Source: a virus
Length of the DNA stretch: 64,000 bases
Reading direction: 5' to 3' (one strand)
IMG/VR virus record: IMGVR_UViG_3300024346_000044
Coordinates: 8,294 to 72,293 of that record
Shown: positions 1 through 64,000 of the stretch, in pieces
Layout of the letters: every line of letters begins with the position of its first letter
How positions within the stretch are numbered: position 1 is the stretch's first letter
Position numbers and translations under genes: made by a program
Notes under the pieces: model-generated
The model's database searches: none
The model's input: the letters and a program-made list of their open reading frames with translations, nothing else
Told to the model about the DNA's origin: nothing

Positions 1-607
1 TAAAACTAAACAAGAATTAATTGATTTAGTAATTAAAAACTTAGATAAAAATCCATCTTACTATGTAGAAGAAGCTCAATTTGGTGTTAAAGGAATTGGC
101 TACACAGAAGACTACCCAGGATTAGGTAAAGGTAAAATGGTTAAAGACGCTGGTAAAGGTGGTGGATATGGAGAAGCTACTAAAAAAGACTTTCCTAAAG
201 GAGAAGTAGGAACAGGGTACTTAGCTGAAGGTAAAAAACCAGGATACATAGCTAAACTTGCTGAAATAGATAAACAATCAAAAGTAGTTGCTTTAGAGGC
301 AAAAATTGAAGCATTAGCAGAAATTATTTCAACAAAAGAAACAAGAATTTCAATGATATCAGAAGATGAAGATCTTGCTGAATTAATGGATAAAGGTAAA
401 ATTAAAGAAATCCAAAAAGAAATTAAAATTTTGATGAAAGAAAAAGCTAAAATGGAAAAGCTTTACGAAAAAATGCGTGGTAAGAAGAAAGAGGTAATGG
501 AAGAGGATACTGAAGTTCAAGAAGATCTAGGTTCAGACGATGTAGTTGATTTAAACGTAGATAATCCTGCAAGAGATGCAGAAATAGGAATGAATTTACC
601 ACAATAA
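1..607 (+). CDS. Head-module protein (5'-truncated; probable internal head/core protein)
   Basis: Frame is open from base 2 (KTKQELIDLVIKNLDKNPSYY...) through the called ATG at 137, so the gene starts upstream of the window. Charged coiled-coil, directly before the prohead protease. Confidence 0.6.
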   Translation, partial: KTKQELIDLVIKNLDKNPSYYVEEAQFGVKGIGYTEDYPGLGKGKMVKDAGKGGGYGEATKKDFPKGEVGTGYLAEGKKPGYIAKLAEIDKQSKVVALEAKIEALAEIISTKETRISMISEDEDLAELMDKGKIKEIQKEIKILMKEKAKMEKLYEKMRGKKKEVMEEDTEVQEDLGSDDVVDLNVDNPARDAEIGMNLPQ

Positions 608-613
608 GAAATT

Positions 614-1216
614 ATGAAGCAAGTACTTATAGAAACACAAATGTTTAAACCTGTTAAAGGAATGCTATCAGAAGGTAAAATGTCTGAAAGTGGTAATCCT
701 TTAGTAGAAGGTATCTTAGCTACAGCTGAAATTAAAAATGGTAACGGTAGGTATTATTCTAAAGATCTATGGGACAGAGAAATAGACAAATACAGAGAAC
801 TAGTAGACCAAAATAGAGCAATGGGAGAATTAGACCACCCAGAATCTCAAGTTGTAAATTTAAAAAATGTTTCACACAATATAAAAGATATGTGGTGGGA
901 TGGAGATAATGTAATGGGTAAGATAGAAATTTTACCTACACCATCTGGAAATATATTAAAAGCTTTAATTGATAGTGGAGTTACTTGTGGTGTATCATCA
1001 CGAGGAATGGGTTCATTAGAACAAAGAGGAGAATTAATGGAAGTTCAAGATGATTTTGAACTATTATGTTGGGATTTTGTATCAACCCCTTCAAATCCGG
1101 GTTCATACATGAAAACTATTAAAGAAGGAAAAGAAATTAATACTAACCCCTATAAAAAAATAAGTTCTATTATAACGGAAATATTATGCTCAAATGGCAG
1201 CTGCCCCATTATATAG
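614..1216 (+). CDS. Prohead core protease (T4 gp21-like)
   Basis: Motifs NGNGRYY, GELDHP, NVSH, GVSSRGMGS, WDFVSTPSNPGS; lies upstream of scaffold and capsid genes. Confidence 0.95.
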   Translation: MKQVLIETQMFKPVKGMLSEGKMSESGNPLVEGILATAEIKNGNGRYYSKDLWDREIDKYRELVDQNRAMGELDHPESQVVNLKNVSHNIKDMWWDGDNVMGKIEILPTPSGNILKALIDSGVTCGVSSRGMGSLEQRGELMEVQDDFELLCWDFVSTPSNPGSYMKTIKEGKEINTNPYKKISSIITEILCSNGSCPII

Positions 1217-1220
1217 AACT

Positions 1221-1493
1221 ATGGATGAACCAATATTAATTGCACTCATATCAGCCTTAGGGATTAAAGAAATTTGGAATATCATCAAAAAGAGGATGGA
1301 CCAAAAAAATGATCAAATTAAGCGAGAAGATAACTTATCTCTAAAAGTTATAGAAGAACTAAGATCTAAACTAAAAAATCTAGAAGAAAAACAAAACATA
1401 CTTATAGAGGAAAATACAGCGCTAAAAATCAAGGTAGCTAGAATGGAAGAACGTATAATTAAAAGTGCGGCCCATAGTAAAAAAAGAAAATAA
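1221..1493 (+). CDS. Small N-terminal-TM coiled-coil protein (holin/antiholin-like, unknown)
   Basis: Likely start is ATG 1221 (MDEPILIALISALG), just after the protease stop. Hydrophobic N-terminus followed by coiled coil. Confidence 0.55.
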   Translation: MDEPILIALISALGIKEIWNIIKKRMDQKNDQIKREDNLSLKVIEELRSKLKNLEEKQNILIEENTALKIKVARMEERIIKSAAHSKKRK

Positions 1494-1601
1494 AAAACTA
1501 ATCAGTTTTATAGTTTTCCTCAAGCAATAACAACATACAAAAAAATTTAACTTGTTTCAACAATAGTTGCATTAACTCAATTATTAACTAAACTTTTAAT
1601 C

Positions 1602-1829
1602 ATGGAAGAAATAATGAACAAAATAACAGGTTTTTTAGGCGGGATAACAACAATTCTATTATCCTTTGTATCACTAAGTATCTTAGCTGAAGTAATATTC
1701 GGGGTAGGAGTATTTGGTACCAGTGTAGTAGCCAATGTCATGGAGCTTATTAAAGCCCTAGGTGACGGAGGATTTGTTGGGGTCATAGCCCTAATTATTT
1801 TAATTCAACTTTTTTCAAATAAAAAGTAG
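1602..1829 (+). CDS. 75-aa Gly-rich membrane protein, function unknown
   Basis: Two hydrophobic segments; followed by its own terminator. Confidence 0.7.
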   Translation: MEEIMNKITGFLGGITTILLSFVSLSILAEVIFGVGVFGTSVVANVMELIKALGDGGFVGVIALIILIQLFSNKK

Positions 1830-1853
1830 GAGTTAAGAGATAATTGCTAGCAC

Positions 1854-1886
1854 AAAAACCTAGGAAGAAATTTCTGGGTTTTTTTT
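1854..1886 (+). terminator. Rho-independent terminator
   Basis: AAAAACCTAGGAA-GAAA-TTTCTGGGTTTTTTTT hairpin plus U-tract. Confidence 0.85.
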
Positions 1887-1905
1887 GACTTTAAATAATT
1901 TTCAT

Positions 1906-1914
1906 ATACGTATA
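1906..1914 (+). promoter_or_regulatory. Putative late promoter (ATACGTATA variant) for scaffold-capsid operon
   Basis: Matches the recurrent intergenic motif ATA(T/C)(T/G)TAT; lies just after a terminator. Confidence 0.55.
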
Positions 1915-2017
1915 CTCGTAAATATGCCGTTTCTATACGGTATTAGACAAAATGTTTAATTACTATTACGTTTAACACAATAAACGTACTTTCCCAACAA
2001 AAATAAATTTAGGAAGA

Positions 2018-3313
2018 ATGAACAGAGAATTTTTAAAAGAGGCTATCGCCGATGCAAAAGCTGTCAAAGAATCAGCAATTGCAAATGCTAAAGTTGCTCT
2101 AGAAGAAGCTTTCACTCCCCAACTTAAATCTATGCTTGCTGCTAAGCTCGAAGAAATGGATTCTGTAGATGAAGACGACGTAAAAGAAATGCGTGGTTCA
2201 TCTTATGAAGAAGACGACACAATGAGAGAAGAAATGACTGATCCAGACATGAGACATGGAGAAGACGAAGATGGCAAACCTGAAGCTGGTGCTCTTAAAG
2301 CAACAGAGAAGGATAGAGAAATAAATGAGGACGAAGAAGTTAATCTAGATGAAATTTTAGCTGAAATTGATAACGAGGTTTCAGAAGACGCCAGAACAGA
2401 TGCCGAAGAAGAAGGCTATGAAGATGGTATGGAAGATGAAAAAGAAGATATGGAAGATGATGAATTAAATCTTGACGATATGTCAGATGATGATTTAAAA
2501 TCATTCATTGAAGACGTTATCGCTGATATGGTTAGTGCTGGTGAATTAGAAGCTGGTACAGAATTTGAAGCAAAAGACGAAGAAGTCGAAGTAGAAGTTG
2601 AAGACGAAATAGAAATTTCGGAAGAAATGAAAGACGAAGATAAAATGGAAGAAGCAGTAGGTAACCCTATTAGCACTTCTGTCAAAATGGGATCTAAAAA
2701 TAAGTACGATGAAGATTTCATGAAAGCTATTAAAGGTGATATTAAAAATTTATCATCAGAATTAAAAGCTTCAATGAAAAAAGCTCTTGGACTTAGTGAA
2801 GATCTTGACGAAATCAATACTAGTGCAGGTATGAATTTAAGCTATACTAAAGGAAATAAATACGATGAAGATTTCATGAAGGCTTTTAAAGGTGATATTT
2901 CAAAACTATCACAAGGTTTAAAAGACAAATTGAAAGGTCTCTTCAAAGAGGAAATGGAATTAGATGAAGCTTATAATACTATCAACACTTTAAGGTCTGA
3001 ATTACACGAAGTAAATTTACTTAACGCAAAACTTCTATACACAAACAAGATTTTTAAATCAAAATCATTGACTGAGAAACAAAAAGGTAAAGTTTTAGAA
3101 GCGTTTGACAAAGCAAATGACGTCAAAGGAGTAAAATTAGTATACGAAACTCTAGATAAAAACATGAAAGTGAAATATAAGAGTTCAGTTACTGAAGGAA
3201 TCGTAGGTTCCGCTTCTAAGGGCATGAGTAATGTTAAAACTATGAAAAAACAACCTATAGTTGAATCAAATGAAATGGTTTCTAGATTTCAGAAACTTGC
3301 AGGTATAAAATAA
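2018..3313 (+). CDS. Prohead scaffolding protein (gp22-like)
   Basis: Very acidic, coiled-coil, many L/I-x-E putative protease sites, ends RFQKLAGIK; immediately upstream of the major capsid gene. Confidence 0.85.
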   Translation: MNREFLKEAIADAKAVKESAIANAKVALEEAFTPQLKSMLAAKLEEMDSVDEDDVKEMRGSSYEEDDTMREEMTDPDMRHGEDEDGKPEAGALKATEKDREINEDEEVNLDEILAEIDNEVSEDARTDAEEEGYEDGMEDEKEDMEDDELNLDDMSDDDLKSFIEDVIADMVSAGELEAGTEFEAKDEEVEVEVEDEIEISEEMKDEDKMEEAVGNPISTSVKMGSKNKYDEDFMKAIKGDIKNLSSELKASMKKALGLSEDLDEINTSAGMNLSYTKGNKYDEDFMKAFKGDISKLSQGLKDKLKGLFKEEMELDEAYNTINTLRSELHEVNLLNAKLLYTNKIFKSKSLTEKQKGKVLEAFDKANDVKGVKLVYETLDKNMKVKYKSSVTEGIVGSASKGMSNVKTMKKQPIVESNEMVSRFQKLAGIK

Positions 3314-3341
3314 ATTATAAATTAAAATTAAAACTTAAAAA

Positions 3342-4991
3342 ATGAGTCAATTAAACTCCCTTTTAGAAAGTGCTAATCCTTATAAGTCGCTACAAAGTGA
3401 TGCGGCTAGATTAGCAAACAAGTGGGATAAGACAGGATTGTTAGAAGGTATCGGAAATGAAACCAACAAAAACAATATGTCTATGATCCTAGAAAACCAA
3501 GCTAAGCAATTAGTTATGGAAGAAAGTAGCACAGGTGGTGGCGCTGGTGCTGGTACATTTACTCCTGGAACAGGAGCACAATGGGCTGGTGTAGCTTTAC
3601 CATTGGTAAGAAAAGTATTTGGACAAATAGCAGCAAAGGAATTTGTTTCTGTTCAACCAATGAACTTACCTTCTGGTCTAGTATTTTTCCTAGATTTCCA
3701 ATATGGTACTACAAAAACTCCATTTGCTGATGGTTCATCTTTATACGGTGATCCAAGTCAAACTCCTCCAGGATTTGGTAACACAAATACAGGTGGTCTT
3801 TATGGTGCTGGTAGATTTGGTTATTCAATCAACAACACATCTTCAGTAATAGCAGCTGGAAACATGGCAACATCTTCCGCTAACTTTTACTCAGATTTAG
3901 ATGCTGATAGTGATTTTTTAACAAGAATCTCTGGTTCAGGTGCTACTCAAGTACAAGTATGTACAATACAAAAAGCAGCTTTAGGTGCAAATGCTGATTA
4001 TGAAGCTATTCAAGGATTTTACCTTTCAGGTTCAAATGGTCCAACAGTAGCTCAACAATTCCCACAGTTTACTAAACAAACTGCTACAACTATTGACTTT
4101 ATCGTTACTAGTGGATCTATTGATCCAGCAGGTGCTGCAGGTGTTGCTTCATTAATATATACATTACAACCAACTGATGCTGATAGAGGTGATTTTGAAG
4201 AAGGTAATAACAACCTAAACAATAACAACAACCCAATCACTATCCCAGAAGTAAATGTACAAATGAGAAGTGAAGCTATCGTAGCTAAAACTAGAAAATT
4301 AAAAGCTGTTTGGACTCCTGAGTTTGCTCAAGATTTAAATGCTTACCATTCTCTAGATGCAGAAGCAGAATTAACATCAATTATGAGTGAATACATTTCA
4401 TTAGAAATTGATCTAGAAATTTTAGCAATGCTATTAGATGCTGCTCCAACTACAGAGTACTGGAGTGCTAATAATAACGAAGCTATTTCTGCAACAGGTG
4501 TAGTACAAGCTGATTTAGGATTCTATAACTCTCAAGGTCAGTGGTTCCAAACTTTAGGAACTAAAATGCAAAAACTATCTAACGAGATTCACCAGAAAAC
4601 TTTAAGAGGTGGTGCTAACTTTATGGTAATTTCTCCAAAAGTAGCAACTATTCTTGAATCAATCCCAGGATTTGCTTCAAATTCTGATGGTGATGCTGCT
4701 AAGATGAAGTATGCGTTTGGTGTTCAGAAAGCTGGACAAATGAACAGTAGATATGATGTATACAAAAACCCTTATATGACAGAGAATACAATTCTTATGG
4801 GATATAGAGGTGGACAATTCTTGGAAGCTGGTGCAGTATTTGCTCCATACATTCCATTAATTATGACTCCAATGGTATACGATCCAGATACGTTTACACC
4901 AAGAAAAGGTCTATTAACTAGATATGCTAAGAAAGTAGTAAGACCAGAATTTTACGGAAAAATCCAAATAGGTGGATTAAACACTCTATAA
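3342..4991 (+). CDS. Major capsid protein (T4 gp23-like)
   Basis: VSVQPMNLPSGLVFFLDF, AKTRKLKAVWTPEFAQDLNAYH, DAEAELT, APYIPL, FTPRKGLLTRY. Confidence 0.97.
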   Translation: MSQLNSLLESANPYKSLQSDAARLANKWDKTGLLEGIGNETNKNNMSMILENQAKQLVMEESSTGGGAGAGTFTPGTGAQWAGVALPLVRKVFGQIAAKEFVSVQPMNLPSGLVFFLDFQYGTTKTPFADGSSLYGDPSQTPPGFGNTNTGGLYGAGRFGYSINNTSSVIAAGNMATSSANFYSDLDADSDFLTRISGSGATQVQVCTIQKAALGANADYEAIQGFYLSGSNGPTVAQQFPQFTKQTATTIDFIVTSGSIDPAGAAGVASLIYTLQPTDADRGDFEEGNNNLNNNNNPITIPEVNVQMRSEAIVAKTRKLKAVWTPEFAQDLNAYHSLDAEAELTSIMSEYISLEIDLEILAMLLDAAPTTEYWSANNNEAISATGVVQADLGFYNSQGQWFQTLGTKMQKLSNEIHQKTLRGGANFMVISPKVATILESIPGFASNSDGDAAKMKYAFGVQKAGQMNSRYDVYKNPYMTENTILMGYRGGQFLEAGAVFAPYIPLIMTPMVYDPDTFTPRKGLLTRYAKKVVRPEFYGKIQIGGLNTL

Positions 4992-5013
4992 GAGTAACTG
5001 TATAATTTTTAAT

Positions 5014-5045
5014 AAAGAGAGGCGCTATTTGCGCCTCTTTTTTTT
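5014..5045 (+). terminator. Rho-independent terminator after capsid gene
   Basis: AGAGGCGC-TATTT-GCGCCTCT followed by a T-run. Confidence 0.92.
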
Positions 5046-5051
5046 CCTTAA

Positions 5052-5060
5052 ATATTTATA
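5052..5060 (+). promoter_or_regulatory. Putative late promoter ATATTTATA (representative of 17 sites)
   Basis: Same motif or the variants ATATGTAT/ATACGTAT at 1906, 5052, 5825, 8983, 10564, 12131, 19359, 22141, 22427, 24189, 24771, 25847, 29147, 38309, 45827, 54194 and 61096, each just upstream of a gene. Confidence 0.75.
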
Positions 5061-5085
5061 ATCAATAAACAGTTTTTACAAATAT

Positions 5086-5814
5086 ATGGCATCAAAACCC
5101 CACACAGATGAGATTTATAAGGAAAAAAGAATTCCTAAAAATCCAATTAAGTTTAAACTTCAACTAAATGAAGAACAAAAACTAGCAAAAGAAAAAATAT
5201 TAAATAATACTATTACTTTACTTGCTGGATCAGCGGGTTCAGGTAAAACGTTATTATCATGTCAAATAGCGTTAGATGGTCTATTTAGGAGAATTTATGA
5301 TAAGGTAATAATAACACGTCCAACAGTATCAAAAGAAGAAATTGGTTTTTTACCTGGTGATTTAAGAGAAAAAATGGATCCTTGGGTTCAACCTATCTAC
5401 CAAAATATGTTTTTACTTTATGATAAAGTTAAAGTAGAAAAATTCATTGAAGAAAGAAAAATATAAATTATACCTGTATCATTTATGAGAGGTAGAACAT
5501 TTGTAGATTCATGCATTATAGTAGATGAAGCACAAAACGTTACTCATGAACAAATGGAAATGATTATAACTAGAATAGGTAAAAGAAGTAAAATGATTAT
5601 ATGTGGAGATGACCACCAAGTTGATTTAAAAAATAAAGCAGATTCTGGATTTAGATTTATATATAAAGCAGCTTGCAAAATAAAAAAACTAGAATCTATT
5701 AAATTACTTGAAAATCATAGAGATCCTATTGTAGAAGATTTAATTGAATATTATGAAGAAAAAATATTAGGTGGAATAAAATTAAAAACTTCCGGCTCTA
5801 AGGGAAGGAAGTAA
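5086..5814 (+). pseudogene. phoH: PhoH-family ATPase interrupted by one in-frame TAA (5464-5466)
   Basis: Walker A GSAGSGKT, TRP, IGFLPG, then KI*IIPVSFMRGRT, DEAQN, GDDHQVD, HRDPIV. Both halves are in the same frame. Confidence 0.85.
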
Positions 5815-5845
5815 TAATTTCCGCATATTTATAATAAAAATAAGT

Positions 5846-6295
5846 ATGGCATCAACACTTACACCAACTACATTCAAAGTTAAAATTAAAGAAGAGCACG
5901 TAGTTCGAAATATCAGCACACTATATGAAAATATAGTTGAAATTAAAAATGTTACTAACGTTGATAGAAGAATAGTTACTATTCCACATACATCATCAGT
6001 TGATTTAATTAACATAAATGGTGTAGTACCAGGAGCAGGTACTTTTCCATCAAGTAGTATTCAATATGCAAGAATTACTAATTTAGATAATTCAAGTTCT
6101 CTAGCAGTTACATTTAGTAGCTCAAGAGATGAATATTGGTCACAAAAATTAAACCCAACCACATCTTTAGTGTGGTCAGGAGCAGAAGTAAGTGGTAGTT
6201 CATTTAATGGTACACTTTCTTCAGATTTAACATCAATAAAAGTCTATCCAATGAGTAGCAGTATAGATGTTGAATACGTAATTGTAAACGCTTAA
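5846..6295 (+). CDS. Hypothetical virion protein
   Basis: Beta-rich, Ser/Thr-rich 149-aa ORF behind a late-promoter motif in the structural region. Confidence 0.6.
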   Translation: MASTLTPTTFKVKIKEEHVVRNISTLYENIVEIKNVTNVDRRIVTIPHTSSVDLININGVVPGAGTFPSSSIQYARITNLDNSSSLAVTFSSSRDEYWSQKLNPTTSLVWSGAEVSGSSFNGTLSSDLTSIKVYPMSSSIDVEYVIVNA

Positions 6296-6306
6296 CAAAA
6301 AAAACA

Positions 6307-7467
6307 ATGGCAAACATTCCAATATGGCCCGGATCTAGTTCATTTCACCCAGGAGATACACCTTTTGGTTTTTATGATACAGACATAGAATTTCAAACAG
6401 ATGCAAATAAAGTATCAGTTTTCTCAGCAAGAAGGCTAGGATATCCTATTGTAGATGTTGAATTACAAGATTTAAACTTTTTTGCTGCTTTTGAAGAAGC
6501 AGTTACAGTATACGGTAATGAAGTATATGCATATAAAATTAGAGAAAACTATTTATCCCTAGATGGGGCGGATGATACAATAGATATTAATAATTCAATA
6601 GTAACTCCTAGTTTAGCTAGAGTAATAGAATTATCAGAACAATATGGTACTGAAGCAGGAACAGGTGGTAATGTAGATTGGAAACAAGGAGCAATTCGTT
6701 TAGAAACAGGTAAACAAGAATATGATTTAGATGCTTGGGCTGTAGAAAATGGATATTTAAAGGGTGATTTAGAAATTAAAAAAGTATTTTTTGAAGGTGA
6801 TCCTGCTATTATAAAATTTTTTGATCCATATGTAGGATCAGGAGCAGGCATTATGAATGTAATGGATAGTTTTGGGTGGGGTAATTATTCTCCTGCTATT
6901 AACTTTGTATTAATGCCTATAAATTACGATTTACAAGTAATACAACAGATAGAATTAAATGATATGATTAGAAGATCTAATTTTTCATTTGAAATTCACA
7001 ATAATAAATTAAGAATATTCCCTATACCAACAGCAAACAGCACAGTATACGCTCCTAATTTATATTTTGATTTTTTACTTAAATCAGAAAGAATAGCAAA
7101 TTCTATTAAAGATCTTCCTGGCAAGATAAATGATATAAGTAGAGTCCCTTATGTTAACCCAACATATACTAAGATAAATTCAGTAGGTAGAAGTTGGATA
7201 TTTGAGTATACATTAGCATTATGTAAAGAAATGTTAGGTTATATTAGAGGTAAATACGATACAGTACCAATACCAGGTTCTGAAGTTCAATTAAATGAAG
7301 CTGATTTAATAACAGCTGCTACAACAGAAAAACAAGCATTAATAGATAGATTAAGAGCATACTTAGATGAAACTTCAAGAGAAAAATTACTCGAAAGAAG
7401 ATCACTAGAAACAAATTTTAGGAAAATAGAACTTGAAGAAGTTCCTAATGTAATTTACATAGGTTAA
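6307..7467 (+). CDS. Neck/head-tail adaptor protein (gp13-like)
   Basis: RRLGYPIVDVEL near the N-terminus, WIFEYTLALCKEMLGYIRGKY and PGSEVQLN at the C-terminus; typical position. Confidence 0.8.
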   Translation: MANIPIWPGSSSFHPGDTPFGFYDTDIEFQTDANKVSVFSARRLGYPIVDVELQDLNFFAAFEEAVTVYGNEVYAYKIRENYLSLDGADDTIDINNSIVTPSLARVIELSEQYGTEAGTGGNVDWKQGAIRLETGKQEYDLDAWAVENGYLKGDLEIKKVFFEGDPAIIKFFDPYVGSGAGIMNVMDSFGWGNYSPAINFVLMPINYDLQVIQQIELNDMIRRSNFSFEIHNNKLRIFPIPTANSTVYAPNLYFDFLLKSERIANSIKDLPGKINDISRVPYVNPTYTKINSVGRSWIFEYTLALCKEMLGYIRGKYDTVPIPGSEVQLNEADLITAATTEKQALIDRLRAYLDETSREKLLERRSLETNFRKIELEEVPNVIYIG

Positions 7468-7468
7468 T

Positions 7469-8032
7469 ATGGCATTATACGGTGGACAAAGAGATATAAG
7501 CCTATTTAGGCATATAAATAGGGAATTAATGGGTAATATCATTACTCAACAATGTGCATTCTACAAATATAAAGTAGAAGAAACAAATGTTAACATTTAT
7601 GGTGAATCCGCACAAGAAAAATACTATATGGGTCCTGTTTTATTAAATTGTATAATAGAAAGACGAGACCAACAATACCCAGAAACTGATTTAGGTACTG
7701 ATTTTAGTTGGGGAGCTACGTTTAAATTTTTAAGAGATGATTTATTAGAAGCATCAAAAGATTTTAATAAAAACTTTGATAAAGGTGACCATAATTATGG
7801 AGCTAATTTAGTCCCTGAAGTAGGTGATATTATTTTATACCAAGAAGGATATTATGAAGTAGATACAATAGTATCAAACCAATATTTTACAGGTAAAAAC
7901 CCAGATTACCCTAATGAACCTGGAAATTTTAATCCAGGATTAGAAAATTTTGGAAGTAGTATTTCAATTATTTGTGAAACTCATTATGTACCCGCTGATA
8001 AAGTAGGTATTACTAGAGAAAGATATATATAA
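7469..8032 (+). CDS. Head closure/neck protein (gp14-like)
   Basis: NIYGES, PEVGDII, YYEVD motifs; follows the gp13-like gene. Confidence 0.7.
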   Translation: MALYGGQRDISLFRHINRELMGNIITQQCAFYKYKVEETNVNIYGESAQEKYYMGPVLLNCIIERRDQQYPETDLGTDFSWGATFKFLRDDLLEASKDFNKNFDKGDHNYGANLVPEVGDIILYQEGYYEVDTIVSNQYFTGKNPDYPNEPGNFNPGLENFGSSISIICETHYVPADKVGITRERYI

Positions 8033-8958
8033 TGACAGAAAAAGGAAGAAAACCAATACCAAAAACTCAAAGACAATTAAGTCTTTCACAACAAACTCCA
8101 TATGTTCCTCCTTTAGGCGCACCTGGTTTTTCCCCTACTGGTAACCCTAATAGTGAAGTTCCTTTTAATGAAAATAGAGGTGCTCAAATATCATATAAAG
8201 GAGATAATACAAAACCCTTAACATTAGGTTTTAAAGAAATTGATGAAGCTATATTTTATTATTTTGATAATGTTATTAAACCTTCAGTACTACAGAATGG
8301 GTCAAGGTTAAATGTCCCTGTTATATATGGTAATCCTGAAAGATGGAAACAAATCCAAAAAGATGGATTTTATAGAGATCTAAAAGGTAAAATTATGATG
8401 CCTATTATTGTCTTTAAAAGAAATAATTTTGAAAAATTAAGGAATTTATCAATTAAATTAGATTCTAATAACCCAAACAACATTCATGTTTTTGAAAAAC
8501 CATATAGTGTTAAAGATGCTTACAGTAATTTTAATCTATTAAATAATAGAACACCACTCAAAGAATATTATGCGGTTATTATGCCAGATTACGTGAAAAT
8601 AACGTATGACTTTGTAGTTTCAACGTACTACGTGGAACAACTAAACACGTTGATTGAAAATATTCAATACGCGTCTGATTCATATTGGGGAAACCCAGAA
8701 AGGTTTAAATTTAAAGCAATAATTAATAGCTTTGCTACACCTGTAGAAATAGTCCAAGGTGGAGAAAGAACAGTAAAAGCTACATTTCAATTAGATTTAT
8801 ATGGGTATTTAATTCCACAAAATATACAAAAAAGTATGACATCTATTTCAAAATACAGTAGTAAATCAGTAGTAAATATTAATAATGAAGTAGTTACTAG
8901 TCTATCAACAACCCCTCCTATTCCTAGAAATACAATAGAGCCAAATAATAATGATTGA
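8032..8958 (+). CDS. Tail terminator / sheath stabiliser (gp15-like)
   Basis: VPVIYGNPERW, PDYVKITYDF, F-x-L-x-GYL motifs; synteny. Confidence 0.7.
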   Translation: MTEKGRKPIPKTQRQLSLSQQTPYVPPLGAPGFSPTGNPNSEVPFNENRGAQISYKGDNTKPLTLGFKEIDEAIFYYFDNVIKPSVLQNGSRLNVPVIYGNPERWKQIQKDGFYRDLKGKIMMPIIVFKRNNFEKLRNLSIKLDSNNPNNIHVFEKPYSVKDAYSNFNLLNNRTPLKEYYAVIMPDYVKITYDFVVSTYYVEQLNTLIENIQYASDSYWGNPERFKFKAIINSFATPVEIVQGGERTVKATFQLDLYGYLIPQNIQKSMTSISKYSSKSVVNINNEVVTSLSTTPPIPRNTIEPNNND

Positions 8959-9001
8959 ATACATACGAAAACTAACTAAATAATATTTATAATAAAAGCG
9001 T

Positions 9002-10555
9002 ATGTCTATTATTCTTAGAAATATAAAGGGATCTGAATTAACATTTACTGAAGTTGATGGGAATTTTTCTTCATTATTTTACTCTAGTTCATTAGATGGT
9101 AATACTTTAAAATTACATTATTACCCTAATACTTCTCAATCAATAGACTTATCAGCATTATCCCCTAATGCATTCTCAGGTTCTTTATTAATAACTGCAT
9201 CTGCGGCTGATAACACAGTAACCTTTACTAAAGGAGATGGTTCTACATTTCCTGTTATAGTACAAACTGGATCAATAGCAAACACACTAACAACAGCATC
9301 AATATCATCAAATGTAATAACATTTACAAAAGCAGATGGTGATCAATTTGCAATAACAGTAAATACAGGTTCGGTAAGTGGTGATATATTTGCCCAAACA
9401 GGTTCATTTTATGCTACAACAAACGATTTACAAATATCAGGTTCACTTACAGTAACAGGTTCGTCTATAACATTTGATACTAAAAATGCATCTTATGGTT
9501 CTACTAGATTTTCAGGTAGTGTACGTTTTCGTGATGATGTAATAGTTGGAGATGATTTAGATGTAAAAGACGAAACAACCTTAGATAAACAAGTAGCAAT
9601 TGGATATCGAGGAAATGAAAACTTATTTAACGGGTATACTTTATCGGTATCCCAATCCACAGATAAAGGTGCAGTCTTAGTTGAAGGTGCAGCATTCATA
9701 TCAGGTTCACTTACAATTACTGGTAGTAATACAATAGTAGGTAATATAACAGCATCTAACAATATAAGTTCAAGTGGGTATATTTCAGCATCATCCTTTA
9801 ATGCTGCCCCAAATACAATAAATGAATTAACAGCTTCATATGCGATAACCTCATCCCATGCTTTAAATACATCTACTTATGATTATTTAGCAATTGGAAC
9901 TATTCCTAGTGCTACAGTAAATGCTCCACCTATGGGTGAAAATTACATCTCAGCTTTAGGTGTAGCAACTACAGGTGGATCTGGAACAGGTATGACAGTT
10001 GACACAGTAGTGGAAGGAGGAGGAGTTCTAACAGTTACAATAAATAACCCAGGTACTGGATATGTAATAGGTGATAACAATATAGTAATAAGTGGTGGTA
10101 ATGGTGCTGCTGTAATAACATTAAGTGGAACTATTAGTGAAACAAATCCTAGTCTAAGACTTATTGACAACACTTTTACTTTTGACGATGTAAAACTAAC
10201 TGGAGGTACAAATGTTACTATAACAAGAACAAGTGATACTGGTATAACATTTGATGCTGCATCAACAGCAACCCCCGGGGGTTTAACAACACAAATACAA
10301 TTTAACGATGCTGGAAGTTTTAATGGAGACCCAAGACTAATATTTAAAAAATCAACAGGGTTAATTCAATTAAGTGGAAGTTTAGAAATAACTGGTTCTT
10401 CTGATTCAAATTCTTTTTTAATAAAAAGTGCTAGCTTAGAAACATTTAAAATAAATGATAAAGGAGTAGCAGTATTTGGTGATTTACCTTATACCCCATC
10501 TGCAATAGAAGGAGGACTAATATTTTCAGGCTCAAACTTTTGGGTAGGATTATAA
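9002..10555 (+). CDS. Fibre/structural protein
   Basis: N-terminal KGSELTFTEVDGNF anchor-like motif; Gly/Ser/Thr-rich with TGS/SGS repeats and QIQFND. Confidence 0.7.
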   Translation: MSIILRNIKGSELTFTEVDGNFSSLFYSSSLDGNTLKLHYYPNTSQSIDLSALSPNAFSGSLLITASAADNTVTFTKGDGSTFPVIVQTGSIANTLTTASISSNVITFTKADGDQFAITVNTGSVSGDIFAQTGSFYATTNDLQISGSLTVTGSSITFDTKNASYGSTRFSGSVRFRDDVIVGDDLDVKDETTLDKQVAIGYRGNENLFNGYTLSVSQSTDKGAVLVEGAAFISGSLTITGSNTIVGNITASNNISSSGYISASSFNAAPNTINELTASYAITSSHALNTSTYDYLAIGTIPSATVNAPPMGENYISALGVATTGGSGTGMTVDTVVEGGGVLTVTINNPGTGYVIGDNNIVISGGNGAAVITLSGTISETNPSLRLIDNTFTFDDVKLTGGTNVTITRTSDTGITFDAASTATPGGLTTQIQFNDAGSFNGDPRLIFKKSTGLIQLSGSLEITGSSDSNSFLIKSASLETFKINDKGVAVFGDLPYTPSAIEGGLIFSGSNFWVGL

Positions 10556-10595
10556 AAAAACATATATGTATAACAAAAATATTAAATAAAATAAA

Positions 10596-11702
10596 ATGGC
10601 AAATTGGAAAAAAGTCTTAGTCTCAGGAAGTAGTATTGAGGTCGCAAGCATAACAGCATCCGTTGTTCCTACAAATAGTAGCACATCATTAAGAACTTTA
10701 ATGGTTGATCCTGCAACAGGTCACATCTTTAGAACAGGTTCTTATGGTGGTGGTGGAGGTGGAGGTTCATTAGAACCTTTAACTGACGGAAATGGTATTG
10801 TTGATTTTAGCTATGATGGTGGAACTGCAAGAACTGTTGCTGTTGAAGCAGATGGTGCTACATTAACAGTAGGATCAGGAGGAGTTAAAGTAACAGATTT
10901 AGGTATTGGTACAGGCCAGTTAGCCACAGATGCAGTAACAACAGTAAAAATAACTGATTTAAATGTAACAACAGGTAAACTTGCAGATGATGCAGTTACA
11001 ACAGCTAAAATTGCTCCAAATTTAGGTACGTTTACAGGACATTCTTTTACAGGTTCATTCACAGGTTCATTTGCAGGTGATGGGTCAGGTTTAACAGGTA
11101 TAACAGGTGCTACAACAACAGCAGCATTAACACAAGGAACAGGTGTTACCTCATTTAGTTTCAATGGTTCTTCAGCAGCTACAGTTTCAGTAGCAGGAGC
11201 AAGTGCTTTAACAGATGCAACATTAGTTAAATGGAATGACAGTGCAGGTACATTTGTAGATTCTAAAATCATAGAAGGTACTAATCTTATTACTATTGGA
11301 GCAGGTACAGATGAAGTAAAAATACCAGGTGATTTAAGAGTACAAGGTACAGCTTCATTTCAAAATTCAACAACATTATTAGTTGAAGATAGATATATTT
11401 TAGTCAACTCAGGTTCAACTTCAGGTAATCAAGGTGGTATTGTAATTCAAACAGAAAATACACAAAATGTAGGTCAATTATTTGGTTACAATGGTTCTAC
11501 TAGTAGATGGGCTATTAAATCAGCATTTGATGCAGAATCAACTACAGACTTTAATCCTCAAGCTTATATGGGATTAACTTCGGGTTCAGCAATAACAAAT
11601 CCTAATGCTGCAGGTGCAAGTGGTGTAAATGAAACTATAATAAAACAATCAGGTAATATCTATGTTAATAATACTTTAGAAGAAATTTGGATTTACTCAT
11701 AA
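10596..11702 (+). CDS. Fibre-like structural protein
   Basis: MANWKKVLVSGS N-terminus shared with the 12203 gene; poly-Gly hinge; AVTTAKI repeats. Confidence 0.7.
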   Translation: MANWKKVLVSGSSIEVASITASVVPTNSSTSLRTLMVDPATGHIFRTGSYGGGGGGGSLEPLTDGNGIVDFSYDGGTARTVAVEADGATLTVGSGGVKVTDLGIGTGQLATDAVTTVKITDLNVTTGKLADDAVTTAKIAPNLGTFTGHSFTGSFTGSFAGDGSGLTGITGATTTAALTQGTGVTSFSFNGSSAATVSVAGASALTDATLVKWNDSAGTFVDSKIIEGTNLITIGAGTDEVKIPGDLRVQGTASFQNSTTLLVEDRYILVNSGSTSGNQGGIVIQTENTQNVGQLFGYNGSTSRWAIKSAFDAESTTDFNPQAYMGLTSGSAITNPNAAGASGVNETIIKQSGNIYVNNTLEEIWIYS

Positions 11703-11717
11703 TTTTTATTATATTCA
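11686..11717 (+). promoter_or_regulatory. Bacteroidota sigma70-type promoter (TTTG-N20-TATATT)
   Basis: TTTG at 11686 and TATATTCA at 11710; same spacing as eight other sites. Confidence 0.55.
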
Positions 11718-11753
11718 TTGTCAATAGTATCAAAAATTAAAAAAGTTATAAAA

Positions 11754-11927
11754 ATGGGATTGAAAGATAGGATTAGTCTCCAAAAACCAAAACAGGAATC
11801 AAATAAACTTACTAAAAAAGAATTAGAAGTATTATTAAATATGGTAAAAAACAGCACCTTTAAAGGAGCTGATATAGAACCTATTTATAATTTAGTAATA
11901 AAACTCCAAGATCAATATACTAATTAA
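11754..11927 (+). CDS. Small helical protein (possible fibre assembly chaperone)
   Basis: ATG 11754 follows an A-rich leader and is preferred over TTG 11718. LTKKELEVLL...KLQ resembles the next small ORF. Confidence 0.55.
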   Translation: MGLKDRISLQKPKQESNKLTKKELEVLLNMVKNSTFKGADIEPIYNLVIKLQDQYTN

Positions 11928-11941
11928 AATTAATAATAGTT

Positions 11942-12124
11942 ATGTTTAATTTAACAGAATTATCTGTCCTAAGATCAGGATTAGAAACAGTAACCATATT
12001 AGGTAAAGAAGCTAGATTATTAGTTGCACTACAGGATAAAGTAGAAATGCATATAAATAAACTTCAACAAGGACCTCCCCAAGAAAACACTAAACTTTCT
12101 AAAGGACGTAAAATCTCTAAGTAG
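11942..12124 (+). CDS. Small helical protein (possible fibre assembly chaperone)
   Basis: FNLTELSVLRSGL..I.GKEA..L..LQ pattern parallels the preceding ORF. Confidence 0.55.
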   Translation: MFNLTELSVLRSGLETVTILGKEARLLVALQDKVEMHINKLQQGPPQENTKLSKGRKISK

Positions 12125-12144
12125 AGGTTGATATTTATCATAAA

Positions 12145-12190
12145 TTGTTGGCCCCCGGGAAGTGGACTCATATTGAGTAACCAACCACAA
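12145..12190 (+). ncRNA. Candidate structured 5'-leader RNA
   Basis: GC-rich island between the late motif (12131) and the fibre ATG (12203). GTTGG/CCAAC closing stem and ACTCA-TAT-TGAGT hairpin. Confidence 0.4.
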
Positions 12191-12202
12191 TAAAATAATA
12201 TT

Positions 12203-15200
12203 ATGCCAAATTGGAAAAAAGTAATTGTATCTGGCAGTGATGCAATATTATCTAATATAACTGCCTCAGGTAATATAAGTGCAAGTGGCGATGTTACTGC
12301 AAGTGGATTTTTAGGAGAATTTATTGGTAATTTAACTGGAAATGCAGATACCGCAACAATATTAGCAACATCTAGAAATATTAATGGAGTTCCATTTAAT
12401 GGCTCTTCAGCTATTACTGTCCCAGCTGCAGGTTCAACCTTAACTGATACTGTACCAATAAGTAAAGGTGGTACCAATTTAACTTCATTAGGTAGTGCTT
12501 TACAAGTATTAAGAGTAAATGCTGCAGGAAATGGATTAGAATATTCTACATCTACTGTTGGAGATATAACTTCTGTATTAGGTGGAACTGGTATTACTGT
12601 TACAGACAGCTCAGGACCTTCCCCTTCAGTAGCAATTGATTCTACTGTAGTAACTTTAACTGGTGCTCAAGAATTAACTAATAAGGATTTAACAGGTGCA
12701 AGTAATACTTTCCCTACTTTTAACCAATCTACTACAGGAAATGCTGCAACCGCTACAATTTTACAAACATCCAGAACAATTGGTGGAGTATCATTTAATG
12801 GTTCTGCAAATATTAGCTTACCTGGTGTAAACTCAACAGGTAATCAAGATACATCAGGAACAGCTGCTTCTTTATCTGCTACCTTAATAACTGGAAGAGG
12901 AGGAACAGGTCTATCTTCTATAGGAACTTCAGGTCAAATATTATCAGTGAATGGAGCAGGAAATGCCCTAGAATATATTACACCAACCGTAGGAGATATA
13001 ACAGCAATTCAAACTACTACGGGTGATCAGATGGTAATTACAAATGGTAATGGTCCAATACCGTCTTTAGCTATAACAACGGCAACAATAGCAGATGCAG
13101 GAACAGGCTTAGCAACAGCTGATCAAATTCATACATTTGTAACTACACAAACAGATGAAACAGCAGCAGATACATCGGGTAATGCCTCAACTTCTACAAA
13201 AATTGCTTCTATTACTAATGCTAATATTGTCCAACTAGCGGCAACTCAAGAACTAACTAATAAAGATTTAACAGGTGCAGGAAATACTTTTCCAACGTTT
13301 AATCAATCCACCACAGGCAATGCAGCAACTGCAACAACCTTACAAACAGCTAGAAATATTAATGGTGTAAGTTTTAATGGTAGTGCTGCTATAACAATAA
13401 CTGCAGCGGGTTCTACACTATCAGACACAGTCCCAATAAGTAAGGGTGGTACAAATTTAACTTCAGTAGGTACAGCGGGTCAAATATTATCAGTGAATGG
13501 AGCAGGAAATGCCCTAGAATATATTACACCAACTGTTGGGGATATTACTGCTATAGAAACTACTACAGGAGATCAAATAGCAATTACAAATGGTAATGGT
13601 CCAATACCATCTTTAGCAATAACAACAGCAGCGATTGCAAATGGAGGTACTGGATTAGCTACAGCAGACCAAATTCACACCTTTGTAACTACTCAAACAG
13701 ACGAAACAGCAGCAAATACTTCAGGTAATGCGGCTACATCAACTAAAATATCAAGCATTACAAATAGTAATATTGTTCAATTATCATCAACTCAAGCACT
13801 GACTAATAAGGATTTAACAGGTGCAGGAAATACTTTTCCAACGTTTAATCAAAATACTACGGGTAATGCAGCTACAGCAACTACATTAGAAACCTCTAGA
13901 AATATTAATGGGGTAGCATTTAATGGTAGTGCTGCTATAACTGTTCCTGCTGCAGGTTCAACCTTAACTGATACAGTTACAGTTGCAAAAGGTGGTACAA
14001 ATTTAACATCCTTAGGTTCTGCGGGTCAAGTACTATCAGTAAACGGAGCAGGAAATGCTTTAGAATATACCACACCAACAACAGGAGATGTAACAGAAGT
14101 AACTTCTGCAACAACAGACCAAATAACAGTAGCAAATAGTACAGGTCCAAACCCTGCTATTTCAGCAGTAACAGGAGTTATAGCTAATGGGGAAACTTCT
14201 TTAGCAACAGCTGACCAAATTCATACTTTTGTAACTACACAAACAGATGCTACAGCAGCAGATACAAGTGGAAACGCTGCTACAGCTACAAATGTAGCAT
14301 ATACAGGTTTAACAGGAACAGTTCCTACTTGGAATCAAAATACATCTGGAACTGCTGCTTCTTTATCTTCTGTCTTAATAACTGGAAGAGGTGGAACAGG
14401 TTTAAATTCTATAGGAACTGCAGGTCAAGTATTAACAGTAAATGCCGCGGGGAATGGATTAGAATATGCTACTTCTACAACAGGTGATATTACTGGGGTA
14501 ACTGCAGGAACAGGATTAACTGGAGGGGGTACGTCAGGTAATGTTACTTTAAATATTGATTCAACCGTAGCTACATTAACAGGTACTCAAACATTAACAA
14601 ATAAAACATTAACATCTCCTACAATTGGAGATACTAGTAATATTACATTTCCAACATTTAACCAAAACACAACTGGAAACGCTGCTACTGCTACTTTAGC
14701 TGATAGTGCTACTGTATTAGCAACTCCTCGAGCAATTAATGGTGTTAATTTTGATGGTAGTGCTGCTATAACAATAACAGCTGCAGGTTCAACTTTATCA
14801 GACACAGTCCCAATAAGTAAGGGTGGTACAAATTTAACTTCAGTAGGCACAGCAGGTCAAATTCTATCAGTAAACGGAGCAGGAAATGCTTTGGAGTATA
14901 TTACACCAACAGTAGGAGATATTACAGCAATTCAAACAACTACAGGAGATCAAATAGCAATTACAAATGGTAATGGTCCTATACCCTCATTAGCAATAAC
15001 AACGGCAACAATAGCAGATGCAGGAACAGGTCTAGCTACTGCAGATCAAATTCACACCTTTGTAACTACTCAAACAGATGCTACAGCAGCAGATACAAGT
15101 GGTAACGCAGCTACGGCTACAATATTAGAAACAGCTAGAAATATTAATGGTGTAAGTTTTAATGGTTCTGCAAATATTACAATAACAGCAGCAGGTTCTA

Positions 15201-18200
15201 CACTATCAGACACAGTCCCAATATCAAAAGGAGGTACTGGAGCTACTAGTGCAGGTGCTGCAAGAACATCTTTAGGAGTAGATGCAGCAGGAACAGTTAA
15301 TTATACATTACCAACAGCAGCCGCAAATACATTAGGTGGTGTAAAAATTGGAAGTGGAATTTCAATATCAAGTGGTGTAATATCAGCAGATAATAATGGC
15401 ACTATAACAAGTGTTACAGGAACCGCACCTGTTGCTTCATCAGGAGGGACTACACCTGTTATTTCAATGGCAGCAGCGGATGATAGTACTAATGGATATT
15501 TAACTTCAACAGATTGGTCAACTTTTAATTCAAAAGGTAGTGGTGATGTAACAGAAGTAACTTCTGCAACAACAGACCAAATAACAGTAGCAAATAGCAC
15601 GGGTCCAAACCCTGCTATTTCAGCAGTAACGGCAGCAATAGCAAATGCGGGAACAGGATTAGCAACAGCTGACCAAATTCATACCTTTGTAACTACTCAA
15701 ACAGATGCAATAGCAGCAAATACATCAGGAACCGCTGCTTCTTTATCCTCTACTTTAATAACTGGAAGAGGGGGAACAGGATTAACTTCTATAGGAAGTG
15801 CATTACAAGTACTAAGAGTAAATGCCGCAGGAAATGCTTTAGAATATGCTACTTCAACAGTTGGTGATATTACTGAAGTTCAATCATCTACTACAAACCA
15901 ACTTGTAGTAACAAACGGAGCAGGTCCAATACCATCATTAGCAATAACAACAGCAGCGATTGCAGACGCGGGAACAGGATTAGCAACAGCAGACCAAATT
16001 CATACTTTTGTAACTACTCAAACAGATGAAACAGCAGCCGATACATCTGGTAACGCGGCAACCTCAACAAAAATAGCAAGTATTACAAATTCTAACATTG
16101 TTCAATTAACTTCTACTCAAACATTAACAAATAAAACATTAACATCTCCAACAATTGGAGATACTAGTAATATTACATTCCCAACTTTTAATCAAAATAC
16201 AACGGGTAATGCTGCAACAGCTACAACATTAGCAACCGCAAGAACTATTGCAGGTGTATCATTTGATGGATCCGCTAATATATCATTAAATAATAATTCA
16301 ATTACAAATGGTGCAGGATATACTACTAATACAGGTACATTAACTGGTAATGGCGCAACAAATAGAGTTCCGATCTATAATGGGACTACATCATTCACAA
16401 CAGACTCAGGATTTACATATTCATCTGATATATTAAGTACAGAAAAATTAAATATAACAGCTATAGCAGCAACTGTATCCGAGAATACTACAATCATGAT
16501 AGATGGCGATGGCCAAACATTGACCAGAGAATTAGGTTCAAATGCTTACAATTCAACGACAATCGGTACAAATACAAATGCATTAACAGTTGATAATGCA
16601 ACAGTTCAATTAAATTCCGGAACTACATTTAATGGTAGTGCAGCAAGAACATTATCTGCAAAAACAGCAGCAATTGCAAATGGTGGGGCAGCATTAGCAA
16701 CAGCAGACCAGATTCATACATTTGTTACTACACAGACCGATGCTATAGATGCCGATACCTCAGGTAATGCGGCTACAGCTACTATATTAGCAACTGCAAG
16801 AACTATTGCAGGTGTATCATTCAACGGTTCAGCTAATATATCATTAAATAACAACGCAATAACTAATGGAGCAGGTTACACAACAAATGCTGGAACATTA
16901 ACTGGTAATGGTACAACAAATAGAGTTCCAATTTATAATGGAACAACTTCATTTACTACAGATAGTGGATTTACATATTCATCTAATATATTAAGTACAG
17001 AAAAATTAAATATAACAGCTATAGCAGCAACTGTATCCGAGAATACTACAATCATGATAGATGGCGATGGCCAAACATTGACCAGAGAATTAGGTTCAAA
17101 CGCATTTAATAGTACAACAATCCCAACTAACAATAACCAATTAACAAACGGAGCTGGGTTTACAACAAATGCTGGAACATTAACTGGAAACGGTACATCA
17201 AATAGAGTTCCAATCTACAATGGAACAACTTCATTTACTACAGATAGTGGATTTACCTATACCGGTAACAAATTAACTGCAGAAGGATTAAATGTAACCG
17301 GCCCAATATCAGCATCCATAGGAGCTGCTCCTTACATGAAATTAGATCTGGAAAGACAACTTTTTGGTGACACTGACGGAAATTCTAATGGTGCAACATT
17401 TATGTTAGATCAGACCTTAGGTTTTATTGTAGGATCGCCGATTATATCTTTAGATGGTGCAGTGACAATTAATGACTCAAGCAACGATGTAGACTTTAGA
17501 GTTGAATCTAACGGCAACGCTAATATGTTGTTTGTAGATGCTGGAAATAATAGAGTTGGTATAGGAACTAATAGTCCAACTGAAGCACTAGATGTCAATG
17601 GTGCTTTTACAGCTACAAGTGTTAGATCTACAAGCGGAGGAACGGATGGTGGTTTTATTTTAAAACAATGGGCAGGTAGTACTAGCTACGCTTTTTTAGG
17701 TACTAATGGTATGTCAGGAGTAGAGTACTGCATGATATCAGATGGTACTAATACTTTCTTAGGCGCTGGGACAGGTGGAGCTTTAAAATTAAGAGGACCT
17801 GCTAATGATTCTTCTCCAGAAGTAATTATTAATGGAACTATAGTAGAAGTTAATACTGGTGATCTAAAAGTAACTGATGGATCTATAGCTGTAGGTAATA
17901 TAACTAATTCTACTACAGATGGTAGAATAGACGCTTCAAATGACGTTGTAGCTTTTTCATCATCAGATAAAAAATTAAAAGAAAATATTAAACCAATTAA
18001 AAATGCATTAGATAAAGTATCTCAAATTTCAGGTGTTGAATTTGATTGGAAAGAATTAACTGAAGAAGAAAAATTATCTATACACGGGAATGAAGGGCAT
18101 GATGTAGGAGTAATAGCACAAGAAATTGAAAAAGTATTACCTGAAGTAGTTCAAACTAGAGATAACGGTTATAAAGCAGTTAAATATGAAAAAATAGTTC

Positions 18201-18265
18201 CATTATTAATAGAATCAATAAAAGAATTAAAAGCCGAAATAGAAGAACTTAAAAAATCTAAATAA
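12203..18265 (+). CDS. Giant repetitive tail fibre with C-terminal peptidase S74 intramolecular chaperone
   Basis: Repeats TGNAATAT, RNINGVSFNGSA, LATADQIHTFV, VPISKGGT; RVGIGTNSP; C-terminal SSDKKLKENI...GVIAQEIEKVLPEVV...LIESIKEL. Confidence 0.9.
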   Translation: MPNWKKVIVSGSDAILSNITASGNISASGDVTASGFLGEFIGNLTGNADTATILATSRNINGVPFNGSSAITVPAAGSTLTDTVPISKGGTNLTSLGSALQVLRVNAAGNGLEYSTSTVGDITSVLGGTGITVTDSSGPSPSVAIDSTVVTLTGAQELTNKDLTGASNTFPTFNQSTTGNAATATILQTSRTIGGVSFNGSANISLPGVNSTGNQDTSGTAASLSATLITGRGGTGLSSIGTSGQILSVNGAGNALEYITPTVGDITAIQTTTGDQMVITNGNGPIPSLAITTATIADAGTGLATADQIHTFVTTQTDETAADTSGNASTSTKIASITNANIVQLAATQELTNKDLTGAGNTFPTFNQSTTGNAATATTLQTARNINGVSFNGSAAITITAAGSTLSDTVPISKGGTNLTSVGTAGQILSVNGAGNALEYITPTVGDITAIETTTGDQIAITNGNGPIPSLAITTAAIANGGTGLATADQIHTFVTTQTDETAANTSGNAATSTKISSITNSNIVQLSSTQALTNKDLTGAGNTFPTFNQNTTGNAATATTLETSRNINGVAFNGSAAITVPAAGSTLTDTVTVAKGGTNLTSLGSAGQVLSVNGAGNALEYTTPTTGDVTEVTSATTDQITVANSTGPNPAISAVTGVIANGETSLATADQIHTFVTTQTDATAADTSGNAATATNVAYTGLTGTVPTWNQNTSGTAASLSSVLITGRGGTGLNSIGTAGQVLTVNAAGNGLEYATSTTGDITGVTAGTGLTGGGTSGNVTLNIDSTVATLTGTQTLTNKTLTSPTIGDTSNITFPTFNQNTTGNAATATLADSATVLATPRAINGVNFDGSAAITITAAGSTLSDTVPISKGGTNLTSVGTAGQILSVNGAGNALEYITPTVGDITAIQTTTGDQIAITNGNGPIPSLAITTATIADAGTGLATADQIHTFVTTQTDATAADTSGNAATATILETARNINGVSFNGSANITITAAGSTLSDTVPISKGGTGATSAGAARTSLGVDAAGTVNYTLPTAAANTLGGVKIGSGISISSGVISADNNGTITSVTGTAPVASSGGTTPVISMAAADDSTNGYLTSTDWSTFNSKGSGDVTEVTSATTDQITVANSTGPNPAISAVTAAIANAGTGLATADQIHTFVTTQTDAIAANTSGTAASLSSTLITGRGGTGLTSIGSALQVLRVNAAGNALEYATSTVGDITEVQSSTTNQLVVTNGAGPIPSLAITTAAIADAGTGLATADQIHTFVTTQTDETAADTSGNAATSTKIASITNSNIVQLTSTQTLTNKTLTSPTIGDTSNITFPTFNQNTTGNAATATTLATARTIAGVSFDGSANISLNNNSITNGAGYTTNTGTLTGNGATNRVPIYNGTTSFTTDSGFTYSSDILSTEKLNITAIAATVSENTTIMIDGDGQTLTRELGSNAYNSTTIGTNTNALTVDNATVQLNSGTTFNGSAARTLSAKTAAIANGGAALATADQIHTFVTTQTDAIDADTSGNAATATILATARTIAGVSFNGSANISLNNNAITNGAGYTTNAGTLTGNGTTNRVPIYNGTTSFTTDSGFTYSSNILSTEKLNITAIAATVSENTTIMIDGDGQTLTRELGSNAFNSTTIPTNNNQLTNGAGFTTNAGTLTGNGTSNRVPIYNGTTSFTTDSGFTYTGNKLTAEGLNVTGPISASIGAAPYMKLDLERQLFGDTDGNSNGATFMLDQTLGFIVGSPIISLDGAVTINDSSNDVDFRVESNGNANMLFVDAGNNRVGIGTNSPTEALDVNGAFTATSVRSTSGGTDGGFILKQWAGSTSYAFLGTNGMSGVEYCMISDGTNTFLGAGTGGALKLRGPANDSSPEVIINGTIVEVNTGDLKVTDGSIAVGNITNSTTDGRIDASNDVVAFSSSDKKLKENIKPIKNALDKVSQISGVEFDWKELTEEEKLSIHGNEGHDVGVIAQEIEKVLPEVVQTRDNGYKAVKYEKIVPLLIESIKELKAEIEELKKSK
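16428..17100 (+). repeat. 115-nt perfect direct repeat (16428-16542 and 16986-17100) inside the fibre gene
   Basis: Base-by-base identical copies within a longer, more diverged duplicated module. Confidence 0.85.
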
Positions 18266-18699
18266 TGGCATTACCAGCATCAGGACCTATATCTTCAAGT
18301 CAAGTAGCCACTGAATTTAGTGTATCTCAAACTAATATTTCTTTATCAAATTTAGGTACCCAATTATCAACACCTATTACAGCAGGCCAACCAGTTAATT
18401 TAGCTACTAGTTTCTATGGTCAAAGTAGTGGAGTTTCTGTTACAGCTTGGACTTTTGCTTCAAACAATCAAGAAACATGGGAATCAGTAGAAGATTTTTG
18501 TGAAAACCTTCCATCTTTTGGCCCTACTCTTTATCATGATGGTTCTGGAACATACCCATCCACAAATGATGTTATATATAGTGACGATCCAGGAACTACT
18601 ACAGTTCCGGGGGGGATTTATGGATACCAAGCAGGAAGAACTAAAACTCCATTAACAGTTGATAATAATGGAAAAGTTACTAGTGTAGGAGAATGTTAA
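18265..18699 (+). CDS. Fibre-associated small virion protein
   Basis: MALPASGPIS...ISLS N-terminus typical of genes following S74 fibres; translationally coupled (TAATG). Confidence 0.55.
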   Translation: MALPASGPISSSQVATEFSVSQTNISLSNLGTQLSTPITAGQPVNLATSFYGQSSGVSVTAWTFASNNQETWESVEDFCENLPSFGPTLYHDGSGTYPSTNDVIYSDDPGTTTVPGGIYGYQAGRTKTPLTVDNNGKVTSVGEC

Positions 18700-19331
18700 T
18701 GAATAACTTAAATAAACATACAGAATATTTAAATAGTAAAGATAAACATATAGAGTACTTAAATAACAAAGTTTATTTTACAAAAGATAACAGACTATTA
18801 ACTCCTAATGCTCAACCAGTTATGATGGGATGGGAAGATCCCATAATGAAAGATGCAGCATCCTTAATATGTCATAACAAAGGAAAAATACTTAATGTAG
18901 GATTTGGATTAGGGCTTATAGACACTTACATTCAATCTCATCAAGTACAAGAACATTGGATTATAGAAGCACATCCAGATGTACAAAATAAAATGAAAAA
19001 TGATGGATGGGGTAAAAAATCTAATGTTACCTGTTTGTTTGATAAATGGCAAAATGTTTATGATGAATTGCCTAAATTTGATGGTATTTATTTTGATACT
19101 TGGAAAGAGTCGTTAGATCTATTTCATAAAATAGTACCTAATTTATTAAAACCTGGAGGCAAATACACGTATTGGTCACCTAATGATTTGGAAGTCCATT
19201 CTGTATTTAAAACAAATGAATATAAAGTAGAAAATGGTATTACAAAATTAGATCATATATCATCAAACCAAAAATATTACAATACTTCAAAAGATTTATT
19301 TAATTATAAACTAATAACTAAAAAATTATAA
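18693..19331 (+). CDS. Class I SAM-dependent methyltransferase, Rmt2/GAMT-like
   Basis: VMMGWEDPIM, ILNVGFGLGLID, HWIIEAHPDV, WQ, FDGIYFDT, LLKPGG. Start could be 18699. Confidence 0.85.
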   Translation: MLMNNLNKHTEYLNSKDKHIEYLNNKVYFTKDNRLLTPNAQPVMMGWEDPIMKDAASLICHNKGKILNVGFGLGLIDTYIQSHQVQEHWIIEAHPDVQNKMKNDGWGKKSNVTCLFDKWQNVYDELPKFDGIYFDTWKESLDLFHKIVPNLLKPGGKYTYWSPNDLEVHSVFKTNEYKVENGITKLDHISSNQKYYNTSKDLFNYKLITKKL

Positions 19332-19378
19332 AACTTTTATTCTTTATCTATAATTTACATATTTATAACAAAATTTAA

Positions 19379-22063
19379 ATGGCTAAAAAACTCTCAAAAG
19401 TAGGAATAGTAACTAATCAATTAGTTCTTCCACATCAAGTCACCCAGTCAATAGATGCATTTACTGGAGAAGAAGATTATGATATTAACTTATCTGGATC
19501 TTTAGCAATTACTGGTTCTACTACAATTAAATTAGGAGGATTAACAATTTCAGATTCTGTCCTAGGTCCTGGTAGCTTAAATGTAACTAATATTACAGCA
19601 AGTAATTTACAAGTTGTTAATATATCTTCATCATTTGTTACTTCATCAACAATCTATACTTCAGGATCAAATATATTTGGAGATGAACCTTCTGATACAC
19701 ATACTTTTATAGGAGGTATTACAGCATCAGGTGTTATGAGTGCAAGTGGAGTTGTATTTGGAAGTCAAGTTCGAACCCCTGCAGTTTTTACAAATACAAT
19801 AACTGAAAAAACATCTACCTCTGGTGTAACCATAGAGGGTACATTACTTAAAGATAATAATATAAGTACAGCAGGTACTATTACAGCTGGTGGGAATACA
19901 TCAATACCTAGAAACTCTAAATTTATTTTAGATGGAGATGATGGTAGTAATAGTTATATAACTCAAACCACCTCAAACATTTTACAAATAGTAAATCAGG
20001 GTAATACCTTAATATCAGCAGGATCTGCTAATTTAACATTTACATCTATTCCAGTTATAATTTCTAATCAAAATTTCACAGTAACTGGAGGTGTAATTAC
20101 AGGTGATGGGGCAGGATTAACTAATATACCCGCAGCAGGAATAACTGGATTAAATCTATCTAGGATTGAAAGTGGTAGTGTTACGGCATCTATTTCACCT
20201 GATAAAGGCTTTGAGGTAAATACAAACATAACCTCTTCAGGAAATATAAGTGCTAATGGAAATATACAAAACTTAGATGGTTATGCATTATTCCAAAGAA
20301 CATCAACAGGTGTTGATTCTGTATTAAATGTAAGACAATTATCAACAGGAAATATTGCAGAATTTGGAACTAATACTAACAATGAATTAGTAATAATTAA
20401 ATCGGATGGAAAAGTTGGAATTGGGACTAATTCACCAACTGAAGCACTACATACTAAGACCACAGGCAATACAGTTGCAAAATTTGAAACTTCACTATCT
20501 TCAGATTTAGCAATACAACTAACTAATTCTCAAGGTAGTATGTTCTTTGGACTTGGGGGTGGAGAGGAATTTGCAGTAGGAACAACTTCTGATTTAAATG
20601 GAACTGATAACTTATTTATAATAGAACAAAATGGCAACGTTGGTATAGGGAATACTAGTCCATCTCAAAAACTTGACGTAACTGGAAATATTAAAGTAAG
20701 TGGAGACATAGAGACTGCAACATTTACAAACCCTACACTAGATATAGCAGCTGGATCAGCTAACATGACAGCAAATATACCTTTAACTTTTGGTGCTTTA
20801 CTAGCAGCGAATTTAGGTAGATTAGATATAAAACATGATAATTCCAACGGTAGTATTACTAATCGTTCAGGAGATTTAACAATTGGAAACACAGCAGCAA
20901 ATAGTGAGATAATATTAGATAGTACAAATGGTGTAAAAATATCTAATATTGCGGATAATAGCAACACTGGATACAAAACAGTAGTAGTTGACACCTCTAC
21001 TGGACAGTTATATAGAACTGGATCCTATGGTGGTGGAGGTGGTGGCGGCGGTGCTGGAATATTTATTCAAACAGGTTCATATTATGCTACAACAAATGAT
21101 TTACAAGTAACAGGCTCATTAACTGCAGAAGGATTAAATGTAACCAGCGCAATATCAGCATCCATGGGAGCTGCTCCTTACATGAAATTAAATCTAGAAA
21201 GACAACTTTTTGGTGACACTGACGGAAATTCTAATGGTGCAACATTTGTGTTAGATCAGAACTCAGGTTTTGCTGTAGGATCGCCGATTATATCTTTAGA
21301 TGGTGCAGTGACAATTAATGACTCAAGCAACAACTACGACTTTAGAGTTGAATCTAACGGCAACGCTAATATGTTGTTTGTAGATGCCGGAACTAATAGA
21401 GTTGGTATAGGAACTAATAGTCCAACTGAAGCACTTGACGTAACTGGAAATATTGTTGCAAGTGGTGAAATGGAATGTACTAAGTTTGTAGCTAATGCAG
21501 CAGGAGGTTTTGAGTTTGAAATAGACGGAGACAATCAATTCAACATGATACACAATTTTGCTAACAGGTCAATGTTTTTTACAACTGCAGCTGGTACTGG
21601 TACTATAAATTTTGGAACTAATGCTCAAAACTCACAGGTTAGTATAACATCTGCTGGAAATTTAAATGTTGTTAATGATCTAACTGTTGGTGGAAGCGTA
21701 ACTACAGGTGCTATAACAGCATCAGGCGATATAAGTTGTAGTTTCCAAGAATCAACAATAACTGCAACAACAGGATCATTTAATCACATTATTACAGATG
21801 GTGAAACATTAGAATTTAGAGATGCCACTACAAGAGCAAAAGTAGGAGCTTTAAAATTTGATGCAACTAATGGATTAGAAGTAAAAGATAGTGCGGGTAA
21901 TGAAGGAAAATTAAAAACCAAAGAATTAAACATTCCATCTGGAGGTAGTATGATAATAGATGCAAGTCAAATTAATTTTAATAGTTTACCAACTTCAGAC
22001 CCAGGAGTAGCAGGACGATTATGGAGAGATTCAAGAGATGGTAAAATCGTTGTATCTGGTTAA
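19379..22063 (+). CDS. Tail fibre / fibre-like protein 2
   Basis: GSNIFGD..DTH.F.G, repeated VGIGT.SP motifs, poly-Gly hinge, C-terminal LPTSDPGVAGRLW. Confidence 0.8.
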   Translation: MAKKLSKVGIVTNQLVLPHQVTQSIDAFTGEEDYDINLSGSLAITGSTTIKLGGLTISDSVLGPGSLNVTNITASNLQVVNISSSFVTSSTIYTSGSNIFGDEPSDTHTFIGGITASGVMSASGVVFGSQVRTPAVFTNTITEKTSTSGVTIEGTLLKDNNISTAGTITAGGNTSIPRNSKFILDGDDGSNSYITQTTSNILQIVNQGNTLISAGSANLTFTSIPVIISNQNFTVTGGVITGDGAGLTNIPAAGITGLNLSRIESGSVTASISPDKGFEVNTNITSSGNISANGNIQNLDGYALFQRTSTGVDSVLNVRQLSTGNIAEFGTNTNNELVIIKSDGKVGIGTNSPTEALHTKTTGNTVAKFETSLSSDLAIQLTNSQGSMFFGLGGGEEFAVGTTSDLNGTDNLFIIEQNGNVGIGNTSPSQKLDVTGNIKVSGDIETATFTNPTLDIAAGSANMTANIPLTFGALLAANLGRLDIKHDNSNGSITNRSGDLTIGNTAANSEIILDSTNGVKISNIADNSNTGYKTVVVDTSTGQLYRTGSYGGGGGGGGAGIFIQTGSYYATTNDLQVTGSLTAEGLNVTSAISASMGAAPYMKLNLERQLFGDTDGNSNGATFVLDQNSGFAVGSPIISLDGAVTINDSSNNYDFRVESNGNANMLFVDAGTNRVGIGTNSPTEALDVTGNIVASGEMECTKFVANAAGGFEFEIDGDNQFNMIHNFANRSMFFTTAAGTGTINFGTNAQNSQVSITSAGNLNVVNDLTVGGSVTTGAITASGDISCSFQESTITATTGSFNHIITDGETLEFRDATTRAKVGALKFDATNGLEVKDSAGNEGKLKTKELNIPSGGSMIIDASQINFNSLPTSDPGVAGRLWRDSRDGKIVVSG

Positions 22064-22152
22064 TAATATTATAATTTGGATACCTAAAAAAAACATTTTA
22101 CATTTATCAACAATAAATTACATTTTTAACAAATTAACCGATATTTATAACC

Positions 22153-22407
22153 ATGGAAAAAAAAATAGTTTTAGACAAAAAAGAAATTAGTAAATTAAAA
22201 GAATTAAGACAAAATTTCACCAATTTAACAAATACTTTAGGAAATTTAGAAATTCAAATAATGAATTTAAACATACAAAAAGAATCTCTAAAAGAAACAC
22301 TTTTAAATTTACAAAAAGAAGAAATAGTTTTAGCAAAAGAATTAGAAACTAAGTATGGAGAAGGATCCATTTCTTTAGATTCTGGTGAATTTTTACCCAT
22401 AAAATAG
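22153..22407 (+). CDS. Small coiled-coil protein (prefoldin-like chaperone candidate)
   Basis: Heptad coiled coil ending KYGEGSISLDSGEF; precedes the sheath gene. Confidence 0.6.
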   Translation: MEKKIVLDKKEISKLKELRQNFTNLTNTLGNLEIQIMNLNIQKESLKETLLNLQKEEIVLAKELETKYGEGSISLDSGEFLPIK

Positions 22408-22451
22408 ATTTTTAAAAAATTTTGACATATTTATCATAAAAATAACACACA

Positions 22452-24173
22452 ATGGCAGAAACATTAATTTCCCCTGGGGTATTAGCAAGAGAGCAAGATC
22501 AATCCCAAATCACCTCACAACCTGTACAAGCGGGAGCAGCAATTATAGGTCCAACAGTATTAGGCCCAGTAGAAAGACCAACTTTGGTTACTACTTTTTC
22601 CGAATATTTAGCTACTTTTGGTGGTGCTTTGCAGAGTGGTTCAGATGAATACTCATACTTTACAAGTATTTCAGCATTTAATTATTTCCAAGGTGGAGGT
22701 ACTTCATTAATAGTAACTAGAGTAGTATCAGGTTCATATTCTGCTGCTACATCATCATTTATTTCAGGTTCAAATGCACCAGCACTTGCTGCGGGTACTG
22801 CTTTTACATTAGAAACAATTGGTTCTGGAACTATAATGAATAGTACTAGTACATTAACTTCAAAAGGAGCTTTACCAAGTGGTAGTTCTAATAATGTTAG
22901 ATGGGAAATAACAACACCAGATACATCATCAGGAACATTTACACTTTTAGTTAGAAGAGGAGATGATAATACAAAATCAAAAAGAGTATTAGAATCTTAC
23001 ACAAACTTATCATTGGATCCAAAATCTTCAGGATACATAGCTAGAGTAATTGGCGATCAAACGACTACATTACTAGGTAGTGGAACAGCAGAACCTTACT
23101 TACAACAATCAGGTAATTTTCCTAACGCTTCAAGGTATATAAGAGTAAAATCAGTAGATAAAAAAACACCAGATTATTTAGATAATGATGGAAATGCAAA
23201 ATCTCAATATACAGCTTCAATTCCAATCGCTTCTGCAGGTACATTTGGAGATGCTGAAGGTGGTATTAAAGCCGGAGCTAATTTTTATGATACTATAAAC
23301 TCTACAAACACACAAGGATTAGTAGAAGCAAATTATACAGATGCAATTAATTTATTAGCAAATAAAGATGAATTTAAATACAATATTATCACAGTACCAG
23401 GTTTAGTTTATGTTGATTATCCAACACCTTTAAACTCATTAATTGATAATACAGCAACTAGAGGAGATGCTATAGTAATAGCAGATACTGTAAATTATGG
23501 AGCTTCAATTACAAATGTAATTTCAACAGCAGCAAGTATAGATTCATCATATACAGCAACATATTGGCCATGGTGTCAAATTACTGACCCAAGCACAGGA
23601 CAATTAGCATGGGTTCCAGCTTCAACATTAATACCAGGAGTATATGCAGCTAATGATGCTTCAGCAGAAACTTGGTTTGCACCCGCAGGTATTAATAGAG
23701 GTGGATTAGGAGTAGTAAGACAAGCAGAAAGAAAATTAACACAAACAAATAGAGATAGTCTATATGTAGGAAAAGTTAATCCAATAGCTACATTCCCTGG
23801 AAGAGGAGTAGTAGTATTTGGCCAAAAAACACTACAAACAAGAGCAAGTGCTTTAGATAGAGTAAATGTTAGAAGATTATTAATTAGTCTAAAATCATTT
23901 ATTTCACAAGTAGCAGATAATTTAGTATTTGAACAAAATACAGCAGCTACTAGAAATAATTTCTTAGGACAAGTAAATCCATTTTTAGAAAGTGTACAAC
24001 AAAGACAAGGATTATTTGCTTTTAAAGTAGTAATGGATGATAGTAACAACACACCAGATGTTATTGATAGGAATCAATTAGTGGGTCAAATATTTGTTCA
24101 ACCTACAAAAACAGCAGAATTTATATACCTAGATTTCAACATTTTACCAACAGGAGCTACTTTCCCGGCATAA
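22452..24173 (+). CDS. Tail sheath protein (gp18-like)
   Basis: SPGVLAREQD, WFAPAGINRG, VNPIATFPG, FGQKTL, LDRVNVRRL, PTKTAEFI. Confidence 0.96.
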   Translation: MAETLISPGVLAREQDQSQITSQPVQAGAAIIGPTVLGPVERPTLVTTFSEYLATFGGALQSGSDEYSYFTSISAFNYFQGGGTSLIVTRVVSGSYSAATSSFISGSNAPALAAGTAFTLETIGSGTIMNSTSTLTSKGALPSGSSNNVRWEITTPDTSSGTFTLLVRRGDDNTKSKRVLESYTNLSLDPKSSGYIARVIGDQTTTLLGSGTAEPYLQQSGNFPNASRYIRVKSVDKKTPDYLDNDGNAKSQYTASIPIASAGTFGDAEGGIKAGANFYDTINSTNTQGLVEANYTDAINLLANKDEFKYNIITVPGLVYVDYPTPLNSLIDNTATRGDAIVIADTVNYGASITNVISTAASIDSSYTATYWPWCQITDPSTGQLAWVPASTLIPGVYAANDASAETWFAPAGINRGGLGVVRQAERKLTQTNRDSLYVGKVNPIATFPGRGVVVFGQKTLQTRASALDRVNVRRLLISLKSFISQVADNLVFEQNTAATRNNFLGQVNPFLESVQQRQGLFAFKVVMDDSNNTPDVIDRNQLVGQIFVQPTKTAEFIYLDFNILPTGATFPA

Positions 24174-24220
24174 AAACATAGAAATTAGATATTTATAATA
24201 GAATTAAAAGATAAAACAAA

Positions 24221-24709
24221 ATGGCAGTATTAAATCCCAACGAAATATTTTTCACAGCATTTGAACCAAAACAAGCTAATAGGTTTATTATGTATGTAGA
24301 TGGAATTCCATCATATATGATAAAAGAAGTAGGTGAAGTGAAAATATCACAAGAAATAGTAACTTTAAATCACATCAATGTTGAGAGAAAAGTTAAAGGT
24401 AAATCAAAATGGGAAAATTTAAGTATGACTCTTTATGATCCAATCACACCATCAGGTGCTCAAGCGGTAATGGAGTGGGTAAGACTACATCATGAATCTG
24501 TAACAGGTAGAGATGGTTATTCTGATTTTTATAAGAAAGATTTAACAATCAACGTTCTAGGTCCAGTAGGTGACGTAGTATCAGAATGGGTAATTAAAGG
24601 CGCATTTATAGTAGATGCAGGATTTAAAGGATTTAACTGGGATACAGGTGCTGAAGCTCAAACTATTGCTTTAACAATATCAATGGATTATGCAGTACTA
24701 AACTTTTAA
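24221..24709 (+). CDS. Tail tube protein (gp19-like)
   Basis: FEPKQANRF, W..LSMTLYDP, YKKDLTINVLGPVGDVVSEW; follows the sheath gene. Confidence 0.92.
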   Translation: MAVLNPNEIFFTAFEPKQANRFIMYVDGIPSYMIKEVGEVKISQEIVTLNHINVERKVKGKSKWENLSMTLYDPITPSGAQAVMEWVRLHHESVTGRDGYSDFYKKDLTINVLGPVGDVVSEWVIKGAFIVDAGFKGFNWDTGAEAQTIALTISMDYAVLNF

Positions 24710-24736
24710 AAAAAAATATCAAATATTACAAAAAAT

Positions 24737-24761
24737 AGCTTGGCTCATGTCAAGCTTTTTT
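24737..24761 (+). terminator. Rho-independent terminator after tube gene
   Basis: AGCTTGGC-TCAT-GTCAAGCT-TTTTT. Confidence 0.85.
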
Positions 24762-24811
24762 GTATTTTTAATATGTATTACTAGAATTAAAGTTATTAAT
24801 AAATAAAAGAT

Positions 24812-25558
24812 ATGGAAGAAAAAAAACTGAAGTTTCCTACCGAAACGATAGACCTACCTTCAAAGGGTCTAATTTACCCTAAAGATAACAATTTATCAAG
24901 TGGAAAAGTAGAAATGAAATACATGACTGCTAAGGAAGAAGATATACTAACTAATCAATCATACATCGAAGCTGGCACGGTATTAGACAAGTTACTGCAA
25001 TCACTCATAGTCTCCGACATAGTGTATAATGATTTAATTACTGGCGATAAAAACGCATTGCTTATAGCTGCTAGAGTTTTAGGATATGGTAAAGATTACA
25101 AATTTGAATATAAAGGAGAAGAAGTAGAAGTTGACTTAAGTGAAATTGATAATAAAGAATTTGATGAAGATTCAATTAAAAAAGGTGAAAATAGATTTCC
25201 ATTTACTTTACCAAATTCCAAAACTGAAATTGAATATAAAATTCTAACAGCAAATGATGAGAAAAAAATTGCTGCCGAAATTAAAGGTTTAAAGAAAATT
25301 AACAAAAACGCAAACCCAGAACTATCTACAAGATTAAAATACATGATTGTATCTGTAGATAAAGATGAAGAAAAAAAATCAATAAGAGAGTTTGTTGATA
25401 ATTATTTTCTAGCTATGGATTCAAGAGCGCTTAGAAAACATATAGCAAATACACAACCAGATGTTGAATTAACAATACCAGTAGAGACTAGTGGTGGCAC
25501 GGAGGACATCACTATTCCTATTAATCTTAACTTTTTTTGGCCTGACGCAGAGGTATAG
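24812..25558 (+). CDS. Baseplate hub assembly / tail assembly chaperone (gp26-like)
   Basis: LPSKG, MTAKEEDIL, GDKNALLIAAR, DSRALR, ends NFFWP; lies between tube and tape measure. Confidence 0.8.
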   Translation: MEEKKLKFPTETIDLPSKGLIYPKDNNLSSGKVEMKYMTAKEEDILTNQSYIEAGTVLDKLLQSLIVSDIVYNDLITGDKNALLIAARVLGYGKDYKFEYKGEEVEVDLSEIDNKEFDEDSIKKGENRFPFTLPNSKTEIEYKILTANDEKKIAAEIKGLKKINKNANPELSTRLKYMIVSVDKDEEKKSIREFVDNYFLAMDSRALRKHIANTQPDVELTIPVETSGGTEDITIPINLNFFWPDAEV

Positions 25559-25838
25559 ATTCGAATTATTTAATCAAATCCATGAGATAGTATTCCATGG
25601 AAAAGGAGGTTATGACTTCCACACTATATACACTATGCCTATATGGTTGCGCAACTTTACATTTTCTAAAATGAAAGAATTTTTTGAAAAAGAAGCAGCT
25701 GATTATAAAAAGGCACAATCTAATGGTAAAGGTACATCTACTGTTATTGACACAGATGGTATGGTTCAAACCCCATCTTTTATGGAAAAAGGTAATGCTT
25801 CTAAACCGGCCTATTCAACAAAACGGGCTAAAAACTAG
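25532..25838 (+). CDS. Tail chaperone C-terminal extension (gp51/GT-like), probably reached by frameshift
   Basis: Protein-like LFNQIHEIVFHGKGGYDFHTIYTMPIWLR begins right after the T7 run at 25532-25538, in the +1 frame, with no good start of its own. Confidence 0.6.
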
Positions 25839-25871
25839 ATTTTTTAATATTTATAATCAAATATTCCAAAA

Positions 25872-28800
25872 ATGGCCGATGGACTAAATAAAAATCTAAA
25901 TAATGCTAATAAATCTGCTAAAGATTTAAAAGGCAATATGGATGGAGCTTCCGACTCTGCTAAATCTGCAGCTGATAATATGGGTAGGTTTAACGATTCA
26001 GTTAATGACTCAGCTGAATCTTTCAATGATTATAGAGACACTCTTCGTTCTATATCTGCTGAATTAGGCAATCAAATTAATAACGTAAAAGATGTAAAAA
26101 AAGAGTATAATAAACTCGATTCTATAGCAAGAAAACTTTCTGATCAAGAAGTTGGCATAAACAGGTTAAAAGATAGTCAATTAGACAAATTAAAACAAAA
26201 TGCTGCTTCATCAGTTGAAGAACTTAAAAATAGAACTAATGCTCTACAAGTAGAAAAACTTACAGCAAGTACAGGTAAAGAATTAATGAGTTTAAGTGGT
26301 GCGGCATTTGAAACCACCCTTAAATCTATAGCAGCTAAAAAGAAACTTTCAAAAGAAGAAGTTACTTTAATTAGAGCAGCTAAACAGAATTTCCAAATAG
26401 AGCAAGAGTTATTAGATAAAATAGAAGAAGAAGTAGATATTCGTAAAGAATCTAATAGGTTGATGGGTATAGGGGGAGGATTGATGAAAGGTTTAAATCA
26501 ATTAGGAGGAAAATTTGCATCATCTTTAGGACTAGAGAAAGTAACATCTGACATGCAAGAAATGGCAGATGCCATTGCACGAGGGACAAAATCCTCAGGT
26601 GCTCTGGGAGGTAAAATGAAAGTTTTAGGTGTTGGTGTAAAATCAGCATTTACAAATATTGGAGGTTCATTAATGGATCCCACAGTAATATTTGGAGCTT
26701 TAATTAAAGGATTTAATGATGTAGACAAAGCAGCAACTGATTTTGCAAGACAAACGGGACAAGACCTTAATGGTGTCGAAGCTTCTCTTGCAACTGCTAA
26801 TATGGGTTATGTTAATATGGCTGATTACATTAAAGCAGCTACAGCATTAACCTCAGAATTAAAAATGAGTGCTACTGATATATTTTCTTCAGAAGATATT
26901 TTAGAAGTAGCTCAAATGACAGATGAAATGGGCATGGCAGGTAAAGCAGCTGCTAACTTGGCCAAATTATCTAAATTAAATGGAACATCTGTTAGAGAAA
27001 ATAATGAATCTATAATACAGGGAGTTAATAGTTTTAATAAACAAAATGGTGCTGCTATAAATAGTAGAAAAGTACTAGATGACATTGCTAATACATCACA
27101 AGGTGTATTAACTAAATTTGCGGGCATGCCTGGAAAATTAACAGAAGCTGCATCAGCCGCTGCTGGTATAGGAATGAGCCTAGAGCAAGTAGATAAAATA
27201 GCAGGAAGTTTACTTAATTTTGAACAGTCAATATCAGCAGAAATGGAAGCTGAGTTATTAACTGGAAAGAGTCTTAACTTAGAAAAAGCAAGAGAAGCTG
27301 CTTTAACTAATGATTTAGCTACAGTAGCTAAAGAAATGAGTAAACAAATAGGAACATCAGCAGATTTTGCTAAAATGAATCGCATTCAACAAGAAGCTAC
27401 AGCAAAAGCTATGGGCATGACTAGTGATGAATTAGCTGGAATGTTGTTACAAGAAGACTTAAAAGCTGGTTTAAATGAAGATTCTTTAAATGCTGCTCAA
27501 AAACAAACTCTTGAATCCCAAAAGAACAGAATGGCACAAGAGCAAATAGCACAATCTATAGCTAAAATAGGCCAAGCATTTGCTCCTATAATTGGATTTA
27601 TTGCTAAAATAGTATCAAATTCTAAGGTAATTTATGCCTTAATGGGTGTTGCTTTAGTAACTAAACTAGGTGGTCTTACAAGCATATTTGGTAAAATGGG
27701 CAAAGCATTTAGTGGTATTCAAGGTGCAGGTAAATCTATGATGGGGTTTTTTAATAAAAGTGAAGGTGGATTTAAAGGATTAATCTCCTCCGCTAAAAAA
27801 TATGGAAATTCATTAACAGGTGCATTTAAAGGTACTGATGGGGAAGCTTCAGGTGCAAAAGATAAAATTTCAGGTTTAAAAGATAAAATTACAGATAAAT
27901 TTAAAGATAAAGTAGATGATATTTCGGATTCTGCAGATAAGTCAAAAGGAATAGATGGAGATGCAGGTAAAGGAGTTAAGGAGTTTTTAAAGGGACTATC
28001 AGAAGGATTAAAATCTATGGCAAGTATGGAAGTTGTTGGAGGTGCTCTTGCTCTTATACCAGCAGCAATTGGTCTTACTGCTATGATCCCCGGATCAGTA
28101 GGTGCTTATTTAATATCAAAAGTAGATGGTGAAGGATTTAAAGAAGGACTAGTAGGAATCGCAGATGGTTTAAAAGAAATAGATGGTCAAGCAATGTTAG
28201 GTGGTTTAGCTTTAATACCAATAGCTTTAGGGCTTGCTGCTATGCTTCCTGGAGTAGTAGCAATTTTAGCAATTTCTGCAGTTGGGCCTCTAGCTGAAGC
28301 TGGATTTAAAGGATTAGGAAAAGGTTTAATGTTTTTTGGGGATAATTTTGGTAAAATTATTCAGGGATCGCTTGCATTAGGGATTGCTGGTTTGGCAGTT
28401 GCAGGTTCTTTTGCATTAGCTTTAATGATGATTAAAGATGTAGATCCTACACAAATGATAGCATTTGCGGGTTCATTAGCAATTTTTGGAACTACTGCAG
28501 CCTTATTAGGTAGTTTTAGTAGTCTAATAATTCAAGGAGCACTAGCATTAGGAATATTAGGTTTAGCATTAATCCCAGCAGCATTTGCATTTAATTTAAT
28601 ATCTGGTGTAGATGTAAACAGTATGATTGCATTTTCTATAGCATTACCTTTATTAGCGTTAGCGGCAGCAGGTTTAGGATTTATAGCACCTTTTATTTTA
28701 GCAGGGTCATTAGCAATAGCAGCATTAGGTTTAGCCATAATACCAGCTGCAATGGCATTTGGGATGTTAGCAGGTTCTGGATTCACAGACCAAATAGATT

Positions 28801-29147
28801 CTCTTTCACAATTAGCTGTATTAGGTTCTGGACTATTTGGAGTAGGAGCAGGTTTAATAAGTATTGCAGCTGGATTAGGAGCAATGTCATTAGCTGGATT
28901 ATTAGCTATGCCTACTTTATTAGCATTAACCGCTTTAGGAGCAGTTTCAGGAGGGTTAGGTTCAATATTTGGAGGAGCTGAAGAAACAGATAATGGAAAC
29001 CAGGATTCTGCACTATCTGAAAAATTAGACCAAGTAAATAATAACATTCTTAAATTAATATCAGTTGTAGAAGCTGGTGGAGATGTTATCATGGATGGGG
29101 CAGTCGTAGGAAAAACAGTATCTATGGCGAGTTCTAAAATTGGTTAA
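25872..29147 (+). CDS. Tape measure protein
   Basis: 1091 aa, Ala/Gly-rich and helical, with hydrophobic C-terminal repeats; follows the chaperones. Confidence 0.88.
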   Translation: MADGLNKNLNNANKSAKDLKGNMDGASDSAKSAADNMGRFNDSVNDSAESFNDYRDTLRSISAELGNQINNVKDVKKEYNKLDSIARKLSDQEVGINRLKDSQLDKLKQNAASSVEELKNRTNALQVEKLTASTGKELMSLSGAAFETTLKSIAAKKKLSKEEVTLIRAAKQNFQIEQELLDKIEEEVDIRKESNRLMGIGGGLMKGLNQLGGKFASSLGLEKVTSDMQEMADAIARGTKSSGALGGKMKVLGVGVKSAFTNIGGSLMDPTVIFGALIKGFNDVDKAATDFARQTGQDLNGVEASLATANMGYVNMADYIKAATALTSELKMSATDIFSSEDILEVAQMTDEMGMAGKAAANLAKLSKLNGTSVRENNESIIQGVNSFNKQNGAAINSRKVLDDIANTSQGVLTKFAGMPGKLTEAASAAAGIGMSLEQVDKIAGSLLNFEQSISAEMEAELLTGKSLNLEKAREAALTNDLATVAKEMSKQIGTSADFAKMNRIQQEATAKAMGMTSDELAGMLLQEDLKAGLNEDSLNAAQKQTLESQKNRMAQEQIAQSIAKIGQAFAPIIGFIAKIVSNSKVIYALMGVALVTKLGGLTSIFGKMGKAFSGIQGAGKSMMGFFNKSEGGFKGLISSAKKYGNSLTGAFKGTDGEASGAKDKISGLKDKITDKFKDKVDDISDSADKSKGIDGDAGKGVKEFLKGLSEGLKSMASMEVVGGALALIPAAIGLTAMIPGSVGAYLISKVDGEGFKEGLVGIADGLKEIDGQAMLGGLALIPIALGLAAMLPGVVAILAISAVGPLAEAGFKGLGKGLMFFGDNFGKIIQGSLALGIAGLAVAGSFALALMMIKDVDPTQMIAFAGSLAIFGTTAALLGSFSSLIIQGALALGILGLALIPAAFAFNLISGVDVNSMIAFSIALPLLALAAAGLGFIAPFILAGSLAIAALGLAIIPAAMAFGMLAGSGFTDQIDSLSQLAVLGSGLFGVGAGLISIAAGLGAMSLAGLLAMPTLLALTALGAVSGGLGSIFGGAEETDNGNQDSALSEKLDQVNNNILKLISVVEAGGDVIMDGAVVGKTVSMASSKIG

Positions 29148-29176
29148 TATTTATAATAAACATTAAAACAAATATT

Positions 29177-29518
29177 ATGTCTGGATTATTAAATAAATTA
29201 ACAAGTGAAGGATCAGGTTTTACCAAATTATCAGGTGGAGATGGTCAAATTAATGTGGGTGCAACCCAACAATCAAAATTACATGCTTTTGGAAACCAAG
29301 CAGGTTATTCTGTAGATGGAGCTTTTACAGGTGAAGTAAATGATGCTTTTAACGCCTATGATGATGGTGTAATTAACCAATTACCTCAACCATCAGGATT
29401 AGATTTAAATGGTGTACCACCTGCATCTTCAAACTCAGATGGAGGAGTACCTGCTATTAATTCAACTTTTTCTAAAGGAGCATATAAAAACAATCTCCCA
29501 GAAGGAAGAAGTTTTTAG
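29177..29518 (+). CDS. Hypothetical virion protein
   Basis: Gly-rich 113-aa ORF behind a late motif; PSGLDLNG motif. Confidence 0.6.
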   Translation: MSGLLNKLTSEGSGFTKLSGGDGQINVGATQQSKLHAFGNQAGYSVDGAFTGEVNDAFNAYDDGVINQLPQPSGLDLNGVPPASSNSDGGVPAINSTFSKGAYKNNLPEGRSF

Positions 29519-29521
29519 TGA

Positions 29522-32281
29522 ATGCCATTACTAGACTTTAAAACTGATCTAAAGTCCTTAAAATTTGGAAATGATAGACCTGATGGTGGTTCAAGTAACC
29601 AACCATTTGTAAAAAAAGAAATTCCAGATGATAGGAAACCCGCTGTTATTTCAGACGGAGGGCCAGATTTTATTTTAAGAGGTGGTGTTTTAGCCCCTAT
29701 TAGAGCAGTAGATGATGCTATAAGGACTACTAAATTATTTTTAGATACTCCCCAAGGTCTTCTATTTACTGCAAAAATGAACCTCCTATCTAGGATGGCT
29801 CCAAAAACAATAGCTGCTCAAGGAGCAGGATATGCAGGAGGTAATATTAACCAAGGTGCATATTTACCTACATCTACTATAGCTCAAACAGGATTAGGAT
29901 ATAGTGGTACTCATACTAATACATTTGGTTTAAATCCTTTTTCACCCGGAGATCAAAACCCATCTTTAGCAAAACAGTTAGCATCTGGTGGATTAGTTAG
30001 ATATGAAAGTGCAATTTTAGGTATTAGTGGTAATGGAGAAAGATTATTAGGAGGTCTTACATCTCCTTTATCTGAGCTTTACGATGATAAAATACTATTA
30101 AAATCACCAGACCCTAATATACTATCATATTCAGGAGGACCTGGGGCACATTTAGGAATAGGTAATACTAATATTAAATTTTCTACTATAAGTCTAGGTC
30201 AGAATAGGACAGGTATTAATAATCCCCTATATGTAGATAATTATACTTTCTTTATTGAGGGTACTAAAAAAAGTGTTTTAACATCAGATGATATAATTTT
30301 AAGCACTTTTTCAAATAAAGAACCACTTGGAAAAACAGACTATAAACAACTATTAAATGCTGGTGATGATTTTGATGCTAATATTACTAATGATGGAGGA
30401 ATAACCTGGGATAATCTATCAGGACAAAGGGTGTACAAGGCAAAAACATTAGAACCTAATTTACCTTTTATAACTGCATCTAAATCAAAAAAATTAAGTG
30501 ATACTGAAGCCTCTGATTTTACAAACCCTCAAGGTACTAATTATGTAGACATTGCTGGATTTGGGGGTAATAATGGTAACTATACCGATGATCTTAGTAG
30601 TGATGGTGATAAAACCTGGGTAAATACCTCAATAAATCAGATATATGAATCCGGGTCATTAGAACCTAATACATCCCCTGATTTTTTATTAGCAAATTCT
30701 AAAAGTTTAAGTGACACTGAAGCCTCTGATTTTAAAAACCCTCAAGGTACTAACTATACAAATATTGTTGGGTTTGGAGGTAATAATGGTGCTTATGCTG
30801 ATGACCTTAGCAGTGATAGTGATAAAACCTGGGTAAATACCTCAATAAACCAAGTATACAAATCAGGGTCATTAGAATTTTTTAGTGGTGGGGTAACTAC
30901 ATCATCTAAAAATCAAACTACTGAAGATTGGATTAACCCATCAGTACAATTAAAAACCCCTACGGGCCCCACTAATTACGCTGAGTTATTAGGTGAAAGT
31001 GGAAATACATTAGATCCTGATGTAACTAGTGATAGTGGGATTGCATGGAATGAACCTAGTCATAACTCTACAACAGTAGGAGCAGGATCAACAGCTTTAA
31101 AATTTAACAGTAATGCTGTAGAAGTTACTAATCGATATAAAAATATTCAATTCACCAGCACACAAGATGCATCATCCCCATTAACAGATTTTAGAGATTT
31201 ACCTATACCTCTATTAGCTCCTATTTCTAATGGTTTTAATCAGTTAAATAATGTAGTAGGCACAATGCAAGTTAATTTTTCAATAAATGCTGGAGTTGGG
31301 CAAAGTGTTTATAATAATGGCATTGCATTTGGTCAAGACGCATCAGATGCTATTGAAACTAATGTAGAATTTATAAAGGAAACAGGAAATGGAGTTGCTA
31401 CATGGACTCAAGGTGATTTTGAATCATTAACCGAGAGTGACTTACACCCCCAAACTCAAGCAATAAGAGATTTTAGAGAAGATATATTAGAATTAGATCT
31501 TCCCGCTGACTCAACTAAAAAAGTATTATCTAGGTTTAATGGAGATTATAGTGCAAAAAGAATAGATATAAGAACTAATGTTGGTGACCCAGGTGCTAGA
31601 AGAAATATTCAGAATTATTCTGTAGGAGGTCAACAAGCATTAGATAAAATAACAGCTTCCCCAATTTATAGTGGAGCCCAAGCTACTCATGCTGGAGAAA
31701 AAAACGATTTAGTAAAATTTAGTATTGGTTATATTAATAATAATAATAGTGGAACTTCTAATTTTATGAATTTTAGAGCTTATATTGATTCTTTTGAAGA
31801 TGCCTACACTGCAGATTGGGGTGAAACTCAATATGCGGGAAGAGCTGATAAATTTTACAATTATAAAGGATTTGGTAGAAGTATTAGTATGGGATTTAAA
31901 GTGTATGCTACTTCAAAACCAGAATTAATTCCAATGTATAAAAAACTAAACTTTTTAGCCTCAGGTTTGGCCCCAACCTATTCAGGTGGTGGGTTTATGC
32001 AAGGTAATTTATCAAGAATAACAGTTGGTGGTTATTTATTCAATCAGCTTGGATTCATTAAATCTCTTACGTATACTATACCTCAATCAAGTACATGGGA
32101 AATAGGGTTAGATAGTAATGGAGGATTAGATAGTAGTGTTAAAGAATTACCACATATGATAGAAGTAACAGGATTTACATTCCAACCAATACAAGAATTT
32201 GTACCTCGAATTGGAAACCCAAATGATTTAGGGAATACTCCTTATATAGCACTTAGTAATGGAGGAAATACAAACTATTAA
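29522..32281 (+). CDS. Baseplate tube-initiator-like protein (gp48/gp54-like) with repeat insertion
   Basis: C-terminal FRAYIDSFEDAYTADW..TQYAGRADKFYNYKGFGRSISMGF tube-like domain; internal 71-aa duplication. Confidence 0.6.
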   Translation: MPLLDFKTDLKSLKFGNDRPDGGSSNQPFVKKEIPDDRKPAVISDGGPDFILRGGVLAPIRAVDDAIRTTKLFLDTPQGLLFTAKMNLLSRMAPKTIAAQGAGYAGGNINQGAYLPTSTIAQTGLGYSGTHTNTFGLNPFSPGDQNPSLAKQLASGGLVRYESAILGISGNGERLLGGLTSPLSELYDDKILLKSPDPNILSYSGGPGAHLGIGNTNIKFSTISLGQNRTGINNPLYVDNYTFFIEGTKKSVLTSDDIILSTFSNKEPLGKTDYKQLLNAGDDFDANITNDGGITWDNLSGQRVYKAKTLEPNLPFITASKSKKLSDTEASDFTNPQGTNYVDIAGFGGNNGNYTDDLSSDGDKTWVNTSINQIYESGSLEPNTSPDFLLANSKSLSDTEASDFKNPQGTNYTNIVGFGGNNGAYADDLSSDSDKTWVNTSINQVYKSGSLEFFSGGVTTSSKNQTTEDWINPSVQLKTPTGPTNYAELLGESGNTLDPDVTSDSGIAWNEPSHNSTTVGAGSTALKFNSNAVEVTNRYKNIQFTSTQDASSPLTDFRDLPIPLLAPISNGFNQLNNVVGTMQVNFSINAGVGQSVYNNGIAFGQDASDAIETNVEFIKETGNGVATWTQGDFESLTESDLHPQTQAIRDFREDILELDLPADSTKKVLSRFNGDYSAKRIDIRTNVGDPGARRNIQNYSVGGQQALDKITASPIYSGAQATHAGEKNDLVKFSIGYINNNNSGTSNFMNFRAYIDSFEDAYTADWGETQYAGRADKFYNYKGFGRSISMGFKVYATSKPELIPMYKKLNFLASGLAPTYSGGGFMQGNLSRITVGGYLFNQLGFIKSLTYTIPQSSTWEIGLDSNGGLDSSVKELPHMIEVTGFTFQPIQEFVPRIGNPNDLGNTPYIALSNGGNTNY
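30494..30877 (+). repeat. Tandem duplication with 213-nt period (30494-30664 / 30707-30877)
   Basis: LSDTEASDF.NPQGTNY..I.GFGGNNG.Y.DDLSSD.DKTWVNTSINQ.Y.SGSLE occurs twice. Confidence 0.85.
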
Positions 32282-32283
32282 AA

Positions 32284-32610
32284 ATGGATAGATATTCAAA
32301 TATAGAAATTTTAAAAAATATTAGTTATGGGGCAGATGTTACTGTAGGTACTCAATATTATGCTACCACAAAATACCCAGAAATTCCATTAAGTGAAAAT
32401 GATATTTATGTTATAACAGATTTTGGTGATAGGTTAGATCTATTATCAAATCAATTTTACCAGGATATTACTTTATATTGGATAATAGCTATTGCAAATC
32501 CTAATAAACTTAATTTAGGTTCTATTAATATACCCCCAGGTACTCAATTAAGAATCCCAACTGACATAGTTGGTGTATTACAAAGTTATAATTTATTAAA
32601 TGCACAGTAA
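32284..32610 (+). CDS. LysM-like baseplate wedge protein (gp53-like)
   Basis: GDRLDLLSNQFYQDITLYWIIAIAN...PGTQLRIP. Confidence 0.85.
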   Translation: MDRYSNIEILKNISYGADVTVGTQYYATTKYPEIPLSENDIYVITDFGDRLDLLSNQFYQDITLYWIIAIANPNKLNLGSINIPPGTQLRIPTDIVGVLQSYNLLNAQ

Positions 32611-35600
32611 TGAGTATAATAGGCGAAGGATTTTCCGATTGGATGAAAAAACAAGTAGAAGTTCGACAAAGAACTTTAGGATCAGGTTTAGTAGATAATA
32701 AAAGAAATATATCATCAGCAAATACGGATTCTATTTCCCCTTTTTTAAACTCATCACCTTGGATTAGAATGGCTAGTTCTGTTGACTTAGTTCAATATAA
32801 CGAAACAGAGAAAAAAGAATCCTCAGTACCTAAAAGTACTAAAACAGTATTAGATCTTTTTAAGTCCCAAGATGAATTTTCTAGTTATATTAATTCTTTT
32901 GAGGGTAGTGGATTAGCTAAAAATTTTGTGCTACATAATGGAGTAATGGCTGTGCCCAACCCATCAGCAACAATACCTGTAGCAGGAAATCAATATTCAG
33001 GTTTAAATGATAAAGCATTTAACTCTAATAGTACAGTAAATACTGGTAATATTTTTGGAGGTACTTATGGATTTGGTTCTTCTGTAACATTGCAAGATGG
33101 ACAAGGTCCAGTTCCTATGCCTGGAATAACATCAGTTTCTTTTAGTTACCAAAATGATGGTGCCCTATCTAAGGCATCAGTACAAATAAAGGCATATAGT
33201 CAATTCCAATTCCAACTAATAGATGTATTATTTCAAAGACCTGGGTATACTGTATTATTAGAATTTGGACATACTACTTTTTTAGATAATTTTGGAAATA
33301 CTCAATATGCAGGTCAAGGTGAATATGCAACAACATCTCCTTTTAATAAAATGTGGGAAGGTTCTTTACCACAATATAAAATAGCATCTGAAATTGCAAA
33401 AGAAAAACAAAAATGGTGTGGAAATTATGAAGGTAATTTTATGAAAATTTCTAAATTTAATTGGAAATTTAATCCTGATGGAACCTATGATATAACTTGT
33501 AATTTAGTAGGATGTGGTGATGTAATTAATTCGTTAAAACTGAATACAGCTCCCAACAATCAATTACAATTAAAAGCAGAATCCGGTCAAGCCGCTAACG
33601 AAGAACAAAGAGAAGCTGCAGGTGAAGATGGAGTAGTAATAGTATCAGAAGCTATAGCTTCAAGTTTAAATTATGCTTTATATAGAGTATATATGACACA
33701 ACAAATAGCTCAAGGAATTAATACTGGTTATGGAGCTTGGGCTAATTTTGTAAATTTTTTCTCAAGTCCTTTTGCTAATATAAAAATAGCAGAGGCTATT
33801 ATCCCAGATTTTCCAACCCCTAATTTTTCAATTATAAATAATGATGGTTCAATAGGAACATATAACCCTAAAAAAGATCAAAATAACCCACAAAGGATAT
33901 TCACAAGTTTTAAATATAATAAAAAGGGAATTACAATAAAGGGTGGTACTATGTCTGTTAAAAATGCAACAGGTTCAACTTCAAGTACATATACCCCCCA
34001 AACATATATTACTTTTGGACATTTAATGGCTTTATTATTAACTAATTGTAATCTTGTAGATTCTAATAATATCCCATTAACTTACCTAAATATGAATTTT
34101 CAAAATTTAGATGAAGATAGTATTTTAGTAAAAACCTTTCCTGGTCATTTTTCTGCAGATCCTAATATATGTGTTATCCCTCCAACAGTGATTAATAAAG
34201 ATGTATCAGATGGTGCATTTCAAAGACAAGAAAAAATAGGTAATTATGATTTTGTTAAAGCAATGGCAGTTCCTGAAATTGCAAAATTTGCAGTAGAAGG
34301 TGAACCTGAAAAAGGTAGATTAGCATGTGTATATTTAGACATTAATTTTATAGCGAGTATATTAAAAAATAATAAAGATAAAGAAGACCAAAGTATATCA
34401 GTCCTTTCATTCCTCCAGGGAATATTATCAGGAATAAATGAGGCTTTAGGAGGTATAAATAATTTTAGAGTATTATTTAATGAAAATACTCATATGATTG
34501 ATATTGTAAATCAAGTTCCTTTTAATGACAAAGAAACTGACAAAACCCAACCTAATTTAACTACTATAAATACTTTTGGGTTAACCCCAGGACAAGGATG
34601 TTTTATTACTGATTTAAGTTTAAAAGCAGAATTAACTGATAAATTTGCAGCTCAAATATCAATAGGAGCTCAAAATAATGGGAATACAAATGGAACTAAT
34701 GCAGGTTCGTTTTCATCATATAATTATGGTTTAATTGACAGAATAACTCCAATTAAAAAACAAGTTAAAGAAGGAGATGCAGTTAAAGATCCCCCAGAGA
34801 AAAAAAATACATTTACCCCAGACCCAGACCCAATTGGTACTATTTTTAGTGATAAAGTTTCAGAAGTTTTATATGAAGTATATGAAGATTTTGAATTTAC
34901 ATCTGAGTATGTTAGCACTTTAAAAAATATACAAAGTGATTACTGTAATGCAGTTATGGGACATAAGGCATCTGGAAAAACAACACCTGATGGTAAAGCA
35001 ACAGCAGCAGCACCATTTTTTTTACCATTTAATTTAGGTTTAACCATGCATGGAATATCAGGTATGAGAATTTTTCAATCTTTTAAAACAGATGGAAAAG
35101 TTTTACCTTATACCTACAAAAGTGATAATGTTCAATTAATCATTAAAAGTTATAGCCATAAAGTAGATGTTGGTGGGTGGGAAACTAGCATTGAAACTAT
35201 GACAAAACCTATAATGGGACCTATAGGTAAAAACCAATCAAATCCTCCACAAAATACTAGTACAACAGGAACTGCAGGTTCAAGTAATTCATCAACATCA
35301 ACTTCAGCCCCAGTAACAGATGAAGGAACATACACACCAGACCCAAATGGTACTATAACTAGTGGTTACCCATTAAATAAAATTTATTATGATGGGCCTA
35401 CAAATAAAACACAAATTTATCTCCACCACACAGCAGGAAGACAGAATATTAAAAATACAGTTCATGGTTGGAATAATAGAACTGATCATGTTGCTACTCA
35501 TTATATAACAAACAATGCAGGAGAAAAAGAACAATTATTTGTAGATGAAGCATGGGCTAACCATTTAGGATTACCTGGATCTACATTTAAAAAATTCGGG

Positions 35601-36011
35601 GTTTCTTACCAAAATTTAAATAAAGTAAGTTTAGGTATTGAATTACAAGCAGCTGGAGGATTAAAGAAACAATCAAATGGTACATACCAAACATGGTTTA
35701 AACAAAATCTCCCATTATCTAAGGTAGCAAGACCAGTAGATAAAAATGGTCGTTTTACAGAATATAAAGGATACCAATATTATGAAAAATATTCAAATGC
35801 TCAAATTAATAATATAAGACAAATAGTAACAGGATGGATGAGTAAATATGGTATTCCTTATACATTTAATTATGATGAATTATTTACATTAAATAAAGTA
35901 CCATTAACTGGTAAGCCTGGTATTTATACACATAATAGTGTCCGTACAGATAAATTTGATGTATTTCCTCAAAAAGAATTAATTGACATGCTAAAAAGTA
36001 TACAAACGTAA
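32610..36011 (+). CDS. Baseplate hub protein with C-terminal N-acetylmuramoyl-L-alanine amidase
   Basis: PMPGITS, RPGYTVLLEFG hub-like motifs; Ser/Thr linker; amidase motifs HHTAG, ATHY, HLG, GIEL, THNSVRTDKFD. Confidence 0.75.
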   Translation: MSIIGEGFSDWMKKQVEVRQRTLGSGLVDNKRNISSANTDSISPFLNSSPWIRMASSVDLVQYNETEKKESSVPKSTKTVLDLFKSQDEFSSYINSFEGSGLAKNFVLHNGVMAVPNPSATIPVAGNQYSGLNDKAFNSNSTVNTGNIFGGTYGFGSSVTLQDGQGPVPMPGITSVSFSYQNDGALSKASVQIKAYSQFQFQLIDVLFQRPGYTVLLEFGHTTFLDNFGNTQYAGQGEYATTSPFNKMWEGSLPQYKIASEIAKEKQKWCGNYEGNFMKISKFNWKFNPDGTYDITCNLVGCGDVINSLKLNTAPNNQLQLKAESGQAANEEQREAAGEDGVVIVSEAIASSLNYALYRVYMTQQIAQGINTGYGAWANFVNFFSSPFANIKIAEAIIPDFPTPNFSIINNDGSIGTYNPKKDQNNPQRIFTSFKYNKKGITIKGGTMSVKNATGSTSSTYTPQTYITFGHLMALLLTNCNLVDSNNIPLTYLNMNFQNLDEDSILVKTFPGHFSADPNICVIPPTVINKDVSDGAFQRQEKIGNYDFVKAMAVPEIAKFAVEGEPEKGRLACVYLDINFIASILKNNKDKEDQSISVLSFLQGILSGINEALGGINNFRVLFNENTHMIDIVNQVPFNDKETDKTQPNLTTINTFGLTPGQGCFITDLSLKAELTDKFAAQISIGAQNNGNTNGTNAGSFSSYNYGLIDRITPIKKQVKEGDAVKDPPEKKNTFTPDPDPIGTIFSDKVSEVLYEVYEDFEFTSEYVSTLKNIQSDYCNAVMGHKASGKTTPDGKATAAAPFFLPFNLGLTMHGISGMRIFQSFKTDGKVLPYTYKSDNVQLIIKSYSHKVDVGGWETSIETMTKPIMGPIGKNQSNPPQNTSTTGTAGSSNSSTSTSAPVTDEGTYTPDPNGTITSGYPLNKIYYDGPTNKTQIYLHHTAGRQNIKNTVHGWNNRTDHVATHYITNNAGEKEQLFVDEAWANHLGLPGSTFKKFGVSYQNLNKVSLGIELQAAGGLKKQSNGTYQTWFKQNLPLSKVARPVDKNGRFTEYKGYQYYEKYSNAQINNIRQIVTGWMSKYGIPYTFNYDELFTLNKVPLTGKPGIYTHNSVRTDKFDVFPQKELIDMLKSIQT

Positions 36012-37006
36012 TGTATTATCCTAAAAGTAGAATAATAGAGGGTCTTTACACTAATGGTGGAGAATTTAAATATAAAATTAATAATGAAATCTACATTGGT
36101 TATTATCATAAATTTTATAATGGGAAAACATTTTCAGGAAAAACACAAAATTCCCTCCCAAAACAAGAAATTATCCCAATAATAGGGAATTTAAATTCTG
36201 ATGTAGATAAATTATATATTTTAAATACTGATACTAAGATAGCTTTATTTTTAAATGACCCTGATCCAATAGTAGACATTAGTAAATGGAACCAATCAGA
36301 AATTATTAAATATTTAAAACTTAAAGGTTTACCAACGAATGAAGATAATCCTAGAAATGTTCCACAAATCTATTATCCAAACCCAACAGATAAAGATTAT
36401 GAAAATAGGACAATAAAGAGATATTTTGCTATGAAAATAAATGAACGAGATGTTTTTGTAGAGATATCAAAAGATACATATAAAAAGTTAAAGGATCAAG
36501 ATAAAAAGTGGATGTGGGAAAGGTACCAAATATTTACTTTAGTTTGGACTATAGTGGGTGAAACCAAGTCACAAGTAGAAGAAACTAACAGAAATATATT
36601 ATATCTTAAGCAAAGAGAAATAAGAAGAAATGGATTAATAGCATATTTAAGGGGCAACTATTCTAAGTTTTTTAAATCACTATCCCAATTAAAATTAGAA
36701 ATGGCACCCCCTCAATCTAAAAAGATAAATAAAACTCCTCCTAATGCTAATCCTATCCCACCTTCACCATCTGAAGTAAGATCTAAAAAGTTTTTCGATA
36801 AAAAGGAAAAATTAGAAGTAGCAGAAATATTAGCATTAAACCGAGAAATTGAAATGAAAGAAGGTCAACAAAAATCAAATAAACCCCTATTTGGTAACCC
36901 TGATGTTAAAGAAAATATTTCTGAAATTCCTGAAATCCCAAATGAAATAAATGATCCAATCCCACCTACTAACTCCTCTCCTTCAACTACAACTGGGGGA
37001 TATTAA
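36011..37006 (+). CDS. Hypothetical baseplate-region protein with Pro-rich tail
   Basis: MYYPKS..LYTNGGEF, YIGYYH, PTDKDY...RYF; translationally coupled to the hub gene. Confidence 0.6.
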   Translation: MYYPKSRIIEGLYTNGGEFKYKINNEIYIGYYHKFYNGKTFSGKTQNSLPKQEIIPIIGNLNSDVDKLYILNTDTKIALFLNDPDPIVDISKWNQSEIIKYLKLKGLPTNEDNPRNVPQIYYPNPTDKDYENRTIKRYFAMKINERDVFVEISKDTYKKLKDQDKKWMWERYQIFTLVWTIVGETKSQVEETNRNILYLKQREIRRNGLIAYLRGNYSKFFKSLSQLKLEMAPPQSKKINKTPPNANPIPPSPSEVRSKKFFDKKEKLEVAEILALNREIEMKEGQQKSNKPLFGNPDVKENISEIPEIPNEINDPIPPTNSSPSTTTGGY

Positions 37007-37024
37007 ATCTAGTTCGTATATTTA
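36993..37024 (+). promoter_or_regulatory. Bacteroidota-type early/middle promoter upstream of polA
   Basis: CTGG-N20-TATATTTA; TTCGTATATTT core shared with 48923, 55099 and 63910. Confidence 0.6.
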
Positions 37025-37040
37025 AGTCAAAATTAAAGTT

Positions 37041-38300
37041 ATGTTTTGGTTAGTTGAGACAGAGGATCAATTAGATAGGTTATACGAAAGCAATTTTAAG
37101 GAGGCATTTATTGAAATAATCCCTTATGATTATAGAGAACACCCATGTCAAAGCCAAATTTGTGCGGTTTATATTAGACCTTTAGAATCAACAAAAGGAT
37201 TTATTATACCTTACAACCATAGCGAAACATTTAAAATAGACATAAATAAAGCAGAAAAAATAATAGAGAAATTTGATAAGATATACGTTAGAGATAAGAA
37301 AGAATTTTTACATTACTACCCAATTCAAACTCTTTTCGACATTACTTTACATTGTCCTACATATATACCAGAACAAACACCGACTCATTATCATTTTCAC
37401 AAAAATAATCAAAACGCCTATAACGCGAGTATATTAATTCCAATCGTTAAGCACTATGAGTATTGTGAAAAAATTTTTAATAACATTAAATCGCATATAA
37501 ATGACCAAATCAATGAATTTTACAACAACGACGCCACAATGGTGTTCAACGCTATCGAAAGAAATGGAATACGAATTAATAGAAGAGAATTTGAAAAGAA
37601 CTTTCACGTACCAAATTCCGATTTCGTATTTACACAATTTAACTTCAAAACCCTCACAAGAAGACCCTCAAATAAATTTAAAAAAGTAAATTATGCCGCG
37701 CTCAAAAAAGATAATGGTGAAAGAAAATCTTTCATTCCCAATAATGACCTTTTTGTGGAATTGGATATTAGTGCTTATCATCCTACCCTTTTGGCTCATT
37801 TGGTACATTACAAGTTTAATACTGATGACATTCATGAAGCTTTTAGTAAGATGTATGGTGTTGACTACAAAACAGCAAAAGAAATTACTTTTAAACAGCT
37901 TTACGGAGGAATTTTTAAAGAATACAAAGAACTAGAGTTTTTTAAAAAGGTTCAAAAATATATAGATGAACTGTGGCAAAAGTTCCAAAGCGATGGTTAC
38001 ATTGAAGTACCGATATCAAAATGGAAATTTAAAAAAGATGAACTGGAAAATATGAATCCGCAAAAACTGTTAAATTACTTACTTCAAGGCTTGGAGACCG
38101 CAATGAATGTTCGTATATTGTGGGAAATAATGAAGGTGTTAAAAGGTAAGAATACAAAAGTTGTATTATATACTTATGATAGTTTCTTATTTGACCTCGA
38201 TAAGAGTGAAAAAGATACGTTTAATTTAATTTTAAAAATATTTGAAAAATACAAACTAACAACAAAAATGAACTATGGAACAGACTATGATTTTAGATAA
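37041..38300 (+). CDS. Short divergent family A DNA polymerase
   Basis: Motif A ELDISAYHP, motif B AKEITFKQLYGG, NYLLQG, motif C LYTYDSFLFD; T-RRP upstream. Confidence 0.8.
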   Translation: MFWLVETEDQLDRLYESNFKEAFIEIIPYDYREHPCQSQICAVYIRPLESTKGFIIPYNHSETFKIDINKAEKIIEKFDKIYVRDKKEFLHYYPIQTLFDITLHCPTYIPEQTPTHYHFHKNNQNAYNASILIPIVKHYEYCEKIFNNIKSHINDQINEFYNNDATMVFNAIERNGIRINRREFEKNFHVPNSDFVFTQFNFKTLTRRPSNKFKKVNYAALKKDNGERKSFIPNNDLFVELDISAYHPTLLAHLVHYKFNTDDIHEAFSKMYGVDYKTAKEITFKQLYGGIFKEYKELEFFKKVQKYIDELWQKFQSDGYIEVPISKWKFKKDELENMNPQKLLNYLLQGLETAMNVRILWEIMKVLKGKNTKVVLYTYDSFLFDLDKSEKDTFNLILKIFEKYKLTTKMNYGTDYDFR

Positions 38301-38748
38301 AGAGGTCAATACGTATAAGGTGGACGATTTCCAAGATTTCTCCACATTAAATTTACACGATTTGAACAATAAGCTATTTTGCACCTTTACTACCCTAGAA
38401 GAACTCGATGGGTTAATTAAAAGCATAACATCCAGCTATGATATCATGTACAACAAATTATTTGTTCTTCATGTAAAAAGCAATGATGAATATGTTTGCA
38501 CTTACAATATTGATCAAGGTAACGTATCTGATCTTCCTAAAAATACAATCCTAGTACATAGAAAAAAAGATTCCAATACATTATATACTATTAATGCTCT
38601 TAATGAGTTAATTAAAAAGTTAAATAATGGTATTGTTGATACAAAATTTCCAATAGATTGGAAACATTACCGAAATACCATCTTGTTAACACAACATGAT
38701 GAGTTAAGACAATTAAAGACAAAAATCCACAAGATTATTGAACTTTAA
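38275..38748 (+). CDS. Hypothetical protein (true start probably TTG 38362, MNNKLFCTF)
   Basis: Globular ORF with VHRKKDSNTLYTINALN. A late-type motif at 38309 lies inside the called N-terminus. Confidence 0.65.
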   Translation: MEQTMILDKEVNTYKVDDFQDFSTLNLHDLNNKLFCTFTTLEELDGLIKSITSSYDIMYNKLFVLHVKSNDEYVCTYNIDQGNVSDLPKNTILVHRKKDSNTLYTINALNELIKKLNNGIVDTKFPIDWKHYRNTILLTQHDELRQLKTKIHKIIEL

Positions 38749-38780
38749 TTTGGATTATTGAAATCAAGTTATTATATTAA
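38749..38780 (+). promoter_or_regulatory. Bacteroidota sigma70-type promoter upstream of SSB operon
   Basis: TTTG 38749, TATATTAA 38773. Confidence 0.65.
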
Positions 38781-38797
38781 AACAAAAGTTATAAATT

Positions 38798-39634
38798 ATG
38801 AATTTAGATATCATCAAACAAAAATTAGACTCTTTAAATAAGCAGTCAACAAACTCCCAAAACGGAGAAAGAAAACAATTATTTTGGAAACCTACAGTAG
38901 GTAAACAAATAATTAGAGTAGTTCCTTCAAAATTTAATAAGGAATTCCCATTTACAGAAATGAAATTTTACTATGGAATTGGTAAAAAAGTAATGGCATC
39001 ACCCTCAAATTGGGGTGAAAAAGATCCAATTATCGAATTTTGTAAGAAATTACGTGATTCATCAGATAGAGAAAATTGGAGATTAGCTAAAAAATTAGAG
39101 CCAAAAACCAGAACATTTGCCCCTGTTATTATAAGAGGTGAAGAAGCTGAAGGTGTTAAACTATGGCAATTTGGAAAAGAAGTATACGATGCTTTCTTAA
39201 ACATGGCTTACGATGAAGAGATAGGTGACTACACTAACATTGCAAATGGTAGAGATATCAAATTGACAACAGTAGGACCAGAATCTACAGGTACTCCTTA
39301 CAATAAGACAACAATTGGACCATCATTAAAATTAACTCCATTATCAGATAACCAAGAAACAGTTACTGAATTGTTAGATAATCAAGTTGATCCAATGAAA
39401 ATCTTTAAGCCACTTTCTTATGATGAAATGAAAAATGCATTACAAGAATGGTTATCACCTGAAGAAAGTGAAGGTTCTATATCATCTGAACCTGCAGTAG
39501 CATTTGATAGTGATAAAAAAGAGACTCCAAAATCTAATTATTCATTAAAATCACCATCAAAATCAGACCAATTTGATAATATGTTTAATGACAATAAGTC
39601 TTCAAAAACTGAAGATGATGGTTTACCATTTTAA
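38798..39634 (+). CDS. Single-stranded DNA-binding protein (gp32-like)
   Basis: FWKP..GKQ.IR.VP, DPI.E, GVKLWQFGK, GRDIKL, acidic DDGLPF tail. Confidence 0.85.
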   Translation: MNLDIIKQKLDSLNKQSTNSQNGERKQLFWKPTVGKQIIRVVPSKFNKEFPFTEMKFYYGIGKKVMASPSNWGEKDPIIEFCKKLRDSSDRENWRLAKKLEPKTRTFAPVIIRGEEAEGVKLWQFGKEVYDAFLNMAYDEEIGDYTNIANGRDIKLTTVGPESTGTPYNKTTIGPSLKLTPLSDNQETVTELLDNQVDPMKIFKPLSYDEMKNALQEWLSPEESEGSISSEPAVAFDSDKKETPKSNYSLKSPSKSDQFDNMFNDNKSSKTEDDGLPF

Positions 39635-39643
39635 TAAAAATAC

Positions 39644-40717
39644 ATGCCAAGAAAAAAATCAATATCAGCGGCTGTGTCCTCTGAAATAAGATCTAATTTT
39701 AATTTAGATAATTTTAAAAATAAAAAAGGTCTATCATCAAAAGCCAAATTTAAAGACCAGGAATGGATCCCTCTTTCTGATGCTTATCAAGAAATAACAT
39801 CTGTTCCTGGAATACCTATGGGGCATATTGTTTTGTTAAGAGGACATTCAGATACAGGTAAAACAACCGCTTTACTAGAAGCTGCAGTATCCGCACAAAA
39901 AACAAAGATACTGCCTGTTTTTATTATTACTGAAATGAAGTGGAATTGGGAACATGCTAAGCAAATGGGATTGCAAATTGATGAAGTAATAGATAAAGAA
40001 ACCGGAGAAATTATAGACTATACAGGTAATTTTATTTATGTAGATAGAGAAACTATAAATACAATTGAAGATGTTTCTAGCTTTATTTTAGATTTAATAG
40101 ATGAACAGAAAAAAGGTGATTTACCTTATGATTTACTATTCTTATGGGATTCAATTGGATCAGTACCTTGTGAAATGTCTGTAAAATCAAATAAAAATAA
40201 TAATGAATGGAATGCTGGTGCAATGTCTACTCAATTTGGTAATAACGTAAACCAAAGAATTACATTATCAAGAAAAGAATCATCACCGTTTACTAATACA
40301 TTAGTTTGTATCAATAAAGTATGGACAGCAAAAGCTGAATCACCAATGGGTAAACCTAAGTTAATGAATAAAGGTGGATTTGCTATGTGGTTTGATTCTA
40401 CATTTGTAGTAACATTTGGCAATATAATGTCTGCTGGAACTTCCAAAATTAAAGCAATTAAAGATGGTAAGCAAGTAGAATTTGCTAAACGTGTTAATGT
40501 TCAGATTGATAAAAACCATATTAATGGAGTTACAACAAGAGGTAGAATTGTAATGACACCTCATGGATTTATTTTAGATAATGATAAAGCATTAAAAACT
40601 TATAAAGAACAAAATGCTAAAGCCTGGAAAGAAATTCTAGGAGGTGGTGATTTTAAAATAGTAGAGGAAGACCAAAACTATGAAGATATTACCTCATATA
40701 TAGGAGAACCCGAATAA
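39644..40717 (+). CDS. uvsX: RecA/UvsX-like recombinase
   Basis: GIPMGHIVLLRGHSDTGKT Walker A, LWDSIG Walker B, KGG, KNH. Confidence 0.88.
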   Translation: MPRKKSISAAVSSEIRSNFNLDNFKNKKGLSSKAKFKDQEWIPLSDAYQEITSVPGIPMGHIVLLRGHSDTGKTTALLEAAVSAQKTKILPVFIITEMKWNWEHAKQMGLQIDEVIDKETGEIIDYTGNFIYVDRETINTIEDVSSFILDLIDEQKKGDLPYDLLFLWDSIGSVPCEMSVKSNKNNNEWNAGAMSTQFGNNVNQRITLSRKESSPFTNTLVCINKVWTAKAESPMGKPKLMNKGGFAMWFDSTFVVTFGNIMSAGTSKIKAIKDGKQVEFAKRVNVQIDKNHINGVTTRGRIVMTPHGFILDNDKALKTYKEQNAKAWKEILGGGDFKIVEEDQNYEDITSYIGEPE

Positions 40718-40720
40718 ATT

Positions 40721-41746
40721 ATGAAACAAAAAGAATTATTAAAACTCCTGGACGATGTTCAGGAGAACGGAAAAGAGACTGCTTCTGGTGAAAGATTTTT
40801 ATTAATAGATGGATTAAATTTATTTTTTAGAAACTTTGCTGTAATGAATATGGTAAATCCTGATGGGGTACATATTGGAGGTTTAGGTGGATTTTTTAGG
40901 TCACTAGGTGCTGAAATCAGAAGAATCGAACCTACCCAAGTATATGTAATATTTGATGGAGTTGGTTCTTCTAATAACAGAAAAAATATAATACCCGAAT
41001 ATAAATCAGGTAGAGATCTACAGCGTATTACAAATTGGGAGGTATTCGATAATCATGATGAAGAAGATGATTCAAAGGTAGACCAAATTGTTAGAATTAT
41101 TCATTATTTAAAAACTTTACCAGTTAAAACTATATCTATTGATAAAGTTGAAGCTGATGATATTATTGCCCATTTAAGTAGAATTTTACCTAAAAATGAT
41201 AAAGACAAAGCATTTATAGTATCTAGTGATAAAGATTTCATCCAGTTAGTAAGTGAAAATGTATTTTTATATAGACCAATGGAAAAGGAATATTATACTA
41301 GGCAAACTGTTTATGACAAATATAATATGTCCCCTGAAAATTTTATATTACATAAAACACTTTTAGGAGATAATTCTGATAAAATTAAAGGAGTTAAAGG
41401 ACTAGGAGAAAAAGGATTATATAAAAAATTTCCTGAATTACAAGAACGTGATTTAACTTTAAAAGATATAATCCAAATATCAGAATCAAAATTTAAAGAG
41501 CATGTAGTATATGCTCGTATAGTTCAAATGGTTAATGAGTTAGAAAAAAATTATAAAGTAATGGATTTATCCAACCCAATGATCGATGAAAGAGATAAAG
41601 AATATTTAAAAGAGATTGTCGATTCAAAAGAGCTTTCGTATATTCCCGAACAGTTCGTAGCAATGTATCACCAAGATAAATTGGGAGGAATGATCAGAAA
41701 TGTAGATTTCTGGGTAAAAGATGTTTTCGCAAAATTAGTTATATGA
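40721..41746 (+). CDS. 5'-3' exonuclease / RNase H (FEN/PIN fold)
   Basis: LIDGLN, IFDG, YKSGR, EADDII, SSDKDF, GDNSDKIKGVKGLG. Confidence 0.92.
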   Translation: MKQKELLKLLDDVQENGKETASGERFLLIDGLNLFFRNFAVMNMVNPDGVHIGGLGGFFRSLGAEIRRIEPTQVYVIFDGVGSSNNRKNIIPEYKSGRDLQRITNWEVFDNHDEEDDSKVDQIVRIIHYLKTLPVKTISIDKVEADDIIAHLSRILPKNDKDKAFIVSSDKDFIQLVSENVFLYRPMEKEYYTRQTVYDKYNMSPENFILHKTLLGDNSDKIKGVKGLGEKGLYKKFPELQERDLTLKDIIQISESKFKEHVVYARIVQMVNELEKNYKVMDLSNPMIDERDKEYLKEIVDSKELSYIPEQFVAMYHQDKLGGMIRNVDFWVKDVFAKLVI

Positions 41747-43107
41747 CATTAAAAACTTTAAACCAATACGGTCCTCACTTTCAAGTAAGAGTACTGTCTT
41801 CATTATTAAATCATAAGGATTTTTTAACAAATATCCATGATATTTTAAGTGAGGATTATTTTGATAACCAATCCCATAAATGGATAATATCAGAAATCTT
41901 AAAATATTACGATAAGTATCACACTACTCCCTCAATGGATGTTCTTAAAATAGAACTACAAAAGATAGAAAATGAAGTATTAGGTTTAGGTATTAAAACT
42001 GAATTAGGTTTAGCATATAGGGTAGATGAAGATGATTCTAATTACATTCAAGAAGAATTCTCATCATTTTGTAAAAACCAACAACTTAAAAAGGCATTAT
42101 TAGGTAGTGTAGATTTGCTAAAAATGGGGGATTATGACTCCATCAAAAACTTAATTGGCAACGCATTAAAAGCAGGCCAGGATAAAAACATAGGACATGA
42201 ATATAAAAAAGACATTGAATCTAGATATAGGGAAGACCATAGAACAACAATTGCAACCCCTTGGGAAAAAATTAATGATATACTCCAAGGTGGACTTGGA
42301 AATGGTGATTTTGGCCTTATATTTGGTAATCCAGGAGGTGGTAAATCTTGGACATTAGTAGCATTAGGTGGATCTGCAGTAAGAGCAGGTTATAATGTTT
42401 TACACTATACCTTAGAATTAGGTGAAAAGTATGTAGGAAGACGTTATGATGCTTTCTTTAGCAATATACCAGTTGACAATATTACTAAAAATAGAGAAAA
42501 AATAGAAGGAATAGTAGATAAAATCCCAGGTAATTTAATTATAAAAGAATTTCCAACAGGAAAGGCAACAGTTTCTACACTAGAATCACATATCAAAAAA
42601 GTTACAGACACAGGAGTTAAACCTGATTTAATTATAATAGATTATGTTGACTTACTTGGCACAAAAAAGCGAACAGTTGATCGTAAGAGTGAAATTGATG
42701 ATATTTATACTAGCACAAAAGGTCTCGCTCGAGAATTAGATATTCCAATTTGGAGTGTTTCTCAAGTTAACAGAGCTGGAGCTAATGATGCTATTGTAGA
42801 AGGAGATAAAGCAGCTGGATCTTATGATAAACTTATGATCACAGATGTTTGTGTATCCCTTTCTAGAAGAAAAGAAGATAAAGTTAATGGAACCGGTAGA
42901 TTCCATATAATGAAAAATAGATACGGAATGGATGGAATAACTTTTAGTGTTAAAGCTGATACCTCAACAGGTCATTTTAAAGTTTATGATTATGACCCTC
43001 ATGATGTAGTAGAAGAACCACAAAATAATGGATCTAGTCTTAAAAAAGATTTTTCTGATATGGATAAACAATTACTAAGAAGCAAATTACTAAATTTAAA
43101 CTCATAA
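41743..43107 (+). CDS. Replicative helicase (DnaB/gp41-like)
   Basis: GNPGGGKS, TLEL, IIIDYVDL, SQVNR, KNRYG. Confidence 0.93.
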   Translation: MTLKTLNQYGPHFQVRVLSSLLNHKDFLTNIHDILSEDYFDNQSHKWIISEILKYYDKYHTTPSMDVLKIELQKIENEVLGLGIKTELGLAYRVDEDDSNYIQEEFSSFCKNQQLKKALLGSVDLLKMGDYDSIKNLIGNALKAGQDKNIGHEYKKDIESRYREDHRTTIATPWEKINDILQGGLGNGDFGLIFGNPGGGKSWTLVALGGSAVRAGYNVLHYTLELGEKYVGRRYDAFFSNIPVDNITKNREKIEGIVDKIPGNLIIKEFPTGKATVSTLESHIKKVTDTGVKPDLIIIDYVDLLGTKKRTVDRKSEIDDIYTSTKGLARELDIPIWSVSQVNRAGANDAIVEGDKAAGSYDKLMITDVCVSLSRRKEDKVNGTGRFHIMKNRYGMDGITFSVKADTSTGHFKVYDYDPHDVVEEPQNNGSSLKKDFSDMDKQLLRSKLLNLNS

Positions 43108-43115
43108 ACTACAAA

Positions 43116-44102
43116 ATGACAAAAAGAAACCTAACCCAAGAGAGAGTAGTATACAAACCCTTTGAATACCCTCAAGCAGCAGATTATTGGTTAAAACAAC
43201 ACCAAGCACATTGGATTCACACAGAAGTGCCAATGATGTCTGATATAAATGATTGGAAGCAGAATTTAAATAAAACCGAAAAAAATATTATTGGTTCTAT
43301 TTTAAAAGGATTTGCTCAAACTGAAACAGTTGTTAATGATTATTGGACAGGATTAGTTACAAAATGGTTTCGAAAACCTGAAATAATTGCAATGGCTACT
43401 ACTTTTGGAGCTATGGAGACTATACATGCTGAAGCTTATTCTTTACTTAATGAAGAATTAGGTTTAGATGATTTTAGTGAATTTTTAGAAGATAAAACTA
43501 CAATGGCTAAAATTGAAACATTAATGAATGTTAGAGATAGTTTTAATGGTGAAGTAAATTGGCATGAAAGAGCCAAATCATTAGCTATATTTTCAGCATT
43601 TACAGAAGGAGTAAATTTATTTTCATCATTTGCTATTTTGCTCTCATTTAAAATGAGAAATAAACTTAAAGGAGTAGGTCAAATAGTAGAATGGAGTATA
43701 AGAGATGAATCTATGCACTCCGAAGCTGGATGTTGGTTATTTAAAACACTAATAGAGGAAAACCCCCATTTAAACACCCCAGAATTAGAAGCAGCAATAA
43801 ATGAAGCAGCTTTATTATCATTACAATTAGAGATTGATTTTATAGAAAAAGTATACGAGTTAGGTGATTTAGAGGGATGTTCTAAATATGATTTAATTAA
43901 TTTTATTAAAAATAGAGTTAATACAAAATTAGGAGATTTAGGGTATAATCCTATAGTAGGAGATGTAGATCTAACAGCAGTAAGTAATATGAAGTGGTTT
44001 GATGCTTTAAGTGCAGGAAAACAACATACAGATTTCTTTGCAAACAGAGTAACAAATTATAGTAAAGGACATTTAGAGTGGGATGCCTCGTCAATTTTTT
44101 AA
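43116..44102 (+). CDS. nrdB: Ribonucleotide reductase small subunit
   Basis: YKPFEYP, ETIHAEAY, EGVNLFSSF, DESMH, DFFANR. Confidence 0.95.
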   Translation: MTKRNLTQERVVYKPFEYPQAADYWLKQHQAHWIHTEVPMMSDINDWKQNLNKTEKNIIGSILKGFAQTETVVNDYWTGLVTKWFRKPEIIAMATTFGAMETIHAEAYSLLNEELGLDDFSEFLEDKTTMAKIETLMNVRDSFNGEVNWHERAKSLAIFSAFTEGVNLFSSFAILLSFKMRNKLKGVGQIVEWSIRDESMHSEAGCWLFKTLIEENPHLNTPELEAAINEAALLSLQLEIDFIEKVYELGDLEGCSKYDLINFIKNRVNTKLGDLGYNPIVGDVDLTAVSNMKWFDALSAGKQHTDFFANRVTNYSKGHLEWDASSIF

Positions 44103-44105
44103 ATT

Positions 44106-45815
44106 ATGGATAATAACTTAGTAGCAGATACAACAAAATGGGAAAAGGGTAAAGATTACCCTGAATGGATGAATGACGTAGCCTTATCTACAATCTCAAA
44201 AGGTTATTTATTGCCAAATGAAACACCTAAAAAGGCATATCGTAGAGTAGCAAACTCTGTAGCAACAAGATTAGGTAGACCTGATTTAGAAAGTAAGTTT
44301 TTTAAATACATCTGGAATGGTTGGATTGGTTTAGCTTCTCCTGTTTTATCAAACACAGGCACAGATAGAGGATTACCAATTTCATGTTTTGGTGTTGATA
44401 CCCCGGATTCAATTAGAGGAATTGGACTAACTAATGCAGAATTAATGAAACTTACTTCACAAGGTGGTGGAGTAGGTATTTCATTATCAAGAATTAGAGA
44501 AAGAGGTTCAACTATTAAAGGAAATGGAAAATCAGAAGGAGTAGTTCCATGGGCTAAAATATATGATTCAACTATAATAGCTACAAACCAAGGAAGTGTA
44601 CGAAGAGGAGCGGCTAGTGTTAATTTAGATATTAACCACCCTGATATTGGTGAATATCTTCAAATTAGAAGACCAAAAGGTGATCCCAATAGACAATGTT
44701 TAAACTTACACCAATGTGTGGTAGTAGATGATGCCTTTATGAGAAGGTTAAATGATAGAGACCCAGAATCAATGAATCTTTGGATGCAAATTTTAAAATC
44801 AAGAGTTGAAACTGGAGAACCTTACATAATGTTTAAAGATAATGTTAATAAGGATAATCCAATGGCTTATTTAATGAATAATCTAGATGTGTCAATGACC
44901 AATATTTGTTCAGAAATTACATTACATACAGATGAAGAACATAGTTTTATATGTTGTTTATCAAGTTTAAATTTAGCTAAATACGATGAATGGAAAGATA
45001 CAGATGTAGTTGAAACCGCTATTTATTTTCTTGATGGTATAATGGAAGAATTTATTCAAAAAACTAATGGTAAAGAATCAATGATTAGAACCCACAGACA
45101 TGCTAAAAAAGGTAGAGCATTAGGTTTAGGTGTAATGGGGTGGCATACGTTTTTACAAAAGAAAAATCTACCATTTAATTCTATTGCATCAACTGCCTGG
45201 ACTCATACGGTATTTTCACAAATAAAATTAAAAGCAGAAACTGCATCTCGTGAATTAGCAGAAGAATATGGAGAACCTTTATGGTGTAAAGGAACAGGTA
45301 TGAGAAATACTCATTTATTGGCGGTAGCACCAACAGTATCTAATTCTAGAATATCGGGATGCTCAGCAGGAATAGAACCACAACCCGCAAATGTTTATAC
45401 ATTTAATGGAGCTAAAGGTACATTTATAGTTAAAAACCCAGAATTAGTAAAAAAACTAAAAGAAAATGATCATGATACTGAAAAGGTATGGGATTCAATT
45501 TTAGTTGATAATGGTTCAGTACAGAATCTATCAAATAATATACTAAGCGAATCTGATAAAGAAGTATTTTTAACATTTTCAGAAGTAAATCAATTAGGTT
45601 TAATTCAACAAGCAGCTATTAGACAAAAATATATAGATCAAACCCAATCATTAAATTTATGTTTTGATCCAACAGATTCTCCAAAGTGGATAAATCAAGT
45701 ACACTTAGAGGCATGGAAATTAGGCATCAAAACACTATACTATTTACGAACTGACTCAGTTATTAAAGGAGATTTAGGATCCCGTGTAGCAGATTGTATT
45801 TCTTGTGAAGGGTAG
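44106..45815 (+). CDS. nrdA: Ribonucleotide reductase large subunit (short, no evident ATP cone)
   Basis: PISCF, GGGVG, RRGA, TNICSEI, CCLSSLNL, APTVS, KTLYY, C-terminal CISC. Confidence 0.95.
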   Translation: MDNNLVADTTKWEKGKDYPEWMNDVALSTISKGYLLPNETPKKAYRRVANSVATRLGRPDLESKFFKYIWNGWIGLASPVLSNTGTDRGLPISCFGVDTPDSIRGIGLTNAELMKLTSQGGGVGISLSRIRERGSTIKGNGKSEGVVPWAKIYDSTIIATNQGSVRRGAASVNLDINHPDIGEYLQIRRPKGDPNRQCLNLHQCVVVDDAFMRRLNDRDPESMNLWMQILKSRVETGEPYIMFKDNVNKDNPMAYLMNNLDVSMTNICSEITLHTDEEHSFICCLSSLNLAKYDEWKDTDVVETAIYFLDGIMEEFIQKTNGKESMIRTHRHAKKGRALGLGVMGWHTFLQKKNLPFNSIASTAWTHTVFSQIKLKAETASRELAEEYGEPLWCKGTGMRNTHLLAVAPTVSNSRISGCSAGIEPQPANVYTFNGAKGTFIVKNPELVKKLKENDHDTEKVWDSILVDNGSVQNLSNNILSESDKEVFLTFSEVNQLGLIQQAAIRQKYIDQTQSLNLCFDPTDSPKWINQVHLEAWKLGIKTLYYLRTDSVIKGDLGSRVADCISCEG

Positions 45816-45848
45816 TAAAGTTACACATATGTATACCAAAATACATTA

Positions 45849-46046
45849 ATGAAGTACTTAAAAAGATTTTGGAACTGGTTACTAGGAAAAACTACTCTTG
45901 ATGAAAAAATAAAAGAAAGAGTATATAGAATAAAAGAAGAATTTCAAGACGTTAAAGATTCTGTATCTGAACTTGTTGATCAAGCTGAAGATGTTATAGA
46001 TGCTGCTAAAGGTAAAAAACGAAGAGGCAGACCTAAGAAAAAATAA
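45849..46046 (+). CDS. Small basic-tailed protein at start of lysis cassette
   Basis: Amphipathic N-terminus, KKRRGRPKKK tail; behind late motif 45827. Confidence 0.6.
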   Translation: MKYLKRFWNWLLGKTTLDEKIKERVYRIKEEFQDVKDSVSELVDQAEDVIDAAKGKKRRGRPKKK

Positions 46047-46087
46047 TTAATTTTTAAGTTAATAGTTATTAAAAAAAATAAAGTTTT

Positions 46088-46351
46088 ATGAAGATTATAA
46101 ATTATATAAAACAAAAACTTATGGCTTTTAGAGATATGTTTAAAGATGACAACGATATTAATGAAAAAAATGTTGTTGGGTTTGCTGCATTCGCTATGAT
46201 GGTAATATTTGCTTTAGTAGATATTATAACAGGAATATATGGAAAGGAACTTCACGTACAAGAATATATCTATAACTCTTTTGTTATAATAACATTAGGT
46301 AGTTTTGGTATAGCAGAAGCAGGAAAAATTTTCGGTAAAAAAGACAATTAA
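46088..46351 (+). CDS. Two-TM holin-like protein (start may be 46121)
   Basis: Two hydrophobic helices; translationally coupled to the endolysin. Confidence 0.6.
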   Translation: MKIINYIKQKLMAFRDMFKDDNDINEKNVVGFAAFAMMVIFALVDIITGIYGKELHVQEYIYNSFVIITLGSFGIAEAGKIFGKKDN

Positions 46352-47298
46352 TGTTATTAAAAAAAGGATCAAAAGGCCCAGATGTTAAAGACTTGCAAGA
46401 GGCCTTAGGACTAGCAACTGATGGTATATTTGGCTCTGGTACAGAAGCAGCAGTAAAAGAATTCCAAAAAGAAAATGACTTAACCGTTGATGGTATAGTA
46501 GGTAGAGGAACTTGGGAAATGCTAGGTTTAGATACTGATGAATCAAGATGGGATGCTGCAATTGATAAAGATGATAAACTAGAACGTTTAGGTAAATATA
46601 CAACTAAAGGTGGTTTAGAAATAGATAGAGCTTATTTAGATGGAGATGAATTTGTAAGAGACTATGGTAAAATAGAACCATTAGGATTTTTTATTCATCA
46701 TACAGCTGGTTGGGATAATCCCTATAACACTATTAATAGTTGGAACCGAGATACAAGAGGTAGAGTAGCTACACAATATTGTATTGGTGGTACTAATGTA
46801 AAAGGAAAAGATGCACCTAATAATGGTGTAGTAGTTGAATGTTTTCCAAATAATTATTTAGGATGGCATTTAGGTAAAGTAGGTGGATTTGCTATTTCAA
46901 AATTTTCGGGAGGTGTAGAATTAAACAATTTTGGATATTTAACTAAAAAAGGAGATAAATACTATACTTATGTCAATACCGAAGTCCAACCAGAATATGT
47001 TTGTGATTTAGGATATAAATTTAGAGGTCACCAATACTGGCATGCTTACTCAGATAAGCAAATAGAAAGTTTAAGATTGCTTATTTTACATTTAAAAGAC
47101 ATTTACCCAAAGATGGACCTAGAAAATGGTATTCCTAAAATGTTAAAAGAAGGAGTTCACCCAAAAGAAGCATTTGAGTTTAATGAAGACGCATATAATG
47201 CAAAACAATTTGGGTTATGGTCACATACATCAGTAAGAAAAGATAAATTTGATTGCTTTCCTCAAGAAGAACTTGTTAATATGTTAAAAAATTTTTAA
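46351..47298 (+). CDS. Endolysin: peptidoglycan-binding domain plus amidase_2
   Basis: LKKGSKG..V..LQ..L...DGIFG..T..AV..FQ...L..DGIVG; HHTAG, WHLG, HTSVRKDKFD. Confidence 0.92.
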   Translation: MLLKKGSKGPDVKDLQEALGLATDGIFGSGTEAAVKEFQKENDLTVDGIVGRGTWEMLGLDTDESRWDAAIDKDDKLERLGKYTTKGGLEIDRAYLDGDEFVRDYGKIEPLGFFIHHTAGWDNPYNTINSWNRDTRGRVATQYCIGGTNVKGKDAPNNGVVVECFPNNYLGWHLGKVGGFAISKFSGGVELNNFGYLTKKGDKYYTYVNTEVQPEYVCDLGYKFRGHQYWHAYSDKQIESLRLLILHLKDIYPKMDLENGIPKMLKEGVHPKEAFEFNEDAYNAKQFGLWSHTSVRKDKFDCFPQEELVNMLKNF

Positions 47299-47303
47299 TA
47301 AAT

Positions 47304-47717
47304 ATGAAAACCTCTACGATAATTCTATCAACATCTGCATTACTTTCTTTTATAGGTTCTTATTTTTTAGATTTAACTTTAGATAATGCCGATCAGTTTT
47401 TATCAATTGCCTGTGTAGTTCTACTAGATGGTGTTTTTGGTATAATGGCGGGAATTAAAAGAGAAGGATTTAAAACATATAAGGCTTTAAGCGTTTTAAG
47501 AACTGTAGTAATATGGTGGGTTCTTTTAGGAGTAATATTAACCGTAGAAAAGTCATTTGCAGGGACAGCTTGGCTTAGTGAAACTGTGGTTGTACCTTTC
47601 CTGTTGTTTCAAATTATTAGCGCCCTTAAAAATGCTTCTATGGCTGGATTTATAAAAATAGATCTTTTAAATAAAATATTAGACAAAATAGATAAGCATA
47701 AGGGTTTAAGAAATTAA
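47304..47717 (+). CDS. Holin (phage_holin_4-like)
   Basis: Multiple TMs; LD..FG...G, SALKN..G, charged C-terminus; adjacent to endolysin. Confidence 0.75.
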   Translation: MKTSTIILSTSALLSFIGSYFLDLTLDNADQFLSIACVVLLDGVFGIMAGIKREGFKTYKALSVLRTVVIWWVLLGVILTVEKSFAGTAWLSETVVVPFLLFQIISALKNASMAGFIKIDLLNKILDKIDKHKGLRN

Positions 47718-47727
47718 ATTTTATATT

Positions 47728-48897
47728 ATGTTTAAAAAAATACAAGAAAGAGCATTCCCGTTCTTAATAGCTCTATCGGCTTTATCAGTATCAGCTTCAG
47801 CTGCTTTTTATTCAATTAGTGGATTATCAAAATTATTTGCTGGGGCAGCTTTTGCAGTTATAGTAATGTCTGCTTCATTAGAAGTTGCTAAATTAGTAAT
47901 AGCATCTTTACTTTATCAATACCGTAAAACCTTACCATTTTTACTAAAATCCTATTTATCAGTGGCGTGTGTTGTGCTGATACTAATAACTTCAATGGGT
48001 ATTTACGGCTTCCTATCGGCAGCATACCAAACGACGGCAAATAAAGAGGGTAATGCAGAATCTCGCATAGTATTAATAGAAACTAAAAGAGATAATATCA
48101 AGGACCAATTAGAGGTTTATACTGGAGAAAAGTCATCTATAAATGAAGCAGTATCAGAACTTAGGAAAGGACTATCTAATAATAAAATACAGTGGAGAGA
48201 TAAAGAAACAGGTCAAATTATTACTTCAACATCGAGTAGAACTAGAAAAGCATTAGAAAAGCAACTAGACCAAGCTATAATCAGACAAACAGAAATAAAT
48301 GCTAAAGTAGATGTTTTAAATGAAAAAATATTTAAATATGAAACTGAAATAGTAGAAACTAGAATAGGAGATGGTTCTACAAGTGAACTGGGGCCGCTTA
48401 AATATCTATCAGGGTTAACAGGTTTACCCATGGATAAAATTATAAATTATCTTTTATTAACAATAATATTTGTATTTGATCCTTTAGCTATAGCATTAGT
48501 AATAGCTGCTAATTTTGCATTTGCAAGATTAAATAATAATAAAAAACAAAATATATATGGTGAGATTGTAAAAATAAGACAAAAACCCACAGACACAAAA
48601 TCAGATTTAATATTTAAAGATGCTATAGCTTCCCCTATATCTGATACTGAAGATTTTCTTGAAGAGGAAGTAGAAGAAAAACAGGAAGAGAGAAAAGCCG
48701 AGAGGGTTAAAGCCCCAACACCTCCTTCTTCTACTGAATCTTCTATTAATCAAAAATTAAAAGAATTAAAACAACGTTTATCAAATACACCAAAAACAAA
48801 AAGGGTAGGTCCTAACTCAATAAAATCTTTAAAATCCCAAATTGAATCTCTTAAAAAAGACAACGATAAAGATGATGATTTAACAATTCTTTATTAA
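47728..48897 (+). CDS. Multi-TM membrane protein with long coiled coil
   Basis: Three N-terminal TMs (LEVAKL, GIYGFLS), coiled coil, ELGPLKY, IFVFDPLAI TM. Confidence 0.7.
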   Translation: MFKKIQERAFPFLIALSALSVSASAAFYSISGLSKLFAGAAFAVIVMSASLEVAKLVIASLLYQYRKTLPFLLKSYLSVACVVLILITSMGIYGFLSAAYQTTANKEGNAESRIVLIETKRDNIKDQLEVYTGEKSSINEAVSELRKGLSNNKIQWRDKETGQIITSTSSRTRKALEKQLDQAIIRQTEINAKVDVLNEKIFKYETEIVETRIGDGSTSELGPLKYLSGLTGLPMDKIINYLLLTIIFVFDPLAIALVIAANFAFARLNNNKKQNIYGEIVKIRQKPTDTKSDLIFKDAIASPISDTEDFLEEEVEEKQEERKAERVKAPTPPSSTESSINQKLKELKQRLSNTPKTKRVGPNSIKSLKSQIESLKKDNDKDDDLTILY

Positions 48898-48902
48898 AAA
48901 TA

Positions 48903-48935
48903 TTTGGCTTCCTAAATAAGGGTTCGTATATTTAC
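48903..48935 (+). promoter_or_regulatory. Bacteroidota sigma70-type promoter for the deazaguanine operon
   Basis: TTTG 48903, CGTATATTTAC with TA at 48927. Confidence 0.7.
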
Positions 48936-48938
48936 TAC

Positions 48939-49460
48939 ATGGATAAATTGAGAACCCAATACATTTTCAACATAGACAAAGAACACGTTACACAAGAGAT
49001 ATCAAAATTACAACCACTTAATTATAACCAATTTAGATGGTGGAGACGATTTGATTCACCAAATAAACCCCTTCATAAAAATTCAGATTTATTAGATAAA
49101 ATTCAAAATGGGGACTTTGATTTTTCACATTATTTTTGGCAGGCAAAATATACAGAAATGGAAATGGATGAAATTCATAATGAGGTCTGGCCTGACTCAG
49201 TTAAATATAAGGAAAAAACTTCAATCCATGGTGCCCGAAGACAACGTTTATGGGCTGACTTTGAAAAAGACGAACAAGAAAAACTCAATAGCATATATAA
49301 AGAATTTCCTCTTTCTATTAGAATGACTCGTAAACAAGTAAGAGAAGGAATAGAAGAATTTGGAGGTACGCTAGAGGATTATTATCATTACTGTAAAGAT
49401 AAGTTTGGAGCAAGACACAAACGATTAGAAACAAGAGGAAGACCAAGAAAAGTTATATGA
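48939..49460 (+). CDS. Hypothetical protein heading the deazaguanine operon
   Basis: Aromatic-rich (YNQFRWWRR, KIQNGDF), RGRPRK tail; overlaps the next gene (ATGA). Confidence 0.65.
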   Translation: MDKLRTQYIFNIDKEHVTQEISKLQPLNYNQFRWWRRFDSPNKPLHKNSDLLDKIQNGDFDFSHYFWQAKYTEMEMDEIHNEVWPDSVKYKEKTSIHGARRQRLWADFEKDEQEKLNSIYKEFPLSIRMTRKQVREGIEEFGGTLEDYYHYCKDKFGARHKRLETRGRPRKVI

Positions 49461-50251
49461 AAGTATCACACGAAGCACCAATACCCTATATGAAACAAGT
49501 TAGGGGATTAATTGATTATGATTATTGTCTCCCCCATATGTTAGATGAAAATGAAGATTATGTAAAATATTTTCAAGAATCTAAAGAAATGGGGCGGTAT
49601 ATTATTATGGATAACTCCTTACATGAGTTAGGACATCCATATGATAAAGAACGTTTGGCACATTGGCTATATTATTTCAAACCAGATGAGTTTATAGTAC
49701 CTGATTATTGGCAAGATAAAACAGCAACGTTAGTATCAGCTAAAGAATGGATTAATAAAATATATCCTGAAAATACTACTCCTATGGCTGTAGTACAAGG
49801 TAAAAATAAAAATGAATCCAGAGAATGTTATGATATATTAAAACATCAAGGATATCAAAAAATAGCATTTAGTTATGGAGCTGATTGGTATTATGAAAAT
49901 GGAAAATCTACTTCTAAAACCACAGAAAATATAACAGTAACTAAAGCCCATGGCCGGTATAATTTTATAAAAGAATTATATGAGGATAATACAATATCAA
50001 AATCAGACAGAATACATTTATTAGGTTGCAATATACCCCAGGAATTTAAATGGTATAAAAATATGCCATTTATAAAAACAATAGATACATCAAACCCAGT
50101 TATACATGGTTTATCAGGAATAAAATATGAACCCTGGGGGTTAAATAACAAAATATCTACTAAGGTAGATAAATTTAAAGGAGAAGCTGAGCATTGGGAA
50201 ACAGCAATTTACAATATACAATTATTTAAAACATTTATACCAAAAACATGA
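49457..50251 (+). CDS. TGT-fold transglycosylase-like protein (DpdA family, possibly DpdA3-type)
   Basis: IIMDNSLHELG, IVPD, AVVQG, IHLLG, IDTS spaced like TGT/DpdA barrel motifs; coupled to queC. Confidence 0.65.
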   Translation: MKVSHEAPIPYMKQVRGLIDYDYCLPHMLDENEDYVKYFQESKEMGRYIIMDNSLHELGHPYDKERLAHWLYYFKPDEFIVPDYWQDKTATLVSAKEWINKIYPENTTPMAVVQGKNKNESRECYDILKHQGYQKIAFSYGADWYYENGKSTSKTTENITVTKAHGRYNFIKELYEDNTISKSDRIHLLGCNIPQEFKWYKNMPFIKTIDTSNPVIHGLSGIKYEPWGLNNKISTKVDKFKGEAEHWETAIYNIQLFKTFIPKT

Positions 50252-51114
50252 AACAAGCAGTATTAAGTTTAAGTGGTGGGATGGATAGTAGTACACTATT
50301 ACTTCACTTATTAGCAAACGATTATAAAGTAACAGCTCTAAGTTTTGATTATGGTCAAAAACATAGAGTTGAATTAGAAAGAGCACAACAATTAGTAGAT
50401 TATTTAAATGATAATGGTCAAGATATCACATATCAATCTATTAAATTAGATGGTTTAACATCATTATTAGATTCAGCTTTAGTAGAAGGTGGGGATGATG
50501 TGCCCGAAGGACATTATGAAGAAGATAATATGAAAGCAACAGTAGTGCCTAATAGAAATAAAATATTCTCATCACTAATACAATCTGTAGCGTTATCAAT
50601 CGCTAATAAAACAGAATCATCGGTAAAAATAGCAATGGGTATACATGCTGGGGATCATGCAATTTACCCTGATTGTAGACAAGAATTTAGAGATGCGGAT
50701 TATAAAGCATTTGCTGAAGGTAATTGGGATGCTCAAAGAGTAGGATTATACACACCTTATTTAGATGGAGATAAATTTGATATTTTAAAAGATGGAGAAG
50801 TATGTTGTAAAGAATTAGGAATTGATTTTGATGAAGTTTATAAAAGAACAAATACATCATACAAACCTGTTTTTATACCTCACCCTTGGTCTGATACTGG
50901 AGGAGGAAATTGGTATTCAGATTACAAATCGGCATCATCAGTAGAAAGAATAGAAGCATTTTTAAAATTAGGAAGACCTGACCCTGTGGTATATGCTGAT
51001 GAAACAGGAGTTGTAGGTTATGAAATTGCAAAATCTCATGTTCAAAAATTATTGGATGAGTATGCAAATAATCCTAATATGAATGATACCATTGATATGG
51101 TAAATAATATGTAA
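50248..51114 (+). CDS. queC: 7-cyano-7-deazaguanine synthase
   Basis: SLSGGMDSS, FDYGQKH..E, VPNRN, GIHAGDHAIYPDCR. Confidence 0.95.
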   Translation: MKQAVLSLSGGMDSSTLLLHLLANDYKVTALSFDYGQKHRVELERAQQLVDYLNDNGQDITYQSIKLDGLTSLLDSALVEGGDDVPEGHYEEDNMKATVVPNRNKIFSSLIQSVALSIANKTESSVKIAMGIHAGDHAIYPDCRQEFRDADYKAFAEGNWDAQRVGLYTPYLDGDKFDILKDGEVCCKELGIDFDEVYKRTNTSYKPVFIPHPWSDTGGGNWYSDYKSASSVERIEAFLKLGRPDPVVYADETGVVGYEIAKSHVQKLLDEYANNPNMNDTIDMVNNM

Positions 51115-51115
51115 T

Positions 51116-51271
51116 ATGAAACAACCAGACGCAAAAAAACATCAATTAGTAAGTTTTATTAAATCAAGTATAAGAATATTAGGTTATTGTTTTATACCAT
51201 TTAGTTTAGTAACTGCTATGCTTATTTTAGTAGCTAGTGAAGCAATAGGTATAGTAGAAGAATTAGTTTAA
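51116..51271 (+). CDS. 51-aa membrane peptide (not in the ORF track)
   Basis: MKQPDAKKHQLVSFIKSSIRILGYCFIPFSLVTAMLILVASEAIGIVEELV fills the queC-thioredoxin gap. Confidence 0.7.
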   Translation: MKQPDAKKHQLVSFIKSSIRILGYCFIPFSLVTAMLILVASEAIGIVEELV

Positions 51272-51287
51272 AATAAAATAAGTAAAA

Positions 51288-51557
51288 ATGAAAGTACAAG
51301 TTAAAAAAGGAATATTATATTTTACAGCTCCATGGTGTGGACCTTGTAAACAATTAGGACCTAAAATGGAACAATTAGAAAATAGTGGGGTTCCTATTAA
51401 AAAAATAAATACAGATTATGAAGCTACTTTAGTTACACAATATGCTATAAAATCTGTTCCAACTTTAGTCATAACTGATTTAGATGGAAATGAAATAAAA
51501 AGAATACAAGGTGGTGGAAAATCACTTCAACAATTAAAAGACTGGTATAATGGGTAA
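51288..51557 (+). CDS. Thioredoxin
   Basis: FTAPWCGPCK, IKSVPT. Confidence 0.92.
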   Translation: MKVQVKKGILYFTAPWCGPCKQLGPKMEQLENSGVPIKKINTDYEATLVTQYAIKSVPTLVITDLDGNEIKRIQGGGKSLQQLKDWYNG

Positions 51558-52014
51558 ATTTCAATCAAGTAAAGTTTTTGACGGATTTAGTACAGTATTC
51601 CGTCAATGGAAGGCAGAAGATACACACTGTAAATTTTTACATGGGTATGGTATTTCATTTAAAGTATATTTTGAAGGTGAATTAGATGAAAAAAATTGGG
51701 TATGGGATTTTGGTGGTATGAAAAGAGCTAAAACACTTATAGAAGGTAAACAACCTAAAGAATGGATGGATTATATGTTTGACCATACTGTTATAATAGC
51801 AGAAGATGATCCTGGAATGGGTGGTTGGAAAACAATGGATGGGATAGGAGTAATTCAATTAAGAGTAATACCAGCTACAGGAGCAGAAAAATTTTCAGAG
51901 TTTATATTTAATAAGTTAAATGACTTTGTCCATACAGAAACTGAAGGTAGAGTAAGAGTTACTAAAGTTAAGTTTATGGAACACGGTAAAAACGCAGCTT
52001 ATTATTGTGAATAA
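51550..52014 (+). CDS. queD: 6-carboxytetrahydropterin synthase
   Basis: HCKFLHGY, WVWDFG, FDHT, GAEKF, EHGKN. Confidence 0.88.
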   Translation: MGKFQSSKVFDGFSTVFRQWKAEDTHCKFLHGYGISFKVYFEGELDEKNWVWDFGGMKRAKTLIEGKQPKEWMDYMFDHTVIIAEDDPGMGGWKTMDGIGVIQLRVIPATGAEKFSEFIFNKLNDFVHTETEGRVRVTKVKFMEHGKNAAYYCE

Positions 52015-52020
52015 TTTTAT

Positions 52021-52091
52021 TATCGGGTCGTCTAGAGGCAGGACAATGGTTTTTGGTACCATGAACGGAGGTTCGAATCCTTCCCCGATAA
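52021..52091 (+). tRNA. tRNA-Gln(TTG)
   Basis: Acceptor TATCGGG/CCCGATA, anticodon arm ATGGT-TTTTGGT-ACCAT, T arm GGTTCGAATCC; no encoded CCA. Confidence 0.9.
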
Positions 52092-52104
52092 CGATAAAAC
52101 CAAA

Positions 52105-52178
<74 letters not shown>

Positions 52179-52183
52179 TTAAT

Positions 52184-52255
52184 GCTCCGTTCGTCTAGGG
52201 GTTAGGACATATGGTTTTCATCCATAAAACAGGGGTTCGATTCCCCTACGGAGTA
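52184..52255 (+). tRNA. tRNA-Glu(TTC)
   Basis: GCTCCGT/ACGGAGT acceptor, TATGG-TTTTCAT-CCATA, GGTTCGATTCC. Confidence 0.92.
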
Positions 52256-52279
52256 CAGTAAATAATAAATGAAAAATAA

Positions 52280-53050
52280 ATGAAAAGAATAGAAGATTAT
52301 AACAAAGTGTTACCAGTATTAGAATTATACAGATGTGTTCAAAGTGAAGGTAGCAGATTTGGTAGACCAACTATTGCGGTTAGAACTACAGGATGTACTC
52401 ATAGATGTTATTTTGGAGATGGGGGTTGGTGTGATTCTTGGTATACAAGTATACACCCAGAAAAAGGTACATTTACCTTTAATGATATTATTAAAATATA
52501 TGATGACAACCCCCATGTAAAAGAAATGATGCTTACTGGTGGTTCGCCTACAATGCATCCTGCTTTAGTAAATGAAATAACACATTTTGCAAATGAAAGA
52601 AACATTTTGGTTACAATTGAGACAGAAGGTTCTCATTTTCTTGAAACAGACCATCCTTTGGATCTTATTAGCCTTAGTCCTAAATTTAGTAATAGTGTGC
52701 CTGTACTTGGCGCTGTTACACCTAATGGGGCTGTCGCCGATGAACGAATGATTAAAGTGCATAATAGACTTAGATTAAATAAAGAAGCTATTAGTAAAAC
52801 AATTGCATACCATAAAGATTATCACTTCAAACCCGTATGGGATGGTACAGATGAAAATCTAAAAGAAATTGAGGCATTTAGGGTAGATATGGAAATACCC
52901 AAAGATAAAACTTATATAATGCCTGCTGGGGATACAAGAGAAACATTAGTAAAAATGTATCCTTTAGTATTTGAATTGTGTGCTGAAAAGGGATATAATA
53001 TGACAGGCAGAGACCACATCATTGCATTTGATACAGAAAGAGGTGTCTAA
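52280..53050 (+). CDS. queE: 7-carboxy-7-deazaguanine synthase (radical SAM)
   Basis: QSEG..G.P...R..GC, CTHRC-x7-CDS, LTGGSP, TIETEG, SLSPK. Confidence 0.9.
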   Translation: MKRIEDYNKVLPVLELYRCVQSEGSRFGRPTIAVRTTGCTHRCYFGDGGWCDSWYTSIHPEKGTFTFNDIIKIYDDNPHVKEMMLTGGSPTMHPALVNEITHFANERNILVTIETEGSHFLETDHPLDLISLSPKFSNSVPVLGAVTPNGAVADERMIKVHNRLRLNKEAISKTIAYHKDYHFKPVWDGTDENLKEIEAFRVDMEIPKDKTYIMPAGDTRETLVKMYPLVFELCAEKGYNMTGRDHIIAFDTERGV

Positions 53051-53177
53051 AGAAGAAGCATTAGAAATATTAGAAGAAGTAAAAGAAAATGTTAATACAT
53101 GCTGTGCTATAACTATGGAACCAGATGAAGTATTAGATTTAATAGAAAAATTAGAAGAATACATACAAAATGCGTAA
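53043..53177 (+). CDS. 44-aa acidic peptide (not in the ORF track)
   Basis: GTG start overlapping the queE end; MSKEEALEILEEVKENVNTCCAITMEPDEVLDLIEKLEEYIQNA; stop overlaps the next gene. Confidence 0.55.
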   Translation: MSKEEALEILEEVKENVNTCCAITMEPDEVLDLIEKLEEYIQNA

Positions 53178-53745
53178 AATAAAAATAACATTAGTTTTAA
53201 TCCTTAGTAGTATTATAACTTATAGTCAAATTATAAAAACAGATATTTTTACAGTTAATTATTCTGAAAAATATGAACAACCCCTATGGTTAGAATATAC
53301 AATACAATGTCCAAATGGACATGCTGAAAGAACAGGTATGAATTTTTGGACCCCTAAAGGAATAAAAACATCAGATGATGCAGATTATAAAGATAACATC
53401 TATGATAAAGGTCATTTAGCACCTGCGGCAGCATTTAACTGTGATAAAGAAACATTACTTAAAACGTTTTCATATTTAAATTCAGCTTTACAACATGAAG
53501 GATTAAATAGAGGACAATGGGCAAGATTAGAATCATTTGAAAGAAGTTTAGCTAACTTTTTTGAACAAGAAGTTAAGGTAAGGGTAGATGTTTTATTTGA
53601 AGGTAACTTAAAGAAAGTAAAAGGTGGAGCTACTATACCTAGTGGTTTTAAAAAAACAATAATAATGGGAGATATAACCAAAGTATTTGAATTTCCTAAT
53701 AAAAATACAACAGGTACAAACTGGATAGAATATTTAATAAAATGA
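53170..53745 (+). CDS. DNA/RNA non-specific endonuclease (NucA/EndoG-type) with signal peptide
   Basis: MRKIKITLVLILSSIITYS signal-like N-terminus; YDKGHLAPA, FSYLN..LQ...LNRG.W..LE, IPSGFKK. Confidence 0.88.
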   Translation: MRKIKITLVLILSSIITYSQIIKTDIFTVNYSEKYEQPLWLEYTIQCPNGHAERTGMNFWTPKGIKTSDDADYKDNIYDKGHLAPAAAFNCDKETLLKTFSYLNSALQHEGLNRGQWARLESFERSLANFFEQEVKVRVDVLFEGNLKKVKGGATIPSGFKKTIIMGDITKVFEFPNKNTTGTNWIEYLIK

Positions 53746-54167
53746 AAAAAATAATAATAGATTGGGACCAAATAGATAAGCTAATATCCAGACTATCATA
53801 TCGGATTGAAGTTAGTGATGATAAATTTGAAAATATATATGGTTTACAAAGAGGTGGTTTAATACCAGCTGTAATGTTATCTCATAAATTAGGAATGCCT
53901 ATGACTAAAGGAGATATTGGCCCCAATACTTTAATAGTTGATGATATTTGTGATAGCGGAGAAACCTTAGACAAATTAGTAAATAAATATCAAACATTAT
54001 ATTCTTATCCTTTTAACCTTAAAACAGCAGTTTTACATTATAAACCCCATACTTCATGTTTTAAACCTACTTTATATGCTAAAAAATGGGATAATTCAAA
54101 CTGGATAGAATACCCCTGGGAGAGAGAAGATTCAAAAGCTATACAAGATTACAAGGTAAATATTTAA
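53742..54167 (+). CDS. Purine phosphoribosyltransferase (type I PRTase)
   Basis: GLQRGGLIPA, PRPP loop LIVDDICDSGET, WIEYPWE. Confidence 0.9.
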   Translation: MKKIIIDWDQIDKLISRLSYRIEVSDDKFENIYGLQRGGLIPAVMLSHKLGMPMTKGDIGPNTLIVDDICDSGETLDKLVNKYQTLYSYPFNLKTAVLHYKPHTSCFKPTLYAKKWDNSNWIEYPWEREDSKAIQDYKVNI

Positions 54168-54245
54168 ATTTATGATCTAAAATTTTCATTTATATATTTA
54201 TCATCGAATAAGAGTTATGTTACACGTTTAACATAAAAAGAGAAG

Positions 54246-54638
54246 ATGAAAATAGGAGAAAACACAGAAATCAAAGTAGATTTAAAAACAATAATAGCAA
54301 TAGTAATGATTACATCTACATTTGTAGGAATGTATTATACATTACAAGCTGATATAGAAATTGCTAAATCAGAACCTAAAGCCGCAATTGAAAGGTTAGA
54401 GTATGACCTTAGAGAAGAGTGGAATGAGAAGATGATTATAAATTTAGAAGAAAGAGTAGAAATTTTAGAAGAATCTCAGGATTTATTAAGAGAAGAAGTT
54501 AAAATAACATCTACAATGCTTAAAGATGGTACTGAAAAAGATGATAAATTTGCAGAATTAAATAGGCAAATGGAATTATTAAAAAAACGAAAGCCAACTG
54601 TAATTATTAAAGAAGTTCCGAAAAAACGTAAATGGTAA
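54246..54638 (+). CDS. Single-TM coiled-coil protein
   Basis: DLKTIIAIVMITSTFVGMYYTLQADIE; behind late motif 54194. Confidence 0.65.
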   Translation: MKIGENTEIKVDLKTIIAIVMITSTFVGMYYTLQADIEIAKSEPKAAIERLEYDLREEWNEKMIINLEERVEILEESQDLLREEVKITSTMLKDGTEKDDKFAELNRQMELLKKRKPTVIIKEVPKKRKW

Positions 54639-54874
54639 TGGAAGAAGTATTAGATCTTATTAGAGAGTTTGGACTATCTTTAGTCATAGCAGTAGGAGCT
54701 TTATATGCTTTATATAAATTTTTCTTTTTTAGTATTAGGGAAGTTAAAAATGAATTTGGAAGAAGACATGAAGTAATGGCTAAAAACATGGAGGATGTTA
54801 AAGTTAGTTTAGCTGAAGTTAAATCTGATTTAAAAATTTTAGTTGAATTATTAAAAGATTCTAAGGGTAAATGA
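54632..54874 (+). CDS. Single-TM coiled-coil protein (holin-like)
   Basis: FGLSLVIAVGALYALYKFFF followed by a coiled coil. Confidence 0.6.
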   Translation: MVMEEVLDLIREFGLSLVIAVGALYALYKFFFFSIREVKNEFGRRHEVMAKNMEDVKVSLAEVKSDLKILVELLKDSKGK

Positions 54875-55071
54875 GATTAAGTTTAAAACAAGAAAAATAT
54901 CTTTGTATGCTAAATCGTTTAGATGCATTTAAACTAATCAAACTCGAACAATCTAAACAAGTCCAAATGGGGTTATCAAATATAAATTATGATTTCCTTA
55001 AATTAATAGAATGTGAAGATCAGTTAGAAATGATTGACACAGTACTTCAGGTGAGAGCGTTAAGTAATTAA
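54871..55071 (+). CDS. Hypothetical protein
   Basis: Overlaps the end of the previous gene; 66 aa, helical. Confidence 0.5.
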   Translation: MRLSLKQEKYLCMLNRLDAFKLIKLEQSKQVQMGLSNINYDFLKLIECEDQLEMIDTVLQVRALSN

Positions 55072-55123
55072 AAAATAACGTGTATTATTCACTTATTTTT
55101 CGTATATTTCCACCAAAACGGTT

Positions 55124-55294
55124 ATGAAAACTAAATACAAAATTTCAATTACAAATTATAATAATTATGGAATACCCATCAGTGGTATCTCAAGGATTAT
55201 TTCTGATTTAACCTTTGGTAAAATTAGAAGATTTCAAAACAAATACCCAGGTAGGGTAGATTTAATTAGAAAGTTAGATATAAAAGAAATATAG
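55124..55294 (+). CDS. 56-aa basic protein (not in the ORF track)
   Basis: ATG 55124 right after promoter CGTG-N20-TATATTTC (55079/55103); MKTKYKISITNYNNYG...IKEI. Confidence 0.5.
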   Translation: MKTKYKISITNYNNYGIPISGISRIISDLTFGKIRRFQNKYPGRVDLIRKLDIKEI

Positions 55295-55296
55295 TT

Positions 55297-55491
55297 ATGG
55301 CAAAATTAACAAGAACAGTAAATTACGCAAACTTCAGATGGGAAGAATATGTGTTAACAGAAGAAGAATTAGCAAAATGGAAAACAGGTGATGAAGATCT
55401 CCAACAAGAAGTCATAGATGATGCAGATTGGGACCTAGTAAGAGATAAACCAATTGATGATTATGGAGACGTAGAATTCGTAGAAGATTAA
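55297..55491 (+). CDS. Small acidic hypothetical protein
   Basis: 64-aa ORF coupled to the next gene. Confidence 0.6.
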   Translation: MAKLTRTVNYANFRWEEYVLTEEELAKWKTGDEDLQQEVIDDADWDLVRDKPIDDYGDVEFVED

Positions 55492-55748
55492 TGGTTATAT
55501 CATTAGCTTACGGTTTAGCAGGATCAACGTTTTTGGTTGTGTTAACAAACCTATTAATGAAACTATTCAAAAAGTTTAATAATATAGGTTATTCAATAGT
55601 ATATGCTAGTTTATTTTTAAAACTAATATTTTTAAGTGGTTTTGTACTAGCAACAAGAGGTGAAATACCAAATCAAATAATATTTGCTGTTGCAATACTT
55701 GGAGGTATAATGTATTCAACAGTAAACGTAATATTAAAATTAAAATGA
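55491..55748 (+). CDS. Small three-TM membrane protein
   Basis: Three hydrophobic helices. Confidence 0.6.
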   Translation: MVISLAYGLAGSTFLVVLTNLLMKLFKKFNNIGYSIVYASLFLKLIFLSGFVLATRGEIPNQIIFAVAILGGIMYSTVNVILKLK

Positions 55749-55927
55749 GTAAATTTATTAAGTTTACCTTAATATGGATAAGTCAAAATCTAGCTATACC
55801 TTTTTGGATAGTAGGACATATCCACTTATCAACAAATGTATATAATGATTTGCATGAAATAGGAGCATCAATAGGAATGAATCTTATAGTATTAATAGGA
55901 TTTATTTTAGATTATAGACAAAGTTAA
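55745..55927 (+). CDS. Small two-TM membrane protein
   Basis: WISQNLAIPFW.VGHIHL, MNLIVLIGF. Confidence 0.6.
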   Translation: MSKFIKFTLIWISQNLAIPFWIVGHIHLSTNVYNDLHEIGASIGMNLIVLIGFILDYRQS

Positions 55928-55959
55928 TTTGGAAATATTAAAAAATTATCGTATATTTA
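55928..55959 (+). promoter_or_regulatory. Bacteroidota sigma70-type promoter for folE-mazG-polB-clamp
   Basis: TTTG 55928, CGTATATTTAA with TA at 55952. Confidence 0.7.
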
Positions 55960-56000
55960 ATACGAAAGTGAATAAAACACCACTTAAAAAAATTAAAAAT

Positions 56001-56696
56001 ATGGAAAACAAACGAAGAAAAATTCACGAAGAGTTAGAAGTAGTGCAAGAAGGCTTTGCAAATGGAGTTGCACCTGGATTCCCTTTAAAACAAGAAGATA
56101 AAGATGAAATGATACAAAAAGCTACTAAAGCTTATGGTGAATTTTTAGATGCTTTGAAATGTGATTGGAGAAATGATCCAAATTCAATGGAAACCCCAAA
56201 ACGTGTAGCTAAAGCATATGTAAACGATTTATGGGCAGGTAGATATAATCAAATGTCTCCAATAACTTCATTTCCATCTGATGGTTATGATGGTATTATT
56301 ATAGAAAGAAATATTCCTTTAACATCTATGTGTTCACATCACCACCAAACAATAGGAGGTGTAGTTCATATTGGTTATATTGCAGGAGATAAAGGACAAG
56401 TAATTGGATTATCAAAACTAAACAGAATAGTTGAATTATTTGGTAGAAGAGGAGCAATACAAGAACAATTAACATCAGCAATACACAATGCTGTAGATAA
56501 GATTACAGAAGGTAATAGAGGTGTTATTGTTACTATAGTAGGAACACATAATTGTGTTAGCTGTAGAGGAGTTAAACATCAAGGAGCAGCAATGGTTACA
56601 ACTAAAGCTTCAGGTGTGTTTAGAGAAAATGACAATTTAGCTAGAAAAGAATTTTTTGACAGCCTAAAGATTAACAACGGAGGGCATAATATATAA
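56001..56696 (+). CDS. folE: GTP cyclohydrolase I
   Basis: ETPKRVAK, SMCSHH, GLSKLNR, IQEQLT, HNCVSCRGV. Start moved to ATG 56001 because the TTG at 55929 lies inside the promoter. Confidence 0.95.
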   Translation: MENKRRKIHEELEVVQEGFANGVAPGFPLKQEDKDEMIQKATKAYGEFLDALKCDWRNDPNSMETPKRVAKAYVNDLWAGRYNQMSPITSFPSDGYDGIIIERNIPLTSMCSHHHQTIGGVVHIGYIAGDKGQVIGLSKLNRIVELFGRRGAIQEQLTSAIHNAVDKITEGNRGVIVTIVGTHNCVSCRGVKHQGAAMVTTKASGVFRENDNLARKEFFDSLKINNGGHNI

Positions 56697-56699
56697 GTT

Positions 56700-57350
56700 A
56701 TGAATAGAAATAGATCACTAGATGAGTACCGACAAACTAAAGATACAGTATATCAGGTACCTAAATATGATCCCCAAACTGGGGAAATAAATCCTTACTA
56801 TAAGGAACTAACAGGAATGGATGTCAATCAAACACAATTAGATTTCTATCCTGAAATGCAAACGGATGTTGATTTTGTAAACGAAGTAGAAGAATTCAAT
56901 AGAACGTTTGGTAAACCTAATAATTATGAACCAACAATACCGGAAAAAAAAGAATGGCAATTCGTATACGACTTTATACTTGAAGAATTGGAAGAATATA
57001 GACAAGCTTGCGAAAACGGAGACATCGTGGAAGTTTTGGATGCTTTGTGTGATATTGCTTATGTTTCCCTTGGGAACGGCACCATGTTACATGGCCTTAA
57101 GGATAAGATATGGCCAGCCTATCAAGAAGTACAAGAATCAAATATGTCTAAGTCTTGCCTCACTGAGAAAGAAGCAATGGAAACTGTCACCCTCCGTGCT
57201 AAAGAACAAGCTGAGCCATGTCATTTTGAACAGGTAGGAACTAGATTTGTTGTTTATAGAACAAGAGATCGTAAAGTAATGAAATCAATAAATTACTTTA
57301 GGCCTAATTTAACTAAATTCTTTACACAAAAGGAATTAGATAATGTTTAA
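56700..57350 (+). CDS. MazG-like / PRA-PH family NTP pyrophosphohydrolase
   Basis: V.EF...F, ILEELEEY, EVLDALCDIAYV, EVQESNMSK, KVMKS..Y..P.L. Confidence 0.85.
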   Translation: MNRNRSLDEYRQTKDTVYQVPKYDPQTGEINPYYKELTGMDVNQTQLDFYPEMQTDVDFVNEVEEFNRTFGKPNNYEPTIPEKKEWQFVYDFILEELEEYRQACENGDIVEVLDALCDIAYVSLGNGTMLHGLKDKIWPAYQEVQESNMSKSCLTEKEAMETVTLRAKEQAEPCHFEQVGTRFVVYRTRDRKVMKSINYFRPNLTKFFTQKELDNV

Positions 57351-59109
57351 AAAATGTTTTGCAAGAAAATCAGGTTTTAATTCTTTTAATATTGATTTAT
57401 GGACAGATGAGGGCCATGAAAAAATTGAAAATTGGAGGAACCATGCTTATAAAGAATGTGATGAATCAAAGGCAACACATATAGGGTTAAAAAATGAACC
57501 TTTAATGAAGACTCTTGATTGGAATAATGAATCTGAGGGTATTCATTTTCATGATATGCCTCCTTACCAAAAATTCTTAATTGAAAAATATGGTACTAAT
57601 GATGAAACATCTACTACTCATAAAATATTATACTTTGATATTGAAACTGAAATGGGGGATGCCTTAACACCTGAATATATTAGGTCTGCTCCTAAAAAAG
57701 TAACATCTATTGCCTATTACGATGATATGGGGGATGAATGGGGTTGTCTTATTTTAGACCCAGATAATAAGATATCAAGTAAAAAATTTAAAAATAAAAT
57801 CATCACATCTTGTAGTGATGAAAAAGAATTACTTAGTAAGTTTATAACTAAATGGAATGAAATTGAACCTGATATTATAGTAGGTTGGAATAGTGATTAT
57901 TTTGATATTCCTTATTTAGTTCATAGATGTAATAAAATTTTAGGTAAAGATATTACTAAATATTTCTCACCAATTGGGTATATTAGAGAAACACCTTGGT
58001 TAATAACTGAAAGAGGAGGACAATACTTACAGATATGTGGTGTACAATCATTGGATTATATGCGTTTACACATTAAATTTTCGTGGGCCGATGAACCTTC
58101 AATGCGTCTGCAGGCTATAGGAGAAAAATACGTTAAACTCGGGAAAGTTGATTATGAAGGAAATTTAGATAGATTATATGAAACTGACATTGATAAGTTT
58201 ATTCAATACAATTTTCGTGATGTTGAAATATTAGTTGAACTTAATAAAAAGTTAGAATATATTTCTTTAGTAAAAAATCTATCTCATAAGGGTAAACATA
58301 ATTATGAGGAAGTATATGCAAATACTAAAACACAAGATGGTGCTATATCTGCTTACTTATTAGGTAAAGGAATAATCCCACCTAAAAAAGGTAAAATGCC
58401 TTCAAGGGATCCAAATGGTAATAAACCTTCATATGCAGGTGGTTATTTATTTTGCCCTAAAGCAGGAATATATAATAATATGTTTGATTTAGATTTCACT
58501 TCACTATATCCTACTATCATAATGACTGTAAATATAGGAAATGAAACTATGGTAGGTAGAGTTGATTTACCCTTTAATGAAAAAAAGGTTAATTATGAAG
58601 GTAAAGAAGTTTGGAATTGTAGATACGCCTTATCAGATTTAAAACAAATGGATTCAAATAAAGAATTAAGTATTATTAGTTATAAAAACAATAAGGATGG
58701 GATAACTCGTCCCTTAAAAGTTAAGGATTTAATACATCATATTGAAAAGAATAAATGGACTATATCAGCAAATGGTGTTATGTTTAGTTCTAAAACTGAA
58801 TCAGTATTATCAACTATTCTAAAAAAATGGTTTAATGAAAGGGTTATGTATAAAAACCAAATGAAAGAAGCTAAAAAATCAGGTAATAAAGAATTAGCAG
58901 CTCAACTTCATATGAAGCAATATACAATGAAGATTTTATTAAATAGTTTATATGGTGCTACTGCTCTTGGTGCTTTTAGATATGGAAATATTCTATTAGC
59001 AGAATCAATTACTTTAACAGGTCAAAGATTAATCCAAGACTCAGCTAAAGCCATAAATGATTATTTTAATGATGTAATGGAAGATAAAATAAAATTAGAA
59101 TTATGTTAA
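57343..59109 (+). CDS. Family B DNA polymerase, N-terminal part (exonuclease plus motifs A and B)
   Basis: ExoI YFDIETE, ExoII WNSDYFD, ExoIII YNFRDV, motif A DFTSLYP, motif B KILLNSLYG; lacks motif C. Confidence 0.92.
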   Translation: MFKKCFARKSGFNSFNIDLWTDEGHEKIENWRNHAYKECDESKATHIGLKNEPLMKTLDWNNESEGIHFHDMPPYQKFLIEKYGTNDETSTTHKILYFDIETEMGDALTPEYIRSAPKKVTSIAYYDDMGDEWGCLILDPDNKISSKKFKNKIITSCSDEKELLSKFITKWNEIEPDIIVGWNSDYFDIPYLVHRCNKILGKDITKYFSPIGYIRETPWLITERGGQYLQICGVQSLDYMRLHIKFSWADEPSMRLQAIGEKYVKLGKVDYEGNLDRLYETDIDKFIQYNFRDVEILVELNKKLEYISLVKNLSHKGKHNYEEVYANTKTQDGAISAYLLGKGIIPPKKGKMPSRDPNGNKPSYAGGYLFCPKAGIYNNMFDLDFTSLYPTIIMTVNIGNETMVGRVDLPFNEKKVNYEGKEVWNCRYALSDLKQMDSNKELSIISYKNNKDGITRPLKVKDLIHHIEKNKWTISANGVMFSSKTESVLSTILKKWFNERVMYKNQMKEAKKSGNKELAAQLHMKQYTMKILLNSLYGATALGAFRYGNILLAESITLTGQRLIQDSAKAINDYFNDVMEDKIKLELC

Positions 59110-59363
59110 GTAAACAATCAATAAGAAAAGAACATACTATTTATTTAAATGATGTTCAAATGACTAAAGAAGAAATTTTAAAAATAGCAGAAGACTTTAA
59201 TGAAAAAGAAGAACTTCATTTTAGAAAAATGCTAAAGCAAGGAGGGAAGCTTAAAGTTAGAAATTATGTATTTGATATAAAGAAATCAGAAAAACAATTA
59301 AGAAATAGTAAAGGTGAATGGGAAAAACCAGCAAAACCCCACAACCCAGACCAATGGAATTAA
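59103..59363 (+). CDS. 86-aa basic protein between the two polB halves
   Basis: Overlaps the polB-N stop; FRKMLKQGG motif. Confidence 0.65.
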   Translation: MLSKQSIRKEHTIYLNDVQMTKEEILKIAEDFNEKEELHFRKMLKQGGKLKVRNYVFDIKKSEKQLRNSKGEWEKPAKPHNPDQWN

Positions 59364-59394
59364 TTTTAAAGTACAACTTATACAATTCAATTAA

Positions 59395-60333
59395 ATGAAG
59401 CACTTAGAGGATACACCTGAATTTGTATGTGATAAAGAAAAAAATAATTATTGTGTCTATATAGATACTGATAGTAATTATTTCCATGCAGAACCTTTAT
59501 TAAAGAAACTCCACCCTAATTTTGATAAAATGTCAAATGAGGAGAAGGATGATTTAACAGAAAAGTTAGCTATTGCAAGTCAAACTATGGTAGGTCCAAT
59601 TTTAAAACAAATAACTAAACAATCATTTAATCAACATAATCCTGAAAATCAAAGAATTGACTTTAAAAATGAATGTGTATTAAGATCAGGTTATATTAGG
59701 GCTACTAGAAGGTATACACAATACATTACTAGAGAAGAAGGCATTAAAACTAATAAATTTGATATTAAAGGTTTAGAATTTAAAAAAGCTAACTTCCCAC
59801 CTAAATTTGGTAAATTTTTTAAAGAATTAGTTTTAAGTTCTTTAGAGGGGGTTGATAAGGAGATACTAGATGCTAAAGTAAAGAAATTTAGAACCGATAT
59901 ATTAGATGGAACTATCCCTTTATCAGATTTAGCTAACCCTACATCAGTAAAAAAGTTAAATAAATATACTGAACGTAAAGCGAGATCGGGAGAAATATTT
60001 TCTAAAATAGGTAAAGGCGCCCCTGCTGCGGTTAAGGCTACTATTATTTACAATGATTTATTAAGATTTTGGAATCTACATAGGGTACATAGTGAAATAG
60101 CTCAAGGGGATAAAATTAAATGGATTTATTTAAAAACAAACCCATATAATATTGAAGCAATTGCCCTTTTAGAGTGGGATTACCCAGATAAAATGCGTAC
60201 ATTCATTGAGGAATATGCAGATAGAAAGAAAATTTTTGAAAGTGTATTATTAAATAAATTAGAAGGTTTTTATAGTGATTTAGAATGGTCATTAAATTTA
60301 AACCCTTACCAACAAACATTTTTTAACTTATGA
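59395..60333 (+). CDS. Family B DNA polymerase, C-terminal part (motif C plus thumb)
   Basis: YIDTDS, K.E, RRY, KGLE, GDKIKWIYL. Confidence 0.92.
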   Translation: MKHLEDTPEFVCDKEKNNYCVYIDTDSNYFHAEPLLKKLHPNFDKMSNEEKDDLTEKLAIASQTMVGPILKQITKQSFNQHNPENQRIDFKNECVLRSGYIRATRRYTQYITREEGIKTNKFDIKGLEFKKANFPPKFGKFFKELVLSSLEGVDKEILDAKVKKFRTDILDGTIPLSDLANPTSVKKLNKYTERKARSGEIFSKIGKGAPAAVKATIIYNDLLRFWNLHRVHSEIAQGDKIKWIYLKTNPYNIEAIALLEWDYPDKMRTFIEEYADRKKIFESVLLNKLEGFYSDLEWSLNLNPYQQTFFNL

Positions 60334-61064
60334 TAAATAAATTAGTTTTACAAAGTATTATAAATAAATACCATTTAGGTATAGTACAATCAGTTAATTG
60401 GAGTATTAAAAATAATACAGTACTAATTGATTTTATGGATCCTTCAAAAGAAGTTATTGGGAGTGTTGAACATACTGAATTTGAATTAGAAAATTGTGAT
60501 TTATCTATTTTTGATACTAAAAAATTGCAAAATTTAATTTCTATTACTAATGGGGATTTAATAGTAGAATTAGAAAAAAACCATTTAATCCCAACAAAGC
60601 TAAAAATATCAGATCCAAATTTTAATCTAACATATAGGTTAGGAGATCCTTTATTAATTGATAAAGTAGGTACAGTTAATATCCCTAAATGGGAAAATAG
60701 AATACCATTAGAAGTAGAGGATCTAGAAAATTTAATTAAAGCTAAGAATGCATTAAGAGAAGAAGATAATATGTTTGTAGAAACTGTTACGAATGATGAT
60801 GGGGATAACGTATGTAGATTTGTATTTGGGGATGTTAAAGAATTTGACAGTAAAATTACTTACCAATTACCAGGTGAGATAACAGAACTGGGGGTTAAAA
60901 TGCCATTTAACTCAGAATTATTTAAATCTATATTGTACGCTAATAAAGATATGGATATTGGAGAAATCCATTTAACTAGTACGGGATTAATGAAACTTAA
61001 TTTTACTTCTGAAAATACTACTAGTGAATATTTTATTGTAAGAAAAGTAGAAGATGAATTTTAA
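60330..61064 (+). CDS. Sliding clamp (gp45/PCNA-like)
   Basis: 244-aa alpha/beta protein coupled to polB-C; IFDTKKL, GLMKLNF..E...SEY pattern; clamp loader nearby. Confidence 0.7.
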   Translation: MINKLVLQSIINKYHLGIVQSVNWSIKNNTVLIDFMDPSKEVIGSVEHTEFELENCDLSIFDTKKLQNLISITNGDLIVELEKNHLIPTKLKISDPNFNLTYRLGDPLLIDKVGTVNIPKWENRIPLEVEDLENLIKAKNALREEDNMFVETVTNDDGDNVCRFVFGDVKEFDSKITYQLPGEITELGVKMPFNSELFKSILYANKDMDIGEIHLTSTGLMKLNFTSENTTSEYFIVRKVEDEF

Positions 61065-61108
61065 AGATAATTTATTGATTTTCCTTTCTTCTTATATATG
61101 TATTGATG

Positions 61109-61642
61109 CAAGCTTAGGATGCACAAACAGCTCACCAAATTGGGAGCCGAGTATTATATTAAAAACATAAATTTTAGAATTATGACACTATTACGAGAAA
61201 TAGACCCTGGTCTAGCCAGACGATTACACACCCCTTTTGACATTCTTGTCAGAAACTTTTTTGAAGCCGAAACCCCATTTAACCCTCTAACAACAGTAAA
61301 ACTCAAACATCCAGTAGATGTTTATGAAGATCCTAAAGGACTTCATTTAGAACTAGCTTGTACTGGGTTAACTAAAAAGGATATTAATTTAGCTATTGAA
61401 GGAGACGTTTTAAGAATTAGTTATATTAACAAAAATGAACAACCACCAAACCGAGAATATTATTATTCAGGTATTGCTAAACGTTCATTTAATTTTGGTT
61501 ATAAAGTAATTAATCGATTTAATTTATCAAAAGCCGATGCTAAGATGGAAAATGGATTACTAATAATATCAGTCCCTTTTTCTGAAGAAACAACCACCAC
61601 AAAAACAATCACAATAAAATAAAAGAAGTCATCCTAAGCTTG
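61109..61642. repeat. Perfect 13-bp inverted repeat flanking hsp20
   Basis: CAAGCTTAGGATG (61109-61121) and CATCCTAAGCTTG (61630-61642). Confidence 0.85.
61182..61622 (+). CDS. Small heat-shock protein (Hsp20)
   Basis: PVDVYE, LELACTG..K.DI, GIAKRSF, A.MENGLL.I. Start ATG 61182 is preferred over 61119. Confidence 0.9.
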   Translation: MTLLREIDPGLARRLHTPFDILVRNFFEAETPFNPLTTVKLKHPVDVYEDPKGLHLELACTGLTKKDINLAIEGDVLRISYINKNEQPPNREYYYSGIAKRSFNFGYKVINRFNLSKADAKMENGLLIISVPFSEETTTTKTITIK

Positions 61643-61670
61643 TTTTATTGAATTTTTTTTATTATATTAA
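61639..61670 (+). promoter_or_regulatory. Bacteroidota-type promoter for groES-groEL
   Basis: CTTG 61639, TATATTAA 61663. Confidence 0.55.
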
Positions 61671-61688
61671 CCCAAAAATAAATACGTT

Positions 61689-62006
61689 ATGAAATTAAAA
61701 GCACTATTTAATGCTGTTGTAGTAAAACCAATAGAATCCGAAGAAGAAACATTTGGAAATATTGTAGTTCCTGATCTTGGAAATGAAAAAAACCAACAAG
61801 GAGAAGTTATAGCAGTTGGACCAGGTTTAACAACTCAAATGGGTCATTTTGTCCCTACCCAAGTAAAAGAAGGAGATACTGTAGTATTACCCACAATGGG
61901 GTTTACGAAATTAAACTTTGAAGGTGAAGAATACCACATAGGACCTGAAAATCAAATTTTAGCAATAATTGCTAAAGAAGAAGAAGAAAAAGATTTACCA
62001 TTTTAA
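61689..62006 (+). CDS. groES: Co-chaperonin GroES
   Basis: GNIVVPD, GEVIAVGPG, VKEGDTV, ILAII. Confidence 0.93.
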   Translation: MKLKALFNAVVVKPIESEEETFGNIVVPDLGNEKNQQGEVIAVGPGLTTQMGHFVPTQVKEGDTVVLPTMGFTKLNFEGEEYHIGPENQILAIIAKEEEEKDLPF

Positions 62007-62015
62007 AAAAAAAAT

Positions 62016-63617
62016 ATGTCAAAAATTATTGAATTAGGAGAAAAAGGCAGAGCAAAATTAGTTAAAGGAATTGATATCCTAGCAGACTCTGTCGTTTGTA
62101 CTTTAGGACCAAACGGTAGAAATGCTGTAATATCAACCCCAAATGAAAGTGTAAAATCCACAAAAGATGGAGTTACAGTAGCTAAAAGTATAAGCTTAAA
62201 AGATCCTGTTGAAGAAACAGGAGTGAAATTAGTAAAACAAGCAGCAATTAAAACAGCAGATAAAGCCGGGGATGGTACAACAACTTCAACTTTATTAGCT
62301 AGAGAGATGATTCATGGAGGATTATCGGCTTTAAATGAAGGTAAAAATGCAGTCCAAATTAAAAGAGATATTGATAAATCAGTTAAACAAATTATTGATG
62401 AATTAAAAAATATTAGTGAAGATATTTCATCTGAAGATCAATTGGAACAAGTAGCAACTTTATCAGCTAATAATGACCCTGAAGTTGGAAAATTAATTGC
62501 ATCTGCTATGAAAAAAGTAGGTAGAGATGGGATAGTCCACATTGAAGAGTCTAAATCTGGAGAAACTTATTTAGAAACAGTTGAAGGTATGCAATTAGAT
62601 AGAGGTTATAAATCTCATTTTTTTGTTACTGATAATGATAGTATGACTTGTCTTTTAAAGGATGCTTATATTTTAATTGCGGATCATAAATTTACTCAAG
62701 TAAAGGAATTATTACCAATTCTGGAGCAAGTATCAGCTACTGATAAATCATTACTTATAATTGCTGAGGATATTGATAATGAAGCCTTAGCTACTTTAAT
62801 TGTAAATAAAGCTAGAGGTACATTAAAAGTATGTGCTATAAAAGCTCCTGATTTTGGGGATAGAAGAAAATTAGTTTTAGAAGATATTGCAACATTAACT
62901 AATGGTGTAGTATTTGATAAAGATAAAGGAATGAAATTAGATAAGTTTAGTTGGGATTGGTTTGGAGAGGCTCGTGCTGTAACTGTATCAAAATCAAAAA
63001 CAACAATAGTTGATGGTAAAGGTGGAGAAAAAGAAATTAATTCTAGAGTAGATAGTCTTCAAAGTCAAATCGATACTTCTAACTCACCTTTTGAAACTGA
63101 ACAATTACAAAACCGTTTAGCTAAAATGGTAGGTGGAGTTTCTATTATTCATGTAGGTGGATTTAACGAAACCGAAATGAATGAGAAAAAAGATAGAGTT
63201 GATGATGCTTTAAATGCAACCCAAGCGGCTTTAAGTGAAGGAATAATTCCAGGTGGTGGGGTAGCATTATACAAATCAAGAAAAGTATTAGGTAACTTTA
63301 CAACAAGTATAGGATCTGAAATTGTATATAATGCGTGTGCAAAACCATTTCAACAAATACTATCAAATGCTGGGTACAATAACACAACAATAGATTCTCT
63401 TACAAAAGAATTAGATGGTGATGATTGGGCTGGATATGATATTAAACAAGATAAAATGGTAGATTTTAAAGAAAATGGAATAATTGATCCACTTAAAGTA
63501 ACAAGAACAGCATTAGAAAATGCAGCTGCTGTAGCTGGTACTGTATTATTAACAGAATGTGTTGTTGTAGAAGAAGAATCAGAAAATAATCAACCACAAT
63601 TAAACGGAATGTTCTAA
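62016..63617 (+). CDS. groEL: Chaperonin GroEL
   Basis: TLGPNGRN, TKDGVTVAK, AGDGTTT, KAPDFGDRRK, GIIPGGG, GIIDP.KV.R.AL; no GGM tail. Confidence 0.97.
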   Translation: MSKIIELGEKGRAKLVKGIDILADSVVCTLGPNGRNAVISTPNESVKSTKDGVTVAKSISLKDPVEETGVKLVKQAAIKTADKAGDGTTTSTLLAREMIHGGLSALNEGKNAVQIKRDIDKSVKQIIDELKNISEDISSEDQLEQVATLSANNDPEVGKLIASAMKKVGRDGIVHIEESKSGETYLETVEGMQLDRGYKSHFFVTDNDSMTCLLKDAYILIADHKFTQVKELLPILEQVSATDKSLLIIAEDIDNEALATLIVNKARGTLKVCAIKAPDFGDRRKLVLEDIATLTNGVVFDKDKGMKLDKFSWDWFGEARAVTVSKSKTTIVDGKGGEKEINSRVDSLQSQIDTSNSPFETEQLQNRLAKMVGGVSIIHVGGFNETEMNEKKDRVDDALNATQAALSEGIIPGGGVALYKSRKVLGNFTTSIGSEIVYNACAKPFQQILSNAGYNNTTIDSLTKELDGDDWAGYDIKQDKMVDFKENGIIDPLKVTRTALENAAAVAGTVLLTECVVVEEESENNQPQLNGMF

Positions 63618-63889
63618 TGAGTACTAAAACAGTTGAACATAATGAACTAATTGCCAAAAGAGTACCCCCTGGAGATCAGTGGGTGCTTGTTGGTGATCCT
63701 AAAAAAGAAGTATTTAAAACACTAACTGATACCTTAGAGGCGTTTCACCATCAAACAAAATTTAAAGGTGAATACAGATTAGCTCCTTTAAATAGTAAAC
63801 TATATGCTATTAAAACCTCAGAAGAAGAAATAAGAATAGAAGAACCTAAAACATTTTCTTTATATGGAGAGTTCCAACAGGGAATATAA
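63617..63889 (+). CDS. Hypothetical protein
   Basis: LIAKRVPPGDQW; translationally coupled to groEL. Confidence 0.65.
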   Translation: MSTKTVEHNELIAKRVPPGDQWVLVGDPKKEVFKTLTDTLEAFHHQTKFKGEYRLAPLNSKLYAIKTSEEEIRIEEPKTFSLYGEFQQGI

Positions 63890-63922
63890 TTTGGATATTA
63901 TAAAACAATTTCGTATATTTAC
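63890..63922 (+). promoter_or_regulatory. Bacteroidota sigma70-type promoter
   Basis: TTTG 63890, CGTATATTTAC with TA at 63914. Confidence 0.7.
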
Positions 63923-63925
63923 GTT

Positions 63926-64000
63926 ATGAATAAAGACCACGGATTATTAGTTGAACGTTACCGTTCTAAAACACTAGAAGAGTATGTTGGAAACGAACAC
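63926..64000 (+). CDS. Clamp loader subunit (gp44/RFC-like), 3'-truncated
   Basis: MNKDHGLLVERYRSKTLEEYVGNEH matches the RFC N-terminal W/L-VEKYRP..L...VG motif. Confidence 0.8.
   Translation, partial: MNKDHGLLVERYRSKTLEEYVGNEH

Follow-up and report, generated by a model that had tools for sequence, protein, structure and literature searches.

The locus examined here raises the question of whether a cluster of preQ0-pathway genes, a transglycosylase-like gene and a DNA polymerase in an uncultured marine phage could serve to replace the guanine of its genome and, if so, whether the base would be exchanged once the DNA is made or while nucleotides are still free. A sequence-only reading had proposed a 7-deazaguanine DNA substitution module at this site, ranking it as the strongest candidate there for an undescribed system. 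We followed up this proposal in the window (the whole 64,000-nt stretch that was analysed, from a record about 43% complete) and in related phages, including 28 IMG/VR loci that span the whole module and underlie our phosphoribosyltransferase (PRTase) and pyrophosphatase counts. All genes named earlier are present on the + strand (open reading frame list, Pfam; Table 1), and the 7-deazaguanine DNA module itself is borne out. We read it as a DpdA3-type 7-deazaguanine genome-substitution module from a relative of Flavobacterium phage immuto; gene identities, fold, synteny and co-occurrence are what the analysis shows directly. It is not an undescribed system, as DpdA3, named in 2023, is already published with 100% G replacement (PMC10516641). 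What is new is that a PRTase, a dNTP-pyrophosphatase-type gene and a nearby P-loop kinase recur around the DpdA3 module in relatives, conserved helpers that are compatible with a guanine swap on either finished DNA or free nucleotides.

Table 1. Module genes and upstream context, in window coordinates.
Feature	Position	Strand	Evidence or remark
Ribonucleotide reductase (RNR) large subunit, context upstream of module	44106..45815	+	PF02867 at 52675-54039 of the source record (G000), i.e. window 44382-45746
ORF173	48939..49460	+	last 4 nt shared with the start of DpdA3
DpdA3-subfamily TGT-fold transglycosylase, 264 aa	49457..50251	+	immuto DpdA identity, phrog_19058, predicted fold
QueC-like 7-cyano-7-deazaguanine synthase, 288 aa, C-terminal extension	50248..51114	+	PF06508 E 2.1e-37, residues 3-206
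Thioredoxin	51288..51557	+	PF00085 E 6.7e-16
QueD, 6-carboxytetrahydropterin synthase family	51550..52014	+	PF01242 E 1.4e-13
QueE, radical SAM CDG synthase	52280..53050	+	TIGR03365 E 9.5e-15
Endonuclease_NS, non-specific DNA/RNA endonuclease	53170..53745	+	PF01223 E 3.3e-25
Gpt-like (XGPRT-class) purine PRTase, short form, 141 aa	53742..54167	+	PF00156 E 2.4e-8
FolE, GTP cyclohydrolase I	55929..56696	+	PF01227 E 1.6e-42
MazG-like all-alpha NTP pyrophosphohydrolase	56700..57350	+	PF01503 E 7.2e-11; phrog_671 E 5.5e-30
PolB N-terminal part, exonuclease and first part of polymerase domain	57343..59109	+	PF00136 E 2e-28; PF03104 E 2.6e-15
ORF86, small gene in PolB split	59103..59363	+	no significant family match
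PolB C-terminal part	59395..60333	+	PF20286 E 3.4e-5
Clamp-like protein, tentative	60330..61064	+	NF002222 sliding clamp E 8e-4, sub-threshold

The transglycosylase and its published relatives

The DpdA3 protein has no Pfam or NCBIfam match; identity to the annotated DpdA of immuto (37%, E 1e-56) and a structural match settle which gene the earlier "TGT/DpdA-like" label belongs to, and it also matches phrog_19058 (E 9.5e-45). Homologues at E<=1e-3 number 2271. Its AlphaFold (AF2) model (pLDDT 92.4) matched the DNA preQ0 insertase DpdA best in Foldseek (PDB 7ui4, E 7.7e-8, TMq 0.53), with TGTs next, structural matches that are 355-413 aa long. Three Asp residues, D52, D83 and D210, do not vary across 17 aligned sequences, and their order corresponds to that of Asp95, Asp130 and Asp256 of bacterial DpdA. 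The adjoining ORF173 was rejected as the TGT-like gene; it has no match in Pfam, PHROG or NCBIfam, resembles neither the immuto nor the CP220 kinase and lacks a Walker A motif. Its best ESM Atlas score (0.77) is a lead only; homologues turned up in 43 of 80 related loci, mostly directly upstream of DpdA3.

All G was replaced in the three DpdA3 phages tested, immuto, phiST and CP220: immuto DNA holds 345,000 fdPreQ1 and phiST DNA 302,000 dDG per 10^6 nt, with the dG peak gone from both (PMC10516641, Table 1, Figure 2 legend), and CP220 is given as completely modified in the discussion of that paper. Its authors termed the DpdA3 step post-replicative and obtained no product from DpdA3 expressed in E. 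coli. The window enzyme is 36-37% identical to DpdA3 of immuto and CP220, and FolE, QueD and QueE are common to the window module and these phages. With immuto it also shares the MazG-like enzyme (73% identical), the Gpt-like PRTase (49%) and downstream GroES/GroEL; an AAA_28 kinase is common to this phage, immuto and CP220. A two-piece 77.9% DNA match to immuto (7% of the query) covers immuto features including the annotated QueE. Among the differences, the window encodes a split PolB instead of PolA or PolIII-alpha, and in this phage the kinase gene does not adjoin DpdA3.

Predicted base and conserved helper genes

The most likely base is preQ0, as proposed earlier, or ADG, since immuto carries QueF/DpdN and phiST carries DpdL, and none of these was found in the window or the near-complete relatives. 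The absence of QueF from the window is weak alone, because the record is so incomplete; this part of the earlier argument is instead backed by the near-complete relatives G001 (99%), G002 (100%) and G003 (95%), in which QueF (PF14489) gave nothing above cut-off, two weak matches falling within FolE ORFs. GATase_7 was found in none of six records. QueC has the SGGMDS PP-loop, lacks a CxxCxxC motif in its sequence, and shares 68-70% identity with the QueC ORF of immuto; it probably makes preQ0, because the immuto enzyme must supply preQ0 to QueF. QueD carries CKFLHGY, a variant of CxxxHGH, and was rejected as a DpdL, lacking the LxxxHRHxF motif. QueE scored just below the Pfam radical SAM cut-off (28.7 versus 29.5 bits), and for FolE the ATG at 56001 is the likelier start, because the N-termini of relatives begin at MENNRRK. 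The non-specific endonuclease gene occurs in only some related loci.

The PRTase matched PDB 1vdm, a purine PRTase (E 8.9e-14), without a counterpart to about 25 residues (54-78) that form a hairpin there, and reached 49 bits against NF006613, below its 138 cut-off. A purine PRTase occupies one slot in 26 of the 28 spanning loci (12 Gpt-like, 14 HPRT-like), and all of these, of both mutually unrelated types, keep the motif [VI]DDxxD[ST]G (VDDICDSG in the window). The third Asp of this motif contacts N7 in HGPRTs, and 7-deazapurines lack N7. The enzyme is thus predicted from its nearest families, the 6-oxopurine PRTases, and the retained Asp to be of guanine type. Twelve of 13 phage records with Gpt-like PRTase matches are from phages with que genes, a context checked in immuto, phiST, Brevundimonas StAshley (RNR, RNR, dNMP kinase, FolE, PRTase) and Synechococcus BUCT-ZZ01 (QueE, PRTase, x, QueD, FolE); FolE is absent from the sole exception, MT835497. 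Neither StAshley nor BUCT-ZZ01 yielded a TGT or DpdA3 at E<=1.

A dNTP-pyrophosphatase-type gene lies between FolE and PolB in all 28 spanning loci: 25 are MazG-like and three Dcd/dUTPase-like (165-167 aa long; Pfam confirms one of them as DCD/dUTPase). Such conserved co-occurrence makes the proposed linkage of PRTase and pyrophosphatase to que genes non-chance; for MazG as a family the link is looser, as it is widespread without que genes (262 phage records versus 26 with DpdA3(-like)). In the window enzyme the acidic EExxE...DxxxD columns are invariant (11 sequences), and a PDB sequence search returned no significant match. The tight packing noted earlier from folE to the clamp-like gene holds (gaps or overlaps of +3, -8, -7, +31 and -4 nt), whereas the single promoter placed at 55928 gained no support: a sigma-70 scan, which does not model Bacteroidota-type promoters, found 75 sites, whereas shuffled sequence gave 79.3 +/- 9.4, and its match at 55929-55957 is a weak one (9/12). 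The polymerase is no fixed partner, as PolB, PolA and PolIII-alpha each adjoin DpdA3 in different lineages; in 23 relatives with both halves PolB is one unsplit ORF in 10 and split in 13. ORF86, with no significant match in Pfam, PHROG and NCBIfam, occurs in some relatives only. The sole basis for the "clamp" label is an NCBIfam match of 19 bits (cut-off 207); the gene is kept downstream of PolB in relatives.

In six other phage lineages a P-loop kinase lies within three genes of DpdA3, and this genome carries one at another site. CP220 has an AAA_28 gene directly downstream of DpdA3 and an HD + AAA_33 fusion directly upstream; phiST has AAA_18 as the nearest upstream neighbour, MazG two genes upstream and PolIII-alpha downstream, and its RNR adjoins a PRTase-kinase pair. 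AAA_18/33 lies upstream of the DpdA3(-like) gene in MA9V-3, as does a Walker-A protein in Youna2 and BSTP12, both with PolA downstream, and in immuto the AAA_28 kinase is three genes downstream. A homologous kinase is present in this phage's record and in G001-G003; the model for this family matches dTMP and deoxynucleoside kinases (TMq 0.6-0.73), a fold unlike that of the ParB-type DpdB ATPase. The AAA_28 family is itself unspecific, 89 of 110 phage records being Streptomyces phages, of which the one checked, Samisti12, lacks FolE.

Exchange on DNA or on nucleotides

From these genes we infer which base is made, how much of the G is replaced, whether DpdA3 works on DNA or on nucleotides, and what PRTase, MazG and kinase use as substrates. 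The best explanation, which we hold with belief and doubt in balance, is an exchange on DNA. FolE, QueD, QueE and QueC would convert GTP to preQ0, or to ADG if QueC halts half-way, and DpdA3, a minimal TGT-fold transglycosylase, would swap guanine for this base at essentially every G, by analogy with the three measured phages, after or during replication as in the published model. The PRTase, Gpt-like in this phage but HPRT-like in its sister phages, would be an accessory that returns displaced guanine through GMP to GTP, refilling the FolE pathway, and the MazG-like enzyme and thymidylate-kinase-like P-loop kinase would tune the (d)GTP pool. We favour the DNA level because the structure that DpdA3 matches best is that of a DpdA working on DNA, and because the TGT family has polynucleotides as substrates. 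We favour the accessory role because, of six other DpdA3(-like) phage records searched with PF00156, only two yielded a PRTase, CP220, MA9V-3, Youna2 and BSTP12 having none. The DpdA/DpdB/DpdC system of Salmonella Montevideo (PMC10164549) has the same TGT/DpdA fold and inserts preQ0, the base also predicted here; however, its DpdA has 413 aa and modifies <0.1% of G at specific sites versus 100% in DpdA3 phages, and neither a ParB-like DpdB nor a DpdC was found in the window module.

Counting against exchange on DNA are the pyrophosphatase-type gene in every spanning locus, the P-loop kinases near DpdA3, the predicted deoxynucleoside-kinase-like fold of this family's kinase and the failure of DpdA3 to give a product in E. 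coli. To our knowledge, all other phages that replace a base completely do so at the nucleotide level. The gene findings and the E. coli result also support a possible but rather unlikely alternative, in which DpdA3 would exchange guanine for preQ0 on dGMP or dG before replication: MazG (Dcd/dUTPase-like or HD enzymes elsewhere) would turn dGTP into dGMP and so spare the polymerase dGTP, the P-loop kinase and host kinases would make the triphosphate for the phage polymerase, and the PRTase would recycle released guanine. Phage T4 combines a dCTPase (gp56), a dCMP hydroxymethylase (gp42) and a dNMP kinase (gp1), and in several lineages the surroundings of DpdA3 follow the same gene logic, with a dNTP pyrophosphatase, a base-modifying enzyme and a nucleotide kinase, although the enzymes are unrelated and mononucleotide action by DpdA3 is hypothetical. 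The shortness of DpdA3 and an ADG nucleoside reported in CP220-infected cytoplasm (PMC10516641) point the same way. However, the AAA_28 and MazG families are unspecific, adjacency may merely reflect a shared replication module, the P-loop proteins could be DNA-level helpers, because bacterial DpdA needs an ATPase partner, and CP220 gp055 (HD + AAA_33) also resembles polynucleotide kinase/phosphatase architectures. We know of no TGT-family enzyme that acts on mononucleotides, and Crippen 2019 reportedly saw no dADG phosphate in CP220-infected cells. The Z genome system (PurZ/MazZ/DatZ/DpoZ) is alike in full purine replacement and in having a MazG-family or HD hydrolase and a polymerase beside the synthesis genes; unlike it, the window has no PurZ-like nucleotide-level synthase, its central enzyme is a TGT-fold transglycosylase, and none of the solved MazG-type structures matched its MazG in sequence.

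The Z-genome-like route proposed earlier has partial support as an open hypothesis of pre-replicative exchange, better supported with DpdA3 attaching the base than with the PRTase doing so. In the latter form, which we consider improbable, the PRTase would join preQ0 (or CDG) to PRPP, a kinase, RNR and NDP kinase would yield the dNTP, MazG would remove dGTP, PolB would incorporate the analogue and DpdA3 would be secondary. PMC6112128 describes TubE of tubercidin biosynthesis as a purine-type PRTase specific for CDG and PRPP and encoded with FolE, QueD and QueE, as here, although in a Streptomyces secondary-metabolite cluster that lacks QueC and nucleic-acid insertion genes. In TubE a purine-type PRTase is thus seen to accept a 7-deazaguanine as substrate, which counts against our best explanation. 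The near-restriction of Gpt-like PRTases to que-gene phages and the RNR 3 kb upstream in the window and beside the PRTase-kinase pair of phiST also favour this route, as do StAshley and BUCT-ZZ01, which have no detectable DpdA and hence nothing evident to release the guanine for recycling, a point against the recycling role. As a general route from preQ0 to nucleotide the PRTase nevertheless fails, being missing from four of six other DpdA3(-like) records, fully substituted CP220 among them, and from two of the 28 spanning loci. Moreover, both PRTase types keep the N7-contacting Asp, the window enzyme lacks the hairpin region of 1vdm, a ribonucleotide step would also put the analogue into RNA, and the universally present DpdA3 would be left without a job. 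Finally, the que genes might merely boost host queuosine precursor for tRNA, leaving phage DNA unmodified, as Hutinet 2019 proposed (PMC6884629) for phages with que genes and no DpdA; we regard this as very unlikely here, given a DpdA3 gene with three invariant Asp and the fully substituted DNA of three DpdA3 phages (PMC10516641).

A DpdA3 homologue within a 7-deazaguanine gene cluster

Between 48.9 and 61.1 kb of the window, which spans bases 8294–72293 of a 72,293-bp virus fragment (~43% complete by CheckV, ~30% GC content), ORF calling places every gene on the + strand, and gene identities were taken from Pfam, PHROG and NCBIfam scans (see table). The genes named by the sequence-only reading were largely confirmed in this way; the promoter it had placed at 55928 was not, scoring no better than chance in a sigma-70 scan that does not model Bacteroidota promoters.

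Predicted genes of the 7-deazaguanine region and its surroundings (window coordinates)
Feature	Position	Strand	Remark
RNR large subunit	44106-45815		~3 kb upstream of the module
Endolysin with PG_binding_1 and Amidase_2 domains	46351-47298
Holin	47304-47717
ORF173	48939-49460	+	just upstream of DpdA3
DpdA3	49457-50251	+	264 aa
QueC	50248-51114	+	clear at the Pfam level
Thioredoxin	51288-51557	+
QueD	51550-52014	+
QueE	52280-53050	+	score under curated cut-offs
Endonuclease_NS nuclease	53170-53745	+
Phosphoribosyltransferase (Gpt-like)	53742-54167	+
FolE	55929-56696	+	clear by Pfam
MazG-like NTP pyrophosphohydrolase	56700-57350	+	PF01503
Family B polymerase, two ORFs	57343-59109 and 59395-60333	+	86-codon ORF in between
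Clamp-like protein (weak)	60330-61064	+
Hsp20, GroES, GroEL	61119-63617		directly after the replication genes

The gene described there as "TGT/DpdA-like" is named by no profile library (Pfam, PHROG and NCBIfam scans) and was borne out by its similarity to the DpdA of phage immuto (37% identity, E 1e-56) together with AlphaFold and Foldseek analysis. Proteins of the CP220 group are 36–37% identical to it, and the DpdA3 of phiST is found by the A1 profile (E 3.8e-10). Its AlphaFold (AF2) model (pLDDT 92.4) has as best solved Foldseek match 7ui4, the DNA preQ0 insertase DpdA (E 7.7e-8), followed by tRNA-guanine transglycosylases (TMq 0.53–0.63 over these matches), which gives it the TGT/DpdA TIM-barrel fold. 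Sequence profiles alone fall short of TGT both in the Pfam scan and in a profile search of the PDB, where only designed TIM barrels matched, plus 7ui4 at E 1.7. Three aspartates (D52, D83 and D210) are invariant across 17 sequences, follow the sequence order of Asp95, Asp130 and Asp256 of bDpdA and are thereby candidates for the general acid/base, base-recognition and nucleophile residues of the active site, and FolE, QueD, QueE and QueC are co-encoded with the gene inside 7 kb. Judged by similarity, predicted fold and these co-encoded synthesis genes, the window gene is a member of the DpdA3 subfamily. A complex prediction for DpdA3 with the clamp-like protein scored 0.00 against a mark of 0.32, which is evidence neither way.

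The subfamily was defined by Cui et al. in 2023, whose report gives 345,000 fdPreQ1 per 10^6 nt for immuto DNA and 302,000 dDG per 10^6 nt for phiST DNA, with the dG peak gone in both, and describes CP220 DNA as fully dADG; complete dG replacement is known, in that account, for these three phages only (PMC10516641). What had been put forward as an undescribed system is thus already published as the DpdA3 kind (PMC10516641), and the phage is a new uncultured member of it. We found no newer work on DpdA3 or on a pre-replicative route past Cui 2023, whose Supplementary Data S1 may include relatives of the present phage.

The product of the pathway was approached through its gene complement. QueF (PF14489) was found neither in the phage's own record nor in its near-complete relatives G001, G002 and G003 (99%, 100% and 95% complete, respectively), two weak PF14489 matches in relatives having been discarded as lying inside FolE ORFs. 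The QueF and DpdN proteins of immuto had no match in any of 81 IMG/VR loci, and GATase_7 was absent from all six records searched. QueD carries the motif CxxxHGY instead of CxxxHGH, which is not the DpdL motif, and QueC is without CxxCxxC, the zinc motif of this protein. The latter is of the same type as immuto QueC (68–70% identity), which must supply preQ0 to QueF; both share an extension of ~80 residues past the Pfam domain. Because QueF and GATase_7 are absent, the QueD motif is not that of DpdL and QueC so resembles its immuto counterpart, preQ0 would be the likeliest base, with ADG as the alternative, and the virion DNA of this phage probably contains dPreQ0 or dADG. No support was obtained from Pfam, NCBIfam or GATase_7 searches for ORF173 as a detached Gat domain.

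Conserved partners of DpdA3

The DpdA3 family is large in marine viromes: the protein collection contains 2271 homologues (E<=1e-3) and IMG/VR 482 confirmed stretches, 80 of which are covered by our analysis. Genes recur in the order [ORF173]-DpdA3-QueC-[Trx]-QueD-QueE-PRTase-FolE-MazG-PolB-clamp-like-...-GroEL. Scoring was based on the 28 of these 80 loci that span QueE to PolB-N, the remaining 52, incomplete over this span, being left out; two loci (L002 and L003) encode a DpdA3 identical to that of the window and may represent the same phage. A purine phosphoribosyltransferase (PRTase) is present in 26/28 spanning loci, and in every locus inspected it stands directly upstream of FolE. Twelve of these enzymes are short and Gpt-like, as in the window (132–147 aa), and 14 are unrelated HPRT-like proteins (162–183 aa; the two run through Pfam gave E 4e-24 and 5e-18) that occupy the slot before FolE at L085:1480-1983, L086:1474-1983 and in 12 further loci. 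Counts were obtained with iterated HMMs and types by BLASTP against two seeds, since tblastn with the window type reaches 12/28 loci and misses the HPRT type; the motif [VI]DDxxD[ST]G is kept in all PRTases of both types. This exchange of Gpt-like for HPRT-like enzymes in the same slot is, as judged from sequence, a non-orthologous displacement inside one conserved module.

A similar replacement is seen in the slot between FolE and PolB-N, where 25/28 loci encode a MazG-like protein and the other three a protein of 165–167 aa (L085:2861-3358, L024:13844-14347 and L071:18757-19254), one of which is of the DCD/dUTPase fold by Pfam, the other two being matched through near-identical N-termini. 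Merging at 90% DpdA3 identity left 24 clusters, 10 with a Gpt-like PRTase, 12 with an HPRT-like PRTase and 2 without PRTase, and MazG in 21/24. Because each slot is filled by non-homologous enzymes of one biochemical class, there is good evidence from gene content that both 6-oxopurine phosphoribosyl transfer and dNTP pyrophosphohydrolysis belong to the pathway. The window's own MazG-like gene is, by its family match (PF01503, 42.8 bits against a cut-off of 21.3) and by residues E95, E96, E99, D114 and D118, invariant in 11 sequences, assigned to the all-alpha NTP pyrophosphohydrolase family; searches of the PDB with its sequence and profile returned nothing significant.

The window PRTase keeps the PRPP motif VDDICDSG, and the families closest to it are those of 6-oxopurine PRTases (1vdm, E 8.9e-14; Sulfolobus GpT-1/GpT-2; E. 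coli XGPRT). It scores 49.2 bits against the NF006613 cut-off of 138 and is without counterpart to ~25 residues that form a hairpin in 1vdm, and is thus classed from its sequence as a PRTase that is Gpt-like but divergent, falling outside the Gpt equivalog. A search for this type matched 13 phage records: four of immuto, five of the phiST group, two of Brevundimonas phages, one of Synechococcus phage BUCT-ZZ01 and one of an unannotated faecal phage, in which no FolE was found (que genes of phi13:1, phi19:2 and duplicate records were taken from kinship to phiST and immuto). Of the six other DpdA3 or DpdA3-like records, four gave no PRTase match to PF00156: those of CP220, Chryseobacterium phage MA9V-3, Weizmannia phage Youna2 and Bacillus phage BSTP12. 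As CP220 reaches full substitution with no PRTase, this enzyme is linked to the pathway and is not the general way in which the base gets into DNA. TubE, the CDG:PRPP phosphoribosyltransferase of tubercidin biosynthesis, is described as a purine-type PRTase able to take CDG (PMC6112128), so the phage enzyme might use a 7-deazaguanine.

Gpt-like PRTases were also seen embedded among que genes in two phages, in the runs RNR-beta, RNR-alpha, dNMP kinase, FolE, PRTase of Brevundimonas phage StAshley and QueE, PRTase, x, QueD, FolE of BUCT-ZZ01. Neither has a TGT or DpdA3 detectable at E<=1, a level at which a divergent DpdA could escape both profiles.

A P-loop kinase lies near DpdA3 or DpdA3-like genes in six other lineages. 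In CP220, gp055 (HD + AAA_33) immediately precedes DpdA3 and gp057 (AAA_28) immediately follows it; in immuto an AAA_28 protein comes three genes after DpdA3, with MazG on the upstream side; in phiST the gene immediately upstream is gp041 (annotated as PF13238), with MazG two genes further upstream and a split PolIII-alpha downstream; in MA9V-3 the gene immediately upstream encodes an AAA_18/AAA_33 protein, and a DCD-like gene is close by; and in Youna2 and BSTP12 the adjacent genes are one for a Walker-A protein upstream and PolA downstream. The HD-AAA_33 fusion gp055 (L089:7868-8899) may act as a dNTPase-kinase or as a polynucleotide kinase/phosphatase. In the phage's own record an AAA_28 homologue (28% identity to CP220 gp057, E 4e-18) lies outside and upstream of the window, at positions 358-912 of the full record, and G001, G002 and G003 also encode the AAA_28 kinase. 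The kinase of the phage's own record, modelled at pLDDT 81.5 with no more than 4 sequences as input, has structural matches to dTMP kinases, deoxynucleoside kinases and the NadR kinase domain (TMq 0.6–0.73); a search of PDB sequences gave nothing significant. The modelled fold is that of a small-molecule kinase and differs from DpdB, the ParB-type ATPase required by bacterial DpdA (PMC10164549). The word "kinase" never occurs in the main text of Cui et al. (PMC10516641). AAA_28 was ruled out as a specific DpdA3 marker, 89 of the 110 phage records that carry it being those of Streptomyces phages; Samisti12, the sole one of these checked, had no FolE. ORF173 was likewise rejected as a missing kinase, being without Walker A and without similarity to the immuto and CP220 kinases; these comparisons and the ESM Atlas, where matches stayed <0.8, assigned it to no family.

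The split of PolB is real and lineage-specific: in the 23 relatives having both halves, 10 carry a single ORF (736–909 aa, two reaching the locus end) and 13 a divided one, four without a gene between the halves and nine with a gap of 241–689 nt. The polymerase beside DpdA3 is PolB, PolA or PolIII-alpha by lineage, so a dedicated selective polymerase is not a conserved feature.

The level at which guanine is exchanged

We considered whether guanine would be replaced on DNA or on free nucleotides. Exchange made on DNA, with the displaced guanine salvaged, has in our judgement about an even chance of being correct: the fold family acts on polynucleotides, the closest solved structure is that of a DNA insertase, and dADG phosphate was reportedly not found in CP220-infected cells, according to an abstract by Crippen from 2019. 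The field's conclusion is also post-replicative, and in a paper of December 2025 DpdA is still the example given for modification at the level of nucleic acids; the basis of the post-replicative claim is that a DpdA homologue is encoded, one that failed in E. coli, where the authors state that DpdA3 could not be got working (PMC10516641). These failed heterologous tests, the completeness of replacement, the shortness of DpdA3 and the recurrence around it of a dNTP pyrophosphatase, a kinase and a polymerase favour a second reading, which we consider rather unlikely. DpdA3 would here not be a DNA transglycosylase but a TGT-fold enzyme acting on free deoxynucleotides or deoxynucleosides, whose guanine it would swap for a 7-deazaguanine; a dGTP pyrophosphatase (MazG, Dcd/dUTPase-like or HD) would feed it substrate and exclude dGTP, a thymidylate-kinase-like P-loop kinase would re-phosphorylate the product, and the 6-oxopurine PRTase would close a guanine-GTP-preQ0 salvage loop. 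Such a scheme would parallel, for a purine, the T4 hydroxymethylcytosine pathway. For Campylobacter phages, a modified-dGTP route had already been put forward before 2019, as Hutinet noted in that year (PMC6884629).

The candidates for an enzyme working at the mononucleotide level are DpdA3 and the PRTase. The version advanced by the sequence-only reading, in which the PRTase is the nucleotide-forming step, is kept alive by phages with que genes and PRTase without DpdA, yet it leaves DpdA3 idle and lacks its enzyme in 4/6 other lineages; we regard it as improbable and as the weakest version of nucleotide-level exchange. The Z-genome-like scheme there proposed is thus supported in part: the pathway link of PRTase and dNTP pyrophosphatase stands, and the PRTase as general route and the polymerase as conserved partner fall away. 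That the que genes serve tRNA only we hold to be highly improbable.

DNA in which 7-deazaguanine takes the place of all guanine resists many restriction enzymes, and recently discovered defence glycosylases are reported to target 7-deazaguanine DNA (bioRxiv 10.1101/2025.10.29.685425). Phages with DpdA3 reach 100% replacement and other DpdA phages stop at <=30%; exchange on nucleotides, if true, would explain why DpdA3 phages alone do so, would be a new activity of the TGT fold and would offer a practical way to make 7-deaza-dGTP analogues enzymatically. The conserved partners name the proteins of interest: the PRTase in two non-homologous forms, the dNTP pyrophosphatase in two or three, and the nucleotide-kinase-like P-loop protein.

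Flanking genes

The endolysin and holin lie between RNR and the 7-deazaguanine genes, which puts a lysis cassette amid genes of nucleotide metabolism. An ORF of 328 aa upstream of RNR may encode its small subunit, and a 389-aa putative protein after the holin (within 43116-48897) appears to have hydrophobic stretches in its N-terminal and central parts. The interval between PRTase and FolE (54246-55927) holds seven small ORFs of 56–130 aa, with no family match among the four scanned, and resembles an insertion, since the PRTase abuts FolE directly in most relatives. GroES and GroEL come after the polymerase in immuto as they do here.
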